From a virus, in IMG/VR virus record IMGVR_UViG_3300018890_000002, positions 1-64,000 of that record: DNA of 64,000 nt. One strand, 5' to 3'. Below the pieces are notes generated by a model. It was not told where the DNA came from and searched no databases. It saw nothing but the letters and a program-made list of their open reading frames with translations. Each line of letters opens with the position of its first letter. Position 1 is the first letter of the stretch. The translations under genes were made by a program, and so were the position numbers. Below, in pieces: positions 1 through 64,000 of the stretch.

Positions 1-3000
1 AGATCATCGAATCTAGCTTTACTTTCAGCTTTAGCTATTTCTACTGGATTATTAGACCTTTGAGATTTCAAGTCTAACTCTAAGGATTCTAGTTCAGCTT
101 TAGCTTTAATTACTTGAGGAGCAGTTTCCTTATAAAGACTAACCAATCTAGTAAGTTCAATTCGTTTATTTTTAATATTTTCTTCAGTAGTATTAATATT
201 GAGTTGATTAATCTCTTTGATATAATCAGCTTCTAAGACTAAGCCATATCTCTTTTGTTGTTCAAGAGCATTAGTCTCCATAGTAAGAAGATTAATTCGT
301 TGCTCACTAGCAGCTTTTTCATATCCAATAAGAGTTTCGGTTAAATCCTTATAAGCAGCAGGAGTAACTTTACCTTTCATTTGGTCATAAACGTTCTCAA
401 ATTTCTTAGCTATTTCCTCACTTGTAGCTTCTCCACTTTCTGCTACTGCATTAAGAGATTCTACAAATGCACCAATATTAGACTCAAACTTATTAAGGTC
501 AATTGAGTCTGCTGTAAGAGCTTTTTCTGTCTCTATTCCAATCTCTTTGAGAGCTACTAATATTTCATCTTTGTTTTTACCCGTAACAGCTAACTTCAAC
601 TTTTCTAATTGTTCTGGCTCAAGTTCACTTTCTACCCTACCTAATGTTTTTAACCCTTCAGTGAGGTCTAACGTACCTTCTAAAGCGTCTTTAGTAAATT
701 CTTGAACTGCTCCTGTGACAAACTTATTCACACCCTTAAAAGACGCATCTAGAGCATTATTAAAAGTCTGTAAATCCGTTTCAGCTAACCTAAGAGATTT
801 CTTAAGTGAAGTTGAGAAAGTAGTAGCACCAATATCATCTTTTGTAGTAGATAAGAATTGTCTTTTCTTTTCTTGATATTTATCAGATAAAGTAGAGAAA
901 TCAGCTAAGTCTTTTTCTAAGTCTTTAAGGTTTATTAGTTTAAGTTCACCTTCAGAAGCTTCATAACCAGATTTCATTTTATCCGCTAGAGTTTTGAGAT
1001 CTTTAGGAATTTCTACTCCTGCGGTAGTTAAAGCATCTCTAGTCTCTTTAAGATTTAAGACTTGTTCTAGTGAGTATTTCTTACCATCAACTTCTTTACC
1101 TTTAAGAGCATCTTGAATAGACTTAAGGACTGTATCTGGTAATTGGCTAACAGCTTTACCATCTTCATTTACTTTATAAATTTCTCCACCAAGAGACTTA
1201 ATAGAAGCTTTTACACTTAAACTTCCATCTTTTAAATCGGTTAGGAATTGTTTAGACTTAACTGAAGAATCTTTAATAGAAGAGGAATAAATATCTAACC
1301 CTTCACTAATATTCTTATTTAGGCTAGTCTGAGAGCTATCTACTTGACTTTGAAGAGACTTAATTTCTTCTAAAGAGACTTGTTCATTACTAAACTTATT
1401 CTCTCTATCTAATAATAGATTACGAGCTTCATAATATTTAAGTTGGTCATCAAATTGCTTTTTACTTACTTCTATTACTTTTTCACGTCTTGTGATTTCA
1501 GCTTCAAGAATAGATATCTGAGCTTTATCTCTATCGTTTAATTTATCACCTTTACCTTTTAACTCTTCTAGTTCCTTCTTTTGAATCTCTGTCATTGTAG
1601 TGAAAGATTCAATTCTAGTGGTATTAGCAGCTTTCTCACGCTCTAAATCCTCACCAGTAAGAATCATTTTAGCTTTGATCTTTTGGTTAGAAGTTTCAGT
1701 TAATAAGTTACCTTTCTCTAATTCTTTATTTTGTCCTCTGAGACTTATCTCGTACCCTTGAATAAAATCAGATACTTGAGACATTTTCTGAGTTCTTTTG
1801 ATAAACTCTGCGTCTGAAAATCCAGTAAAAATAGCAGAAATTCTCTGTCCAATATTTTGGAAAGCTGAGTCTAATAATTTAAAACCAGGAATATTGTTTA
1901 GGAAAGATTTAGTAGCTTCATCAAGAGAAGTAAGTGATTTGAAAGCATTACCAATAGCACTTCCAATAGACTCAAAGATGCCAGGTTCTAGTTCTCCAAA
2001 TAACTTTTTGGAAGCTTCAATTCTGTCATTAAACTTATTAAGACCTTGAACTCCATTATCAAATGAGATATTGGCTCTATCAAATTTAGTAGCAGAGTCT
2101 TCTAATGTTTTATTGAATTCCTTATATATCTTGTCTACTTTATCTGACTCCCCTTTCATTTGGAAAAGTTTAGTAGTAAGACCAATAACTGCTCCTATGA
2201 GTAAACCAATCCCAGTAGAGATAAAAGCAGCTTTAATTGATTCCCCTAAGAGTTTAGCTCCTATTGCCATTTCTGCAAATTTAGTTTTGGCAACAGTAGA
2301 CATCTCAGTGAAACTTCTACTAGCATTAGTACCTAATTGTCCAATATTACTTCTAAGGTCAATTACTTTATTTCTTAAACCTTCTTGAAGTCCAGTAAGA
2401 GATTCAACTGGTTCTGTAATTCCCTTAAGAGTTTTAGCAATACCTTCATTAGTAGCAATTAAAGCTCTATTGATAGCAGTATTTTTAACAGCTACATTAC
2501 CAGACCTAGTTCTCATCTCAATTAAAGAACCTTCTGCTAAACCCTGCTCTCTAGTTAACTGTCTTAGTTTAGTCCTAGATTCAAAATCAGCTTTATTATA
2601 AGCTTGTTGTGCTGTTTGTTGAGTAGCTCTAGCTTTTTGAAGAGTAGATTGTTGAGTAGCTTCTTGAAACTGTAATTGATTTACTTTAGCTAATTGTTGT
2701 TGATATTCTTTACTATCCTTATTTCTAATTTTGTCTAAAGTAGCTTGTTCATTCCTTAGAGCATTCTGAATTGTATAAAGCTTTTCTTGTTGACCAGTAG
2801 TAGCAATATTAACTCTATCTAAAGTGTTTTTCTTAGTATTTAGATCTTGTTGAAGAACAGCTAAATCAGTAGTAGTTTTAGTAACTCTATTGAGCTTTTC
2901 TTGCTGTTCAACTTTAGCTTTATTTAGTTTCTCAGTTTCTCTATCAACTATATTGTTAGCTTGTTGTAACTTCTGTCTTTGAGTTAAAAGAACTAATTCT

Positions 3001-5447
3001 TCTTGAGTAATTCTAGAAGATAAATTGTCACGAGTATTAGTTAGCTTTCCTTTTTGATCATCAGTTAAAGGAGTTCTATCTTTGTTCTTTTCTCTATCTA
3101 TTAATTGCTTTTCTCTTGCACTTATATTTGATAAAGCTTCTCTATCTCTGTCAGATTTATTAGCTTTATTATTTAGTATTTCTCTCTGTTTTTGTAGAGA
3201 ATTTAGTTGATCAAGAGTAGTTTTGTTATATGTATCTTGAAGTCTTAGTTTCTCAGAGTTTAGATCTTTAAGCTGTTTATGTTCTTCCTTACCAATATTA
3301 CCTTGTTTAATTAAAGATTCTTGAGCAGCTATTTCTTTTAATCTACTAGACCTTTTAATATTTTCTTCATCATCTTTAAGAGAATTAGAAATATCTTGTC
3401 TAAGAGTTTTGAGATTAGCTAAAGTTTTCTGAGTAGAAGATACTTCAGTTTGTTGAGTATTTCTATTATCAGTTTTCTTAGTTAAAGACTCTTGAACTTT
3501 AGTTACTTGCTGTTGACCTTTAATAATAGATTGATCTCTAGCAACAATTGCGTCTATCTCTTTTTGGACAGCAGTAATAGAAGTTAGTCTCTCAGCAGCA
3601 GTTTTACCAATAGAGCTAGTAAGTCTTTTCTCTAATTCAGTAGAACCTTTAATAGCTTCATTAATTCTGTTTTGACTTAAGAGTTTCTGTTGGTCTAATC
3701 CTAATATCTGCTTACCAATAGATAAAAGACCTTGATTAGATTGATAAAGTTCTTTTACTACTGAACCTTCTTTTTTTAAGTCTTTGAAGCCATTAGTTAT
3801 TCCACCTAAGATTAATCCAAATGCTCTAAAGCTAAGAATAGTACCAGTAATACTAATCAACATTTTAGATAAAGCACCAATAGTACCAGTTACTTTATTG
3901 ACATTATCAAAGAAAGTAACCATAGTCTTAGCCATAGTAATTAACGGATCTTTAAATTTAACTAAAGCTTCCTTATACCATTCAATAGACTTTACCCCTT
4001 CTTCACTTCTAGCTTGGAATGCTTTACCAAACGAAATCATAATCTCATCATAAGAGTTAGTGATTTGTTCCATTTTGGCTTGAGAGGAAGACGTAGCAGA
4101 ATCAAAAGCTTCATTAAGATTCTCAGAAGTAACTTTACTAATATCTTCAATTGATTTCTTAGCTAAGTTCCCATTTTGAGCAAGAACCTTCATTACAAAA
4201 CCAAATGCGTTAGTCTCGTTATAAACTTCTTTAATTTTCTCAGTGCTATAACCAACCGATTCAGCAAAATCAACTATACCTTGAACAATTCCCTTATCCT
4301 TAAAATATTCTTGGTTAAGCGTAATTGCTTTACCTTGAGCATCTACTAAACCTTCTAATGCTTTCTGAGCTTCAGGAGTTTTACTAATAGTGTTTCTACT
4401 AAAAGCTTCCATTTGAGTAGTAATTTCTGGAACCTTAGCACCTAACTTAGTAAATGCAACTACTAAACCTTGAGTCTGGTCTACTAGATCATTAGTACCT
4501 ACGCCAGCATTTTTAAGAGCTGAGTACATACCAGTTAAATACTCGGTCATCTCTCCTACAGTAGTTAGACCTTGTTGTTCAGTAGCCAACCATTTAGCAG
4601 TAGTAGTTTCTAATTCCTTAATATTCTTAGTTTCTAGAATTCCAGCTCCTTTACCAATAGCTCCACCAATTTGGAAGAGGTCACTTCCAGGAGCAGCTTT
4701 ATTCGCTTTAATTGCTAGGTTAACTACATCTTGGTTCTCTTGAAACTCAGTAAAACCAGCAGAAGCAGCTTGATATGCAGCATTGAGTGCAGTAAGAGAA
4801 GATACACTATTCTTTAGATTCTTTTCAATACCATTTTGTAGTGCATCTCCATATTCAGTTAGTCTTTCTTTAGATAAACCAAATACAATATTTACTTCAT
4901 TTAACTTCTGCTCAAAAGTGTTGAACGCAGCAATTGATCTAGAAGCAAACATTTCAATAGCTTCTTGATTCCCAGTGAGAACTGCTCCTATCTCATTGAA
5001 AGAGTTCATCAAAGGAGTTCCATCAAAGCCACTAGCAGCCATAACGTTAATCCCCGTTTTAGTCATAGTAAGAGAATCTAATATTTCAGATACTCCTGTT
5101 CCTACTGTTTTGAGGATACCACTACCAATTGTATAAACGTTGAGAGCATTCATAGCTCCACCTAGAAGAGTAGTAGTCTTAACTAACTTACCCATTGAAG
5201 CATTCCAGTTATTAGTCGCAGCAGTAGCTTTCCCATAATCTTTCACTAGGGAGTCAACTACGTTTGACTTAGTTTGGAAGCTCTTAGTTAACTCTTTTAA
5301 ACCCTTACTACTCTCTTTCAAACCAGTATTAAATAGCCTAAGTGATTTCTCGTTAAGCTCTTTAAATGATTTCTGAGTTTTCTCTAAGAATTGAGAGAAC
5401 TTATCATCTCCCTCAACGTTAAACTTAATATTGCTACTGGTATCCAT
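1..5447 (-). CDS. Tail tape measure protein (3' end runs off window; >1800 aa)
   Basis: ATG at 5447 (MDTSSNIKFNVEGDDKF...). Long open Ala/Gln/Lys-rich helical frame to the window edge, with a TP901-type tape-measure-like core near 3.9-5.0 kb. Lies directly after the tail chaperone genes. Absent from the ORF track because no stop falls in the window. Confidence 0.9.
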   Translation of the reverse strand, partial: MDTSSNIKFNVEGDDKFSQFLEKTQKSFKELNEKSLRLFNTGLKESSKGLKELTKSFQTKSNVVDSLVKDYGKATAATNNWNASMGKLVKTTTLLGGAMNALNVYTIGSGILKTVGTGVSEILDSLTMTKTGINVMAASGFDGTPLMNSFNEIGAVLTGNQEAIEMFASRSIAAFNTFEQKLNEVNIVFGLSKERLTEYGDALQNGIEKNLKNSVSSLTALNAAYQAASAGFTEFQENQDVVNLAIKANKAAPGSDLFQIGGAIGKGAGILETKNIKELETTTAKWLATEQQGLTTVGEMTEYLTGMYSALKNAGVGTNDLVDQTQGLVVAFTKLGAKVPEITTQMEAFSRNTISKTPEAQKALEGLVDAQGKAITLNQEYFKDKGIVQGIVDFAESVGYSTEKIKEVYNETNAFGFVMKVLAQNGNLAKKSIEDISKVTSENLNEAFDSATSSSQAKMEQITNSYDEIMISFGKAFQARSEEGVKSIEWYKEALVKFKDPLITMAKTMVTFFDNVNKVTGTIGALSKMLISITGTILSFRAFGLILGGITNGFKDLKKEGSVVKELYQSNQGLLSIGKQILGLDQQKLLSQNRINEAIKGSTELEKRLTSSIGKTAAERLTSITAVQKEIDAIVARDQSIIKGQQQVTKVQESLTKKTDNRNTQQTEVSSTQKTLANLKTLRQDISNSLKDDEENIKRSSRLKEIAAQESLIKQGNIGKEEHKQLKDLNSEKLRLQDTYNKTTLDQLNSLQKQREILNNKANKSDRDREALSNISAREKQLIDREKNKDRTPLTDDQKGKLTNTRDNLSSRITQEELVLLTQRQKLQQANNIVDRETEKLNKAKVEQQEKLNRVTKTTTDLAVLQQDLNTKKNTLDRVNIATTGQQEKLYTIQNALRNEQATLDKIRNKDSKEYQQQLAKVNQLQFQEATQQSTLQKARATQQTAQQAYNKADFESRTKLRQLTREQGLAEGSLIEMRTRSGNVAVKNTAINRALIATNEGIAKTLKGITEPVESLTGLQEGLRNKVIDLRSNIGQLGTNASRSFTEMSTVAKTKFAEMAIGAKLLGESIKAAFISTGIGLLIGAVIGLTTKLFQMKGESDKVDKIYKEFNKTLEDSATKFDRANISFDNGVQGLNKFNDRIEASKKLFGELEPGIFESIGSAIGNAFKSLTSLDEATKSFLNNIPGFKLLDSAFQNIGQRISAIFTGFSDAEFIKRTQKMSQVSDFIQGYEISLRGQNKELEKGNLLTETSNQKIKAKMILTGEDLEREKAANTTRIESFTTMTEIQKKELEELKGKGDKLNDRDKAQISILEAEITRREKVIEVSKKQFDDQLKYYEARNLLLDRENKFSNEQVSLEEIKSLQSQVDSSQTSLNKNISEGLDIYSSSIKDSSVKSKQFLTDLKDGSLSVKASIKSLGGEIYKVNEDGKAVSQLPDTVLKSIQDALKGKEVDGKKYSLEQVLNLKETRDALTTAGVEIPKDLKTLADKMKSGYEASEGELKLINLKDLEKDLADFSTLSDKYQEKKRQFLSTTKDDIGATTFSTSLKKSLRLAETDLQTFNNALDASFKGVNKFVTGAVQEFTKDALEGTLDLTEGLKTLGRVESELEPEQLEKLKLAVTGKNKDEILVALKEIGIETEKALTADSIDLNKFESNIGAFVESLNAVAESGEATSEEIAKKFENVYDQMKGKVTPAAYKDLTETLIGYEKAASEQRINLLTMETNALEQQKRYGLVLEADYIKEINQLNINTTEENIKNKRIELTRLVSLYKETAPQVIKAKAELESLELDLKSQRSNNPVEIAKAESKARFDD

Positions 5448-5449
5448 AA

Positions 5450-5766
5450 TTAATTACTTTCAAATCTAAAATTCATAAAATCATTAGCTGATACTTCTTT
5501 ACCATTAGGGCTTAGTACCATACTAGAATCACCTTTCTCTTTCTTAAACTTCTCACCTAACTCAATAGCAAACTCTCTATTCCTTTCTTCTTGAGGTCTA
5601 TGATGTTCTAATGTCTGACCAATCAGCAAATCAAGAGAAATATTATCTAGTTTCTCCCATAAATCAGTTATAGGATTGATAGGGTATTCCTTATATATCT
5701 CTAATAAAAATGCTAACTGGTCAATTGAACTATCTCCAGATGAAGGAAGAGGAGCGCTTAACTTTT
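5450..5766 (-). CDS. Tail assembly chaperone, -1 frameshift extension (gpT-like)
   Basis: Open -1 frame KLSAPLPSSGDSSIDQLAFLLEIYKEYP...FRFESN* with no upstream ATG. It begins at GAAAAAAG just before the chaperone stop and ends just before the tape measure ATG. Confidence 0.75.
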
Positions 5767-6228
5767 TTCTATTTCCTTCACTAGATTTTCCTTCTTCTCC
5801 TGGTGCTTTTTTACTGACTCTCTTAGATAAAATCCAAAGTCTAATTTATGTAAATCTGCTATTAGTGAAGGTTTCCATCCATCATCTATTTGATATTCAC
5901 CTTTCTCATCCATACTTTGAGTTAGGAATATCTGACAAATCTGCTCTAAATCATCTGCAATTTCTTCTAAGTCAAATCCTTTCTCTTTTTGACCTACAAT
6001 GTTCAAATTAGCAGCTAAAGTCTTTAATATTCCCCAAGTTTCATTGTTCCTAATTAGTTCACCAATATTAGTATCAACATCAATGAATTTAAGTAATATC
6101 TCTTGTTGTAATTGAACTATAATATCTAACTCAGATCTAACTACTCGCTGAACAATATAAACTTTCTCTACCTCATAAGAGTCTTTTTCGCTATTATAAG
6201 ATTGTACTTTGATTTTGAAATTCTTCAT
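5758..6228 (-). CDS. Tail assembly chaperone (gpG-like)
   Basis: Acidic ~156 aa ORF upstream of tape measure, ending in an A-run; start MKNFK at 6228 preferred. Confidence 0.75.
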   Translation of the reverse strand: MKNFKIKVQSYNSEKDSYEVEKVYIVQRVVRSELDIIVQLQQEILLKFIDVDTNIGELIRNNETWGILKTLAANLNIVGQKEKGFDLEEIADDLEQICQIFLTQSMDEKGEYQIDDGWKPSLIADLHKLDFGFYLRESVKKHQEKKENLVKEIEKS

Positions 6229-6238
6229 GGTGATTTTT

Positions 6239-6655
6239 ATGTACAATGATTCTTCTTACTTACCTTCTCATAATATAGCATCTTTACTTTTATATGCTAT
6301 AGCTACTAGATTTTTATTATTCGATTATAAAATTACTGGAATATTATGGAGAGATTTACTCTTATTAGTAAAAGAGAAATATGAGTTATCTACTAAGACT
6401 TCTACTAAAAAAGGAGAACTAATTATCTATTCTCCAGATGTTCCTCCTAATCTCTATTGGTTAGGATTGTATAAGGTACTTGAGAAGTTACTTAATTGTC
6501 CGTTCTGTAAAGGATGTTGGGGAGGCTATATTGTCTATCTCTTATTCGTATTTCAATATCATGGAATAGACTTAAGACAAATAGGAGATTTTGCTATTTT
6601 CTCTTGGTGTTGTGGATGGTTATCTTTTATATCAAATCAAAAATTAGGAGTATAA
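6239..6655 (+). CDS. Small membrane protein, DUF1360-like
   Basis: Hydrophobic segments plus LLNCPFCKGCW motif. Confidence 0.55.
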   Translation: MYNDSSYLPSHNIASLLLYAIATRFLLFDYKITGILWRDLLLLVKEKYELSTKTSTKKGELIIYSPDVPPNLYWLGLYKVLEKLLNCPFCKGCWGGYIVYLLFVFQYHGIDLRQIGDFAIFSWCCGWLSFISNQKLGV

Positions 6656-6659
6656 AATT

Positions 6660-6872
6660 ATGACTAATGAAATTCACTTATCAGAGGAAGATAGTGATGA
6701 AATAAAAACTTTCGTTCAATTAGGTCGGATAGAAGGAGGAACAGATTTGATACAAGAAATAGTACAAGAATGTATTACTCAGTCTCAAGCTCATGTGGTA
6801 GAGGCAACTATTGATTTAAGTAATAAAGAAGCTTATGTTCAGATATTAGAGGAAGAAACTAGAAATGAATAA
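6660..6872 (+). CDS. Hypothetical acidic protein
   Basis: 70 aa ORF with AGGAG RBS. Confidence 0.6.
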   Translation: MTNEIHLSEEDSDEIKTFVQLGRIEGGTDLIQEIVQECITQSQAHVVEATIDLSNKEAYVQILEEETRNE

Positions 6873-7251
6873 ATTTAGAATATTTATTGAATTTACTTAA
6901 GAACTTACCTATTTTACCTAGTTTCCTTCCTTCTAATTTAAGAGCTGCTTCAGTAGGATCACTAATAGTTTTAATTGCATTAGGAATAGCTTGAAGTCCC
7001 TTCTTAGCTCCAGCAGTAGTTTCTTTGGAGTTTTTAATCAATAAGACTCCTATTTTCTTCTTTGCTTTGGTTAGGAAAGATGATCTAGTAGATAGATTGT
7101 TACCATTAGCTTTGATTAATTTGGAAGCGTTATCAAGTTCCCTGAGATTACCTAACGTATTCTTGGGGATTTTTACTGCATTTTGAGGAGCTTGAGATAC
7201 TTGTTTCTTGACTTGTGTTCCTAAGACTTTGAGAAATGATCTTCTATCCAT
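6859..7251 (-). CDS. Basic hypothetical protein (possible internal virion protein)
   Basis: 130 aa, Lys-rich, MDRRSFLK N-terminus, on the late strand. Confidence 0.6.
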   Translation of the reverse strand: MDRRSFLKVLGTQVKKQVSQAPQNAVKIPKNTLGNLRELDNASKLIKANGNNLSTRSSFLTKAKKKIGVLLIKNSKETTAGAKKGLQAIPNAIKTISDPTEAALKLEGRKLGKIGKFLSKFNKYSKFIHF

Positions 7252-7405
7252 ATAATTAATTATTGTTTTTTCTTTTAGTATATCAATAAAATTTAAAGAG
7301 ATTATAATTTATATTTAACTAGCTATCAGATTGTGCTAATATTGAGAAAATTAAGGAGATTAAAATAATGAGTAATTACAAAGAGTATAAAAGAAAGTAA
7401 ATAAT

Positions 7406-7672
7406 ATGAGTCGAGAAGAACTGATTGGTAAAAAATTCTTAAAAGAGATAAATGCAAAAGAGGCAGATTTAATCTTAGAAGCTTTGAAACAATATGGAAA
7501 TGATGAGCTAATAGATAAATGGATTTCTGTAAAAATAATCGCTAGTGAAGCTAGAAAGATGAAAGATAATAACACAATCCTTCCTCCTAGCTATTTTACT
7601 GATAAACAAGACCCGGAAGCTACTCAACGATTGATGAATTTATCTAATGAATTAAGAAATAATAAGGAATAA
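7406..7672 (+). CDS. Hypothetical protein
   Basis: 88 aa ORF abutting the next gene. Confidence 0.6.
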   Translation: MSREELIGKKFLKEINAKEADLILEALKQYGNDELIDKWISVKIIASEARKMKDNNTILPPSYFTDKQDPEATQRLMNLSNELRNNKE

Positions 7673-7676
7673 AATT

Positions 7677-8408
7677 ATGATAGCTAGAAACTTTTCAAAT
7701 ATTCAAGACATTGAACTTACATCTTCTAGTAAAGTGACTATTACTAAGAGTTCTGAATTTAAAGTAAGAGTTTTAGGAGATGATGCAGATAAAGTAGAAA
7801 TCTCACAATCAGGAAGTACACTCACTATTAATGATTTATCAGAAAACCAAAATAGTATCTTAATAAATGGTAACAATATTATTATTGGTAATAACAATAT
7901 AGTTAGTGGAAACTTCTCTTATGGGGATATCTATATTAATGGTAAGAAAGTAAATACTTCTAACTTTGTAGAAGAAGATAAGAACCCAGTAGAGATAGAA
8001 ATTGAATGTCCTGATAATCTTTCTTTAATCGCTACTTTAAGAGGAAATGCAAGTTTAACTTCTACTCCTGAGCTTAATAAAGTCAAGATTCATGGTAATG
8101 GAGTTTGTAACGTTCAAGTCACTGCTCAAAGTGGTAAGTTTAAAGTCTCTGGGTCAGGAGATATTAATTATAAATCTTTAGGAGGAAATCTTAATGCTAG
8201 TATATCTGGTTCTAGTGAAATTAGAGCAATAGGTAAATTTAGTGATATTGATGCTAGTATATCTGGCTCAGGGGAACTAATTACTGAAGGAGAAGTGAAA
8301 GGAGATTATGATGTCAGTGTTTCAGGTTCAGGAACTATTAGACATCAAGGAATGATTTCTGGACAAAGAAGTAAATCTGTCTCTGGTTGTGCTTTAGTCT
8401 ATTGGTAG
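7677..8408 (+). CDS. GIN-domain (DUF2807-like) beta-helix protein
   Basis: Repeated ASISGSG/VSGSG beta-solenoid motifs and IYINGKK motif. Confidence 0.8.
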   Translation: MIARNFSNIQDIELTSSSKVTITKSSEFKVRVLGDDADKVEISQSGSTLTINDLSENQNSILINGNNIIIGNNNIVSGNFSYGDIYINGKKVNTSNFVEEDKNPVEIEIECPDNLSLIATLRGNASLTSTPELNKVKIHGNGVCNVQVTAQSGKFKVSGSGDINYKSLGGNLNASISGSSEIRAIGKFSDIDASISGSGELITEGEVKGDYDVSVSGSGTIRHQGMISGQRSKSVSGCALVYW

Positions 8409-8767
8409 ATGAGAAAGGGGAGAACTAACTCCCTGACTAACTAAACTATTTTGTGTTATTTTTTAGGATTCTAACCACTTTGAATTATAATTAAGAACAT
8501 TATTACTTTTTTTGCTTGATTATTAGTTTATATGCTTAAAATATTTAAAAAAGTAACAAGTTATTCCAGCAGATATCCTACTACTGTTTTTCCTTCTATG
8601 GATTTTCTAGTAGGTTCAGTACAATATTGACTGGTGGGAATGGTACTGTAAGGAGCATAAGTTAGATGTAACGACAGGTAAGAGTTTGAGAGGTAGTAGT
8701 AATAATCCTGTTCCTTCAAATTTCACATTATTCTAGTTATAATAGGTCAAGAAGCTAAGGAGTAAGT

Positions 8768-9259
8768 ATGAAGAAAGCAATTAGTTATCTATATTGAGAA
8801 ATTCTACTCAAAGTAAATGAAGAACTCAATAGATTATATAACTCTAAGTATAACGACGATCAAGAGTATAAGGAACCTATTGAGGAGTTTCGATTAAAGT
8901 ATAACGCTCTTAAATTAGATGATGTTGAAAATTTTGATGAGAGTAAATGTGAAGAATTTTATGAAGAAATTAAATATGGAGAATGGGAAGATATTGTAAG
9001 AGATATGATTTCCGAGTTTAGAGATAGTGGAGAACCTATTAATGAAAAAATTGAAGAAGATAGATATTATTGTTATAGAGAAGTAGCTAAACGTATTACT
9101 GGGTTATGTAAAGTGTTTCTAGCCTGGACTTACTATTTTGGAGGAGGTAAATATGGTGAACCTTGGGGAGTGGAATGGATGGATGATTGCTATTTAGTAA
9201 GAGTAAAGGAAGTAGAAGAAGTTAGAGTAGTTAAAATATACGAGAAAGTAGGAGAATAA
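8768..9259 (+). pseudogene. Phage hypothetical protein interrupted by in-frame TGA at 8795-8797
   Basis: AAGGAG RBS and ATG at 8768, in frame with ORF 9005..9259: MKKAISYLY*EILLKVNEEL... Confidence 0.65.
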
Positions 9260-9261
9260 TA

Positions 9262-9771
9262 ATGACATTAAATATTGAGAGTTACCGTAAAAAATTAAAT
9301 TCTATAGTAGATGAGATATATCACAATCACGAGACAGGACAAAATTATAATAAGTTAGAAAATTTAGCTTTAGGTGATTTTTATGATTTAACTTTTGAGT
9401 TATTGACTCTTTTAGAAAAAAGAAATAGTACCAATACTGATTCTACTAAAAGTAATGTTTCTCGTAGAGCTTATAAAGAATTAGTTAGTAATGGGAAGAA
9501 GATACGAGTAGGTTATGTACTACCTTTTTCTCAAATATTAGAATTTAATAATCCTAGAGATATAGCTAATTATAGTTCTTTTACTAAAAATCTCAATGTC
9601 TATTATCCTGAATTTTATGTAGAAGATTTTAGTGATAATGGATGTGTCTTTAATTTATTTAAGCCAAGTAATGACATTATAGAAATAGTAGATAAGACTA
9701 AACATAGCTATTGTGTTACTGGTTTTTTAATTGAGGATGGTAGAGCTATCTATTACGATCAGTATTTATAA
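9262..9771 (+). CDS. Hypothetical protein, YYDQY paralog family
   Basis: C-terminal GFLIEDGRAIYYDQYL matches the ORFs at 39490 and 40281. Confidence 0.7.
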   Translation: MTLNIESYRKKLNSIVDEIYHNHETGQNYNKLENLALGDFYDLTFELLTLLEKRNSTNTDSTKSNVSRRAYKELVSNGKKIRVGYVLPFSQILEFNNPRDIANYSSFTKNLNVYYPEFYVEDFSDNGCVFNLFKPSNDIIEIVDKTKHSYCVTGFLIEDGRAIYYDQYL

Positions 9772-9842
9772 TTTATAGAGAATAAAAAAGTCCAAGTAGT
9801 AAGGAGACTACCTGAACGATTATAGGGAACAAATTTTATATA

Positions 9843-9878
9843 AGAGAGGTAGATTTAATTATTTACTTCTCTTTTTTT
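9843..9878. terminator. Intrinsic terminator between convergent genes
   Basis: AGAGAGGTAGAT/ATTTACTTCTCT hairpin followed by T-run. Confidence 0.65.
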
Positions 9879-9888
9879 ATATTAAGAC

Positions 9889-10650
9889 TTAGCAGCTAAC
9901 TTTATCCGAACTTTTAATCAAAGTAAACGGTTGACATCCACCAGAGTTATAAAGCTTCAACTGTAAATCAAAAGACTCAGCAGAGAAATCAATAGAGCCA
10001 CCAGCAGCACTAGGTTTAGCATTAGGAGCATGGAAGAACCAAACGTAACCTTCACTATCAATAATTGTTGCTACTACTTCATGTCTACCAATTAGTTCAC
10101 TTCCAATTCCAAGTCCAGTGACAGTATAAGGAATGAGCATTGATACGGTTTCTTTAGCAGCTACTAGAGCAGAACTAAAAGTAACTTGTCCACCAGCACC
10201 AATAGTAAAATCAGTACCTTCAGTTAGAGCTTGAGATAATCCATCAGCTCTTTTTATTGACGCAATTGCATCTGATCCATTAATCACTGCATGACCGAGA
10301 GAAGGAGCTTGAACAGCGGGGAAAGTACCACCATTAGCCAAGTCAAAGAAAGTAGGGAGATAAAGTTCTTTAGTAGTAGTTTCAAAATAATTACCCAATC
10401 TAAATTGTAGTAACTCAGGTTGAACAACACCGTAAGAGATATTAAGTACCGGATTTTCTGCATCAATGAAAGAAGCTACTTCTACTCGTCTACCTAATTT
10501 ATTGCGACCCATAAGAACACGTTCATTCTTACCAGGTTCTACTACCATATTCATCGGAGTAGGCAAATGATAAACCAAATTATCGCTCACTCTCCTCATT
10601 TTTAATTCACCAACACCAATAAAGGTTGATTGATATTTTTCAATTGTCAT
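9889..10650 (-). CDS. Major tail (tube) protein
   Basis: 253 aa beta-rich; FIGVGELKM start and LTEGTDFTI Ig-like insert; position between neck genes and chaperone. Confidence 0.7.
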   Translation of the reverse strand: MTIEKYQSTFIGVGELKMRRVSDNLVYHLPTPMNMVVEPGKNERVLMGRNKLGRRVEVASFIDAENPVLNISYGVVQPELLQFRLGNYFETTTKELYLPTFFDLANGGTFPAVQAPSLGHAVINGSDAIASIKRADGLSQALTEGTDFTIGAGGQVTFSSALVAAKETVSMLIPYTVTGLGIGSELIGRHEVVATIIDSEGYVWFFHAPNAKPSAAGGSIDFSAESFDLQLKLYNSGGCQPFTLIKSSDKVSC

Positions 10651-10691
10651 AGTATTAATTTATTTTTTTTATTTTATAGAAGGATTATGTC

Positions 10692-11057
10692 TTATGCGTT
10701 CTTTCTTACATCACCAATAGCAGTGAGGAAAGAATCTAGGTCAATTTGTTGAGTGCTTACTCTAGTTACGGTACTTACATTAGTTGCATCTGAGTCAGCG
10801 GGAGAATCAGGAGCAGTAGGAGGGAAAGTAAGTTCAGTAAAATCTAATCGCATTGAAGTTCCTGCTAATACAGGATTAATCTTAATACGTTTAAGGACTT
10901 TAGTAACTGTTGAAGCATCATCTTTAGTAATAGTATATTTTACATCTACCACATAAAGATTATTTGTAGTATCTTCTACTAGAGTTGCGGTTACAGGAAC
11001 AGCTTCAGTTAAAGTCGTTTGTAACTTTGGTCTATTAAAATTAATTGTTATTGCCAT
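10692..11057 (-). CDS. Virion structural protein (putative)
   Basis: Thr/Val-rich; likely start MAITINF at 11057; in tail operon. Confidence 0.55.
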   Translation of the reverse strand: MAITINFNRPKLQTTLTEAVPVTATLVEDTTNNLYVVDVKYTITKDDASTVTKVLKRIKINPVLAGTSMRLDFTELTFPPTAPDSPADSDATNVSTVTRVSTQQIDLDSFLTAIGDVRKNA

Positions 11058-11073
11058 AATTTTATTATTGTTT

Positions 11074-11613
11074 TTAGTCAGTAATATTAATATCTGCTCG
11101 TAGAAAACTGTAAATAGCTTGACCAACTTCATTTATCATTGTTCGATATTGAACTCTAACTCCTGGATCAATTTTTACTTGACAATTAGGACTTAGTAAA
11201 TGTTTGTTAATCTCATAGCTAATCCAGTTTAATAAAGGCATTAATTTATCTTGTTGAGGTAACACTAAAGAGTAAGAGATAGATATCGAGGAATTCCTTA
11301 GTAGTTTTCCCATTTTCCAGCTATCCGATACTCGATAGACTTTGAGTAAAGGGAACTCTTGGTTAGTAATTCCATAAGCATCATAAGTTCTATAGGTTCG
11401 GATAGCTATATCTCCTAATGATTGTCTAATAGCAGGATGAGTCTCTATATAAGAGAAATAATCTTTATTGATATACTCGTATAAATATTTAGCTATATAG
11501 TCAACTGCTTCATCTACTTCTGGAGTAATCTCGATATTTGCAGAAAACTTTTGAGTAGAGCCTAAGTTTTCCTTTACTTGTAATTTTTCTATTACATGAG
11601 GGTTAACTATCAT
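11074..11613 (-). CDS. Putative tail terminator/neck protein
   Basis: Size, FPLLKVYR motif and position after the morphogenesis gene. Confidence 0.5.
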   Translation of the reverse strand: MIVNPHVIEKLQVKENLGSTQKFSANIEITPEVDEAVDYIAKYLYEYINKDYFSYIETHPAIRQSLGDIAIRTYRTYDAYGITNQEFPLLKVYRVSDSWKMGKLLRNSSISISYSLVLPQQDKLMPLLNWISYEINKHLLSPNCQVKIDPGVRVQYRTMINEVGQAIYSFLRADINITD

Positions 11614-12194
11614 TCTTTTAACTCCTTAATAGGATCTTTAGTTCTAATACGAGTATCACCAGTTAATATGAATTCAGAGATAACGTCTGTAATTTCATTA
11701 TTAAGAGCTTCATGAATAAATAAGAAAGGTCTAGGAGCTAATTTTCCATCTCTCCTAAACATTTCAGATACTCGCTCATCTTGCAGTAGATTTAATGGAA
11801 TAGTAGTTCCTATTGAATCAGGTTGATGGTCTTTTGCATAAGATATTTTAGTACCAAACTCAAATCCTTCTCTAGTAATATTAAAGATTGAATTGTCATT
11901 ACCGGATATTAGTGAGTTAAATAACTTACCAGTATCCTTCAATAAAGGTTTCCCCATTCTATCTGGATGGGTAGCTAACCAGTTAGGTGTCATTGCACTC
12001 CAGAACACATTGCCATGAGCTATCCCTCCTTTATTAGTCAGAGGAGCTGTGAGGAAACGTAACTTAACATCTTCTACTAAGACTTCTTTTAGTCCTAGTT
12101 CTAAAGGAGTTAAATCTTTTTTACGCTTAAGAGCATTTTCAAACTTTTTGCTAAGTCCATCTAATCCACTAAAATCTGCTGAAAGATTTACCAT
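11610..12194 (-). CDS. Phage virion morphogenesis protein (Mu gpG / P2 gpS-like)
   Basis: LLKDTGKLFNSL, FGTKISYAKDHQ and PRPFL motifs. Confidence 0.85.
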   Translation of the reverse strand: MVNLSADFSGLDGLSKKFENALKRKKDLTPLELGLKEVLVEDVKLRFLTAPLTNKGGIAHGNVFWSAMTPNWLATHPDRMGKPLLKDTGKLFNSLISGNDNSIFNITREGFEFGTKISYAKDHQPDSIGTTIPLNLLQDERVSEMFRRDGKLAPRPFLFIHEALNNEITDVISEFILTGDTRIRTKDPIKELKE

Positions 12195-12196
12195 TA

Positions 12197-13102
12197 TTAG
12201 AACCTATTTTCGATTAATGTAGTAGTTAAGTTAAAATAACCTGCTTCTACTGGAGGATATCTACCATCAAGAGAATCAATCACTCTAACTTCGTAATAGA
12301 GCTTAATAGGTCGTTGTTGACTAATTAAATAGAAGTCAGATTCTTTAAGTTGAATTTGTGCTTTATATTCTTTCAGTCTAGTTTCTGGAATATCTTTCAC
12401 TTGGATAAACTTAATACCTTGACCGTTGATAGTAGTGTTATATATTACTGCACCATCATCAGGATCGGACATATTACGTTTAACAATGAATTCAATATTA
12501 GTTCCTTCTCTAGTTAGTCGATCTCCATAAATTAAAATATTGATAGCATGAACTGAATTTCTAGCTAATGAGTATCCATTAAGAGAAACGTCAACTCCTT
12601 TAATAATTACGTAAGTCTGACCAGTAGGAGCTTCAGTTAAAATATCTCGTTCTAACTTACTAATATTAAATGTAGAACTATCTACTTCCAGAGTAGATTG
12701 TAATGCTCTATCTACTTTAAGAAACATTTGAATCTTACTAAGACCAGAAGTTATAGTAGCTTGAGCATATCTAAAAGCTGATAAAAAAATATTAGTCTTA
12801 GGCTCTGGAATATTAATGCTAGATCCTACAGCATTATCTTTTTGAAGACCTACTGTAATTGAACTCTTATCAGTATAGATAGTAGTTATATAGGCAACAA
12901 GTTTAGTAAGTATTGCTTCAATTTTGCTATTATCAGTAAAGATATTAGCTGTTATAGCTCTATCATACTTAACATCACTGATATTCATTAGACTGCTATC
13001 TGTTTCCATAGTGGCTACAGATGCTCTGTCATAATTCATATCTGATATTTCTATATTAGAGTTATCAGTATAAATAGTTGCTTGTAATGCGTAGTCAGTC
13101 AT
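12197..13102 (-). CDS. Virion structural protein with N-terminal repeats and BppU-like C-terminal domain
   Basis: Repeated (I/M)(Y/F/E)TD(N/S/K)S units; C-terminal LYYEVRV...GYF. Confidence 0.55.
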   Translation of the reverse strand: MTDYALQATIYTDNSNIEISDMNYDRASVATMETDSSLMNISDVKYDRAITANIFTDNSKIEAILTKLVAYITTIYTDKSSITVGLQKDNAVGSSINIPEPKTNIFLSAFRYAQATITSGLSKIQMFLKVDRALQSTLEVDSSTFNISKLERDILTEAPTGQTYVIIKGVDVSLNGYSLARNSVHAINILIYGDRLTREGTNIEFIVKRNMSDPDDGAVIYNTTINGQGIKFIQVKDIPETRLKEYKAQIQLKESDFYLISQQRPIKLYYEVRVIDSLDGRYPPVEAGYFNLTTTLIENRF

Positions 13103-13113
13103 TTTATTACCTC

Positions 13114-13944
13114 TTATTCAGTAATAGTGATTGCACCAACCGGAATTCTAGCAATATCTAGTGAGTTAATAATCTTAGTGTTATTCGGGCCAAAACTTCC
13201 ACAATAAAGCATATTACCAGCTCCAGTAGCAGTCTTGTGTAATGCAAAAGATTTAATAGATTCCCAAGCAGCATTATCCGCCGCAGGAAACACAATTTCC
13301 ATTAAGTTACGAGCTTGTCTACCAGTAATTTGCCAGTTAGCTGCATTACAAGGAATAGGAACTCGAATATAACCAGGAGAATTAGAAGCTACTAATTCAC
13401 CGATATCCCCAGTTTTAGTAGGAGCCATTGTACCTAGAGCTAAAAATACTTCAGCAGGAGTCTCAAAAGTCTCGTTTCTGAGTAACTTCAATTGAGAATG
13501 GGCAAGGAAGTCGGACTTAGTATAAGTAGATTGAGTTTCTTTAAGAATCACTTTACCAGGAGGGAAATACAAAGCATCCCCAATCTCAATACTCATCCCT
13601 TGATCAATATGACCAAAGTAGATAGGTACAGTATCGCTAGTTTCATCAAATAACCCAATAGCTACAATAGTTGGATATTGAGTTAGAGCATTATTAAATC
13701 GAATAGGTTGTTGATTGAAGCAAGTACGATTAACTGGTTCAGAGAAGAATGATACTCCAGTAGGATAAGGCACTTTAGCATAACCAGTCGAACCCGCAGG
13801 CTCAGTAAAATTACCACCTTCCGCAGTAGGGAGAGTAGTAGATAAACCAATATAAAGGTTGTTATTTAAAGGAGATATAACTAATTCCCCAGTAAGAAAC
13901 TTGAGGAGATTAGCTGCTTGTAATGGACTTTTATTATCTGCCAT
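13114..13944 (-). CDS. Virion structural/tail-fibre-associated protein, two tandem domains
   Basis: LYIGLSTTLP..EP..GYAKVP and VFLALGTMAP..GE..GYIRVP repeats. Confidence 0.7.
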   Translation of the reverse strand: MADNKSPLQAANLLKFLTGELVISPLNNNLYIGLSTTLPTAEGGNFTEPAGSTGYAKVPYPTGVSFFSEPVNRTCFNQQPIRFNNALTQYPTIVAIGLFDETSDTVPIYFGHIDQGMSIEIGDALYFPPGKVILKETQSTYTKSDFLAHSQLKLLRNETFETPAEVFLALGTMAPTKTGDIGELVASNSPGYIRVPIPCNAANWQITGRQARNLMEIVFPAADNAAWESIKSFALHKTATGAGNMLYCGSFGPNNTKIINSLDIARIPVGAITITE

Positions 13945-14030
13945 ATTAATTATTGATATTATTTTTTTTTCAATTTCGACTTTATCTTTATACTAAATTA
14001 TCTGAAAGTAAGTCATTAGTATTATTCGGT

Positions 14031-14198
14031 TCATGAATTATTAGTATCTTCTAACTCTTCTAAAAATTCTTGTACTTCTTCATTAGTTTTTTCAATGTCT
14101 TCTTCACTAGAATCACTATTTACATTTGATCCTACTGAATCAAACCAAGCATCAAACTCATCAAGAATCCCACTATCTCTATCTCCACTAAATGTCAT
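14031..14198 (-). CDS. Small highly acidic protein (55 aa)
   Basis: MTFSGDRDSGILDEFDAWF...EELEDTNNS*; TAATG overlap with upstream gene; below ORF-track cutoff. Confidence 0.6.
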   Translation of the reverse strand: MTFSGDRDSGILDEFDAWFDSVGSNVNSDSSEEDIEKTNEEVQEFLEELEDTNNS

Positions 14199-15388
14199 TA
14201 TTTTTCACCTTTTAATTTTCTAATAAAAGATTTGACATTAGACCATTTACCTGATTTATTTTTCCTCATAAATCCTTTAACTTTACCATCATCGGAAGTT
14301 AGGTTATTATAAGCAACTTTACTTAATTTACCTGTTACTAATCCTCCGGCTCCTAGTATTGCAGCTCCAGCTAACATTCTTTTCGGATTAGCTTTAATTA
14401 GTTTTGTTATTCCTTTTAATTTACTTCCTCCTCCTTCTCGTTTTAATGCTTCCAGAGTAGTTTTAGCTCTATTGCCACTAACTTTAATCTTATTACTAGC
14501 TTTCATAGCGTAAACATCATCTGGATCTGGGACAAAATTTTTATTAAAATAATCGTCACTACCACCGATATAAAGTGACCTTCCAGAACCAGTTAATCCT
14601 TTACTAATAGCTTCAGGCTTTCTTTGTTCTATTATTTTATCTGTGATATTTCTTTTTTCATCAATGCCACTATTGATACTTCTAATACTTTCCTGACTAT
14701 CTTTAATTTGCTTTTTAAGATCTTTTACTGTATAACGCTTTTCTGGATTTAATGTGTTTCTAGCAGGAATTACTATTTCTTTAGCTCCTGTTTTACTAAG
14801 CTCTTTTAGTCGATTGGATGCTAATTCTACGTCTTGTTTAGAAAGTAATAGTCTTTTTTGTGTTTCAGGAGATTTTCTCCATTCTTTAACTGCATTTTCT
14901 ATAGCTTTTTTATCCATTGGCATTTCAGATTGACCACGATAAAATGCTCTTTGTAATTTTCTATAAACGTTTTCTCCTACAATATTTTGATAAGCTTTCT
15001 TTAATTTTCCTGCGTTATTATTACTAGGGTCATAGTTAATATGTTTACCAGTAATAAATACATTATTCTTAGCTCTATTTAAAAACTGTTTATTCTTTTC
15101 AAAAAAGTCATATTCTTTCATAATGCTATTTTTTGAATTAAGATCGTTACTTACTAAGTCTTTAGTAATTCCTCCTCCCCCTCTATTTGGATCAAGAAAT
15201 CCTCCCCCTTTAATAATTTCTTGAGCAGCTTTTTTAGATGTACTATGAGATTCTAAACGAACACCTAACAGTCTAGGAATACCGGATCTAGCAGTTTGTT
15301 GACCTACAATTCCAGCTCCTCCAAGAAATACTACTCCTTTAACTTTACTTTTTTCTTTTGATTTTTTAAACTCTGCTATAAATCTCAC
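14198..15388 (-). CDS. Basic putative virion protein with ADP-ribosyltransferase-like core (paralog 1)
   Basis: HSTSKKAAQEIIKGGGFLDP...VFITG...FVPDPDD; Gly-rich hydrophobic flanks; paralog of 15903..17003. Confidence 0.5.
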   Translation of the reverse strand: MRFIAEFKKSKEKSKVKGVVFLGGAGIVGQQTARSGIPRLLGVRLESHSTSKKAAQEIIKGGGFLDPNRGGGGITKDLVSNDLNSKNSIMKEYDFFEKNKQFLNRAKNNVFITGKHINYDPSNNNAGKLKKAYQNIVGENVYRKLQRAFYRGQSEMPMDKKAIENAVKEWRKSPETQKRLLLSKQDVELASNRLKELSKTGAKEIVIPARNTLNPEKRYTVKDLKKQIKDSQESIRSINSGIDEKRNITDKIIEQRKPEAISKGLTGSGRSLYIGGSDDYFNKNFVPDPDDVYAMKASNKIKVSGNRAKTTLEALKREGGGSKLKGITKLIKANPKRMLAGAAILGAGGLVTGKLSKVAYNNLTSDDGKVKGFMRKNKSGKWSNVKSFIRKLKGEK

Positions 15389-15903
15389 TTATTTCTCCAT
15401 CTTTGATATAAAATATTCCAACCAGCAGAACTCACTTGTCTTAGCTCTATTGGATTTCCAGTTAAAAGATAATCTAATTCGTTTTGCCATATAGGATAAT
15501 AAGTAAAACTTTGATTTCCTATATAGTTATTATCAATATCTACTAGAGATATGAAATACTCAAAGTTAAATAGACCTTCTTGATGTTGCTCATATTTATT
15601 AATCCATATAGTATTAGGAACTAATAAAAGATTTTCTAATATAACTTTAGAGGCTAGAGGATAAATCTCAGTAGTAATAGAACCTGCTATATGATCATTA
15701 AAGTCACTACAGATAACTAACTCATATTCTTTAGGATTAAGATACCTTCGTTTTTCTTTTATGCGTTGAGTAGTTACATCAAAATCGTATAAAGGAGAAT
15801 AAATTTGTAAGTGGCAAGTATTATTTCTGATAGAACCTAAGTAATCAGTTTGCCAATTAAATATTTTATCTACTTTTTTTGCGTTATTTTTATATTGTTC
15901 CAT
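15385..15903 (-). CDS. Hypothetical protein
   Basis: 172 aa ORF overlapping both neighbours. Confidence 0.7.
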   Translation of the reverse strand: MEQYKNNAKKVDKIFNWQTDYLGSIRNNTCHLQIYSPLYDFDVTTQRIKEKRRYLNPKEYELVICSDFNDHIAGSITTEIYPLASKVILENLLLVPNTIWINKYEQHQEGLFNFEYFISLVDIDNNYIGNQSFTYYPIWQNELDYLLTGNPIELRQVSSAGWNILYQRWRNK

Positions 15904-17003
15904 TAATCTCTCTTTAATTTATCTCTTATGAATGATTTGACATTAGACCATTTACCTGATTTATTTTTTCTACTATATCCTTTGACTTTTACATTAGGAT
16001 TAAAGCTGTCAAAAGAGGTCTTAGCATTCATTGCAGTAATAGTTCCGCCTACTCCAAGAATAGCTGCTCCGGCTAATGCTCTTTTAGGATTAGCTTTTAT
16101 TAATTTAACTGCTCCTTTTAATCTACTTCCTCCTCCTTCTGTTTTTAAAGCGTCTAATGTAGCAGAAGCGCGATTTCCATGTACTTTAATTTTATTTTCA
16201 GAGTACATTGCCCGGACATCATCAAAATCAGGTTTAAAGTTTTTATTAAAATACTCATCAGAACCTCCTAGATAAAGTGACCTTCCTTGAGCAGGATTTA
16301 ACGCTTTATTTATGACTTTACCTCTTTCTTCTCCTAAACGTTTAGCAGTTTTTTGTTGTAAAGTTTGCATATCCAACTGAGCTTGTTGACCCTCTAAACT
16401 TAAATCACTTTCAAAGGGACTTCTAAGTTTAAACTTAAATTTATCACTTATACCTTCTCTTACGTTAGCTTTATTAATTCGATCAGTATCTATCTTTCCT
16501 TGAAGTTCTTTAATTTTTCCTATATCTTCATTTACATAATTCCAATCAATTAGAGATTGCGCTCGATAACCAAGTCTTTGTTCTTTTCTAGCTAAAACTT
16601 GTTGTAAAGCACTTTCTTTTTTAGGGTCAACAACTACATTTAACATTGGATTTAGAGGATTAGGCATTTTTCTACTACCTGCATTCTCATGAATTCCAGT
16701 AATATAAGCTTTACCTTTAGCTTGATTAATATCTGTTACTCCACTAATTCCTTGTATAGATTCTAAAGATCTAATAGCTCCAGTACCACTTTTATTAGGA
16801 TCAATCCATCCACCATTTTTTAGTATCTCTTTAGCAGTTTTATTACTTGTACTATGAGATTCTAATCTAACTCCTAGGAGTCTAGGTATCCCTGAACGAA
16901 TAGTTTGTTGACCTGCATAACCAGTAGCTCCTAAATAAGCGATACCTTTACCTATACTTCTTTTTTTCTCTTCAGCTTTTTTAAATTCTGCTATGAAGTG
17001 CAT
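15903..17003 (-). CDS. Basic putative virion protein with ADP-ribosyltransferase-like core (paralog 2)
   Basis: HSTSNKTAKEILKNGGWIDP...AYITG...FKPDFDD; ends nearly identical to paralog 1. Confidence 0.5.
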   Translation of the reverse strand: MHFIAEFKKAEEKKRSIGKGIAYLGATGYAGQQTIRSGIPRLLGVRLESHSTSNKTAKEILKNGGWIDPNKSGTGAIRSLESIQGISGVTDINQAKGKAYITGIHENAGSRKMPNPLNPMLNVVVDPKKESALQQVLARKEQRLGYRAQSLIDWNYVNEDIGKIKELQGKIDTDRINKANVREGISDKFKFKLRSPFESDLSLEGQQAQLDMQTLQQKTAKRLGEERGKVINKALNPAQGRSLYLGGSDEYFNKNFKPDFDDVRAMYSENKIKVHGNRASATLDALKTEGGGSRLKGAVKLIKANPKRALAGAAILGVGGTITAMNAKTSFDSFNPNVKVKGYSRKNKSGKWSNVKSFIRDKLKRD

Positions 17004-17311
17004 ATTTTATTCCATTTATCTAATAAGTCATTTTCTAAACATTCAGTATAAATATTATCTCTTTGTTTTAAGTTACAAGTTTTACATGAGTATAATAAAT
17101 TGCTTTCACTTATGACTAAATCAGTATTGTTCTTTTCACTTAAGAGTTTTATAGGGATTATATGAAATAAATGTCCTTCTCCTAGAGATAAAGAAGATTT
17201 ACAAATAGGACATAAGTATAAAGCTTTTCTAATAAGACTTCTAGTAACTTCAAATGCTTCTCTACTTCTTTTCCAAGTATTGAATTTAGAACGATATTTT
17301 TTAAGAATCAT
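16991..17311 (-). CDS. HNH endonuclease
   Basis: CPIC...HIIP...NLLYSCKTCN. Confidence 0.85.
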   Translation of the reverse strand: MILKKYRSKFNTWKRSREAFEVTRSLIRKALYLCPICKSSLSLGEGHLFHIIPIKLLSEKNNTDLVISESNLLYSCKTCNLKQRDNIYTECLENDLLDKWNKICTS

Positions 17312-17601
17312 TATTTCTTTTTCTTTTGAGTTAAAAGTGAATTACCTAATGCTGCTCCCATTAATGTAGTAGCACCTGTTCCTATACCTCCAACAATGAG
17401 TTTTTCACGTAAAGATAATTTACTTCCTAGCGATCCTAATGCTGCACCTCCTATACCTCCTACTAATCCTGAACCAGCACCTATAGCTGCATTAATAAGC
17501 TTCTGTTTTCTTTTTCCCTTATCTTTTCCTCTACCTTTACCGAATCTGTAAGAAACCTTATAGGAAGAATCAATTTGTCCAATGAATGTTATATTTCTCA
17601 T
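17311..17601 (-). CDS. Basic glycine-zipper protein
   Basis: GxxxG repeats; GRGKDKGKRK motif. Confidence 0.7.
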   Translation of the reverse strand: MRNITFIGQIDSSYKVSYRFGKGRGKDKGKRKQKLINAAIGAGSGLVGGIGGAALGSLGSKLSLREKLIVGGIGTGATTLMGAALGNSLLTQKKKK

Positions 17602-17602
17602 A

Positions 17603-18094
17603 TTAAGAAATTGGTAATAAATAATTTTTCTTTCTCTTAAGACCTCGAAGTCCTCCTATCCCCCCACCTACCGCAGCTCCTTTATACCCGGCTTTCCAGG
17701 CACTTTTAGCTCCTTGATTGATAGCTCCACCAACTACACTTTTCCACCCACCTTTAAGACCTTTTAAACCACCTCTAATAGCACCAGATACTCCACCTAC
17801 TCCAGCAGATAGAGTTCCTACAGTTTTAGCATCATTAGATACTTTTCCTGCAAATGAAGTAGGAGCGTATCGCTTAGCTCTAGTGAGTAGAGAGTTATAT
17901 CCATTTTTACGAACAAAACTATCAGTAGCACCTCGAAGTCCCCCCATTACTCCACCAGTGATTCCACCAGCATTGTAACCCGCAGCAGCTCCTACTCCAG
18001 CTCCAATAGCAGCACTTTTTAATCGAGAAGGTTTCTTAGGTCTATTGAAGAAGTAAGAGGAATTAGTAGAACCAATAAAAGTTATTTTTTTCAT
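17603..18094 (-). CDS. Basic glycine-zipper protein
   Basis: GxxxG repeats; ITFIG N-terminus shared with neighbour. Confidence 0.7.
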   Translation of the reverse strand: MKKITFIGSTNSSYFFNRPKKPSRLKSAAIGAGVGAAAGYNAGGITGGVMGGLRGATDSFVRKNGYNSLLTRAKRYAPTSFAGKVSNDAKTVGTLSAGVGGVSGAIRGGLKGLKGGWKSVVGGAINQGAKSAWKAGYKGAAVGGGIGGLRGLKRKKNYLLPIS

Positions 18095-19338
18095 TATTTT
18101 TTCTTTTTATTAGGTTGCCTAAATCCTCTAACTAATCCTACTCCACTACCTAGTAAGCCTCCAGAAGCAGTACCCGCCACACCGCTAGTTAAACCAGATG
18201 TAACAGCTCCAGCTATTTTTTGTTTGAGAGAACCAGGAGTAAGTCTTGCACCTGAAACAGCTCCTTGTAAAGCAGACATACCACCAATAGTTTTAGCTCC
18301 TATTTTAGCGTCGTTACCAATTTTACCCGCTCTCGATCTAGCTCCAGTTTTTCGGAATCTATCTTTTTCTTTATCTATTTGTCTATCAATTAAAGCTCCC
18401 GAGACACCACTACCAACAGCACCAGTAACTCCTCCACCAATTAATCCTGTGACTAAACCTGTTTTTAAGCCTACTCTACTTTTTTTCTTTGGTTGACTAC
18501 TAGGTAAATTAAAAGCAAATTCAGTTATATTATCGTAATCGGAATAGCTATAGGTTTTTTTACCTACTTTAATAGTTTTTCTTTTAAGTAGTTTATTAAT
18601 TCCTGTAGCTCCCGAAGCTAATAAGGAACCTCCTACTGCACCTAAAGCTCCTTTTATTGCTGCACTTTTAATACTTTTTGAACCTTTTAAGCTAGAAGCT
18701 ACTCCAGTTAATGCTCCTACTCCAGCACCTAATTGAGCGTTACGTTTCAATGTTTTGTTACGATCTATTTGAGGTAATCCAAAAGCAAAATTAGAGACGT
18801 TATCAGTAGATTCACTAAACTTACCTTTCTTTTTCTTTCCCATTCTATTCTCTTGGACAAATCCTCTACCAGCACCTACTAAAGCACCAGTTCCAGCTCC
18901 ATTAATAGCTCCAGAGACTCCTCCACTGAGAACTCCTAAACCCGCTCCCAGAAGAGTGTTTTTAAGTTTATCTCTAGCTTCTGCTTTTTTATCTCTGCCT
19001 AATCCAAGAAATCCTTTTTTACGATGAGTGGGAAGACTAGAACCTAATGCAGCTCCAGCTAATCCAGCAGTAATAGCACTACCAATACCTACTGATTTAG
19101 CTCCTAATTTAGCATCATGACCTACTTTACCCAAATGACTTCTTGCACCTTCCTTATCAAATCTATCTCGTTCTTTATTAACTCCTTTAGCAATTAAAGC
19201 TCCCGCGATTGTTCCTACTGGGCCTCCTGCTACAGTGCCAAGACCTGCTCCTACCAAAGGATTAACTCTACTTTTACGTTTAGTCTTATCCTTCCCTCTA
19301 CCAAATTGAGATTGAACGTTACCAATAAAATGAATCAT
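18094..19338 (-). CDS. Basic glycine-zipper polyprotein-like protein (three modules)
   Basis: Modules separated by DNVSNFAF and DNITEFAF; modules 1 and 3 share KE(R/K)DRF..GARS..GK.G.DAK.GAK. Confidence 0.7.
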   Translation of the reverse strand: MIHFIGNVQSQFGRGKDKTKRKSRVNPLVGAGLGTVAGGPVGTIAGALIAKGVNKERDRFDKEGARSHLGKVGHDAKLGAKSVGIGSAITAGLAGAALGSSLPTHRKKGFLGLGRDKKAEARDKLKNTLLGAGLGVLSGGVSGAINGAGTGALVGAGRGFVQENRMGKKKKGKFSESTDNVSNFAFGLPQIDRNKTLKRNAQLGAGVGALTGVASSLKGSKSIKSAAIKGALGAVGGSLLASGATGINKLLKRKTIKVGKKTYSYSDYDNITEFAFNLPSSQPKKKSRVGLKTGLVTGLIGGGVTGAVGSGVSGALIDRQIDKEKDRFRKTGARSRAGKIGNDAKIGAKTIGGMSALQGAVSGARLTPGSLKQKIAGAVTSGLTSGVAGTASGGLLGSGVGLVRGFRQPNKKKK

Positions 19339-19370
19339 ATATTTATCTCTTAATTATTATCTTTTTTCAA

Positions 19371-19961
19371 CTACCAAAGTCGTTCTTCTACACCAAAAAC
19401 TCTAGATCTGTCTTGTCTAAAGTCAAATTCCATATTACTTCTATTATGTTGATACTTACCAATTACAGTATAGTTTCGAGTAATATTATCTCTTCTCTCA
19501 GTTAGTTGAGGAGTAAAAGGAAGAAGTAAAGGATAAGCTTCTCTTATTGCATTATCTTCAGGGGCAAAGATACCGGGGATATAAATACCTGAGCCGATAA
19601 AATATCCTTTAAGTAATTCCTTAGCTTTCTGATAAATAGTAGAACCAAACCCACCATCTCCTCCAAGTGAAGCAATCATTCCTTGATCGTAAAGAGACAT
19701 CATTAGATCGTTAATAACGAATCCTTCTAATATTGGTTCTATTAGTGGAATATCTCTTGGGTCAATAGGTAAGACATAAAGCATTCCAAAATAAGTATCA
19801 ATAAGAGTTTCATTTCTAATGATTAAATCGTGTATTAGTTCAGTATCTAAATTACTAGATAAAACTGATACATTATCACTAGGAATAAGAGAGTTAGTAA
19901 AGACATTAGCTCTTCTACCTAATCGTCTTTGAATCTTTTCAACAGTTATATACTTATACAT
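19371..19961 (-). CDS. Head-tail adaptor (Mu gp36/DUF1320-like)
   Basis: YITVEKIQRRLG...LIDTYFGMLYVLPI...YQKAKELLK; TAATG-coupled start at 19961. Confidence 0.7.
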   Translation of the reverse strand: MYKYITVEKIQRRLGRRANVFTNSLIPSDNVSVLSSNLDTELIHDLIIRNETLIDTYFGMLYVLPIDPRDIPLIEPILEGFVINDLMMSLYDQGMIASLGGDGGFGSTIYQKAKELLKGYFIGSGIYIPGIFAPEDNAIREAYPLLLPFTPQLTERRDNITRNYTVIGKYQHNRSNMEFDFRQDRSRVFGVEERLW

Positions 19962-20383
19962 TAGATTCCATTCTTCTTTTTCCAATCATCAAATCGGGTA
20001 GCAGCTCTTAAGTTTCTAGCTACATCTAAACCATGCTTCTTATTCCATCTTTGAGCTTTAACTTTATTCATAAGTCCCCCTGCAATATCTTTTTTAATGT
20101 TGAGTCCAGTATTTACTACTCCTCTAGCTTGTTGTACACCTGGTAGTATAGTATTTTTAAAGTAGTTTTTCTTACTCTTATCATTCATAAATATCCCAGC
20201 AGTTTTCATAGCTGCATAAGTCTGTCCACCTGTAACTAATCCTCTTTTAATCTTTTGATGGGTAGTAGCTTTTGAATCTCCAGTAGCAGCTAATGCCCCA
20301 ACCGCTAAGGGAACTAAATATGGGCTATTCTTTTCTATAAATCTCTTACGTTTTTTAGCTGGACTATCAAATGGTCGCCACAT
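19961..20383 (-). CDS. Basic hypothetical protein
   Basis: 140 aa Lys/Arg-rich, translationally coupled. Confidence 0.65.
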   Translation of the reverse strand: MWRPFDSPAKKRKRFIEKNSPYLVPLAVGALAATGDSKATTHQKIKRGLVTGGQTYAAMKTAGIFMNDKSKKNYFKNTILPGVQQARGVVNTGLNIKKDIAGGLMNKVKAQRWNKKHGLDVARNLRAATRFDDWKKKNGI

Positions 20384-21936
20384 TAATCTTTCCCCTCTAT
20401 TTGTCTCATCTCTTTATTTATATCATTAATGACAGGTCGAATAAGTCTAGGATATATACTAGGTAAAAGTTGTCCAAAAATAACATAACATACAGCTAGA
20501 AAAGCTAATACCCCTTTTAGGTTTAACTCCTTAAAAAAACTAAGGACATTGACGTTTAATAAATCATCTAATTGGTCTTTTAACTTCTTATTACTTTCTT
20601 CTATTCTAGTTAACTTTTCTCTCATAACATTGTCTTCATTTTTCAGAAAAGCAACGTCATTGAGTAAATTATTATCATTATTATAAAAAATAGTATTATT
20701 AAGTCTACTGATTTCTTCTTCCAATTTACGAATAATTATTTCTGCTTTTATAAGTCCTTCTGGGTTAGAAGTAAGAGGATTATGAATTAACTTAGAAAAA
20801 ACATCATTAGACATTTTAGTATTTTCTAAAGTCTTCAATAGTAAATCGGTTCTTCCTTCCATCTCATCTATACGAGTAGTTAAAAGAGCTTCTTGACTTT
20901 GATCGATTACAGTAGATAAAATTCTCGCTTGCCCATCTCTATTAATTAATCTATTAGACCACTTAGTATCAATGAGAGAACCGTCTTTTTTAGCTAACTT
21001 AAAATTACTAATTACACTTTCTACTTCATGAGCAATTAGTCTATAAATCTGACCTTGCATTTTAATCGAATCTTCATCATTAAAAAGATTAAGTTCAGAA
21101 ATATGTTTCCCTAAAGCTACTTCATTACTCCAACCTAACGTTTCACAAGCTTGTTTATTCCATCTACTAACTTTACAATCTTTATCCCACTCTATTTTTA
21201 TAATTACACTACTGTTAAAACTATCTTCATCTAGGTTTTTAAGCTCTGTTATTTTTGAAGTCATCTCAACTTCTAAAGTAATATCTCTTAAATAACCAAC
21301 AATTTTGGATTCACCATCTTTAGGTATTACACAAGAATGGTCTAATATACTAATAGCTTTTCCTGAACTATGTAGTAGTCTATACTTCTGATAAAAAGAA
21401 GATATTTTATTTTTTATATTTTTTGCTAACTCTTTAGAGAAGAATTCTTTATCTTCAGGATGTATAAGATCCAAATAAGGTCTAGATAATAATTCTTTTT
21501 TTGTATATCCCAATAAAGAAACTACATTATCAGAAATCTCATCTATCTTCTCTTCTTTATTATTAAGCCAACGAATAAGAAATATATAATCTTCTTTAAA
21601 TAGTGTCTCTGCTAATAAAGTATCGGTTTTTTCAGTTCCTACCACTACTATGTAATTCTGATATCTATAACCAGTAAAAATAATTTCTATCTCCCTTTTG
21701 TTTTGGACATCGTTGATAGTAGTAGTTATAGTATTTTCACCTTCATTAAATACTTTATCTAGAAAAGACCTGGTACTATCTGAGTAAGTGTATCCTTTAA
21801 CAGTTTCAAAATTACTTACTGCTTGATTAAGTCTATCTGTCTTATACGAAGGAATATAGTAAGTAATATTATCACTTATATATCTGTAATAATAATTCTC
21901 CCCACATTTTTCAATTAATATACTAAAAACAACCAT
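20383..21936 (-). CDS. Multi-PAS-domain protein with coiled coil and C-terminal membrane helix
   Basis: LLGYTKKELL..YLDLIHPED..YRLLHSSGK..GYLRDIT (PAS/PAC); second PAS WNKQACETLGW..KKDGSLIDTKWSN; TM GVLAFLAVCYVIFGQLL. Confidence 0.88.
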   Translation of the reverse strand: MVVFSILIEKCGENYYYRYISDNITYYIPSYKTDRLNQAVSNFETVKGYTYSDSTRSFLDKVFNEGENTITTTINDVQNKREIEIIFTGYRYQNYIVVVGTEKTDTLLAETLFKEDYIFLIRWLNNKEEKIDEISDNVVSLLGYTKKELLSRPYLDLIHPEDKEFFSKELAKNIKNKISSFYQKYRLLHSSGKAISILDHSCVIPKDGESKIVGYLRDITLEVEMTSKITELKNLDEDSFNSSVIIKIEWDKDCKVSRWNKQACETLGWSNEVALGKHISELNLFNDEDSIKMQGQIYRLIAHEVESVISNFKLAKKDGSLIDTKWSNRLINRDGQARILSTVIDQSQEALLTTRIDEMEGRTDLLLKTLENTKMSNDVFSKLIHNPLTSNPEGLIKAEIIIRKLEEEISRLNNTIFYNNDNNLLNDVAFLKNEDNVMREKLTRIEESNKKLKDQLDDLLNVNVLSFFKELNLKGVLAFLAVCYVIFGQLLPSIYPRLIRPVINDINKEMRQIEGKD

Positions 21937-21941
21937 TTCAT

Positions 21942-22220
21942 TTATTCTTTCGTTTTGGTAGGGGCAAGCTTAGTAGTTAACAAGCCCACTGGAATACCTG
22001 ACTCTGCACTTTCTCTGATATCATTATTCACTCTCATACGACCTTGACTTACTCCTAAGAAACTAAATGTTCCAATGAGCAATTGAGTAAAATCTTCTTT
22101 AGTCATTTCTTTCTCATATAGGTAATTTACTATTGGTGAGTAGACTACTGAAAGATAAAGTAAGAAAGAAAAGAAAAAAGTCTTAGTGAAGTAAAGAGAA
22201 CGTTTCATTTTACTTTTCAT
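21942..22220 (-). CDS. Putative holin (2 TM)
   Basis: ~92 aa, basic N-terminus and two hydrophobic helices; directly after the peptidase. Confidence 0.55.
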   Translation of the reverse strand: MKSKMKRSLYFTKTFFFSFLLYLSVVYSPIVNYLYEKEMTKEDFTQLLIGTFSFLGVSQGRMRVNNDIRESAESGIPVGLLTTKLAPTKTKE

Positions 22221-22225
22221 ATTTT

Positions 22226-23002
22226 TTAATTTGCTATATGCACCCAATAATTTCCATCACCTTCAGGAGCGCCTACTTGTTTAATTAATGGGAAAGAATA
22301 TAACGTTTCTTTACCCGCAGTAGGACTATGAATATATCCATTATGAGTAAACTCTCCATAAGGATCGTTAACTATAAATGCACCAACTCCATCATAAGCG
22401 TCATAATCAGAACCAACTAAGAGAATAATATGAGTACCTTCAGTCAAGAATGTTCCTAAAATAACAGGAGCTTTTTTAACAGCATCTTTTATCTCTTGGA
22501 ATGTCCCAGTAGTAATAGGAGTATATTTAACTCCATAACTATTCATAATAGCGGATATGTCTTGGTGAGAAAATCTATCATATCCTAAATCTAAGCATTT
22601 ATTATATAAAGCATCAGGAGTTACCTTAATCTTATAAAAAGACAAGAGCATTGCTACACAACTTAAGAAACAAGAAGTATAAGGTTGATAGTTATTATAT
22701 AGTTGATAATAGTAATCAGTTTTAAGTGAAGTTTTACTATTAGAGCTAGTAACAGGATTTTTAGATTCTTCCGTTATATCAACGTGTTCTTTATAGATGT
22801 ACCAAACTCTAACACCTACAGGTAAATCTTTTAAATTAGATGTAAGTAGTTTAACCTCTAAGTGATTATCTTTTTCTCTTAAAATATCTACTACTATTTC
22901 AGTGTTAATCTCCAACCAATAAAAGTATTTAGAGTCAAGTTCAATGAATGGAATTGGTCTACTCTTAAGAGGAGTTTTATTTATGATTTTTAATTTAGAC
23001 AT
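22226..23002 (-). CDS. C39-like (papain-fold) peptidase, probable endolysin
   Basis: YYYQ..N...SCFLSCVAM, HIILLVG, FIVNDPYG catalytic motifs. Confidence 0.82.
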   Translation of the reverse strand: MSKLKIINKTPLKSRPIPFIELDSKYFYWLEINTEIVVDILREKDNHLEVKLLTSNLKDLPVGVRVWYIYKEHVDITEESKNPVTSSNSKTSLKTDYYYQLYNNYQPYTSCFLSCVAMLLSFYKIKVTPDALYNKCLDLGYDRFSHQDISAIMNSYGVKYTPITTGTFQEIKDAVKKAPVILGTFLTEGTHIILLVGSDYDAYDGVGAFIVNDPYGEFTHNGYIHSPTAGKETLYSFPLIKQVGAPEGDGNYWVHIAN

Positions 23003-23007
23003 ATTAT

Positions 23008-23409
23008 TTAAATAAGGGTAACTTTAGAAGTGAAATAGCCTTCGTCAATAGTAATTTCTGCGGTATCCGGGAACACGGCTTTAGTAACAAAATAAACTGA
23101 AGAATCTAATTTTGGGTCTAATCGAGTCTGAAGTACTTCCTTTTCTACTAGACCTTTAAAAATAATCTTAGAAGGTTCAGTAACAATAGGAGATAATCCA
23201 CTAAGAGTCCCGTAGTTTCCTACAGCAAAACCAGTAGTAGAAGTATTAGTGAACACAGTAAAATTAACTGATACTCCAACACCTAATAGTGAGGGGTTAT
23301 CTAAGGACTCTAAACTAACACCTAGTGGCAAATCATCCCCTCTAGGAATAACTGAACCAGATAGCTTATTATCTTTCCACTCACGATACGTAACAGTTTT
23401 AATAGACAT
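23008..23409 (-). CDS. Hypothetical (putative virion) protein
   Basis: 133 aa beta-rich ORF in late operon. Confidence 0.6.
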   Translation of the reverse strand: MSIKTVTYREWKDNKLSGSVIPRGDDLPLGVSLESLDNPSLLGVGVSVNFTVFTNTSTTGFAVGNYGTLSGLSPIVTEPSKIIFKGLVEKEVLQTRLDPKLDSSVYFVTKAVFPDTAEITIDEGYFTSKVTLI

Positions 23410-23824
23410 AGAATTCTCCGTTATCAGTAAATTTAGAAATATTTTGAGTAGTCTTAGCTGAAATCATCATTTCGTAATTAAGCTTATGAATTCGGTTAGG
23501 AAATTCTAAAGACTTACTCTCATAGAAAGTAGGAATATCACTTCCGTTTACGTATAAGATAGCCTGAATCTTTTCCACTTGTACTAAGGGAAATACAAAA
23601 CTATCAGTATCGTATTGTTTAAGTAAGATTCCAGTTAGTTGGTGATATATCTTAAATGTCAATCCAATATTATTGATAGTAATTGGTAAAGAAGAAGTAA
23701 TATCTACTATTACTGGGATAGTGTCTGTAATAGAATGACTAGAGTGTTTAAGATATACTTGAGGTCTCTCTTTATAGTTATCTCTAACTACTTGGAGAGT
23801 TGTAACTTTATGTTGTATGAGCAT
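23399..23824 (-). CDS. Hypothetical (putative virion, Ig/BppU-like) protein
   Basis: 141 aa beta-rich ORF in late operon. Confidence 0.55.
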   Translation of the reverse strand: MLIQHKVTTLQVVRDNYKERPQVYLKHSSHSITDTIPVIVDITSSLPITINNIGLTFKIYHQLTGILLKQYDTDSFVFPLVQVEKIQAILYVNGSDIPTFYESKSLEFPNRIHKLNYEMMISAKTTQNISKFTDNGEFYVY

Positions 23825-23884
23825 CGTTAAAAAAATAAGTATAGCTATTAAACCATACTTACATCATATCTGTTTATTAGCTTT

Positions 23885-24319
23885 TTATTGAAAAGAAAAG
23901 TTAAATTCTTCCCAGCTTTTACCCATAGGAGGTTTTACTTTAGTAGTCAAATCAGTTAAATCTGTGTAAGGCTTATTAGTTACTAATTGAGTAGCAATCT
24001 TTTCACCAATACCTTTAAGTTCTTTAATTTGCTCTAGAGTCATTCTATTAACATCTAGCTTAGATACAATTTCTACCTTACTAGGGTCGTAAAACTTAGG
24101 AGTTAGAGTAGTTACTTGAGGTTCAGTTAAGTGATAAGTTTCATCTGTAATAGAAGTCTCTTTATAAACAGCTACTTGAGTATCATCCTCTATAGTCACA
24201 ACATTCATAGGGGTTAGGTATTCTTTAGGAATTTCTCCTTCCATATAAGCAGTCTTCCTAGCGAACAGCATATTACCCTCTTTAGTAAGAATGTTTTTTA
24301 GCAGAATATATTTTTTCAT
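23885..24319 (-). CDS. Helix-hairpin-helix (ComEA-like) DNA-binding protein
   Basis: LDVNRMTLEQIKELKGIGEKIATQLVTNKPYTDLTDL. Confidence 0.8.
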   Translation of the reverse strand: MKKYILLKNILTKEGNMLFARKTAYMEGEIPKEYLTPMNVVTIEDDTQVAVYKETSITDETYHLTEPQVTTLTPKFYDPSKVEIVSKLDVNRMTLEQIKELKGIGEKIATQLVTNKPYTDLTDLTTKVKPPMGKSWEEFNFSFQ

Positions 24320-24325
24320 TGTTTA

Positions 24326-25492
24326 TTATTTTACTTGTTGAGAGTATAGCTGCTTAGGATTCATTGCAATAGGTAGAAAAGTAGCAGTTGCCATTGATAC
24401 GTCTTGCTTAGGATGTTTATTTTGTTCATAAGTAGTTACATAGATACCTGATTTAGGCTCAATAGGAACATCTCCACTACCAACAATTGCAGGAACAGAT
24501 TCAAGAGTAGGGCCAATAGCACTAATTCCCATATCTTCTTTAAGAAATACGAATCGATTGTTATTCAAAAAGTTAACATCGACAATTGAACCGTCAGGAA
24601 GTTGTTCTTGATACTTTTCTTCAAATACTTCTACTTCTGGTAAATCTCTCATTGATAAGAGTTTTCTACCCATATCAGGAGATACTAGACCTAATTCAGT
24701 AGTAGTCAGCTGGCGAGCAGCATCTCTGGTACTCTTTTGCTGTAAAAAATCCTTCCATAACTTACGACTCATTACAATTTTATCTGGCATATAACCATTA
24801 GTATCGTAGTAAGTATCACACGCATCAGATAGATTTTGCAGAGCTTGAGCATTTGCATAATCATTCCACTTATTCAAAGTAGGAGTTACTGTATTTCCGG
24901 TATCAGTAAGAGGAGCAGGAAAATGATTGTAATTAACTCCAGCTTTTTTAAAATCTAGTGATAGAGGAATGCCTGTTCGTGGGTCAGTCATATCAACTGC
25001 ACCAGTTTGAACTACTTGCCATTTCAAGTGATCCATCCGGTCAGTAATACCTCTCAATAAGTCATTCATTTGACCAAAGAGAATAGTAGCTAAGTCAGGA
25101 CTTGAACCAGGAGTTACAGTACCATTAGGATTATAAACCTTTTGAACTTTAATACCTTTAGTAATAGCTAGATTCTGAGCTTCCATCATTTTCCACTGAG
25201 TTTCTTCATCATAAAGACGTGAAGTACCTAGTTTGAATAATGTAGCAGCCATCCTTTCAACTCCACCAAAGCTTACCAATGGAATTTCAGCTCCATAAGC
25301 AACTATTGATGCAGCAGGTGCTACTCGTTTAGTAAGTAAACCAACAAAATCTCTCCCATCAAACATTTGAGTAGGGAAGTATTTATCAATTAGCTTTCCT
25401 CTTTTGAGTAGCATATTTTCAGTTTCATCTACCATAGCCATTACTTGCTTGGCGACAAACCTTTCAGAAAAAAAACTTGCAACGTATGCCAT
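24326..25492 (-). CDS. Major capsid protein (lambda gpE family)
   Basis: 388 aa; ASIVAYGAEIP, WQVVQTG, G(Y)MPDKIVMS, FLPIAMNP motifs; follows decoration and scaffold genes. Confidence 0.9.
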   Translation of the reverse strand: MAYVASFFSERFVAKQVMAMVDETENMLLKRGKLIDKYFPTQMFDGRDFVGLLTKRVAPAASIVAYGAEIPLVSFGGVERMAATLFKLGTSRLYDEETQWKMMEAQNLAITKGIKVQKVYNPNGTVTPGSSPDLATILFGQMNDLLRGITDRMDHLKWQVVQTGAVDMTDPRTGIPLSLDFKKAGVNYNHFPAPLTDTGNTVTPTLNKWNDYANAQALQNLSDACDTYYDTNGYMPDKIVMSRKLWKDFLQQKSTRDAARQLTTTELGLVSPDMGRKLLSMRDLPEVEVFEEKYQEQLPDGSIVDVNFLNNNRFVFLKEDMGISAIGPTLESVPAIVGSGDVPIEPKSGIYVTTYEQNKHPKQDVSMATATFLPIAMNPKQLYSQQVK

Positions 25493-25533
25493 ATATTTTT
25501 TATTTATTTATCTTTTTATTGATTAATTTATTA

Positions 25534-26370
25534 CTAAGACCATACTTCTCTAATGTGAAGTCTAGGACACTCATAAGTAATAGAGTTATCCCAGTGAGGT
25601 AAAGCTAATTTATAGATCTTAGCTTCATCAATTACTCCAATAGTATTTCCAGTAATTCCACCAGAAGTATAATCAACTGAGTGAGGAAAAATACCTAAGA
25701 CTTCATCTTGAGGAACTCCAACAACTGAACCAACAGGAAGAGTTCCAGAAGCAGCCCCACCTAGAATAATTTCTTCGGTTTCGTTATCTATTGCTTGAAT
25801 AGTACCAATCGGAGCAGTTGTGAGAACAGTAGTAGTAGGAGTAGTACCAAGAGTTCCACTAGGAGTAAACGTCACAGGAGGAATAGCTGAGGGAGAGTAG
25901 AAGTAGATATTAGCTCCCATAGGTATTAATTCTAATACACTACTAATATCAGGTAGCATATTGAAATACTTAGCAATCATACTAGCTGCTTCTGTAGCAT
26001 TAGCTGCACCAACAGGAGTATATTTAAATGTCTTAGTTTCATTAATAGTAAGACCTGCTTCAGCTACTCCACTCACTGCTAAAACTGCCATTGGTTGACT
26101 AATTTGAAGCATATCTCCTTGAACGAACACATAAGGATTTTTTACTTTTAGTCTACTTCCACTAGGAGAAACAGTTACTTTTGAACGTGGAAGAAATCGG
26201 TGAACTCCATCTTTCTTAGAAACAAAGTGACCTTCTTCTAGTGCTTTTCTACCTTCTTTATTAGGTGAAATATGTTTACCAGTCATTGCAACGTGGTAAG
26301 GAACTCTAATATTTCTGGGATAAGCAATAATCGCTTTTTCAGCGGTAGTCGATCCGTATCTTGCAAACAT
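25534..26370 (-). CDS. Head decoration / capsid cement protein
   Basis: Directly upstream of capsid; EGRKALEEG N-terminal and IYKLALP C-terminal motifs with an inserted beta domain. Confidence 0.65.
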   Translation of the reverse strand: MFARYGSTTAEKAIIAYPRNIRVPYHVAMTGKHISPNKEGRKALEEGHFVSKKDGVHRFLPRSKVTVSPSGSRLKVKNPYVFVQGDMLQISQPMAVLAVSGVAEAGLTINETKTFKYTPVGAANATEAASMIAKYFNMLPDISSVLELIPMGANIYFYSPSAIPPVTFTPSGTLGTTPTTTVLTTAPIGTIQAIDNETEEIILGGAASGTLPVGSVVGVPQDEVLGIFPHSVDYTSGGITGNTIGVIDEAKIYKLALPHWDNSITYECPRLHIREVWS

Positions 26371-26382
26371 ATAATTTATCTA

Positions 26383-27420
26383 TTAATATTTTTTGAACAG
26401 TAAACGATTTTCAATCATCTTTTCTACTTGAAGTTTAGCTAACTCTTCCTCTTCACTATTGACAGAGAAATTAGCTTCTTTCACATACGATGAAAAGTTA
26501 ATTCTTGGATCTCCACATTTTTCATCAGCTTCTAATGCAAATTGAACAGCATAAAGATGAGTAGCTAAATCAACGTTATTTGCTTCTGCATTTTGAGAGA
26601 AAGCTGCTACTTGGTCATCTTCACGATCAAAAGAACCTAAAAGAAGGTCGTATTTAGCTTTAGATAACCAACGCTCTTGAATTCCTTGTAGAGCATAATC
26701 TGAAATATCAGAGAGACGAGTTTTAAGCTCACTACTTAACTCAAAATCCGCCATTTTAGCTTCTAATTCTTGGACACGTGGATCAATATAAGAATATACT
26801 GCTTCTGCATCTGTAGCTTCCTCAGTATCATCTTCTTCTACTTCCTCTTCTTCGTCTTCCCCATCTTCTTCGTCTTCAGATTCGTAATCATAATCATCTT
26901 CTTCATCTTCCAAGACTTCATTAACGTCTTCTGGGTCTAAATCCCCACGATCAAGAGCAGCCAAGACTTGAAAAGCTAAAGCATCTTCATTACTGGAAGA
27001 AGTAGCGCTATAAAGGTCGTTTAGTATATCAACAAATTCAGGTGTAGGAACTAATTCTCCACTAAATAGTCCTTCAAGTTGTTCTTCATCAATACCTGTA
27101 ACTTGCATAATATCAATCATGCCGTCTTCTAGGGTTTCATAATCATTCTCGATCTGTTCTAGTAATGCAGGAACAAAATAAGTTCTCATATTAAAGTTTG
27201 CGTAATTATTTGTCATTGAATTATTACTATATTCTATTAATTCAGTATCTTTTAATTGAGTTAAATCGGCTAATGATTCTTCTAATTCAGCTAAACTTTT
27301 AATCTTATATTGACTAAACTCAGCTTCATTAATTTCTCGATTGTTATAAGCAGTTTCTAATCCTTCTACAATTTGATTATAGATTTGAAAAGCTTCTTGT
27401 CTTTGTTTTGCTGTTTTCAT
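26383..27420 (-). CDS. Capsid scaffolding protein (putative)
   Basis: Very acidic, helical, with D/E tract; between protease and capsid. Confidence 0.65.
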   Translation of the reverse strand: MKTAKQRQEAFQIYNQIVEGLETAYNNREINEAEFSQYKIKSLAELEESLADLTQLKDTELIEYSNNSMTNNYANFNMRTYFVPALLEQIENDYETLEDGMIDIMQVTGIDEEQLEGLFSGELVPTPEFVDILNDLYSATSSSNEDALAFQVLAALDRGDLDPEDVNEVLEDEEDDYDYESEDEEDGEDEEEEVEEDDTEEATDAEAVYSYIDPRVQELEAKMADFELSSELKTRLSDISDYALQGIQERWLSKAKYDLLLGSFDREDDQVAAFSQNAEANNVDLATHLYAVQFALEADEKCGDPRINFSSYVKEANFSVNSEEEELAKLQVEKMIENRLLFKKY

Positions 27421-27423
27421 AAG

Positions 27424-27855
27424 TTATTTACGTTTTCGTCCTTTATCAGACCTCATTTTACGAAGTTTGCTACCTAGTTTTTTAACTAATAGATTTGCAT
27501 TTATTCTATCTTGAACAGTTTTAGGTTTACGATTTCGTAATGCTCTAGTTGCAGCATAACCTAATCCACCAGCAACAGCTAGACCTAAACCAGTCTTTAT
27601 AGGATTAAAACGAGCAGTTCTCGCAACACCTTGTATTGCTTTACTTACTTTAAGTCCTAGTTTATTTTTACCTTTACCAGGAGTTGCTGCATTAGCTCTA
27701 GTAGGAGTTCTAGAATTAGCATTAGAAGTTTTAGGTAGAGATTCAGACTCAGAAGATTTAGGATTAACTACTTTACTCTGATCTTCCTTATTAGGGAAGT
27801 AGGATAATTTACCTTTATTTGGGTCTATTCTTCGTTCAAAGTTAATAAAATTCAT
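27424..27855 (-). CDS. Basic Gly-rich protein
   Basis: MNFINF start; GLGLAVAGGLG; RSDKGRKRK. Confidence 0.7.
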   Translation of the reverse strand: MNFINFERRIDPNKGKLSYFPNKEDQSKVVNPKSSESESLPKTSNANSRTPTRANAATPGKGKNKLGLKVSKAIQGVARTARFNPIKTGLGLAVAGGLGYAATRALRNRKPKTVQDRINANLLVKKLGSKLRKMRSDKGRKRK

Positions 27856-27860
27856 ATTTA

Positions 27861-28208
27861 TTACCTAAACATTTTAGAAGCTTGACTCAACATAGAATTT
27901 TTCTTTGCTGCACCTTTAAGTCGATCTTGAAGAGATTTAGGCTTCTTCATTGCTTTCATTCCGGCCATTCCTAATCCACCAGCAGCAGCTAATGCACCAA
28001 GAGCTAAACCCGCTTTTCCTTTATTTGCACCAATTGCGCCAACTGCTCTACCTACTCTCGCCCCCGCTTGACGTGCAGCATTTTGGACTTTGTAGTTTTT
28101 AGTAACAGCATCTCCAGAAAGTTTAATTGCTCCACCTGGAACAGCAGCTCCTTTCTTTTGAGCTACCGCGGATACTGAATATTTACCTGTGTTTGTTCGT
28201 CTTGCCAT
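27861..28208 (-). CDS. Basic Ala/Gly-rich protein
   Basis: Likely start MARR at 28208; shares GL.L...GGLG...KPK..QDR with neighbour. Confidence 0.7.
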   Translation of the reverse strand: MARRTNTGKYSVSAVAQKKGAAVPGGAIKLSGDAVTKNYKVQNAARQAGARVGRAVGAIGANKGKAGLALGALAAAGGLGMAGMKAMKKPKSLQDRLKGAAKKNSMLSQASKMFR

Positions 28209-28215
28209 AATTTTT

Positions 28216-29205
28216 TTATTTTTTATATTGTGTAAATTGAATTCGCTTAGAAGCGTTGCTAAACGCAATTAATTCTGAAGAAAACCCATAAGTTCTAGTT
28301 TTAGGTATTCCTGGTCTTTGTTGAGCAACTGGAGCTTGAGGAGCCACAGGTTGTTCAGGAGGAGCAAGAAACATTTCTGCTAATCTTGCACTTAAATCAT
28401 CAATAGCGCTTTGAATCACTTCCGAAGCATCTTGGATTCCCATTGAAGCCATTTCTTCTTCATCTATTTCATTAGCACTTTCTACTACTTCTAGAAAAGC
28501 AGTAAAGACTTTCATTGCTTCTTCTCTTTGTTCTTCTATACTTTGAGAGCTGTTAAGAGCTTCTTCTAGTGATAGAGCATAATTACTTTCATTTAATCCT
28601 TTAGCAACTAAGAGATTTTTATTTTTTACTTTTTTCATGTTAGGGATAGATTCGTAAGAACTCCTCTTAGGAGATTTACTTCCATAATAACTAAAAAGTG
28701 TAGCATTTGGAATCGCAGGTAAAGCAACTAAAGATAATTCCTTAATAGAGAAAGAGTCTAAATCTATTCCAGCCGAAACTGTTTTAGCTAATCCTCTCTT
28801 CATCCTATCAATAATTTCAGGAGTTTTAATAACTACATCTTTTACGAATACTCCTACTCTTCCTAATAAGTGTTTTAGTTTAGGATTACCTTTAGTATAA
28901 ACCTCATCTATTACTCTAGCTTCAACAGGAGATTCAATAAATCCTACCACATTATTAACATCTTTTTTATGTTCAGTTAATACAGGAATACCAACTTCTG
29001 ACATATTGAAGTGTTTATTAGTATTTTCTACTAATCTATAAATCTTATCAGGTGAGAAATCATGAGATACTTTTCTACTATCTACATGAGGAGAATTCTC
29101 TAATGTTGAGTAAAATATTAAACCTTCTTTAGTTAACGAATTTGGATCATTATTCTCTACTTCTTTTAATGGAGTAGGAATAGTATTAAAATGGATAATT
29201 GTCAT
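28216..29205 (-). CDS. Prohead protease (Mu gpI-like)
   Basis: IPVLTEH, VSAGI, ELSLVALPAIP motifs; acidic scaffold-like tail. Confidence 0.8.
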   Translation of the reverse strand: MTIIHFNTIPTPLKEVENNDPNSLTKEGLIFYSTLENSPHVDSRKVSHDFSPDKIYRLVENTNKHFNMSEVGIPVLTEHKKDVNNVVGFIESPVEARVIDEVYTKGNPKLKHLLGRVGVFVKDVVIKTPEIIDRMKRGLAKTVSAGIDLDSFSIKELSLVALPAIPNATLFSYYGSKSPKRSSYESIPNMKKVKNKNLLVAKGLNESNYALSLEEALNSSQSIEEQREEAMKVFTAFLEVVESANEIDEEEMASMGIQDASEVIQSAIDDLSARLAEMFLAPPEQPVAPQAPVAQQRPGIPKTRTYGFSSELIAFSNASKRIQFTQYKK

Positions 29206-29438
29206 TTCTTTTTCTTAAGTAATCCCATTCCTGCACCTACAAGCAAACCACCAATAGCAGCAGAACGTTGAATAGTAGGAGCTTTCTTTTCTCCTTTCCT
29301 AATCTTACCTTTTACTAACACTGGTATTTTAGTATCATTTCCACCTAAAGCATATCCAGTACCCCAACCTACTCCTGCGCCTGTGCCTGCTAATTTAGCT
29401 CCATTCTTAATTCTGTTATATATTTTCCTAGCTAACAT
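29202..29438 (-). CDS. Small basic Gly-rich protein
   Basis: Two Gly-rich hydrophobic segments; ATGA overlap with protease. Confidence 0.65.
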   Translation of the reverse strand: MLARKIYNRIKNGAKLAGTGAGVGWGTGYALGGNDTKIPVLVKGKIRKGEKKAPTIQRSAAIGGLLVGAGMGLLKKKK

Positions 29439-29526
29439 TTTATAGTTATTTATCTTATATATTTTTGTTATAGCATTCTTCTTTATGTTACTATTTTTAT
29501 TATTATAGTAATTCTTTTAGAGAATA

Positions 29527-29790
29527 ATGTCTCAGGTCAATACCAAATTTGGTAAACAGTTAAAAAGTTACAGGGAAGATAGAAAGTTGAATCAAATAGA
29601 GTTTGGTAAAATCTTATCTTACTCTCAAGCTGAGTTAAGTAAAATAGAAAATGGAAAGATAGATATAACAATGAATCAGTATCTTCAAATTATCAAAACT
29701 TTAGAAAGATATACTTATTTAAACTATCTATCACTTATAACTAAATTGAAAATAGAATCCCTCTTAGTCTTTAAACATAATATTATGTAA
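29527..29790 (+). CDS. XRE-family HTH transcriptional regulator
   Basis: FGKQLKSYREDRKLNQIEFG..SQAELSKIENGK. Confidence 0.9.
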   Translation: MSQVNTKFGKQLKSYREDRKLNQIEFGKILSYSQAELSKIENGKIDITMNQYLQIIKTLERYTYLNYLSLITKLKIESLLVFKHNIM

Positions 29791-32688
29791 ACTCTTTATT
29801 TTTGGAATGTTGCGAATCTTATCTAGTAATATAGTATTTTTATTTTGCTCATATGAGCTACTAAATTGAATATCACTACTAACAGTTCTTTCAAAATTAT
29901 TAAGTTTTTCTAACATATCATCTAATTCAGAGAGATAAGACTCGTAAGACTTTTTAATTGTTAAAACATTACTAATCTCTTTATAAGTAGAATCTAATTT
30001 TTCTATATCGCTTTCACTCCAAACTCCTTTACTATATTGATAACCCGTTTTAGCTTTATTACTTATTTCTGACCTATATAAGTTACTAAAATTCTCTAAG
30101 TTATCTACATTATCAAACTTTTGTAATTGTCCTAAGACTTTTTCTTTTTCAGCTAAGACCTGTCTCATATAGGTTTTCTGAGTATCTATAAGAGCTGCTC
30201 TATCCGCTAAACTTGAAGAATCTAACCTTTGCTTGCTAATATTTCGTATATTATCAATATTTAATCGATTATCATTTAATTCTCTTTTAATTTTATTAAC
30301 ACTGCTAACTACAGAATCTAATGTTTTAGTAGCTTTACTTATAGGTTGAATAGTAGTAGGAGTATTTTTTAATTGCTCAGCTCTAGCTCTAGTATCTCTC
30401 CCTTTTAAGTTTTTATCTACTAACCTACTTTCTTTAGATTGTCGATTATTTATATTTTGTACTTCTTTACTGAGATTTCGTTCTATATTTTTTAACTGCT
30501 TATTACTACTGTTTAATACTTGTGTACTTTTAAGATTGTTTAATGCGTCTTCTAAAGTAATATCTTGAGGTAAATCTTTTCTATTACTAAGAATTGCTTG
30601 TTTTGCACTTATATTTAAATTTGCATTAATATCAGTCACATTTGATTTTTTAGTCTTAGTAGTATCTAAAAACTGTCTAAGCTCTAATTCATATTTTTGT
30701 TTTGCTTCTAAATAAGAGTTATAAAGATTATCTAAATCTAATCCATCCAACTGTCCTTGTATTATTCTATCTCTTATGGTTTGGTAATCTCTCTTAGACT
30801 TTAGCACTGTACCTAATTTACCAATATATTCAGAATTATCTAATATTACATCTTTAATAGTAAAATCTAAAATCTTACCTACAGGAAATTTCTTATTAGC
30901 TAACTGGGTATCTATTTTTTTTATTACTGGGTTTTTAATGTTAGAAGTGTTGATACTACTAGGTAATTCATCTGCAAAGTCCAATATTTCTTGCATAGTA
31001 TTTTCATCTAAGTTATCTACAAAACCTTTTAATAAAGATCTTTGGTTTTCTTCTACTAAATCTGGTAAAGGTGTAAGACCTCTATTCGGGTTATAAGGAT
31101 TAAGATTAGGATTGTCAGATGTCTGTGTTCCTATATCGTTGGGAATTTTAATCTTAGGAGTAGTTTTAGGAATAGTAGGTTGAGCAGTAGGAGTTTGAGG
31201 AACTTTAACTCTATTTCTAGCTAATTTAGAATATGCAACATAAGCAATACCTACACCTAATAATCCTACTCCTCCTATAATTAATTTCTTAATAAAGGGG
31301 TCATCATAAAATGTGTCATCTTTAACAGGATTAGCTAAACTATTTGCAACTACTTGGTTTTTTAATAGCTCAGAAACTTCACTTAGTAAACTTGGTTCTG
31401 TATCTTCTTCCTCTTGCTCTACTCCTACGAAATAACACCAACACGATACATGAAAAGGTGGAGCAGCAGAATACAACTTACCATCAGATTCAACTTCTCC
31501 ATATCTAGTAGCGGTATCCGGTTTATATAGATCAGATATTAGAAATTCTTCACCATTCTTCTCTTTACAGTAAGTACAAAGAATCGGCATATAAGCTTTT
31601 TTATCTTTTGACTGATAAGCTTTCGGGATACTACCAAAAGTGTTGATAGCTATAGTTCTATTGTTCCTATTTTCAGCTTCATTTACTACTCTTACTTTTG
31701 TATAACCTAACTCTTCTAATTTCTTTAATCTTCCTAAATTGTAAGCAAGGGATATTTCAGTCTCAGCTATTCTTTTCACTCTACCTATATTAATTAATTT
31801 ATTTTTTGGGGTGGTGTCTGTTGGGTCTAATGTATCTCTAGTTAAATCTTTGAATAAAATTGATTCTCTAGTATTAGGTCTATTACCTGCAAGATTATTA
31901 AAGTATTTTTTTATACTATTCACAATAGATTCTTTATGATCTTGAGAATATCTAGCTCCTAAGACTAAAGTTCTTTTTTCCTGGTAAATAGTACCAAACT
32001 CACTAGAATTTAATATATCAATATCTCCAGGTCTTGATACAGTTGATATATTTCTACTAGCGATCTTAAGTTCCATATTTCTAACAGATTCTTGTAAATC
32101 TCTAGCTCTAACTTCTACAGACTTAAACTTTTGAGTTCTTTTATCTTTACTTTTATTATCAATTGAACCTAAAAACTGGTTAAGCTGTTCACTAAGAAAA
32201 TCTAGAGCTTTATCAATATTATCTATCTCTTTTGAGTTTTGTTTAGTAGTAGGTTTACTAAGTTGTTTAGCCAACTCTTTTTCTTGTCTAGCTACCTCAA
32301 TATTAATTCTTTTTAACTGCGCTCTTTGTGTCTTAGCGTCTGTAATAGCTCTTAAGACATTAGCTTCTTCATTAAAAGTAACTAAATCACGACTAGAATT
32401 GAATTTTATTTTCTTTCCTTCATTTTGAATGACATCTTTCTGACCTAACATCCAGTGATAATTCCATAACTCATCTAAAGCAGATTTAATAATAACTGTT
32501 GGAGCTTTTAAATCTTTTTCAATATCTTTTATGACTGAAGAATCTAAATTATCTAACTTTTTTTTATGAGGTGTTAAAAAACTAATATTGAATTGTTGTA
32601 ACTTTTTCTCAACAGTATTAACAAAGCTTACTAAATATTTACTATCTAGTGAGCTTTTATTCTTCTCTTTCTTCAACTTGCTTGTCAT
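29764..32688 (-). CDS. MuF/SPP1 gp7-like head morphogenesis protein with TM helix and long C-terminal extension
   Basis: RIAETEISLAYNLGRL, CTYC..NG, PPFHVSCWC. Confidence 0.8.
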   Translation of the reverse strand: MTSKLKKEKNKSSLDSKYLVSFVNTVEKKLQQFNISFLTPHKKKLDNLDSSVIKDIEKDLKAPTVIIKSALDELWNYHWMLGQKDVIQNEGKKIKFNSSRDLVTFNEEANVLRAITDAKTQRAQLKRINIEVARQEKELAKQLSKPTTKQNSKEIDNIDKALDFLSEQLNQFLGSIDNKSKDKRTQKFKSVEVRARDLQESVRNMELKIASRNISTVSRPGDIDILNSSEFGTIYQEKRTLVLGARYSQDHKESIVNSIKKYFNNLAGNRPNTRESILFKDLTRDTLDPTDTTPKNKLINIGRVKRIAETEISLAYNLGRLKKLEELGYTKVRVVNEAENRNNRTIAINTFGSIPKAYQSKDKKAYMPILCTYCKEKNGEEFLISDLYKPDTATRYGEVESDGKLYSAAPPFHVSCWCYFVGVEQEEEDTEPSLLSEVSELLKNQVVANSLANPVKDDTFYDDPFIKKLIIGGVGLLGVGIAYVAYSKLARNRVKVPQTPTAQPTIPKTTPKIKIPNDIGTQTSDNPNLNPYNPNRGLTPLPDLVEENQRSLLKGFVDNLDENTMQEILDFADELPSSINTSNIKNPVIKKIDTQLANKKFPVGKILDFTIKDVILDNSEYIGKLGTVLKSKRDYQTIRDRIIQGQLDGLDLDNLYNSYLEAKQKYELELRQFLDTTKTKKSNVTDINANLNISAKQAILSNRKDLPQDITLEDALNNLKSTQVLNSSNKQLKNIERNLSKEVQNINNRQSKESRLVDKNLKGRDTRARAEQLKNTPTTIQPISKATKTLDSVVSSVNKIKRELNDNRLNIDNIRNISKQRLDSSSLADRAALIDTQKTYMRQVLAEKEKVLGQLQKFDNVDNLENFSNLYRSEISNKAKTGYQYSKGVWSESDIEKLDSTYKEISNVLTIKKSYESYLSELDDMLEKLNNFERTVSSDIQFSSSYEQNKNTILLDKIRNIPKIKSLHNIMFKD

Positions 32689-32744
32689 TTATAAATTCCT
32701 GCAATATAATATATCAATACCATAACAAATGTAAAAAAAACTAT

Positions 32745-33116
32745 ATGACCACTCAATTTTCTAAGATCGAAAAAAAAGGTCTAATTGTTCGAGTTCAAGA
32801 TAAAGTAAAAACAGCAGGTAAATCACTTATCTCTCAAGCTTTACTCTCAATAATTTTTGATGCAGTATTTGATGTAATTTCAGAAGTATTAGCAGAAGGT
32901 AATGAAGTAACTACTAAGCTAGGAGTATTTAAACTCAAAACTGTAAAAGATGCTAATAGACGAGATATTGGTAATAATACTACTTTACCAGTTAAAGGAT
33001 ATTACCGCCCCCGCCTAGCCCTTAATAATAGGATTCGTAAAGAGTTTATGTCTAGAGGTTTTTCTTTCTTACCATCAACTATTAAGACTGAGATTGAAGA
33101 AACTAATAACGGTTAG
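32745..33116 (+). CDS. HU/IHF-like DNA-binding protein
   Basis: VFDVISEVLAEGNEVTTKLGVFKL...RRDIGNNTTLPV; start MTTQF at 32745. Confidence 0.8.
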   Translation: MTTQFSKIEKKGLIVRVQDKVKTAGKSLISQALLSIIFDAVFDVISEVLAEGNEVTTKLGVFKLKTVKDANRRDIGNNTTLPVKGYYRPRLALNNRIRKEFMSRGFSFLPSTIKTEIEETNNG

Positions 33117-34699
33117 AACTTAAATCTACTATTAGTAACTAAACCGAATATTTGAGGAGGAGGACTATCGTTAAAGATATTTCTCCTTTGTTTTATGTAA
33201 TCAGGAATAGTTACTTGACTTTCTTCTGTACTAACTCCTCTTCCATTTCGTTCTAACCACAAGATACCATAACAGAAAGCATCCATGATATCGTCATATC
33301 TAGTAAGAGGAAATGTTACTATCTGGTCTTTTAGGTTCTCTATTTTTTCGCAAGCTTCTTTAGTAGGAAAATATATCTTACCCGCCATAAAGGAGGGAAG
33401 TGTAGCTTTCAATCTATTTTCTTTCTCGTTACCATAGTCTTTAGGTTCTAACGCAATAATTCCAGGAATCTCTTTAGAAAGTACGTGAATCAAAGCAGCA
33501 CCCATACTCTTCTTCTCAATCAACTTATAAGAGATTGGATATTTAGCTAATAGCTTTTTAACTTCTAATATTTGATCGTCAAACCCTAATCTTTTTTCTA
33601 CCACGTCCACTACATAATATTTTCCCTCATATGTACCAAACACTACTAACCCAGTAAAGCAAGCAGTATCTTCTACAGACTCAGCTAAGTCTGCTGCTAG
33701 TATATATTGGTCATACGGTGGAGTATTCTGATACTCTTTAAAATACTTACTAGAGATAACATTACCAGAAACACCTCTAACGTTTTGTTGACATTGACGT
33801 TCAAATTCAATAGAAGTCATTTCGATTTCCATTCTACGAACTTCATCTATAGTTAGGAGTTCTGGAATCAATATCTCACCAGTTGTCTTTCTCCAATCTT
33901 TAAAACCCAGCTTAGTATTACTATTCGACATTCCCGTATATAACAAAGGTAATTCTAATACGTCAAAACCACCCATCTCTTTTAAATAATTAGAGGTATC
34001 ATCTTCTCTTAGTCGTTGTTGAATTAAGATAAAGACTTTCTCTTCACTTGTCTTATCTAAACGGGAAATAAGAGTCTCTCCAATAAATTGATTAGTTCTT
34101 GTATTAACTTTTTTACTTTTTGCCTCAGAAGCTTTAAGAGGGTCATCTAGGATAATTACATCTGCTCCTTTACCAGTAATAGAACCACCAATACCTACAG
34201 TAGATCTATCTCCTCTATAGCTATTAAGAAGATACTTCTCATTATCCGAAATAATTTTTAATGGGAAATCTATATATTCCTCCATACTGTTTTGTACTAG
34301 GTTGTAGTAATCATGTTTAACCAGATTTCTAAATTTTTCAGAGCAAACTTTAGCAATGTCAAAGGTGTAACTACAATAGATAAATCTAAGATAAGGTTTC
34401 TTCAACCACCAATACGCAGGAAAATAGACTCCAGTTAATAGAGTTTTCATTGTACGAGGACTAATATTAATGATTAATCTCTTAATCTGTCCAGCCATAA
34501 CAGCTTCTAAATGCTCACACAAAGCTCCTGCTAATCGACTATCTCTGAAATCATGCGTCTCTACATGATCGAATCCAACCTTAAGAAAATCGTATAAGGA
34601 GTTAGAAGCACCAATATACTTTTGTTGATTCTGAAAAAACTTAATCTCTTCTTCTAGAAATTTAATTTTATCTATTTCTGATCTTTTTCTATTCGCCAT
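33113..34699 (-). CDS. terL: Terminase large subunit
   Basis: RLIINISPRTMKT Walker A, GADVIILDDP Walker B, RNase H-like C-terminus (ADLA, IEKK, DDIMDA). Confidence 0.93.
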   Translation of the reverse strand: MANRKRSEIDKIKFLEEEIKFFQNQQKYIGASNSLYDFLKVGFDHVETHDFRDSRLAGALCEHLEAVMAGQIKRLIINISPRTMKTLLTGVYFPAYWWLKKPYLRFIYCSYTFDIAKVCSEKFRNLVKHDYYNLVQNSMEEYIDFPLKIISDNEKYLLNSYRGDRSTVGIGGSITGKGADVIILDDPLKASEAKSKKVNTRTNQFIGETLISRLDKTSEEKVFILIQQRLREDDTSNYLKEMGGFDVLELPLLYTGMSNSNTKLGFKDWRKTTGEILIPELLTIDEVRRMEIEMTSIEFERQCQQNVRGVSGNVISSKYFKEYQNTPPYDQYILAADLAESVEDTACFTGLVVFGTYEGKYYVVDVVEKRLGFDDQILEVKKLLAKYPISYKLIEKKSMGAALIHVLSKEIPGIIALEPKDYGNEKENRLKATLPSFMAGKIYFPTKEACEKIENLKDQIVTFPLTRYDDIMDAFCYGILWLERNGRGVSTEESQVTIPDYIKQRRNIFNDSPPPQIFGLVTNSRFKF

Positions 34700-34747
34700 T
34701 GCAATGATATAATAAATAATACTCTAACTAAATGATAACTGAAAAAC

Positions 34748-34942
34748 ATGATCACAACTAAAACTATAAATGGAAGAAAGCTAATTACATCTTGTACTTT
34801 AGCTAATTGTTGCTTAACTTTTGAGGAACTAGAAAATGGGGATGTAAAACTCACTAATGAAAAGAATCAAGAATTAATTTGCTCTAGAGATGAACTAATT
34901 GAATTAGCTAATTACATCAAGAAAGAAGTTCCTGTTCTCTAA
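34748..34942 (+). CDS. Hypothetical protein
   Basis: 64 aa ORF divergent from terL, followed by hairpin at 34966-34990. Confidence 0.55.
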   Translation: MITTKTINGRKLITSCTLANCCLTFEELENGDVKLTNEKNQELICSRDELIELANYIKKEVPVL

Positions 34943-35001
34943 TTTCACTTGCTACAATGTTGGAAGAATCTCTGCTTAGGCGGGGATTTTTATTTTTAGT
35001 A

Positions 35002-35412
35002 ATGGAAGAAAATACAATGTTTGATTTATCTCCTAACGTCGATTTATTACCAGCTACAAACCATCATAAAGAAAGAGAACAAAGATTATTTGATTATTTA
35101 GTAACAGAACTTGACTCAAATATATTGATTAATATAGCTAGTCATTACTGGATTTCACTAAAAATGAAAGTTTGGGATAATTCTAAACAAATATTAGAAG
35201 TCCCTGATTGCTGTCCTAGTAATGATGATTCTAGAGTTATGTTTACTTGGGATAAAGATGAACACTATTTAGAATGCGAAATAATTATTGATGGTACTAA
35301 AGAGTTCTTCTATAGAAATCGAATCACTAAAGAAGCTATGGGGGAAGATTACTTTCCTAGTGCTAATATTTCTGAGGATATTTTAAAGAAGTTACAACTA
35401 TTTGTAGAGTAA
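35002..35412 (+). CDS. Hypothetical protein (paralog of next gene)
   Basis: WDKDEHYLECEI...KLQLF; start after the terminator-like hairpin preferred. Confidence 0.65.
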   Translation: MEENTMFDLSPNVDLLPATNHHKEREQRLFDYLVTELDSNILINIASHYWISLKMKVWDNSKQILEVPDCCPSNDDSRVMFTWDKDEHYLECEIIIDGTKEFFYRNRITKEAMGEDYFPSANISEDILKKLQLFVE

Positions 35413-35415
35413 TAT

Positions 35416-35784
35416 ATGTTAGATGAAGTAGTTAATTATTTGGAATCTAATAGAGAGTTAGTAATTAAAATAGATTCTAGTGACTTAGTAGATACAGCTA
35501 TCAAAGCTTGGAATTTCATTAAAGAAGATTTTAGAGAGCAATATAATAAAAAGCTAGTTAGTCCAGAAATTCAGTTTGATACTACTAACTTGGAGTATTT
35601 ACAAGCAAATCTAGTCTGGGATAAAGAGTCTTATTACTTAAGAATAGAAGTTGTTGAGAATATGTCTTATTGCTACATTTATTTTGAAGACAACGTTGAG
35701 AGAGTAACCTTAGATAAGTGGTATACTTTAAATACTCCACTACCCGATTGGCTAATTAATAAACTTTCACTATTTATTTACTAA
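35416..35784 (+). CDS. Hypothetical protein (paralog of previous gene)
   Basis: WDKESYYLRIEV...KLSLF. Confidence 0.7.
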   Translation: MLDEVVNYLESNRELVIKIDSSDLVDTAIKAWNFIKEDFREQYNKKLVSPEIQFDTTNLEYLQANLVWDKESYYLRIEVVENMSYCYIYFEDNVERVTLDKWYTLNTPLPDWLINKLSLFIY

Positions 35785-35819
35785 ACCCAAAAGCATCTAC
35801 TCACGTATTTCTAATTATC

Positions 35820-36047
35820 ATGAAAAACTATTCTATTGAAGTTACAGAATCTATTCCAAAACCTAAGATAAGAGAACAAACTCCTAAGACTAATTCTTTC
35901 TCTTGGGGTATTTTATTCTTAGCTATACTCGCTACATTTATCCTCTTTCCTGAATCAGTAGACACAGTTAACGACTATTATAAACAACAGAAAGAACAAT
36001 ATCACTTAAGAGAAAATAAAAATGATTACTATCTCAGAACCAAATGA
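35820..36047 (+). CDS. Small single-TM protein
   Basis: WGILFLAILATFILFP. Confidence 0.6.
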   Translation: MKNYSIEVTESIPKPKIREQTPKTNSFSWGILFLAILATFILFPESVDTVNDYYKQQKEQYHLRENKNDYYLRTK

Positions 36048-36252
36048 TAAACGTACAGCTAATTTACTCAAAGGACTAAGAACACTTTTTAACGCGAACG
36101 ATAATAATGTTGTTGACCCTTTATCTTATCCTGGTACCGTAGAAGTAAAAATAGTGTATAGATTAAATATTCAGGAAGTGATATATCTAGAGTATTTAGG
36201 ATGGGAACAATTAGAGGATAATGTGATTTGGAGATTTAAGTTAAATAGTTGA
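36022..36252 (+). CDS. Hypothetical protein
   Basis: 76 aa ORF. Confidence 0.6.
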   Translation: MITISEPNDKRTANLLKGLRTLFNANDNNVVDPLSYPGTVEVKIVYRLNIQEVIYLEYLGWEQLEDNVIWRFKLNS

Positions 36253-36277
36253 CAATTTAAAATGAGAAAACTATAAT
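36249..36277 (+). promoter_or_regulatory. Consensus sigma70 promoter upstream of tRNA
   Basis: TTGACA-17 nt-TATAAT. Confidence 0.85.
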
Positions 36278-36386
36278 TAAAAGTGTTGTTAGAACTTTGT
36301 ATTTATTATGAATTTCTTAACATACATTTGGTTCGATAGTTCATAGTACCAACAAAAGGGAGGATGAAATGTCTTCCCTTACTTTC

Positions 36387-36458
36387 AAGTCCATAGTTTA
36401 GTAGATAGAATACGGAACTTCTAATTCCATGACCTCAGTGCGATTCTGAGTGGACTTA
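36387..36458 (+). tRNA. tRNA-Arg(UCU), no encoded CCA, atypical T-loop
   Basis: Acceptor AAGTCCA/TGGACTT; D arm GTTT/GAAT; anticodon arm CGGAA-CTTCTAA-TTCCA; T arm CTCAG-TGCGATT-CTGAG. Confidence 0.88.
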
Positions 36459-36549
36459 TTGATTGTGCAATTTGTTTTTGTAGGAGAAGTGAAATATCTT
36501 CTATCTTTTTTATTAATAGATATAATTAAAGATAAAACATAATAAATAT

Positions 36550-36882
36550 ATGCCACATTTAATTTATACTACTCTCTATCCAATACCAATTACTACTAAT
36601 AATCAAGCTACTCAAAGAATAGCAGAAGACTCTACTTGTTATCTCTTAGAGGTTATTAAATTTCAAGATAAGACTATAAGAGGAGTGACTAAAGATAGGA
36701 CACTCTGGTTCTTAGCTGAAGACATACTAAAAACATTATCTAGTCCTTATGAGAAACAAAGACTCTTAGATAATATAAAAGATGAGTATAAGAAATTTAT
36801 TTATATAGTAGATGATGTAGGAACTAGAAGACATCTTTTAATGATTAGTATGAAAGGTATAATAGATCGATTAGTTAATTAA
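36550..36882 (+). CDS. Bro-N domain protein
   Basis: FQDKTIRGV..DRTLWFLAEDILKTL...MISMKGI. Confidence 0.75.
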   Translation: MPHLIYTTLYPIPITTNNQATQRIAEDSTCYLLEVIKFQDKTIRGVTKDRTLWFLAEDILKTLSSPYEKQRLLDNIKDEYKKFIYIVDDVGTRRHLLMISMKGIIDRLVN

Positions 36883-36891
36883 TAAAGAAAA

Positions 36892-37107
36892 ATGGTCACT
36901 AACTGGACAACACTTTACGTTAAATTAAATGGAGAAATGAAGAGAATAGGTAATGTAAATCCTAAGACAGGAGCAGTCTCTTTGTATTCTGAAGGATATA
37001 AATACTATGACTCACCAGATCTCTATTATGTGAATACACAAGGACTATATAGGAATATTAATTCCTATCTCTTTTTTATTATATCACAGAGGGAAGAAAA
37101 AGTGTAG
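36892..37107 (+). CDS. Hypothetical protein
   Basis: 71 aa ORF. Confidence 0.55.
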   Translation: MVTNWTTLYVKLNGEMKRIGNVNPKTGAVSLYSEGYKYYDSPDLYYVNTQGLYRNINSYLFFIISQREEKV

Positions 37108-37165
37108 TATTAGAGCTATATAAGAATAGAGATACTAAAAAATATTCTCTACTCTCAATACTCTA

Positions 37166-38992
37166 CTAAAAACAATATCCTAAAACTTTCTTGCCTTCTA
37201 TTTTTCTAGAAGTCTCAGAACCAGGAATATATTTGAGAACATCTAACCCTTTAGCTTTTTTATCTAACCTTAAGCTGATATAAATTTCGGCTAAGATATT
37301 TTTGCAATCGTTCATACTATAAAAAGTATTTTTCTCAAAAGTCTTTTCTAATTTATCTTTAATAACGTTTTGAACTTCTTGGCATTGAGCATATATCTCA
37401 TTATTAATTTTTTTCTTAACGTATTTTAAAGACCTAATACGAGAGATACCTAGAATTTCTACTGCTTTCTTGATTGAGTTATCAAGACTATTAATCTCAG
37501 CTAAAGTTTCTAAGTCCAATTCACTCAATTCTTCTTTAGACATAATTTCAACATACTGCTTGAGCATTGCTTGGTAACTAATGCTAGTAGTATTATATAA
37601 GAAATCATCTTCGATCTTTTCATATTCCTGATTACCCTCAAGAGTAAAACCCGCATCAATATATCCTTGTCTAATACTTAATCCACTACTATAAATGCCG
37701 TGAATAACCTCATAGTTAAATTCTTCGTTTAGCTTTTTAAGTTCGTTGAATTCAATAGTATTGGTTTCTGAATTGTACTGAATATAAAAATCATCTAAAT
37801 CTAATTGATATAGTTTTTTATAAGCTTCTTTCTCTAAATCCTCCATTTTATTATTAAACATATTAATGTGAACAAGAGTATCTTTAACTTTATTCTCTAC
37901 TGTATTTTGGAATTCTTTTTCATCTAGTTCATATACTCCAGTGTTGTAGATATGGAAGATAGTATCTTTAAATGGATTATTAATGTTTCGTATCCTACCT
38001 GCAATTTGAGTAATATCTGTGGAGATGTCTAGTAGAGTATGTTTTTTACTAACTCCACTTACTACATAGATCACTCCACTATCTGAATAGAAATCAACTC
38101 CAAGGAAAGACTTAGATGTTACGAACGTGAATGGTTTATTTGGATCATGTACCTTGCTAATACCAAAATCTTCTAAGAGATACTTATTTCTATCACTTTC
38201 ACCACAGATGATTTTTACTTCATCAGGAGTTAGATTAGCATTATCTAAGATATCTTTAATAATACGAACAGAGTTAACAAAAAAATAAGCTTCATGACTA
38301 ATGTGGTTTCCTATTTTTAGTTGATAGCCATTAGCTTTATATTTAGCGATAATTTTTACTACATTAGCAAAGGGAGTATTAGTCTTCTTTCTATGTAGTT
38401 TAATTTGTCTAGTTACCCATTTAACTTCTGTGTAATCTAAGTCAGCTAATATCTTAGGAGTAAACTTTGGCTTAATAGGTGTGGCGGATAGATACGTTAC
38501 ATAGTTGAACTTACTAGATTCTTCTAATAAAGTATCAATAGCTTTATCTCGGTATGAGTAGTCACTAAGTATTTTATGATACTCATCAACTAAGAGTTTG
38601 TATTCAGTATAAGCGTCTATCTCTAATGCCTTTAACCAATTAACTGTTTTGTGCAATGAGTTATAAGTGGTAAATATTTTAATATTCGATTGATTTGCTT
38701 TAATTTGTTTAGCAAAAGTTTTATAATCCATATCTCCGTATACCCCAATAATTTGAGTGTTCTGACTCATTTTGTTACTGATAATCTCAATAGTGGGAAC
38801 AGCTACAATATATGGATCAAGAGATACGGTAGCTAGAAAAGTACCTCCTACTCCAGTAGCTCCTTTGTTGAATATACCTTGAGGTAACTCCGACATGAAC
38901 TCACTGAGATAGATGGCGGGGGCTGGCGCTTCGATTGTGTGAATAGTCATAAATTTTGAGAGGGAATATATTTTAGTTGTGTCTACTATCAT
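37166..38992 (-). CDS. SF2 (DExH) helicase-like replication protein, paralog 1
   Basis: KGATGVGGT, LLVDEYH, YLSATP, GVDFYS, QIAGRIR; start may be 38950. Confidence 0.85.
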   Translation of the reverse strand: MIVDTTKIYSLSKFMTIHTIEAPAPAIYLSEFMSELPQGIFNKGATGVGGTFLATVSLDPYIVAVPTIEIISNKMSQNTQIIGVYGDMDYKTFAKQIKANQSNIKIFTTYNSLHKTVNWLKALEIDAYTEYKLLVDEYHKILSDYSYRDKAIDTLLEESSKFNYVTYLSATPIKPKFTPKILADLDYTEVKWVTRQIKLHRKKTNTPFANVVKIIAKYKANGYQLKIGNHISHEAYFFVNSVRIIKDILDNANLTPDEVKIICGESDRNKYLLEDFGISKVHDPNKPFTFVTSKSFLGVDFYSDSGVIYVVSGVSKKHTLLDISTDITQIAGRIRNINNPFKDTIFHIYNTGVYELDEKEFQNTVENKVKDTLVHINMFNNKMEDLEKEAYKKLYQLDLDDFYIQYNSETNTIEFNELKKLNEEFNYEVIHGIYSSGLSIRQGYIDAGFTLEGNQEYEKIEDDFLYNTTSISYQAMLKQYVEIMSKEELSELDLETLAEINSLDNSIKKAVEILGISRIRSLKYVKKKINNEIYAQCQEVQNVIKDKLEKTFEKNTFYSMNDCKNILAEIYISLRLDKKAKGLDVLKYIPGSETSRKIEGKKVLGYCF

Positions 38993-39312
38993 TATAGCTC
39001 GAATACTACAAAAAATCTTCTCTCTGATAAATTAGAGAATAAAAAATTCAGTTTAGGAATATAAAAAGCTACTATGTAAACTAAAAATTATTCACTTCGA
39101 TTATGAAAAATAAGTTGTGGATTTTTTAAATTATGTATTATTGTTAATGCTCATTTTTGAAAATTAGTCCACAGTTTGAAAATATTTATTTAGTAGAATA
39201 ATAGGTTAATGTCCAGTAGGATAATCTGAGAAATTGCAACTATTAATTACGGTAGCATTGTTACTTCTTATCTAGTTGTGATATAATGAGCTAAATAACT
39301 TAGGAGATTAGT

Positions 39313-39411
39313 GTGACTGAAGAAAAAGAAGTTAAACTTAAATTAGTAAGAATAGAACAAGACAAAAGTGCTAAGATTTTTGTTTATCGTGAAATTAAAG
39401 AGAAAAAATAG
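39313..39411 (+). pseudogene. Truncated member of local paralog family
   Basis: AGGAG RBS and GTG; ...IFVYREIKEKK* resembles WVYKE/RAYKE of paralogs. Confidence 0.35.
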
Positions 39412-39489
39412 TATCACTAGAATCATTCCTAAAAAAGAGTTAAGAGACTTAGTTATGAAGAACGACAAAACATAGAAAATAAAAAGCTT

Positions 39490-39864
39490 ATGACTATTGA
39501 AGAGGAGGAATTAACTATATCTTCTAATGTAGGTATAAAAGGAATGCCTGGTTCTACTCGTTGGGTCTACAAGGAAAGCTATGAAACAGGTAGAAAAGTT
39601 AAGATAGGGATTCTAGCTGAAGATAATGTGATTGAGTTATATCCACCTAAAGATACTACTATTTATCAGCCTACCCTATATTCCCTTTCTTGGTATGTTG
39701 AGTCTATAGGATATGAAGGAACTGACCAATATATAAGTATTGAGCCTATGAACTTTATTAATGAGATAGTAGTTAAGAGAAAAGAGTTAGGTCTGGTAGA
39801 TAAGGTAACTGGTTATATAACTGATGAAGGTAAAGCAATCTATTACGATCAATATAGGACTTAA
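39490..39864 (+). CDS. Hypothetical protein, YYDQY paralog family
   Basis: GYITDEGKAIYYDQY. Confidence 0.7.
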   Translation: MTIEEEELTISSNVGIKGMPGSTRWVYKESYETGRKVKIGILAEDNVIELYPPKDTTIYQPTLYSLSWYVESIGYEGTDQYISIEPMNFINEIVVKRKELGLVDKVTGYITDEGKAIYYDQYRT

Positions 39865-39865
39865 T

Positions 39866-40089
39866 ATGACTTATATACTAGACTTTGTGAATAACTATAA
39901 TTCTCCTAAGAGAGATGGAATTACTGTTTATAAAACTCATAGTAGAATAGAAGTTGGTTTAGTGGTAAATGGTAAGATAGTTTTCAATATAATAGAGAAG
40001 TATTTGTAAGAGAAGAGTTACATACTTGGTCTATTGGTTATTGGGAGAATGATACTTTAGTTCTTTGGAGTCAATATGAATATTCCTGA
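39866..40089 (+). pseudogene. Frameshifted paralog
   Basis: MTYILDF..GKIVF continues in -1 frame as QYNREVF..IGYWENDTLVLWSQYEYS*. Confidence 0.5.
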
Positions 40090-40297
40090 TGATCCTTGGA
40101 GTAATCAAGAAGTAGCTATTAGTTTTGAAGATAATAATAATTGTCTTGAGGGTTACGTAGATGATAAAGGTAATGTAGCCCTTAAGTGGTCATCTAGTGT
40201 AGACCCATTAGATAATTCTAATATGTGTCTTATTGGGTCTTTGGTAGACGGAAAGTTAAATCTTAAATGGGTGAGAGAATATGAAATTTCTATCTAG
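40076..40297 (+). CDS. Hypothetical protein (same beta-hairpin family)
   Basis: GYVDDKGNV and IGSLVDGKL repeats. Confidence 0.6.
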   Translation: MNIPDDPWSNQEVAISFEDNNNCLEGYVDDKGNVALKWSSSVDPLDNSNMCLIGSLVDGKLNLKWVREYEISI

Positions 40298-40742
40298 TTT
40301 ATTCAGTCGGATGACCCGTCTTCGGAAGTGGTGGCAAAAAGAAGAGAATAATCGACTACAAGGAGATAAAAAGCAAGATGTAGTTTCTCCTATTACTTTT
40401 GTTTCTCAGCATGATTATCCACTGTGCTATAAGTATTGTGTTGATACACATAAATATAATGTCATAGGTACTATTGTTGATGAAGAGATTGTGTTTGATA
40501 AGATTTATCCATTACGAGATAATCACATTCCTAGAGCTTATCAGTATGTTTTCTTTCGCAAAGCGGTGCCAGACGCTATTAAGGAAGATAGGAAAGGTGA
40601 GCGAAGTGAGACAAACTTTAAGACATTTATTCCAAAGAATGTTCCACAACAAGTTAGGATTAATGAAGATACTAGCTATGTTATAGGGTTTTTGAGAAAT
40701 GGTAAGATTGTGTACTACGATCAATGTTTATTAGGAGAGTAA
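40281..40742 (+). CDS. Hypothetical protein, YYDQY paralog family
   Basis: IGFLRNGKIVYYDQC. Confidence 0.7.
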   Translation: MKFLSSLFSRMTRLRKWWQKEENNRLQGDKKQDVVSPITFVSQHDYPLCYKYCVDTHKYNVIGTIVDEEIVFDKIYPLRDNHIPRAYQYVFFRKAVPDAIKEDRKGERSETNFKTFIPKNVPQQVRINEDTSYVIGFLRNGKIVYYDQCLLGE

Positions 40743-40743
40743 T

Positions 40744-40977
40744 ATGAATTTGATTACCATAGTAGAGAAGTTAGATACTATTATTAAGCTATTAACTCCT
40801 CCATCCGTTACGAGTAGCAACGAGCATTCTCTTCAAAGTAGAGATATTACAGAAGCTAAGAAAAGAGAGTCGCAACTCCTTCGCTTAGTAGTTGAACGTA
40901 ACGCTAAAGGTAAGAGAGTAAGAGATGGCTATTTAAATGAAGATGGTAGTGTTGAGTGGATTAGGAGTTACAAATGA
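40744..40977 (+). CDS. Hypothetical protein (same family)
   Basis: RVRDGYLNEDGSVEW; AGGAG RBS. Confidence 0.65.
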   Translation: MNLITIVEKLDTIIKLLTPPSVTSSNEHSLQSRDITEAKKRESQLLRLVVERNAKGKRVRDGYLNEDGSVEWIRSYK

Positions 40978-41205
40978 ACAAAATACATAAGAGACCTACT
41001 ATTAGTAGGAACCGTAAGTGATAAGAGTAATATTATCTTTAATGAACCTAATAAAGTTATCCATTAAGTAGATTATGAATATCCAACTTTATATAATTAC
41101 AGAGAACTTTTAGTAGATATTTATGAAGGGGATTTTTGCTCTATTGGTTACTCTGATAATGGTAAAGTGATTTATTGGGGTCAATACGTTAAAGAGTATA
41201 TCTGA
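40974..41205 (+). pseudogene. Degraded paralog
   Basis: LLVGTVSDKSNIIF..H*VDYEYP..IGYSDNGKVIYWGQY with internal TAA. Confidence 0.55.
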
Positions 41206-41230
41206 TTTTTTTTAAATAGAGAAAATACAA

Positions 41231-41263
41231 GACTCCTTATTAATTAGTATTAGGGAGTTTTTT
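41231..41263 (+). terminator. Intrinsic terminator
   Basis: ACTCCTTA/TAGGGAGT hairpin followed by T-run. Confidence 0.75.
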
Positions 41264-41331
41264 GTTTTGGGGAATTGTTGTCTGCTTGCAATTATCTAAG
41301 TTACAATGTAGATTCATAATGAGGAATTAGT

Positions 41332-41661
41332 ATGAGAATTCAGCAACGCTATAAAGAACCAATCGAAGGACTTCATATTGAGACTGGTGGAAGTAGCTCG
41401 CTAGAGCCTCACTTTGGGATATTAGTATCTCCTCTAGCTAACTCAATTCCTGATACTCATCAACCATCTAATTTTAAGATTCTATTCGTCTTTAGTATTG
41501 CTACTTTCATTGGTTTATTTATTGGATGGTTCTTGACTAACTCAATAAATAATGAGAAGTTGAAGTCTGCGGAGTTGAATACTAATCTTGCTAAACTCAA
41601 TCTTGCTAAGAATCAAGAGCAGATAGATAATTTCTGTAGAGCAAACTCATCCTTAAGATAG
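41332..41661 (+). CDS. Single-TM protein
   Basis: ILFVFSIATFIGLFIGWFL followed by coiled coil. Confidence 0.7.
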   Translation: MRIQQRYKEPIEGLHIETGGSSSLEPHFGILVSPLANSIPDTHQPSNFKILFVFSIATFIGLFIGWFLTNSINNEKLKSAELNTNLAKLNLAKNQEQIDNFCRANSSLR

Positions 41662-41749
41662 CCAAGCTCAGCAGTATGAAACGATAAATAAGCAAACTCA
41701 TCCATTAGGTTCAGGGAGCATCTAAGTAGACAAAAAATAGGGTAAAGCA

Positions 41750-42358
41750 ATGGTTAAAAAAGCTAAGGACGTAAATCTTGGGTTAAGTAATGTTCCTAAA
41801 TGGTTGTCAGGAGTTAAGATTCCTTCGATTCTGGTAAAAACGTTCGGCATTAATCCAGGACAAATGGGAGGACTAACTTTAGATTCATTATCTCAAGCTA
41901 AGGCATTATCTGAAGGGGCATTACTCCAAGTAGAGATGGCTCATAAGTTCTTTGATTATTTGAAGAATATATGTGAATCTCATGAGGAAATAGAGAGACT
42001 CAGAGCTGATGCAGTTAAGCTAATGTACTCAACTAAGGAAAGAGAAGATAGTTCTATTATGTCTGCTCTTTTAGCTGAGACTAAATATCAGGAGCATTAT
42101 GAGACTTGGCAGCATAAATTAGCTGGTAGTCAAGAACTTATTAAGCAGAAAGGAAAGTTAGATAGAGATTATTTAACTGAGAATTTTAAGAATAAACTCT
42201 TAATAGCTATTGAGTTTGGTAAAAGGAAGAAAGAAAAATCAGATAACTCCGTTAAAGCGTTAAAAGCTAATAATGGAAAAGCAATTAAAGAAGATTTAGA
42301 AAGAGAAAAGCAATTGAAAGAAGCTAGAGCTAAATTTGACCAACTTATTAAGAGGTAA
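41750..42358 (+). CDS. Coiled-coil hypothetical protein
   Basis: 202 aa helical ORF. Confidence 0.75.
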   Translation: MVKKAKDVNLGLSNVPKWLSGVKIPSILVKTFGINPGQMGGLTLDSLSQAKALSEGALLQVEMAHKFFDYLKNICESHEEIERLRADAVKLMYSTKEREDSSIMSALLAETKYQEHYETWQHKLAGSQELIKQKGKLDRDYLTENFKNKLLIAIEFGKRKKEKSDNSVKALKANNGKAIKEDLEREKQLKEARAKFDQLIKR

Positions 42359-42363
42359 GAGTT

Positions 42364-42876
42364 ATGTATTTATATCCTATGGGGGATGATAATGGAAGTG
42401 CTATTGATCCTAAAAATATCTATAAGTCTGCTGAGATAATAGATGTTGAATCAGAACAGTATGAGGAAGAAGAACTTTTATCTCAGAATAATCAATATAA
42501 AAGAATTACTAAGCAATGGTTAATCTTACAAGAAGTTTCAAGAGCTATTTTATTCACTTCTGGAACATCTTGGATATTTTTAGTCTTTAGGTCTATTAAT
42601 TGGTTCCCGTTAGTCATAGGACTTAATATACTTTTTTTCTTAGCTATAGGAGTTATATTTTCTATGTCTTGGAGTAAGTTGAAGGTAATAGATAGAGTTA
42701 GGTTATTTGTGAGTGGAATAGCTACAGGCTTTGCTTCTGCTATTAGTGGTTCTGATATTCTTTATTTTTGGTTTATGAATAACCAAATATTAGCTTTATC
42801 TATAGTAGTTACTGTATTAGTGGTTCTTAGTCTTATAGGAATATTAGGCTATAGGACTAAAGTGTTGAGGTATTAA
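42364..42876 (+). CDS. Four-TM membrane protein
   Basis: Four hydrophobic helices after an acidic N-terminus. Confidence 0.75.
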   Translation: MYLYPMGDDNGSAIDPKNIYKSAEIIDVESEQYEEEELLSQNNQYKRITKQWLILQEVSRAILFTSGTSWIFLVFRSINWFPLVIGLNILFFLAIGVIFSMSWSKLKVIDRVRLFVSGIATGFASAISGSDILYFWFMNNQILALSIVVTVLVVLSLIGILGYRTKVLRY

Positions 42877-42877
42877 T

Positions 42878-43384
42878 ATGAAAAAGAACTTAAGAGCTAT
42901 TGGTATTTTCGTAGGATGTATAAGTGCTTCTTGTGCATTGATGGTACTATCTGCTCTTACTCCTAAACAAAATTTATATCTTATCAATAATCAAATTAAT
43001 ACTTTAACGACTAAGACTAACGATAAAAAAATACAATCTAACTATACTTTTTTAGCTTTTATATTACTCTCAGGAGCTATTCCATTTGCTGCTATGTCTT
43101 TATTAGTTGTGTCTAATAGATTACCAGAGATAGAGTTAGAAGCTGAGGAGTATAATAAGCAGAAAGAAATAAGAAGAATAAGAAAAAACTCCGAATTAGA
43201 AACTGAGAAGGAGTTATGTAATGCTAATAAAACTGTAACTGTCACTGCTCATGAGAAGAATTTAGAGAGTGCATTTGTTGAGTTAGCTGAAGCTAGTGAT
43301 TGGCATTATGTATCAGATAATGATGAGGAAGAAGTAAAAGATAGTAACTCATTAGTAATAGAAGATCAAAAAAAAAATTCTTGA
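42878..43384 (+). CDS. Two-TM membrane protein with coiled coil
   Basis: Two hydrophobic helices; ends in an A10 run. Confidence 0.75.
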   Translation: MKKNLRAIGIFVGCISASCALMVLSALTPKQNLYLINNQINTLTTKTNDKKIQSNYTFLAFILLSGAIPFAAMSLLVVSNRLPEIELEAEEYNKQKEIRRIRKNSELETEKELCNANKTVTVTAHEKNLESAFVELAEASDWHYVSDNDEEEVKDSNSLVIEDQKKNS

Positions 43385-44562
43385 ACTCTGAGAGATATCA
43401 CGAAAATAGACTACTAAATGATTTAGCTTACTCCGATAAGTCCATTATTATTAGTGGTTCTAACGGTTCAGGTAAGAGTCATACATTAAGTCTATATTTG
43501 AGATTGCTATATGAACAAGCTAGAAATAAGGATCAAGTTGCATCTACCTGGATATTAGCTAGAAAGAATGATAGTTTCTGTGGATTGAGAGAAGCAGATA
43601 AATTAGTTATCTTCAATACTTTAGACCCTAGTGAAGCTTTTAAGTTAATAGAGAAGACTTATAAAAACTTTCAAGCTCGACTTAAAGTAGTTGAAGAAGT
43701 AGATAGAGTTAATCTTCCACCTTTGAGATTAATATTAGAAGATTGGTCATCTACTGTAATGATACTTAAGAAAGCTCATAAAACTCTTTGGACTAAGATT
43801 GAGTTAATGCTTCTTGATATTATTACTGTTGGTAGAGAATATAATGTTTGCTTAGTAATCTTAACTCATACGATTGGTTTAGAAGCTTTAGGATTAGTGG
43901 TAGATTCAAATTTAAGAGCCAATCTTACTATTGTTGTTCAAGGTCTTATTAGAAATGAGTTAGGAAAGATTAAAGGAGACTATTTATTGATTGAGCTAGC
44001 TATTAAGAATCAGTTTATTGTTCCCGATAATTCATTGAGATCTGTTTATTTAACTCAAGTGAATGATTTGATACCTGAATCGAGAAAAGAACAAGTTCCT
44101 ATTTATTTCACTACTTTGGGAAATGGTGGAGTTGGTCTTCTTCCTTATATTCAAAAGTCTAATATTGATTTTACTGAGAGGGAGATAGATGAGGATTTAG
44201 TCTTTAGAAATAATAATGAGTTTAGGTTATCTGAGAAGTTAGAGGATGATGGGGATGTTAGAGATTCATTAGAGAGGTTATATGAGTTAGAGGAAGTGAA
44301 AGAAGAAATAGATGATATGATAGAGATGAAATCACAAGAAGATAGCGAGTTAGAAGAAAGTGAAATCATTTATTATACTGCTTTAAGACTTAATAAGAAA
44401 AATGCAATTGAGCTAATTTATAAGTTAAAGGTAGAAATGAAACATACACAGACTCAAATTATATGGATGTTATGGAATGCTAAACCAGGAGTAACTAAAG
44501 CTTATAAGAATGCTGTTAGCGAGTATAAAGAATTAATGAGGGATGAAATAAATGAAGAGTAA
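43381..44562 (+). CDS. FtsK/HerA-superfamily P-loop ATPase
   Basis: GSNGSGKS Walker A, LILEDW Walker B, GREYNVCLVILTH. Confidence 0.8.
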   Translation: MNSERYHENRLLNDLAYSDKSIIISGSNGSGKSHTLSLYLRLLYEQARNKDQVASTWILARKNDSFCGLREADKLVIFNTLDPSEAFKLIEKTYKNFQARLKVVEEVDRVNLPPLRLILEDWSSTVMILKKAHKTLWTKIELMLLDIITVGREYNVCLVILTHTIGLEALGLVVDSNLRANLTIVVQGLIRNELGKIKGDYLLIELAIKNQFIVPDNSLRSVYLTQVNDLIPESRKEQVPIYFTTLGNGGVGLLPYIQKSNIDFTEREIDEDLVFRNNNEFRLSEKLEDDGDVRDSLERLYELEEVKEEIDDMIEMKSQEDSELEESEIIYYTALRLNKKNAIELIYKLKVEMKHTQTQIIWMLWNAKPGVTKAYKNAVSEYKELMRDEINEE

Positions 44563-45172
44563 AGTTTCAGGTTACGTTTATATTGTTGGTGCAGTGGGAA
44601 CTCGATATTTTAAGATTGGCATTAGTCAAGAGTCAGTAATGAGAAGGTTGTGTAATCTTCAAACAGGTTCTCCTCTTAAATTAAGGTATGTTTATCATGG
44701 TTACGTAGCTAATATGTTTCAAACAGAAAAAGACTTACATAAGATATTTAGTTCTTTTCGTACTATTGGTGAATGGTTTTCTTTAACTACTGAGGGTGTA
44801 CAAGAATGTATTACTCTAATAAGGTTAATGCAGGTAGAGGAACAAAAAGAAGAAGTGAGTAAACCTATACTAATGGAGGAGGAAGATTTAGAAGAAGAAC
44901 CATTTTGTGATATTGCTTGGAATGTTAAATTAGTTAAAGAATATTACCCAAATACTTCTCTTGAAGATTTGTTCTTATCAATACGTAACTCAGCTTTATC
45001 TGGAAAAACTGCTAGATATATTATAAGAACTGTTTTAAAGTTTACTGATGGAAAAAACCATCCTACTAAGAGTTACACGAATCATGGAAAAACATTGTTG
45101 AAATGGTTGATAATAAATTATGACTTTAATGATGAAGTTTATAATTTACCTGAGATACAAAAGTTATTTTGA
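44552..45172 (+). CDS. GIY-YIG (T5orf172/MUG113-like) nuclease domain protein
   Basis: GYVYIV..YFKIGIS..RRLCNLQTGSP..EKDLH..GEWF. Confidence 0.85.
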   Translation: MKSKVSGYVYIVGAVGTRYFKIGISQESVMRRLCNLQTGSPLKLRYVYHGYVANMFQTEKDLHKIFSSFRTIGEWFSLTTEGVQECITLIRLMQVEEQKEEVSKPILMEEEDLEEEPFCDIAWNVKLVKEYYPNTSLEDLFLSIRNSALSGKTARYIIRTVLKFTDGKNHPTKSYTNHGKTLLKWLIINYDFNDEVYNLPEIQKLF

Positions 45173-45191
45173 TATTAACTAATACTCAATA

Positions 45192-45230
45192 AAAAAACTC
45201 CTTAACTTAATTGCTAGGGAGTTTCTTTTT
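45192..45230. terminator. Bidirectional intrinsic terminator
   Basis: A-run, AACTCCTTA/TAGGGAGTT hairpin, T-run; between convergent genes. Confidence 0.75.
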
Positions 45231-45233
45231 ATC

Positions 45234-45917
45234 TTAGTAAGACTCTATCTCTGTTATTGCTTTAGCGTTTATTACATTTATATCTTCTACTGCTCGTTTC
45301 TCTTGTTTCATATTTTGTTCTATTCGCTGTCTTTCCTCTAAGAGTTTTTTGATTTTTTCATCCATTGCTTGAGGGTTTTGTTTTAGTTTAGTTAGTTGTT
45401 TAGTTCTTTCTTTTGTTTGTATTTCTTCTAAGTGTTCTTGTAAGGATTCAGTTCCCATTATTGCTTTAGTTAATGTATGAACTTTTCCTATTACTTCAAC
45501 TATATCTTTTAAGTCTCTTGGATTGATTTGAGGCATTTCTTCTAGGTCATATCCTTCTTCGTTTGCACTCTTAAATGCTTGAGGATATTGATTGAAGTAT
45601 GCGTTAATTAGTTGTGCAGTCTTTCCTAGTTGAGCAAGAGCTAAAGTATCTGACATATTAGATTCACCTAATATTGATGTTACTTTACCTTCTGTCATCC
45701 TCCTTCTTAACTTAGAGTCTAAGAGGTTTCTTTGATGTGTCCATTTATCTCTATGAGCTTTGTCGGTTAGAGTATTAACTGATATTTCATGTTTTTCAGC
45801 TAATCGTTTCATTGTGTATGGTCTATGACATTCTATCCCTTCTTTATTGAGATAGATTTCTCCTACCATATAATCTAATCTGATTGAATCCCAATCCCAT
45901 TTTTTGGGGAACGGCAT
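45234..45917 (-). CDS. terS: Terminase small subunit (putative)
   Basis: WDSIRLDY..TMKRLAEKHEISVNTL..A.RDKW HTH followed by helical body. Confidence 0.65.
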   Translation of the reverse strand: MPFPKKWDWDSIRLDYMVGEIYLNKEGIECHRPYTMKRLAEKHEISVNTLTDKAHRDKWTHQRNLLDSKLRRRMTEGKVTSILGESNMSDTLALAQLGKTAQLINAYFNQYPQAFKSANEEGYDLEEMPQINPRDLKDIVEVIGKVHTLTKAIMGTESLQEHLEEIQTKERTKQLTKLKQNPQAMDEKIKKLLEERQRIEQNMKQEKRAVEDINVINAKAITEIESY

Positions 45918-46133
45918 ATATTATTCCTTGAATATCGTATAAATTTTTAGTCTTTCTATTTTATTTTACTTGCTTTTGAATAATTATATTTTGTGTATTG
46001 TTTTGGGTTGTTTATGTTGATTAGTTGTTAAAGGGTTTGGTGTTTAGTAACTCACACTTTCGTTGCATACGCACCTTCCCACATCCCAGCCACCTATTAC
46101 CTCTCAGCACTCACAGTCCTATAGCGTATCACT

Positions 46134-46162
46134 TGACAGCCTGTCCATCATCTGCTATCCTC
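46134..46162 (+). promoter_or_regulatory. sigma70-type promoter 1
   Basis: TTGACA-17-TATCCT with TG extension. Confidence 0.55.
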
Positions 46163-46220
46163 TATTACTCTTCATAAGCTCTACTTATAACTATAACCCT
46201 TACTCATTAGCTATTCTCAT

Positions 46221-46249
46221 TTGACGTATTCCCTATCATCTGTTACCCT
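46221..46249 (+). promoter_or_regulatory. sigma70-type promoter 2
   Basis: TTGACG-17-TACCCT with TG extension; shares ATCATCTG with promoter 1. Confidence 0.45.
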
Positions 46250-46647
46250 ATGATCCTTATATAAGTAGCTATCCCCGCTGTAAGCCGTTATCTGGTACGG
46301 CTTAGCACTACTATCCACACAGAGGCCTCTAACGTCGCATCCTAGCCACCTTATCTCTATATCCTATGTGTTCTATCTTTAGCTATATGACTAAGCTTAG
46401 ATAACCTACTAACTCTTATGACTTATAGTATGGTTGTAATATATAAGTAGTATACTAGGAGTTAGTCTTAAGACTATTAGGAACTCTAATGGCTTACCCC
46501 CTTTACAATACCTCTATTATCGTGCGAGTATAGATACATCGAATAAGAGAGACGGGCGAGCCAAGCTTAACCTTTACTCATAACTCGATTCAGAATCTTA
46601 ACCTCTAGGACATAAGCAAAACTCATAAGACAAAAGCTTAAAAAGAG

Positions 46648-46676
46648 TTGACATCTTAAGAGCAACCCGCTAGAGT
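46648..46676 (+). promoter_or_regulatory. sigma70-type promoter 3
   Basis: TTGACA-17-TAGAGT with A-rich UP region. Confidence 0.7.
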
Positions 46677-46682
46677 ATAGAG

Positions 46683-47348
46683 AGTTAAGAAACCACAAGC
46701 CCGCTGAGTGCTGGCATTACATTATCGGAAAGACTCGGATCTGAGTGATCCCTAAGTCAATCCATCCCCTCGGATCTAGGCTGCTTTTAAAGTTGTCTAG
46801 CCCGAAAGGGAAAAACTACAGTTACATCTTGCGGTCAAACTTTCTCTTATGAGTTAGCTCGATCGTAATAGGTTGGCCTCACAGGCTGAATAACTTCGAG
46901 GCTGTTTTCGAGTCAATCCTTCGGGATAGTCACTCCAATAGCTAGACATAATTTAATAAATAAGAGTTAACGCTTGAAAGTCTGGCGGTTTGCTCATCTT
47001 AGAAATTGGTAACTGAGATGAACAAAGCTACTTAAAGATTAGAGAGTATTACTCCAACAGAACCTAGACAACCAAATAGTTTTACCTGCAATGGTAGCTT
47101 GACAAGCAATCTCGCTTTATACCATTATCTGCGGTAAGTAAGTTTTAACTCTAATTTCTATGGGTTACTAACTACTGAGACAAAGATAATCAAATGATAC
47201 AAGTACAGTATAAAGCACTAAAACATCTATCCCTATTTTCAACTAGCAATTGATTAGGGAGTGCGATAGATGGAGATTAAGCGAAGTAATAGGCGATCGA
47301 AAGTACAAAAGTATAGACGATCTATGGTTCGATTCCCCTAGCAGGTAT
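46683..47348 (+). ncRNA. Candidate large structured ncRNA / leader ending in a tRNA-like domain
   Basis: No ORF of 60 aa or more; dense hairpins (CCC-GAAA-GGG, ATCC-TTCG-GGAT); long-range helices; terminal GGTTCGATTCC T-loop. Confidence 0.6.
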
Positions 47349-47383
47349 TACCGGTAAACTATCCCCGGTGACAAGTGAGAAAA

Positions 47384-47779
47384 ATGACTACTCAAAAAGA
47401 ACAAATCGATCTATCTCGTTTTTTTCCCTCTCAATGGTTGCAAGATGATTACACACTTAAAGCAAGCGAGACAGACCCGGAGGAAGAAGTTAAAATTCAG
47501 AAAGTCGAGATAGTGGAAACACTCCCCACAGTACGCAACACTGTCAAAGGGCGACTACCTGAGTATTTAAAGCTCCTTTTCATCCTTTCCTCTATGAGCT
47601 ATAAGACAGAGGATAACAAAGCTAGTTATCGAATCCTTATCTGTAACAAATCACCCAACACCTCAACCGCTTATGATTCTTTTTACTTAGTTCTAGACAC
47701 TAAGAACAACTACCGAGGTTTTGCAGACAGTGAGTTAAAAGCTTGTGAGTTAGCTGAACTGATTATCAAGAAACCTTAA
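47384..47779 (+). CDS. Hypothetical early protein
   Basis: ORF; ATG at 47384 preferred. Confidence 0.7.
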   Translation: MTTQKEQIDLSRFFPSQWLQDDYTLKASETDPEEEVKIQKVEIVETLPTVRNTVKGRLPEYLKLLFILSSMSYKTEDNKASYRILICNKSPNTSTAYDSFYLVLDTKNNYRGFADSELKACELAELIIKKP

Positions 47780-47881
47780 CTCTAATCTAATCACTGCTGT
47801 ATAGTTCGTTGCTATGCAGTGGTATTTCTCCCCTATACCGTTAAAACTGGGGAGATGTTAACCAAACACAAAGGATCTAAA

Positions 47882-48328
47882 ATGTCTAACACTATCCCAG
47901 TAATTGATTCTACATCTAATCTCTGCCAGCATCAATTCGAGAATCGCTACTCTATCTACTGTCATGATCCCTTTGAAAACCAACCTATCAGCAATGAATT
48001 AATCGAGCAATTAGCTACTCAGTTAAGTGCAATTAGCCCTGTAATAGTTACTACCAAAATGGCTAGCGGTAGAATTGGTAAGTTTTTAACGGCGGATAGT
48101 TTCGATGTCTTACAGAACCAAGTCAATCAGAAGGAGGAGAATAAAGACTTTTTAGCAGAAGGGTTTAGGGGTTACTTACTAGACATCACTCACTCAGCGT
48201 TTTATAAAGGTTATCCCAAACTATTCTGGATTAATTTTGATATTGACAGAGTAGACTTAGAACTTTTTGAATATGGCGAAATAGGTTATTATCAACTGAT
48301 TAACAGGTTTGCAGTTCCTAGAATTTAA
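47882..48328 (+). CDS. Hypothetical early protein
   Basis: AAGGA RBS before MSNTIP at 47882. Confidence 0.7.
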   Translation: MSNTIPVIDSTSNLCQHQFENRYSIYCHDPFENQPISNELIEQLATQLSAISPVIVTTKMASGRIGKFLTADSFDVLQNQVNQKEENKDFLAEGFRGYLLDITHSAFYKGYPKLFWINFDIDRVDLELFEYGEIGYYQLINRFAVPRI

Positions 48329-48429
48329 CCCTTCACTACTCCTATAGTCTGTCGTTAGCTATAGGGGCATTGATACCTAACACCGATAAAACTAGGTATT
48401 TTATCCACCAATACTTAGGAAGAAAGACA

Positions 48430-48789
48430 ATGACTGATATAGAAAAGTTAGAAGCAATTCTTGAGATGAGAGGGAGAACGCTGCCGACAATTCAAAGAGT
48501 AGGGGAAGTAGTTAAAAGTGAAAGATGTAAAATGTGGCATCATCTAGCAATTGTTAACATTACATCATACGGTATAGGTTATATTCTAACAGTTGACAAA
48601 ACCCATCCGACTCTTAAGTATCACTACATCGCTGTTACTGCGGATTATGAACCAATAGGGATCTACAAATATATAGAAGATGCTCAACATTTTCTAGTAG
48701 GGGATCTAAAATACGCAGCAGTTCTCGGAGGTAAAAGTCAGGAAGCCAAACCTAGACCTTATGATGCTGTGTTAGGTGGCAAGAGATAG
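48430..48789 (+). CDS. Hypothetical early protein
   Basis: Start MTDIEK at 48430; C-terminal AVLGGK duplication. Confidence 0.65.
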   Translation: MTDIEKLEAILEMRGRTLPTIQRVGEVVKSERCKMWHHLAIVNITSYGIGYILTVDKTHPTLKYHYIAVTADYEPIGIYKYIEDAQHFLVGDLKYAAVLGGKSQEAKPRPYDAVLGGKR

Positions 48790-48795
48790 TTAATT

Positions 48796-48861
48796 TTCTC
48801 AGACTCAATGGTGAGAGATAGTGCAATCATTATCTACTAGGTTCGATCCCTAGCTGAGATC
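48796..48861 (+). ncRNA. tRNA-like cloverleaf without canonical anticodon loop
   Basis: TCTCAG/CTGAGA; CTC-AATGGT-GAG; AGATAGTG-CAAT-CATTATCT; CTAGG-TTCGATC-CCTAG. Confidence 0.75.
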
Positions 48862-48901
48862 TTCCCTATATGGGAGTTCACTTAAGACAAAGGAGAATAT
48901 C

Positions 48902-49198
48902 ATGTCTACTGCAATCAACAAACAAGTCAAGCAAATAATGTCTAATTTCCCTTACTACTTGGGAGAATATTTGATAGTAAAGGAGACTAAGATTACTACA
49001 CATTTAGGTAGTGAATTTGCAATCTATCGAATAGAAATAATAGTGGGGGATGTTGTAAGATATTTAGATTTAATCACTACTGTCTTTCAATGTTTTAAAG
49101 GGGTTGGCGGTTTCTATGGAGATATCCGCTCAAGTCATCGGATAGCAGAGATAATGTGTGACTCATTAGCCGTTCTAGATTACCTTGAAGAGAGATAA
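48902..49198 (+). CDS. Hypothetical early protein
   Basis: AAGGAG RBS; 98 aa. Confidence 0.7.
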   Translation: MSTAINKQVKQIMSNFPYYLGEYLIVKETKITTHLGSEFAIYRIEIIVGDVVRYLDLITTVFQCFKGVGGFYGDIRSSHRIAEIMCDSLAVLDYLEER

Positions 49199-49207
49199 AC
49201 ATTCATC

Positions 49208-49263
49208 AATCTACAGCCAATAGGTGGCTACTAAGTAATTAGGTTCGATCCCTAAGTAGATTA
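49208..49263 (+). ncRNA. tRNA-like cloverleaf with vestigial anticodon arm
   Basis: AATCTAC/GTAGATT; GCC-AATAGGT-GGC; TAC-TAA-GTA; TTAGG-TTCGATC-CCTAA. Confidence 0.78.
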
Positions 49264-49302
49264 TTCCCAATATGAGTTATTGGGGTTTATTAGGAGGATC
49301 AA

Positions 49303-52300
49303 ATGTTTAAAAAGTCTGAGCTAAAAACTATTGCTAACTGTCAGCAAGCTCTCAGAAGTTTAATTGATGTCGAGTTCTTTTGCTACGATGTCAAGACTAT
49401 TTCTTTCTATTTCGGTACAACAAAGATCATCCTTAACAATGCTGACTCTAAAGCAATTGTGGATAAGGGGCCGAAGTTAGCCGATCTACAATTAGCCTGC
49501 ATGAACTTCTCAGCAACTTATAATTATAATGTTGTCTGCAAAGTGAACAATGAAGGATTGCTAGAAAGCACTACTGCTATTTATCAGTGGGATTCTACTA
49601 CTGAGAGGATGGTATTACTCCCTCTTGATGAAAATTTCCAAGCATTTGAATGTCCTCCACTTCCTGATGATGAGACAGTAGCAAATCTTGTCGATCGTCC
49701 GATTGTTCCGTTTGATTCAGAGACTAACACAGAAGTTAAGACCGAAAAAATTGAAGTAAAACCACAATCTGAGAAAGTCAAAATCGAGAAAACTCAAGCG
49801 AGCGAACCTATTACGCCAGAACTTGTAGAGGATATTACACCGATCAAGCTTCCCTCAGAAATTGGTGTTTATATCGTTCTTTCTGATAAAGAGAATCAAT
49901 CAGTCAAGAAGCGTCTCCCCATCTCATTAGAATCAATCAGACCGCATTTAATGGCTTGGTTGTCTGGTACGGATCAACATTATCAAGGGCAGTTAGCAAA
50001 GTTTAAAGAAGCAATCAAGAGTAGCAAACATAATGCACTAACTCTCTACCTCTACCGTCCTTATACGTGGCAGGTGATGGACGTAGCAGGAGATAAACAA
50101 CTGAGAAAAGTTGAGGTAACATCTGCTAAAACTCCTGAGATTAGAACCCAAAAGAAAGGAAGTATTACGCAAAACTCAAGGGATGCGATCCCGGAGTTGG
50201 GGTCAATGTACACTATCTCACCCGTTAAAATTTTGGAGTCTGGTAACATCTACTTAGCTCAGACTTACATAGAGTTAAGTGTGGATAATGATTACCTGCT
50301 ACGATCCCGTAAGATAGCGATCTTTGAAAATGGCACTCTGAAATATCATTCAGAATTGATTGAAACTGAAAGGGATAAGCATGATATTCACCCGTTAGTT
50401 GAGGCGGATGGTAAAAGGATATTTCCGCAGATGTCTATTGCTCATATTGAGTTACAAACGTTAGAACCTAACCCTAATAACCCGGAGTATTATCTCAACG
50501 TCAAAAAACCCCACTACGAACCTGTAATAGGTGGCAAGCTAGTATTAAAATCTAGTATCACTCCCGATACAGATATGAGTCAATTTGTGAAGGTAGGGAA
50601 TGATTATTTAGAATATAATACCTATCTCAACACTCCAATAAAATTTGAGGGATTCAAACACCCTAATATCTCACCTAAAGCACCAAAAAAACATGAGATA
50701 ACTCAGAGGCAGAACGTAAAACCCGTCAAGATTCACAATGAGAAAGTAGTCAGCGGACAGATAGAATTTACTGATGTAGTCTCTACCGTGCCAATGTTAC
50801 TCAGACTTACTCCTTCTCAAACAGGGTATGCTCTAGTTGGTTTACCTCTCAAATTACCTGATGACTTTACCTACGATCTAGCGCGATATATTGCATCTAA
50901 TTTAGGACAAAACTCGATTGGTTATCTTAACTCCGAGATACAACGGGTTAAAAGCTCCCCTAGCTTGATGATCGGTAGGTTTGACAAATATCAGCTATTA
51001 TCAGCATTGGAAAAATTAGCAAAAGGAGTGTTAGCAGAGGAAAAACTAGACCCCAAAGGAGTGTTAGAGAGTAAAAATAAGCTCAAAGCATATATGGGCA
51101 AGCAGGATTTCTACTCATCATCAGTTGACCCTTACTTCTCTTTCTACCCTTTAGCTAGTGTCAAGATAGTGCAAGAGACAGAAAGCCTAAAGTATAGCTA
51201 CCGTCTGACTAATTTCGGAGACAGTCGAGGGTTAATCAAGAATAATCTCTCATCAGTACAGACCTGGATTCAACGGATCAGTTACAATCTCAAGAATTAC
51301 TTTGGAGTCAAAAAACCTGACTTTAACGAGGTAAAAAACTACCTGAAGGATAACTTTAAATTCAAAAACTGTAATCTAAAGGTCTACTATTCTACTGGGA
51401 TCTTTTTTGAAGTCTGGCATCTAGATCAAATGGTAGCTAAGCAATTAATTAGCATAATTGATCCGGCTAATACAGAGAAAGTCTGGAACATCTCAGTTGT
51501 TAATATCGCCAGAAATATCCAGTTTGGTGATAATCGGATCTTTGAAAAAGTCTTAAAGTGTAACAACTTAATAGACTCTGATCTAATACAGTTCGCCAAG
51601 TCTCAACTCTCAAAAGTAGTAGACAAATTTATCACTGCTAACGAGAAAAAATTAGTAGGTGAGGGAAAAATAAAGCAGACTACAGCAGTTAAGGAAGTAG
51701 TAGGATTTGATAAGACTAGCCACGGGTTTAGTAACATTAAGTCTACCTTCTTAAGGTTTATTACTCCTTTCTCTATTGAATCAGAAGTAGATAAAGGTAA
51801 GCTATTCAACCTTAGAACGGGTAAGATATTAGACCGTCATTCTGCTAATGACCTATTCGAGACAATGGTTAAGAATTGGAAACAATGGGGTAGAGATAAA
51901 GATTCTACAATTCATTTAGGAGGATATGAGTTTAAAAAACCTAATCCTGGTAAGTTGATGCTTGAGATACATCACAAGGTATCGGATAATCCTGAGTTAG
52001 ACAAAATTATCTGGCCCGAAGTGATCGAGATATGGTGGCAACTGACAAACGAGCCAATAGGCTTTAGAACATCATCGGGAGTAGTCTTAACACCTTGGTC
52101 TATTCACTCTAATAGAGTTGATATCTGGGAGTATAGGATCAAAATGCAAAAGATCGACATTTTACGGGATCAGAAAACTAATGAAAGTAAACCCGATAGA
52201 ATCAAGTCACATTTACAGTTGTCTATAGAGAGATTGACTGAGATACTGGATAAAACTTATCCCATCTGGTATCAACAAATATCAGAGGATGTAAGGAAAC

Positions 52301-52356
52301 ATTTAGACGCTTTAGAGGAAGCTTTAGAACTAGCTAAAGAGTCAGATAACGTCTAA
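49303..52356 (+). CDS. Large hypothetical protein (1017 aa)
   Basis: Long ORF with AGGAGG RBS; no motif recognised. Confidence 0.85.
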   Translation: MFKKSELKTIANCQQALRSLIDVEFFCYDVKTISFYFGTTKIILNNADSKAIVDKGPKLADLQLACMNFSATYNYNVVCKVNNEGLLESTTAIYQWDSTTERMVLLPLDENFQAFECPPLPDDETVANLVDRPIVPFDSETNTEVKTEKIEVKPQSEKVKIEKTQASEPITPELVEDITPIKLPSEIGVYIVLSDKENQSVKKRLPISLESIRPHLMAWLSGTDQHYQGQLAKFKEAIKSSKHNALTLYLYRPYTWQVMDVAGDKQLRKVEVTSAKTPEIRTQKKGSITQNSRDAIPELGSMYTISPVKILESGNIYLAQTYIELSVDNDYLLRSRKIAIFENGTLKYHSELIETERDKHDIHPLVEADGKRIFPQMSIAHIELQTLEPNPNNPEYYLNVKKPHYEPVIGGKLVLKSSITPDTDMSQFVKVGNDYLEYNTYLNTPIKFEGFKHPNISPKAPKKHEITQRQNVKPVKIHNEKVVSGQIEFTDVVSTVPMLLRLTPSQTGYALVGLPLKLPDDFTYDLARYIASNLGQNSIGYLNSEIQRVKSSPSLMIGRFDKYQLLSALEKLAKGVLAEEKLDPKGVLESKNKLKAYMGKQDFYSSSVDPYFSFYPLASVKIVQETESLKYSYRLTNFGDSRGLIKNNLSSVQTWIQRISYNLKNYFGVKKPDFNEVKNYLKDNFKFKNCNLKVYYSTGIFFEVWHLDQMVAKQLISIIDPANTEKVWNISVVNIARNIQFGDNRIFEKVLKCNNLIDSDLIQFAKSQLSKVVDKFITANEKKLVGEGKIKQTTAVKEVVGFDKTSHGFSNIKSTFLRFITPFSIESEVDKGKLFNLRTGKILDRHSANDLFETMVKNWKQWGRDKDSTIHLGGYEFKKPNPGKLMLEIHHKVSDNPELDKIIWPEVIEIWWQLTNEPIGFRTSSGVVLTPWSIHSNRVDIWEYRIKMQKIDILRDQKTNESKPDRIKSHLQLSIERLTEILDKTYPIWYQQISEDVRKHLDALEEALELAKESDNV

Positions 52357-52487
52357 CCAAGCTAGCTAGGGTATATCTGGTAAATTATCCTAGCTTTAGC
52401 TACTAACTTAGATAACGTGCATAATCTGCATACCCAACTATCTATTATTAGTAGTGAACTGTAAACACTCAACATAGGACAGAAACA

Positions 52488-53381
52488 ATGCTTAACATTA
52501 ACGACGCGATCGCTTCTTTTGGTAACATGACTCTAGCAACCGTGGCAGAAGAGTCAATGATTCTCGAATACAAGCAAGCAGTTGAACGGAAAAATAAGTT
52601 AGGACAAGTTACATCTTACGCGGTTAAAGGTGATGCAACACTTGAGTCAATCTCGATTAATTGGTGTCAAGATAACGACGGTTCACAGTGTCTTCATCTT
52701 AAGAAAAAAACTGAATTGCTCGCTTCTTTCAATCTCCGATCTAATGGCACGATTGAATGGCTTCCTAATACTACATTCAACGTTCGATCGACATTAATTG
52801 CAAAACCAATTGATCCAGAACAAGACACAATAGTTTCTTTTTCGCTTTATAACTTCTTTGATCAGTGGATTAAGTCTAAGCCTTTCTCTGTTGGTCTTAA
52901 TCAACTAGCACAGGAGATGATCTACCCTCCTGCTGTTGTTAAGCTTCTATTGCTGTTTATTTCTTACATGACAGAGCGCACCCGCCAAGCTGAATTAACA
53001 GGTAAACTCTCTCAAGAAGCTAACCTGACAATTGACATGGATCGAGTATCTGTGATGTATCACGATCTGTTACGTCGCCTAGTTGGTGATAAAAAGCGGA
53101 TGCAAAGGTTATATGCAGGTGCAAGTGACTTCATCGCTCTGCCAGCTAACAGGGATGAGATTTTAGCTTTAGTAGCAGAAGAAGTCGATCAACCCGAACC
53201 AATAGCAGAAGAAAAAACCATCGATCCTGACAACACAGAAGACGATCAGGATATTATGTCTCTACCTTCAGAACCCCCCGACGATAAGAAATTTGAAGCA
53301 GATTTTAAGGAATTAGTAGAAAGTTCTGAACCGATCGAGGTAACAGTTAACCCTGATACTGAGGAAACACAACCAGAATAG
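52488..53381 (+). CDS. Hypothetical protein with acidic Pro-rich tail
   Basis: 297 aa ORF followed by terminator. Confidence 0.8.
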   Translation: MLNINDAIASFGNMTLATVAEESMILEYKQAVERKNKLGQVTSYAVKGDATLESISINWCQDNDGSQCLHLKKKTELLASFNLRSNGTIEWLPNTTFNVRSTLIAKPIDPEQDTIVSFSLYNFFDQWIKSKPFSVGLNQLAQEMIYPPAVVKLLLLFISYMTERTRQAELTGKLSQEANLTIDMDRVSVMYHDLLRRLVGDKKRMQRLYAGASDFIALPANRDEILALVAEEVDQPEPIAEEKTIDPDNTEDDQDIMSLPSEPPDDKKFEADFKELVESSEPIEVTVNPDTEETQPE

Positions 53382-53404
53382 TCTAACCCTCAAATAGTCA
53401 ATCT

Positions 53405-53440
53405 AGCCTCTATCCTTTAATTAGGGTAGGGGCTTTTTTG
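53405..53440 (+). terminator. Intrinsic terminator
   Basis: GCCTCTATCCT/AGGGTAGGGGC followed by T-run. Confidence 0.8.
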
Positions 53441-53466
53441 TGTCTTTCAATAGTTGATTTTCTTTT

Positions 53467-54160
53467 TTAGATATTACAAGAGATAACTTTTAGCTTTGTT
53501 ATAGTGCGTCCATCAATTTTTTTATTGTGATCTTTTATCGTGTACCAATAAGCTAGATCACTTGCTTTTGCAACTTTTTTAATATTTAATATCCTGTAAA
53601 TTTCTTGTAATTTTTTCTTAATTACTGACTTATCAAGTAATTGTTCTGGCTCTAAATTAAGCATATTCATAATTTCGCTACCTAAGTTAATTAAACCTTC
53701 ATCTATTCCTATTTGATTTTTAATAAGTTTTTCAGAAAACTGCAAAGCTCTCATTTTATCAAAACCTAATTTTTCATGAGCTTCCTTAATTAAAGGATGT
53801 ATTTTAGAGATAGAAATTCTATTTTCTGGATTATTTACATACTCTGCACAACATTTTTTAAAACTACTATTAATTTTGACATCGTTGACTTTATTTTTAT
53901 TATTTGTAATGGTTACATCTGCCTTTAATACTTTTTCTTTTTTAGGTAAATCTATTTGGATTGTAGGTTTAATATCTCTAAAAACACGGTCTTTATTATA
54001 AATAGGTTTATGAAGATTTATACAGTAAAGTTCAATAATATCTCTATCTACTTCATTTTTAATAATCATATATTCAACATAGTAAATGTACTCTTTCCAT
54101 TCTTGTGCTTCCGATAAATGCTGATAGAGACGATTTTTTAGGTTGTAGGTTTTTCCTATA
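53467..54160 (-). CDS. GIY-YIG endonuclease (N-terminally degenerate) fused to helicase-type C-terminal domain
   Basis: Frame is open upstream of Met 54069: IGKTYNLKNRLYQHL...ELYCINLHKPIYNK; C-terminus matches both helicases; start uncertain. Confidence 0.65.
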
Positions 54161-54254
54161 TTAGGTTTTTCTATCTTTTTTAAATTTTTACCTACTAGAA
54201 TTTTGGGGAGGATACTAACCTATGTCAGAAAACACAAACTAATAGGGGAGAGTT

Positions 54255-54542
54255 ATGGAAACTATAACTGCTGAAATAGTTAATTTTCGTAGAGGTAATG
54301 AAAAACAAGGAGTTAGACTTTGTGTAAGATTAGATATCAGGGGAGAAAAAGTCTACCACTACACTAATCTTTTAACTCGTAATGAAGAAAACTTCTGGAT
54401 TGATTGGACAGAAAATAACTTTCATAATCAACCAAAACTTAAGGTTAAACCCGGTGATAAGGTTTCTTTTGTTGGTGAGATTGAGGATAATCGTTCAAGC
54501 TGGGGAGGATACAAAATATTAAAAGGAGAAGTTATTAAGTAG
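54255..54542 (+). CDS. Hypothetical protein (possible OB-fold)
   Basis: GGAG RBS; VKPGDKVSFVGEI. Confidence 0.65.
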   Translation: METITAEIVNFRRGNEKQGVRLCVRLDIRGEKVYHYTNLLTRNEENFWIDWTENNFHNQPKLKVKPGDKVSFVGEIEDNRSSWGGYKILKGEVIK

Positions 54543-54893
54543 ATTGTATTCTTCGTCAACCTTATAATTTTCTCGTCAATATTGTAACTTCTCTCGATTT
54601 TTTTGTAAATTTTGAGAGAGGATTTTTTGCTGCTAATCGCATCTTTTTGTGATTTTGCCCACCTTAGATTTTTTTGGAGAATTCCCTTGCCTAGAATATT
54701 TTTCGATAATGCTGAAGATGCAGAGAAAGTATCCGAAAATATTGAGGAACCAGTAGAAGACAACCTTTCTATCAATGTAGATGCTGAAGAGTTAAATTTA
54801 GCATTGAAGCAAGTAAAAATTTCCCCAACAGCTTATTCAATTGCTGAAGTTACAGAACCATTACCACAATAACCCTAGAACCAGGAAAAAATT

Positions 54894-55100
54894 ATGACTA
54901 CTTGGCAAAATGTATCTGATGAAGTTTTTCTTCAAGCTCATATCAATCATGTAATCCGAGTTTGGGGTCATTGTCCTGATATTCCAGAAGATAAAGTTTC
55001 CTTAGTAATAGAAAGAGCTAAGAGACATTATGAGATGTTCCCAGACCAAGTAGAAGCTTTAGAAAAGGAGATTGCTAAGTTAATAATGGAAACTAAGTAA
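54894..55100 (+). CDS. Hypothetical protein
   Basis: 68 aa; AGGA RBS. Confidence 0.6.
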   Translation: MTTWQNVSDEVFLQAHINHVIRVWGHCPDIPEDKVSLVIERAKRHYEMFPDQVEALEKEIAKLIMETK

Positions 55101-55393
55101 TTTTCTATCGCTCAAATTGGAGCTTTGAAGATACAGCGAAAAAAGCACCTTACTGCATCTACCAACAATTATGGTACGGAGAATTTCCCTACGGAACTTG
55201 GTCTTGAGCGATTCGTAAATGTTTAGTAACTCAAGAAGTCAAAATATCAATGATTTGTACTGACATTAATCCATGAGGTTTAAGTGATTCTGATTATTGG
55301 GTAGAAAAGTGTAAGAGTTACGTTCCTGAGAGTATATCTGCTGATTTAGTAGCTACTAATATTTTCCACACTCTAAAACTAGCTAACTCTTAG
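55086..55393 (+). pseudogene. Degraded ORF with two in-frame TGA codons
   Basis: FYRSNWSFED..YGTWS*AIRKC..DINP*GLSDSDYW.. Confidence 0.45.
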
Positions 55394-55444
55394 AGGAAAT
55401 ATTTAACTTCTGAGAGTTACTAGGTGCAATCCCTAGAGAGTGTT
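55368..55444 (+). ncRNA. tRNA-like element lacking D stem, with long central helix
   Basis: ACACTCT/AGAGTGT; TAACTCTTAGAGG/CTTCTGAGAGTTA; CTAGG-TGCAATC-CCTAG. Confidence 0.7.
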
Positions 55445-55509
55445 TAGTCTAGGATACTTCCTTTACTTACAAGTAAGGTTTTCAACTACCCCTATGACTT
55501 CTTACGAAC

Positions 55510-56013
55510 GTGAAAGCTCAAACTAGCTCCTTAATTACTCCCATTCACTTCCTTCTATCTAGTGCTATTTATGATTTAGTAGCACATTCCGACTCAAAGT
55601 TCTATTATCTAAGAGCTTTATTCATATCCCCTCAGTGCTGTAGTGTGGAGAAATTTGAGCAGGTGATAGAAGATTATTCCTTAGATATTGAGGAAGAAAT
55701 TGAATCTGCTACTGAGAAAGTTATTGATTTAGTAGTAGGACTCAATAACCTATGGAAAACTCTGCCTATTACTTTTGAGGATTTACTAGAGACTTCTGAG
55801 GTAGATGCTGCTTTTGAACTTTTAGGAGCTACTGGAGATAGTACAAGGTTCTGGGATAATTATGAGTTACAAGATTTTGGATTAACTCAATTACCTCCTT
55901 TAGTTACAATTGAGTCTTTATATGAGGAAGCATATCTCATATTAGAGAAAGTCCGAGTAGCTAAGAGGAAAGTAATGCTTGCAAAGTTTTCAGATATGAG
56001 GAAAGCTGCTTAG
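55510..56013 (+). CDS. Hypothetical acidic protein
   Basis: 167 aa ORF; start uncertain. Confidence 0.65.
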   Translation: MKAQTSSLITPIHFLLSSAIYDLVAHSDSKFYYLRALFISPQCCSVEKFEQVIEDYSLDIEEEIESATEKVIDLVVGLNNLWKTLPITFEDLLETSEVDAAFELLGATGDSTRFWDNYELQDFGLTQLPPLVTIESLYEEAYLILEKVRVAKRKVMLAKFSDMRKAA

Positions 56014-56067
56014 TACATTCAATGCTAGGGAAGTGACTAACCTAGTTATCATCATAAGGAGAAATAA

Positions 56068-56247
56068 ATGACAAATCAATCTATCGAAACAGCACAGAAA
56101 TTAGTCGAGTTCTATCAATCTCAATTAGAGTTAACTCCTCAGTTCAAACTCTTAGAAACTGCTAAAAAAAATCTAGCAGAACTAAAAGATAAGGAGAGAG
56201 AAGACTATTGGAAAGGTAAAACTATCAGCATTGTGACGGGAGATTAA
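56068..56247 (+). CDS. Small coiled-coil protein related to N-terminus of 62748 ORF
   Basis: AAGGAG RBS; MTNQSIETAQKLVEFYQSQLELTPQF... Confidence 0.6.
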   Translation: MTNQSIETAQKLVEFYQSQLELTPQFKLLETAKKNLAELKDKEREDYWKGKTISIVTGD

Positions 56248-56393
56248 TCGTCTTTCAAGGCACTCTATCCCTAAGAATGAACTCCACATCATTTATCTAA
56301 GTAAAGTGTCCTCAATGAGCAATGAGAGCCATCTGAGAGGATATTAAGCTTAGGAAGATACTAACTAAGTTCTCAATAATTACAGGAGAAGCC

Positions 56394-57113
56394 ATGAATT
56401 CTAGTACCTTATTTTTCTACTTCAATAAAACTCAAGAATGTTTTGCAGTAGAAAGTAGAAGCTCAGGTTACTCAAAAGATAAAAGTAAAAAGTTCTATCA
56501 TTTAAAACCTAATGATGAAGCAGCTAGAAAATTGATGGAGTACGTAAAATTTAAAAACTGGACTGAGTATATCTCTGAAAAGAATACTCCTAAAATTATA
56601 CTAATAGGAGATCCTAACTCTAGCCATTTTTTTAGATTAGAGTACGAAGGCTATCAAGTAGATTTTACACCTGACAAATTTGCTGAAGAACCAAATAAGG
56701 AGAACACAATGAATTACACTGCTGAACATAAAGGTTTTACTCTCAACATCAATGAAGTATTAGACGCTCAACAAAATCCTATTTACTTTGAAGGAGAATG
56801 TAAAGAAATCAATTTTAGTGTTAAAGGATTTCATAAGGAATACCAACACTCAATGCAAGGTTTCTTCAAGTTAGTTTATAAGTTTAAAGATGAGGTAGAT
56901 AAACTGACAGAAGAAAAACAAGAAGATAAAGTTCTCAACCAACTCCATAAACAACTAGACAGATTAAGAGAAAGAGATAAAGAGATTAATTATCCGCCCT
57001 TTGAATTAAGAGGAGAGTTAATCAGTATTCATCATCTTTTTAGCGGTATTACAGAGCTAACTTTGGAAGATGTAAAGAGAATTTATTTTGAACGTGCAGA
57101 GAGTAACCAGTAA
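56394..57113 (+). CDS. Hypothetical protein (possibly two genes fused; internal AAGGAG and ATG at 56709)
   Basis: 239 aa ORF with AGGAG RBS. Confidence 0.7.
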   Translation: MNSSTLFFYFNKTQECFAVESRSSGYSKDKSKKFYHLKPNDEAARKLMEYVKFKNWTEYISEKNTPKIILIGDPNSSHFFRLEYEGYQVDFTPDKFAEEPNKENTMNYTAEHKGFTLNINEVLDAQQNPIYFEGECKEINFSVKGFHKEYQHSMQGFFKLVYKFKDEVDKLTEEKQEDKVLNQLHKQLDRLRERDKEINYPPFELRGELISIHHLFSGITELTLEDVKRIYFERAESNQ

Positions 57114-57134
57114 TTGATTAAAGGGAGAAAAATC

Positions 57135-57371
57135 ATGAGTGTAAATAGTTCTGAATTCTACAAACTTCAAACGAGATTAGAAGATATAAAAAATAATCTC
57201 AAACGTTATAAATCTACTGATCTATCTTTTGCCTACAATGTTCAAGAGTTAGAAGAAACAGCAGATGAAATTTTAAAGTCTTTAGCTACTGAATGGTTAA
57301 CTTGTAAAGAGTATAGAGAAGAATATGGAGAAGACGTGGATTATAACAATGATGATGAATTATTAGATTGA
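57135..57371 (+). CDS. Hypothetical protein
   Basis: GGGAG RBS before MSVNSS. Confidence 0.65.
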   Translation: MSVNSSEFYKLQTRLEDIKNNLKRYKSTDLSFAYNVQELEETADEILKSLATEWLTCKEYREEYGEDVDYNNDDELLD

Positions 57372-57490
57372 CCTAAAAGTTGAAATCTAAGAGTAAAATG
57401 AATATACAGAGCTAATAAAATATGTCAAAAATCTTGTGTCAGTGACCTATTTTCTAAAATAAGTGCTATAATACATTTATAGTTTAAAAT

Positions 57491-59284
57491 GTGTCAACCA
57501 TGAAATATCAGATTCAAGCTCCAAGTAATGCTCTTTATGTTAGTGATTTCCTAAGTGAAATTCCTAAAGGGATAATTGACAAAGCAGCGACGGGGGTAGG
57601 TATGAGTTCTATTGCTTTAGAAGATAAATATCCTACTATTATTGCTGTTCCTACTATTGAAGTGATTAGAAACAAAACTGCACAATATCCTAATGACAGA
57701 CGTTCTGAATCTGTTTTCGGGTACTATGCAGGAGTAAAAGATAAAAGCGTAATTGAGTATCTTAATTCTACTGCAATTCCTAAGATTTTAGTAACTTATG
57801 ATAGTTTTTATAAGGTGGCTAAACTAATAGACAAGACTATTTATCGAGTAGTTGTAGATGAATTCAGTGATTTACTAGATGCTTACAGCTACAGAGATAA
57901 AGCTATTGAACATTTACTATCAGCAGTCCAAGATTTTGAGTATGTATCTTACATCTCTGCTACTCCATTAAAAGAAGAGTATTATCCTGAAGCTCTTAAA
58001 GGTTTAGATGAGTATGAAATAGTTTGGCAAGGTTCAGTAAAGATTAAAGTTGAGAGAAAAAAGACAAATAAGCCTTATAAATTAGCTTGTAACATCATTG
58101 AAGCCTATAAAGCAGGAGGAAAAGAGGGGTTATTAATGCCTAATGGTCACTATTCTAAGTCTGCTTACTTTTTTGTTAACTCGGTTAACTCAATTGCAAG
58201 TATTTTAGAAGCTTCAGAATTAGAACCTAGTGAAGTGAGAGTAATTTGTGCTAATAACGAGGTAAACCAGAAAAAATTAGAAAATTATCCCATTGAAACT
58301 GCTTTAGCTCCTGAGAAAAAGTTTAATTTTATTACCAGTACAGCTTTTAAAGGTTGTGATTTCTACTCTGAAAGTGGGGTTACTTACATTATTAGTAACA
58401 CTTCTAACAGCAATACCTTAATTAGTATTGATACTGATGTTAAACAAATTGCAGGAAGGATTCGTAACTCTAATAACCCTTTCAATAACCACATTTACCA
58501 CATCTATAATACTGATAATTCACTTTTATCGGCTGAAGAGTTTGAGAAATTAGTTAAAAAGAAAACAAAAGCTACAGAATCCACTATTTCTCTATTTTAT
58601 AAAGGTAATGAAGAAGAAAGAGAAACTTATTTAGCTAATTACTATTTAAGAGCTAAGTGTAAATTTAGAGATGACGACTATACTTACCTCACTGATGAGA
58701 ATAATATTATCTTTAACCACTATGCGGTATTAAATGATAAGCGTAGATGGGAAGTTAGTAGTAATGTATATAGAGATGGAGTTTCTATTCGAGAAGCTTA
58801 TCTTAAAGCAGGATGTTTTGATATTTCTACTTATCAAGATTTTGAGAAAATAGAGGATAATGGCTTTTTAAATAAGCTTACTAATGGCAGCTTTAAGGAG
58901 TATTGTCTAAAATATATCAACAACACTGAAGAAAGAAGCTATATAGGTGATAGATTTCCAGTAATTAAAGAAGCATTTAGTCGACTAGGTGCTGATAGAA
59001 TGAAAGCTTTAAGTTATAATCCTTCAAGATTTCTATCTGAGATGCAGGTTAATTCAGATTCTACTCAAAACTACATAATTAGAGATTTAGAAAACACACT
59101 TGTAGTAGGACAAGAATACCTTTCAGCAGAAATAAAGGCTATGTTCAATAATATTTATTATGCAGTGGGGATAAAAAAGAAAGCTAAAGCTACTGATATT
59201 GAGGCTTATTGTGACATTGAGAAAAAACAAAGAAGATTTAAAGGTGTTCTTAAAAATGTAATTGAGATTAAAGCTTGGAAATAA
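57491..59284 (+). CDS. SF2 (DExx) helicase-like replication protein, paralog 2
   Basis: KAATGVGMS, VVVDEFS, YISATP, GCDFYS, QIAGRIR. Confidence 0.85.
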   Translation: MSTMKYQIQAPSNALYVSDFLSEIPKGIIDKAATGVGMSSIALEDKYPTIIAVPTIEVIRNKTAQYPNDRRSESVFGYYAGVKDKSVIEYLNSTAIPKILVTYDSFYKVAKLIDKTIYRVVVDEFSDLLDAYSYRDKAIEHLLSAVQDFEYVSYISATPLKEEYYPEALKGLDEYEIVWQGSVKIKVERKKTNKPYKLACNIIEAYKAGGKEGLLMPNGHYSKSAYFFVNSVNSIASILEASELEPSEVRVICANNEVNQKKLENYPIETALAPEKKFNFITSTAFKGCDFYSESGVTYIISNTSNSNTLISIDTDVKQIAGRIRNSNNPFNNHIYHIYNTDNSLLSAEEFEKLVKKKTKATESTISLFYKGNEEERETYLANYYLRAKCKFRDDDYTYLTDENNIIFNHYAVLNDKRRWEVSSNVYRDGVSIREAYLKAGCFDISTYQDFEKIEDNGFLNKLTNGSFKEYCLKYINNTEERSYIGDRFPVIKEAFSRLGADRMKALSYNPSRFLSEMQVNSDSTQNYIIRDLENTLVVGQEYLSAEIKAMFNNIYYAVGIKKKAKATDIEAYCDIEKKQRRFKGVLKNVIEIKAWK

Positions 59285-59497
59285 AAATAGTATTGACATA
59301 TTTTATCTAGTCTCTGTAGCTATATTAGACTTAGATTTTATAATTTATGTCAATTTCCTTACATTTTAATGACTTGAAACTTATCTTAAGGTCATACTAT
59401 TAAATAATGTAAGAACTTTTTATCCTACTATTAATTTAGTGGGATTTTTTGTGTACTAGAAGACAATAAACTATCACTTAACTTTAAGGAGTCCATT

Positions 59498-59719
59498 ATG
59501 CAGACTAAAAGATTAAATTGGCAAACCCAACAGATAAAAGATTGGCTTGATTACAGTGACATTTCCACTTCTTGTAAAACTTCTGCTCAATTAGAATGGG
59601 AAGTAGTAGATAGATTTTTAGTTAGAGATTGTCCGACTCCATTAGATAGAGTAAAAAATGCTGCTATGCAAGAATTATTTGCAGAAGTTGAATGGAGTGA
59701 ATTAGTGTTTAAATTCTAG
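59498..59719 (+). CDS. Hypothetical protein
   Basis: AAGGAG RBS. Confidence 0.65.
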   Translation: MQTKRLNWQTQQIKDWLDYSDISTSCKTSAQLEWEVVDRFLVRDCPTPLDRVKNAAMQELFAEVEWSELVFKF

Positions 59720-59761
59720 TCCGCAATGACATTAAACTAATACTTAGCTAAGGAGAATCAA

Positions 59762-60094
59762 ATGGCTGCTAAATACAACGAAACAATTACTCTTTGTCAT
59801 CCTGAATATGGTACTTGTTGTCTAACTCGTAAAGAATTTCAGGAACAATACGGGTTAACCAAGCAAGATATCTCAAATTTAGCTAATCATAGGGGTAAAA
59901 TTCGACAAGGATGGAGTCTCCCAAAGCAAGATAGTTGGAAGAGTTTTTATCTTAGTGTCTCACAAGAGGTTTGGAATATTGCAGAAAAGATAGCCTATGA
60001 AAAAGGAGTGACGGTAGAAGCTGTTATATGTGATGCTGCTGAGAAACAGTTGAAGTATCAGGTAAATGAGATGTTGTCAGAAAATATTGAATGA
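59762..60094 (+). CDS. DNA-binding protein (NUMOD1-like HTH plus ribbon-helix-helix)
   Basis: EFQEQYGL..ISNL...GW; FYLSVSQEVWNIAEKIA..GVTVEAVI. Confidence 0.55.
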   Translation: MAAKYNETITLCHPEYGTCCLTRKEFQEQYGLTKQDISNLANHRGKIRQGWSLPKQDSWKSFYLSVSQEVWNIAEKIAYEKGVTVEAVICDAAEKQLKYQVNEMLSENIE

Positions 60095-60149
60095 TTCAAA
60101 ACGTTAGAGGTAAGTAAGGGCTTCCAATCAAGTAACTAAAGGAGTTGTC

Positions 60150-60758
60150 ATGTCTATATTCAAATCAACACAAATCGAAAAGAAAAAGACTGCTCAAATA
60201 TCCCAATGAACAGAAAATGGTTACGACTACAAAGGAGTAGTTGAATATGGAATGGTTTACTTGAAAGGTAATTCTCAGCCATATTTCTCTATTACTGCTT
60301 TTACTTGGTGTAAGAGTAGTAAAGGAGGTAGATGGAGAGAAGATAGTGGCGGTTGTCTTCATGAGTTAATAGTCAAGAAAAAGAAGTCATTAGCCCCATT
60401 AATTCAATTTCATTTAGCCGGACAAGATGGACTGCCAATTCTCTATCTAGAGAACGGATATTATTGGTACAAGGAGAACTTAGAAATCTTTAAAAGCTAT
60501 GTTCAATTATCTGAGGATGAAGAAATTCCAGAAGTTTCAAAGATTGAGCTACCTGTGGTCTTAAGTGAGACTGGAAAAGAACTTGATTTACCAGAGAAAG
60601 AACAAGAGAAAATCAGAGAAAAATTCCGTAAACAATTTATTTGTCAATGGCTCAAAACCCGAGAAGATAGATTGAGAGAGGAGTTTAATGAAGTAATGAA
60701 GATTTTTGGTGTTGAATATATCACTGAAGAGGAAATCAATCAACTCAAGACTAAGTAA
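60150..60758 (+). pseudogene. Hypothetical protein with in-frame TGA at 60207-60209
   Basis: AAGGAG RBS and ATG at 60150, in frame with ORF 60252..60758. Confidence 0.6.
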
Positions 60759-60776
60759 TTTAATAAGTAGAGGGAA

Positions 60777-61067
60777 GTGACTAACCTTTACTATCAATTC
60801 ACTAAGGAGTTTAAGATGGTAGCTAGAATATCAGTAAGGACTTTCACTGTTCCAGAGTATTTCCTGTCGTTTCTAATTAACGATCAATGTAGTGGTTTGA
60901 CTCAAGACGATTTTAACCAATTTAAAGACTTCATTGAAAGAGAAGAAATTGATGAGAGTTTGGGTCATTGGTCTTATGATGACGTTGAACCTTATTATTC
61001 TGAGAGTAATAATATAACAAGTCAAAGTGGAACTGTGGTAGATGTTGAATGGGTAGAAATTAATTAA
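60777..61067 (+). CDS. Hypothetical protein
   Basis: ORF; AAGGAG RBS before Met at 60816. Confidence 0.65.
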   Translation: MTNLYYQFTKEFKMVARISVRTFTVPEYFLSFLINDQCSGLTQDDFNQFKDFIEREEIDESLGHWSYDDVEPYYSESNNITSQSGTVVDVEWVEIN

Positions 61068-61111
61068 GTCTTAAGAGTTACTAAGGAAACTAAGACAATG
61101 TGGAAGAGGAA

Positions 61112-61496
61112 ATGTTTGCAATAGTAATTAGAGAGGACAAAGGAGCTAAAGTAGTATCCTATAAGAGTAAGGAGATTGATAGCTCAGAAAATATGTCAAT
61201 CTGTGGAGTTGAGAATTACGAGCAAGGGAAAAGATTATCCTAATTGGGTTAGAGGGTTCAAAGTTATAGGAGATGATTTTTTACACTTAAGTGATAAAGA
61301 TAAAGATAGCTTTTGTCTTATGCTTAAGAATATCGAGTATGTGAAAAGAAATAATATTAGTAGGTCTATTACTCTAGAAGATTTACCTATTAAGGAACCT
61401 ACTAAAGATGAGATACGTGATATCTACTATGAAGAAATAAAAGTTTACCCTCAGTTAAATGAGATAGTTAAACGATACATAGAAAATAATCACTAG
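61112..61496 (+). pseudogene. Hypothetical protein with apparent +1 frameshift near 61230
   Basis: MFAIVIRED..YEQGK joins DYPNWVRGF.. across GGGAAAAG. Confidence 0.45.
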
Positions 61497-61505
61497 GAGA
61501 AAATC

Positions 61506-61829
61506 ATGAATTACAGAGTACCAGCTTACTATCCAGAAGTTCCTGAAGAAGTTAAGAACTATTTACGGATTGTTGATGAAGTCATAGTTCCTCAGTGTAT
61601 TAAGGGTAATTAAGTGTCAGTTGTAACCCCAAAAATAGGAGGTTCTGCTTTACTACCTTCTTATGCAATGATTGGAGATATACTATTCACTTTCTATTCC
61701 TCTATTCAAGATATGTGGGAAGATGCTTATTACGACGCTTGGTATGGTTCAGAAGATAAGAATGATGTAACTCTTCTGACTGACCTAGCTATCAACTGCG
61801 TTAAGTCATTAGAATGGTGGAGTCGTTAA
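61506..61829 (+). pseudogene. Hypothetical protein with in-frame TAA at 61611-61613
   Basis: AGGAG RBS and ATG at 61506, in frame with ORF 61614..61829. Confidence 0.5.
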
Positions 61830-62051
61830 CATGGATAATGAAGAAATGATTAGTATTGAGAATTGCGAAAGAAGGTTATGGTATTTCTGAAGATGAAATT
61901 GAGTTCATTGAGTAATCTTTAACTCATCGTTTAAGGCATCTTATATCTAGTAATGTACTATTTATCGTTTTTAGGTATAAGGTGTGTCTATGAAGCAAAT
62001 AAAGCCATCTGAGAGGATACTAACTCTTAGACTAAAACATAAGGAGAAATC

Positions 62052-62498
62052 ATGACTACTTTATCCCCAATTGAAAAAGCTGAGTTAGAAGCACAAGAAG
62101 CTAGAAGTCAATTTAACTATCTTCAAAATATAATGATGAAGACTCCTGAGTTTTTAGCAGTTCAAAAGCAAAGAGAAGTAATGAATAAAGCAGATGAAAA
62201 AGTAAACTTATTAAAAAGAGAGGCAGCTAAACCCAAGGTAGACGCGACAATTTCTAGTTTAAAAGAGAAAGGTTATGAATGTAGAGCTGTTTACTCACAT
62301 GGTTATATTTCTGAGTATGTAATCTGTGATAAAGAAATATCTGAGATAGGAAGTTTATTTTCTACGGATAGAGGGATTGAAGCTATTTCAAGCGATCACA
62401 GTGATCATTTTTATGAAGGAAGTGATTTGTTAGGTTGTGGGGATAGTGAAGAAGAAGCTTGGAGAGATGCTGTAAGAAATCAGAATTGTAAAATCTAA
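62052..62498 (+). CDS. Hypothetical protein (paralog of 62748)
   Basis: LKEKGYE...LLGCGDSEEEAWRDA. Confidence 0.75.
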   Translation: MTTLSPIEKAELEAQEARSQFNYLQNIMMKTPEFLAVQKQREVMNKADEKVNLLKREAAKPKVDATISSLKEKGYECRAVYSHGYISEYVICDKEISEIGSLFSTDRGIEAISSDHSDHFYEGSDLLGCGDSEEEAWRDAVRNQNCKI

Positions 62499-62569
62499 TC
62501 TCAATTATTCTCAGATTTTCGTTTGTGTCCGCAACGACATTAAACTATTAATTAATTTAGGAGGGTATT

Positions 62570-62710
62570 ATGACGACATCTGATGGTATTGCCTTTGTTA
62601 TTATAGGCTATTTGATTCCTCAGCTACTATACGTTTGTTACATGGTTGGAATGTCTAAAGGCTATGACATAGCAGTAGAAGATTACAAAAGAATTAATAG
62701 ATGTCCATAA
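62570..62710 (+). CDS. Small membrane peptide (46 aa)
   Basis: AGGAGG RBS; hydrophobic helix. Confidence 0.55.
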   Translation: MTTSDGIAFVIIGYLIPQLLYVCYMVGMSKGYDIAVEDYKRINRCP

Positions 62711-62747
62711 AGTTTAATGCTAAAGCTCAGTAACTAGGAGAAAAGTA

Positions 62748-63233
62748 ATGTCCATTACTAATATCAATGCAAAAGTTTCAGCAGCAGAAGAGTTGGTAGA
62801 TTTCCATAGACTAGAATTAGAAAATTCGATTGACTACGAGAGACTGGAAAAAAGCAAAAAGCTACTTTCTGATTTAAAGAAATTGCAAGAAGAAGAGTAC
62901 CAGAAAAAGCAAATTCAACTACACATAGAAAGGTTAAAGAAGGAAGGGTACGAGTTGCGAACTGGTCACTTGACTAGCTCTACTAGAACAGATGAGTGGC
63001 AATCAGAAGACGGAGAGTCATATACTTTCCTAGTTGTTCATAAGGACACTCCAAAAATCAGAGAGATGCTAGAGTGCAGCTTTGAAGCAATCCCGTTAAT
63101 AGGTGATCCTGGTAGCGGAAAAGTATTAGAACCAGAAACAATTCTTGGATCTGGAAAGACAGAAGACTTAGCTTGGAAATCTGCGGTAACAGGGGACTAT
63201 ATTAACAACTTACCTACAGAAGAGTGTAGATAG
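62748..63233 (+). CDS. Hypothetical protein (paralog of 62052)
   Basis: LKKEGYE...ILGSGKTEDLAWKSA. Confidence 0.75.
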   Translation: MSITNINAKVSAAEELVDFHRLELENSIDYERLEKSKKLLSDLKKLQEEEYQKKQIQLHIERLKKEGYELRTGHLTSSTRTDEWQSEDGESYTFLVVHKDTPKIREMLECSFEAIPLIGDPGSGKVLEPETILGSGKTEDLAWKSAVTGDYINNLPTEECR

Positions 63234-63363
63234 TTAGTCTCTTCCCCAGTAATTGACTAACTCAGTAATATAGTAAGGACAAAGCATGAACGTTGAAGAA
63301 ATTGTAGAACAAGTCAAAAGTTTATGATATTAGAATGTTCTTAACTAAAAGGAGAGTCACATA

Positions 63364-63654
63364 ATGTTTAACCCTCTGAGTGAAATTTTAACTCTAGATC
63401 TAGATTGGTTGAAATCTAATGGATGGACGTTAAGAGGAATCTTAGCATACCGTCATATTCTGTACGAATACAATCATTCGGGAACTCCTTCTCAAAGCAG
63501 AATTACTGAGATTATTAAACAGTATGACGCAGAAGGACAGGCTCACAAGATAATTGAAGCTTTACAGGATTTGCTTTTGCTCAAGCAGTTATTTTCAAAT
63601 CCTGTAGAAATATCAGATACAGCTTGGGAAAAAATTATCTCAGCTTATCGTTAA
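63364..63654 (+). CDS. Hypothetical protein
   Basis: AAGGAG RBS; 96 aa. Confidence 0.7.
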   Translation: MFNPLSEILTLDLDWLKSNGWTLRGILAYRHILYEYNHSGTPSQSRITEIIKQYDAEGQAHKIIEALQDLLLLKQLFSNPVEISDTAWEKIISAYR

Positions 63655-63659
63655 CTCCT

Positions 63660-63698
63660 AGCTAGATGTAGGGTGCAATTCCCTACAAAACATCAGCT
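63660..63698 (+). ncRNA. T-loop hairpin (minimal tRNA-elbow-like element)
   Basis: GTAGGG-TGCAATT-CCCTAC within AGCT..GATG/CATC..AGCT. Confidence 0.5.
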
Positions 63699-63785
63699 CT
63701 AACTTCCTCCAAAGAAGATGTCTTATTGACTCTGGAGCTTTTAGAAGGAGAATATTATGCAGTTGTTCTCATAAGAGAGAATTAA

Positions 63786-63850
63786 AAGTCGAAACATTTT
63801 AGCTCCTTAGCTAAGATGTCGGTAGATTATGTCTGCCCTGATGAGGACTT
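63786..63850 (+). ncRNA. Hammerhead ribozyme, type II
   Basis: AAGTC-GAAA-CATTTTAGCT(CCTT)AGCTAAGATG-TC^-GGTAGAT(TAT)GTCTGCC-CTGATGA-G-GACTT; predicted cleavage after 63820. Confidence 0.85.
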
Positions 63851-63885
63851 CTCATTGGAACAACAATTATTGGAGTAAAGGTCAA

Positions 63886-64000
63886 ATGACTAATATTATA
63901 TTTTCTCCCCTTCAACAGAGAGATGTGGAAATCCGGTTTATTTGTCATGAGGGATTCACCATAACTACGACCAATGAAAAGTACCAGTTTGTGAGAAATA
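63886..64000 (+). CDS. Hypothetical protein (runs off window)
   Basis: ATG at 63886 after GGAG/AAGG; open to the end. Confidence 0.5.
   Translation, partial: MTNIIFSPLQQRDVEIRFICHEGFTITTTNEKYQFVRN

Follow-up and report, generated by a model that had tools for sequence, protein, structure and literature searches.

Where phage lysis timing is known to follow a signal, the control lies with small antiholins of the periplasm or cytoplasm, which report superinfection. The holin T of phage T4 works with the antiholins RI and RIII (PMC11413866, PMC8385771), and lysis inhibition occurs in phage ICP1 (PMC7182436); in both cases a sensed condition shifts holin triggering. RI is a small protein that senses in the periplasm and RIII a small cytoplasmic one, and none of these lysis-inhibition proteins is known to have a PAS domain or a C-terminal anchor. 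In mycobacteriophages, LysF1a (88 aa, two transmembrane domains) and LysF1b (one transmembrane domain) jointly set lysis timing (PMC13056207). The vibriophage VP882 encodes a homologue of the PAS-domain receptor VqmA (PMC8284805). This VqmA-Phage protein is a soluble PAS–HTH transcription factor acting at the lysogeny–lysis switch. It is reportedly linked to the VP882 lysis decision. XhlA (PF10779) of the PBSX-type cassettes of Bacillus consists of a cytoplasmic coiled coil and a C-terminal transmembrane (TM) helix, and is encoded beside a holin and a lysin.

The locus described here belongs to an uncultured soil-crust phage (IMG/VR record IMGVR_UViG_3300018890_000002, of which positions 1 to 64,000, i.e. 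64,000 nucleotides, form the analysed window). Of the sequencing runs listed, the only one containing the sequence in full is a biocrust metagenome, perhaps the source sample, and no RNA run is among them. It resembles the LysF1a/LysF1b arrangement in that a small protein with two candidate TM segments (LysF1a is N-in/C-in) is followed by a single-TM protein with a large soluble part, beside a candidate endolysin. LysF1b differs in placing its TM domain N-terminally (N-out, C-in) and has no described PAS domain; it has no sequence relation to the PAS protein and acts in other hosts and envelopes. The T4 and ICP1 lysis-inhibition proteins are likewise unrelated to it in sequence. XhlA is much shorter (∼90 aa) and has no sensor, and its match to the PAS protein is noise (E 1.1, 10 bits versus a cut-off of 34.7). 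Unlike VqmA-Phage, the PAS protein is predicted to be membrane-anchored and is devoid of a DNA-binding domain. Relatives of the peptidase are found in cyanophages: A-HIS1 (ORF088), PSS2, S-PM2 and My-WqHQDG share the C39_2 catalytic domain at 25–36% identity, and the same set includes proteins annotated as 'endolysin' (DSL-LC03) and 'lysozyme' (S-CREM1), the lysin role being an annotation only. The My-WqHQDG gene is also followed by a small membrane-protein gene, but none of these cyanophages carries a PAS gene (tblastn, E ≤ 1e-3). Among the literature matches listed, the top 12–15 of up to 233, no title or abstract dealt with PAS proteins in the lysis cassette of a phage.

Gene organization and synteny

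The three genes lie on the minus strand and encode a Peptidase_C39_2 protein (22226..23002; 258 aa, probable endolysin), a small membrane protein (21942..22247; holin candidate, ORF of 101 aa from a TTG start) and a 517-aa protein combining two PAS domains with heptad helices and, at the C-terminus, a TM helix (20383..21936). All three ORFs of the contiguous late-strand trio that the first-pass annotation described were recovered at these positions. The trio sits within the head-gene array, between the neck genes and the major capsid gene (24326..25492, minus strand; phrog_29 at 1.6e-29), which marks its upstream context and whose product is ∼30% identical to the capsid proteins of Pseudanabaena phage PA-SR01 and of Pam2. 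Genes for basic leader-bearing proteins are interleaved with the trio, and the array around it is pieced together with accessory genes that have been inserted. A gene for a basic Gly-rich protein of 140 aa (19961..20383, minus strand) overlaps the stop codon of the PAS gene; it is optional, being present in six of the 11 related loci and replaced by a 68–71-aa basic ORF in the other five. The 204-aa protein encoded downstream, which we had presumed from its general look to be a head–tail adaptor of the Mu gp36 type, was discarded as such after giving no Pfam or PHROG match. No promoter or terminator signal sets the trio apart: there are 31 promoter-like sites versus 41 ± 6.5 in shuffled sequences, and two terminator-like sites versus 4.4.

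We then compared this organization with that of 11 related IMG/VR loci. The order of peptidase, small membrane protein and PAS protein is kept in all 11, although these loci represent one phage clade, several being near-identical, and are thus not 11 independent observations. The gap between the small-membrane-protein and PAS genes is 4–7 nt in every one of them, which suggests coupled translation. The peptidase and small-membrane-protein genes are adjacent in ten; in the relative L009 a basic leader-bearing gene separates the two. The PAS gene is the second gene downstream of the lysin candidate in 11/11 loci, i.e. a membrane protein encoded near an endolysin candidate, as is usual for holins. 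The linkage of PAS–coil–TM genes to endolysin genes, which had been put forward as a check, is tight and holds throughout these loci, where a holin-like gene and the gene for a probable endolysin stand close by. In Microcoleus phage My-WqHQDG, and beside an integrase-like gene at locus L029, such a pair of peptidase and small-membrane-protein genes also occurs, with no PAS gene accompanying it.

The peptidase and the small membrane protein

The peptidase matches PF13529 (Peptidase_C39_2; E 1.8e-13, 51.7 bits versus a cut-off of 24), as well as PF03412, PF12385 and, at 4.1e-16, phrog_10051 ('endolysin'). It comprises a conserved N-terminal beta-rich domain (approximately residues 1–80) followed by a papain-like domain, and has no signal or SAR sequence. 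C111, H191 and D213 are invariant in all 12 sequences, and their catalytic roles are assigned from the usual papain-like order. The C39-like identity given in the first-pass annotation is therefore borne out. The AF2 model is too poor for geometry (pLDDT 48.5), and no meaningful match came from the PDB when the C39 alignment was used as a profile. Homologue searches returned the same phage clade only, with no named cellular relatives; among cultured phages, all 13 tblastn matches are cyanophages, some of them annotated as endolysin or lysozyme.

C39_2 is the only recognisable cell-wall hydrolase family in five out of five related records, among them two complete ones with terminal repeats (146.5 and 151 kb). 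Phage_lysozyme, Amidase_2, Amidase_3, GH25, M15_4, M23, NlpC/P60 and CHAP were found in 0/5, and SLT gave one sub-threshold match (12.5 bits) with a stop codon inside; the GH19 profile search, which gave no match in its control genomes, is not part of this count. C39_2 appears among the recognised endolysin domain classes (PMC5017753) and as the N5 domain of mycobacteriophage LysA (PMC3314691). Taken by domain, annotation and lone-lysin status, the protein is probably an endolysin. Given this status and the distant pairs that have no PAS gene, it is reasonable to regard the locus as lysis genes with a clade-specific PAS addition.

The small membrane protein likely starts at Met10 (nt 22220), as indicated by an alignment of 12 sequences, which gives a length of 92 aa. 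Its basic N-terminus is followed by a first TM segment, a short acidic loop, a Gly/Ser-rich second segment and a conserved charged tail. The first segment is firm in 12/12 sequences (17-residue hydropathy mean 1.9–2.15), and the second is marginal (1.0–1.55). Of the small two-TM holin candidate noted earlier, one TM helix is thus secure, the other is weak, and the start has moved so that the protein is ∼92 aa long. No Pfam or PHROG family was matched, including segment scans at E ≤ 10; a weak similarity confined to the first TM segment links it with the ORF after the My-WqHQDG C39 gene (pairwise E 8e-5). We infer from its position and membrane character that this protein may be the holin.

Architecture of the PAS protein

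The PAS protein is divided into five regions, all on the minus strand: an N-terminal domain (aa 1–104; 21625..21936) whose alpha/beta topology resembles that of PAS domains but which lacks a sequence signature; PAS-A (aa 119–220; 21277..21582), of the PAS_3 type, with an invariant D199-H200-x-C202 on H-beta; PAS-B (aa 246–345; 20902..21201); a helical region (aa 346–468; 20533..20901) that includes two heptad-repeat helices and the most conserved stretch; and, by hydropathy, a C-terminal TM helix (aa 469–496) with a 21-residue charged tail (aa 497–517; together 20386..20532). Three Pfam models score above their cut-offs: PAS_3 (PF08447; E 7.5e-19, 68.2 bits versus 25.6, residues 133–214), PAS (PF00989; E 2.8e-15, 56.8 bits versus 22.6, residues 248–322) and PAS_9 (PF13426; E 1.3e-12, 48.3 bits versus 27).

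The AF2 model (mean pLDDT 67; the PAS-A and PAS-B blocks mostly 74–90, PAS-B 81–90) contains three alpha/beta domains (residues 1–102, 119–218 and 246–345), helices at 347–460 and a helix at 474–514, in agreement with the domain composition anticipated before modelling. The five-stranded antiparallel sheet flanked by helices that defines a PAS fold is present in 119–218 and 246–345. Domain 1–102 has the PAS strand order at lower confidence and only noise matches at E ≤ 10, so that the degenerate third PAS domain suspected earlier is suggested by topology and not by sequence. The best Foldseek match is the triple-PAS protein PpsR (4hh2, 385 columns, E 5e-16), followed by the FixL tandem PAS; the PpsR, FixL, DosP and bHLH-PAS matches range from E 5e-16 to 1e-11. 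PAS-A also has weak sequence matches in the PDB to the PAS domains of PER, ARNT and HIF. With regard to ligands, searches for cofactor motifs (LOV Cys, heme His and flavin contacts) found no cofactor-specific family above the generic PAS models.

The long coiled coil of the first-pass annotation resolves into two heptad-repeat segments divided by an Asn-rich break. In residues 392–418, the a/d positions are 100% hydrophobic versus 20% elsewhere (shuffle p ∼0.002); in residues 424–460, they are 82% hydrophobic versus 19% elsewhere (p ∼0.004). The C-terminal TM helix occurs at the same place in all 33 family members (best 19-residue Kyte–Doolittle mean 1.69–2.58), and the N-terminus is not signal peptide-like. 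These features suggest a tail-anchored protein with its bulk in the cytoplasm.

The two PAS domains, the C-terminal TM helix and the lack of a known output module were all as first described: no kinase, GGDEF, EAL or HTH domain was found at E ≤ 0.1 in the whole protein or at E ≤ 10 in residues 346–517. A GGDEF remnant, considered because of a PLT motif, was rejected, as the scans gave no GGDEF match. In Pfam and PHROGs, the N-terminal domain, helical region and C-terminus gave coiled-coil noise only when scanned as segments at E ≤ 10, and the ESM Atlas yielded no usable feature match for residues 346–517 (structural rows at TM < 0.4, generic helices).

Conservation and module exchange in the PAS protein family

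The family consists of 32 full-length homologues and the query (33 members). In 50,697 phage records, tblastn gave no match at E ≤ 1e-3, and a search of 1.84 billion representatives with a profile built from the last 172 aa recovered only the family itself and one singleton of 391 aa. This singleton (P0101), on a 1,859-bp ENA contig, is a distant collinear homologue with 26% identity over 380 aa; searches of viral and metagenome contigs gave no locus for it, and no relatives were found.

Conservation is highest in the predicted cytoplasmic helix at aa 391–432, where the pairwise identity is 0.82 and 22 of 42 columns are invariant. Mean pairwise identity is 0.60–0.62 in the PAS domains, 0.56 in the N-terminal domain and 0.52 in the TM helix; invariant columns number 25/102 in PAS-A and 16/100 in PAS-B.

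Different parts of the protein have different histories. The members P0001 and P0002 are 91% identical in the N-terminal part and 95% in the C-terminal part, but only ∼57% in the sensor block. A clade of P0001 and P0002 is rejected by the AU test for the PAS-A/B block (p 6.9e-6), whereas in the frame (the rest of the protein) they form a sister pair with 100/99 support, and here it is the clade of the sensor tree that is rejected (p 0.0025), both p-values being descriptive because the groups were picked after viewing the identity table and trees. The frame result comes from a careful tree search; a quick tree was ∼29 log-likelihood units short, the constrained tree then being better (p 0.595). 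As judged from these sequence comparisons, the protein is a mosaic of three modules, in which PAS-A and PAS-B have a history distinct from that of the N-terminal domain and of the helical/TM part. Both this mosaic make-up and the conservation peak at 391–432 are new findings of this study. Independent exchange of PAS-A/B is the pattern expected if a sensor module is combined with an unchanging output.

The small membrane protein varies otherwise. Two of its alleles, ∼51% identical, occur beside PAS proteins that are ∼90% identical, indicating no tight co-variation. Mantel correlations between its distances and those of each part of the PAS protein are similar throughout (r 0.62–0.71).

Possible functions of the PAS protein

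We tentatively propose that the trio is a lysis block and that the PAS protein is a clade-specific holin accessory timing lysis by an intracellular cue, a role to which so far gene order alone points and which we consider possible but short of probable. The block would be carried within the late head-gene transcript, with the C39_2 cysteine peptidase as cytoplasmic endolysin and the ∼92-aa protein as holin. The PAS protein would be tail-anchored in the inner membrane, with three PAS-fold domains and heptad helices on the cytoplasmic side; it would probably dimerise via the helices, and might hasten or delay holin triggering according to a metabolite, redox or energy state. A more specific version, in which the triple-PAS array reads redox, energy or light state and gates the holin via helix and anchor while lineages swap PAS-A/B, so that the phage carries a lysis clock with an exchangeable sensor, is doubtful. 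The sensor-gated holin or antiholin suggested by the first-pass annotation is compatible with the architecture and with the linkage to holin-like and probable endolysin genes, but it gains nothing from family relations: the protein belongs to no holin, antiholin, XhlA or releasin family (Pfam and PHROGs, C-terminal segments at E ≤ 10; DUF2730 is unlisted). Its size of 517 aa, far above that of known holins and antiholins, argues against a holin accessory, and the position of the trio between capsid and neck genes, rather than in a separate lysis unit, argues against a lysis block. A complex prediction with PAS residues 340–517 and the small membrane protein (score 0.00, mark 0.32) favours neither contact nor its absence.

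The contrast in identity between helix 391–432 and the TM helix points to a cytoplasmic rather than a membrane partner. It therefore fits a membrane-anchored sensor with a non-lysis job, merely co-transcribed beside lysis genes; it might, for example, hold or disable a cytoplasmic factor of the host late in infection, exclude superinfecting phages or organise assembly at the membrane, and we regard this set of roles as rather unlikely. The lack of co-variation with the small membrane protein and the inserted accessory genes nearby are consistent with this explanation, and mosaic phage genomes often set unrelated genes next to each other. However, the constant 4–7 nt spacing and the anchor kept in 33/33 members speak against it, and no alternative partner or output was found. 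Alternatively, the protein could assist lysis with no sensing at all, as a structural co-holin or an LysF1b- or XhlA-like factor whose PAS folds provide dimerisation or a scaffold. PAS domains often serve as dimerisation modules, and profile searches gave no cofactor signature. Two-component holin-like pairs without sensors are also known (PMC13056207). Yet three PAS-fold domains (∼345 aa) have long been retained, with their invariant PAS-A and PAS-B columns, and the swapping of PAS-A/B between lineages is more easily explained by selection on specificity, which makes a non-sensing accessory improbable.

A virion or entry role stays a candidate because of the position of the trio inside the head-gene array and the interleaved basic leader-bearing genes, which are variable insertions among loci. 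The peptidase would then be a capsid- or tail-delivered wall cutter, and the two membrane proteins would be ejected together with the DNA and form or control the entry channel. Against this, the C39 homologue of Acaryochloris phage A-HIS1 has no virion annotation while the nearby ORF089 and ORF093 do, the peptidase and membrane-protein pair lies outside the structural genes in both My-WqHQDG and L029, and the PAS domains carry genuine sensory-type sequence signatures. We thus judge an entry function very improbable.

Implications

If the lysis-timing proposal is true, a cytoplasmic PAS array acting on a holin would tie bursting to the physiological state of the host. Biocrust and cyanobacterial hosts live through light–dark and wet–dry cycles, and burst size as well as the survival of the progeny could hinge on their state. 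The exchange of sensor blocks between lineages offers a natural experiment on specificity. Synthetic biology would also gain a lysis switch that is compact and transferable.

Architecture and modular conservation of the PAS protein

The PAS protein (517 aa; 20383–21936, minus strand) contains two significant PAS domains by Pfam profile match, as the first-pass annotation had claimed. The third, N-terminal PAS domain that it thought possible gains support from modelling: the AF2 model gives this domain a PAS-like topology, and the PpsR triple-PAS array is the top structural match to the whole model. The PAS domains are followed by two heptad helices, rather than the one long coiled coil first described, and by the expected C-terminal TM helix with a 21-residue tail. 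No output domain is detectable in Pfam and PHROG scans of the whole protein and its C-terminal segments, which agrees with the claimed absence of kinase, GGDEF/EAL or HTH output.

Mean pairwise identity is highest in the predicted cytoplasmic helix 391–432 (0.82; 22 of 42 columns invariant), followed by residues 346–390 (0.72), PAS-A (0.62), PAS-B (0.60), the N-domain (0.56), the TM helix (0.52) and the tail (0.49). PAS-A has an invariant D-H-x-C motif on a beta strand (residues 199–202). An invariant P-L-T (residues 387–389) lies directly ahead of the most conserved helix; it had been likened to the start of a GGDEF domain, but Pfam scans gave no GGDEF match.

As judged from its sequence, the PAS protein combines three modules in a mosaic. 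Compared with its closest relative (P0002), the window's protein (P0001) has 91% identity in residues 1–118 and 95% in 346–517, but only ∼57% in 119–345, with breaks at the PAS-A and PAS-B boundaries. The frame tree (1–118 + 346–517) pairs P0001 with P0002 as sisters (UFBoot 100, SH-aLRT 99). The sensor-block tree (119–345) instead places P0001 with family member P0003 (97/92), in a five-member clade (100/98) from which P0002 is absent. Neither partition's grouping survives an AU test on the other one (p 6.9e-6 and 0.0025), and the N-terminal, sensor and C-terminal parts of three further members (P0018, P0021 and P0031) also differ in affinity (p 2.8e-4); these p-values are descriptive and not proof, because the groups were chosen after viewing the data. 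Both the uneven conservation and the mosaic structure are new observations.

Distribution and gene order

Among 5.8 billion proteins searched, 32 are full-length relatives, all metagenomic (513–520 aa; 50–77% identity to the window's protein); the next-best matches are generic PAS proteins with <55% query coverage. No tblastn match was found in 50,697 cultured-phage records. Among 1.84 billion representative proteins, the profile of the C-terminal 172 residues has a sole non-family match, the distant 391-aa homologue P0101 (a singleton cluster from an ENA contig of 1,859 bp), which lacks the N-domain and is collinear with residues 141–507 at 26% identity.

The PAS gene occurs in 11 IMG/VR loci, all of which keep the order C39 peptidase, small membrane protein, PAS protein, with a gap of 4–7 nt between the last two genes. 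The capsid gene lies upstream in all nine loci that extend far enough, with the same head and neck genes downstream. The C39 gene directly neighbours the small-TM gene in 10 of the 11 loci; in the remaining one (L009), a 137-aa basic leader-bearing gene separates them. Such a gene directly precedes the C39 gene in 4/10 loci, and 3′ of the PAS gene is a basic protein of 116–137 aa (6/11 loci) or 68–71 aa (5/11). Because the loci form one clade and several are near-identical, this synteny represents within-lineage conservation and not independent recurrence.

A basic, Gly-zipper-rich family with short shared N-terminal leaders (M-x-x-I-T-F-I/M-G type) is encoded in the window (15903–17003, 17311–19338 and 19961–20383) and in related phages (L006:3764–4180, L007:8455–8937, L009:9308–9721 and L011:8538–8948). 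Copy number and insertion site differ among these phages, one site being between the C39 and small-TM genes; the proteins may be packaged cargo or mobile gene cassettes.

Genomic setting

The window covers the opening 64 kb of an IMG/VR virus record of 81,218 bp and has a GC content of ∼30–35%; a biocrust metagenome run containing the whole stretch may be its source. A morphogenesis array spans ∼34.7 kb down to 3 bp on the minus strand. It starts with the large terminase (phrog_38, 1.2e-71), followed by a 974-aa protein, an acidic 345-aa protein and the major capsid protein (24326–25492; phrog_29, 1.6e-29), whose counterparts in Pseudanabaena phages PA-SR01 and Pam2 share ∼30% identity with it. 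Three small ORFs, the trio, a variable set of basic Gly-zipper proteins with an HNH gene, a head protein (phrog_240) with a Neck1-type protein (phrog_26) and, last, a tape-measure-like protein come next. Promoter-like and terminator-like sites show no excess that sets the trio apart from neighbouring genes.

Directly after the capsid gene, a 144-aa ORF (23885–24319) has weak helix-hairpin-helix and PsbU-like matches (E ∼1e-3, under Pfam cut-offs). On the plus strand, a cluster unrelated to the trio (41332–45172) encodes small membrane proteins, a 393-aa protein whose T2SSE/AAA matches are weak (E 9e-4) and a T5orf172/MUG113 protein (E 4.8e-14). Annotation of this phage group is very sparse: at E≤0.01, Pfam assigns no family to ten plus-strand ORFs of 134–1,017 aa (47375–60758).

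Two related records, G001 (151,199 bp) and G003 (146,537 bp), carry direct terminal repeats and are probably complete, which suggests a complete genome of ∼150 kb. CheckV gives them 48–49% completeness and the window's record 26%, a value that probably underestimates completeness in this clade.

Is the trio a lysis block?

The claimed contiguous trio is present on one strand. The C39 peptidase (258 aa; 22226–23002, minus strand) matches Peptidase_C39_2 above cut-off and aligns to a PHROG annotated as endolysin, in that family's C-terminal half. C111, H191 and D213 are invariant in 12 relatives, in which the N-terminal ∼80 residues are likewise strongly conserved. Since it has no hydrophobic N-terminus, the putative lysin would depend on a holin for access to the wall. 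Endolysin domain classes include C39_2 (PMC5017753), and its counterpart in mycobacteriophage LysA is the N5 cysteine-protease domain (PMC3314691). C39_2 was found in 5/5 related records and eight other peptidoglycan-hydrolase families in none, the SLT search giving a single 12.5-bit match with an internal stop. All 13 cultured-phage records matching the peptidase are cyanophages, some with an endolysin or lysozyme annotation (annotation only).

The small membrane protein (21942–22247, minus strand) probably starts at Met10, giving 92 aa, and matches no described Pfam or PHROG family. Hydropathy and alignment of relatives reveal a basic N-terminus, one firm TM and a short acidic loop; the second TM first proposed is only a weak, Gly/Ser-rich hydrophobic stretch, followed by a conserved charged tail. 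Its gene has two alleles, only ∼51% identical, beside ∼90% identical PAS proteins, which speaks against tight co-adaptation of the two proteins.

PAS genes lie close downstream of the putative endolysin gene throughout the one clade (11/11 loci), but are absent from two C39 and TM pairs elsewhere. In Microcoleus phage My-WqHQDG, a C39 homologue and the 106-aa membrane-type ORF after it form a two-gene island opposite in strand to its neighbours. In an apparently temperate, distant phage (L029:3746–5684; IMGVR_UViG_3300040801_006105), a 280-aa C39_2 gene overlaps a 55-aa TM ORF, and an integrase-like 311-aa ORF comes directly after them. Neither pair has a PAS gene, which suggests that the PAS protein is a clade-specific addition.

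Possible roles of the PAS protein

Among studied arrangements, the mycobacteriophage pair LysF1a/LysF1b comes closest (PMC13056207). Signal-dependent lysis timing is described for T4 and ICP1 lysis inhibition (PMC11413866, PMC8385771 and PMC7182436), and VqmA-Phage is a phage PAS receptor and soluble transcription factor (PMC8284805). As far as these sources describe them, none is like the PAS protein in sequence or architecture, and the best-ranked 12–15 of up to 233 full-text literature matches describe, in title or abstract, no PAS protein in a phage lysis cassette.

The status of C39_2 as sole recognised hydrolase among the families searched, the cyanophage annotations and the PAS-less pairs argue for a lysis block. 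Against it stand the location in the head-gene array, the interleaved basic proteins and the annotation-only nature of the lysin labels elsewhere. The same location and interleaving would suit virion-borne entry proteins, which we consider very unlikely. A membrane-anchored sensor with a non-lysis task is an unlikely, yet less remote, reading. A lysis accessory whose PAS folds serve only as scaffold is rather improbable, since the swapping of the PAS-A/B cassette fits sensing better than a purely structural role.

From gene order, we tentatively favour, at less than even confidence, a holin accessory whose cytoplasmic PAS array would modulate triggering time. Two features of the PAS protein pull towards a cytoplasmic partner: its invariant helix (391–432), and its failure to co-vary with the small membrane protein.
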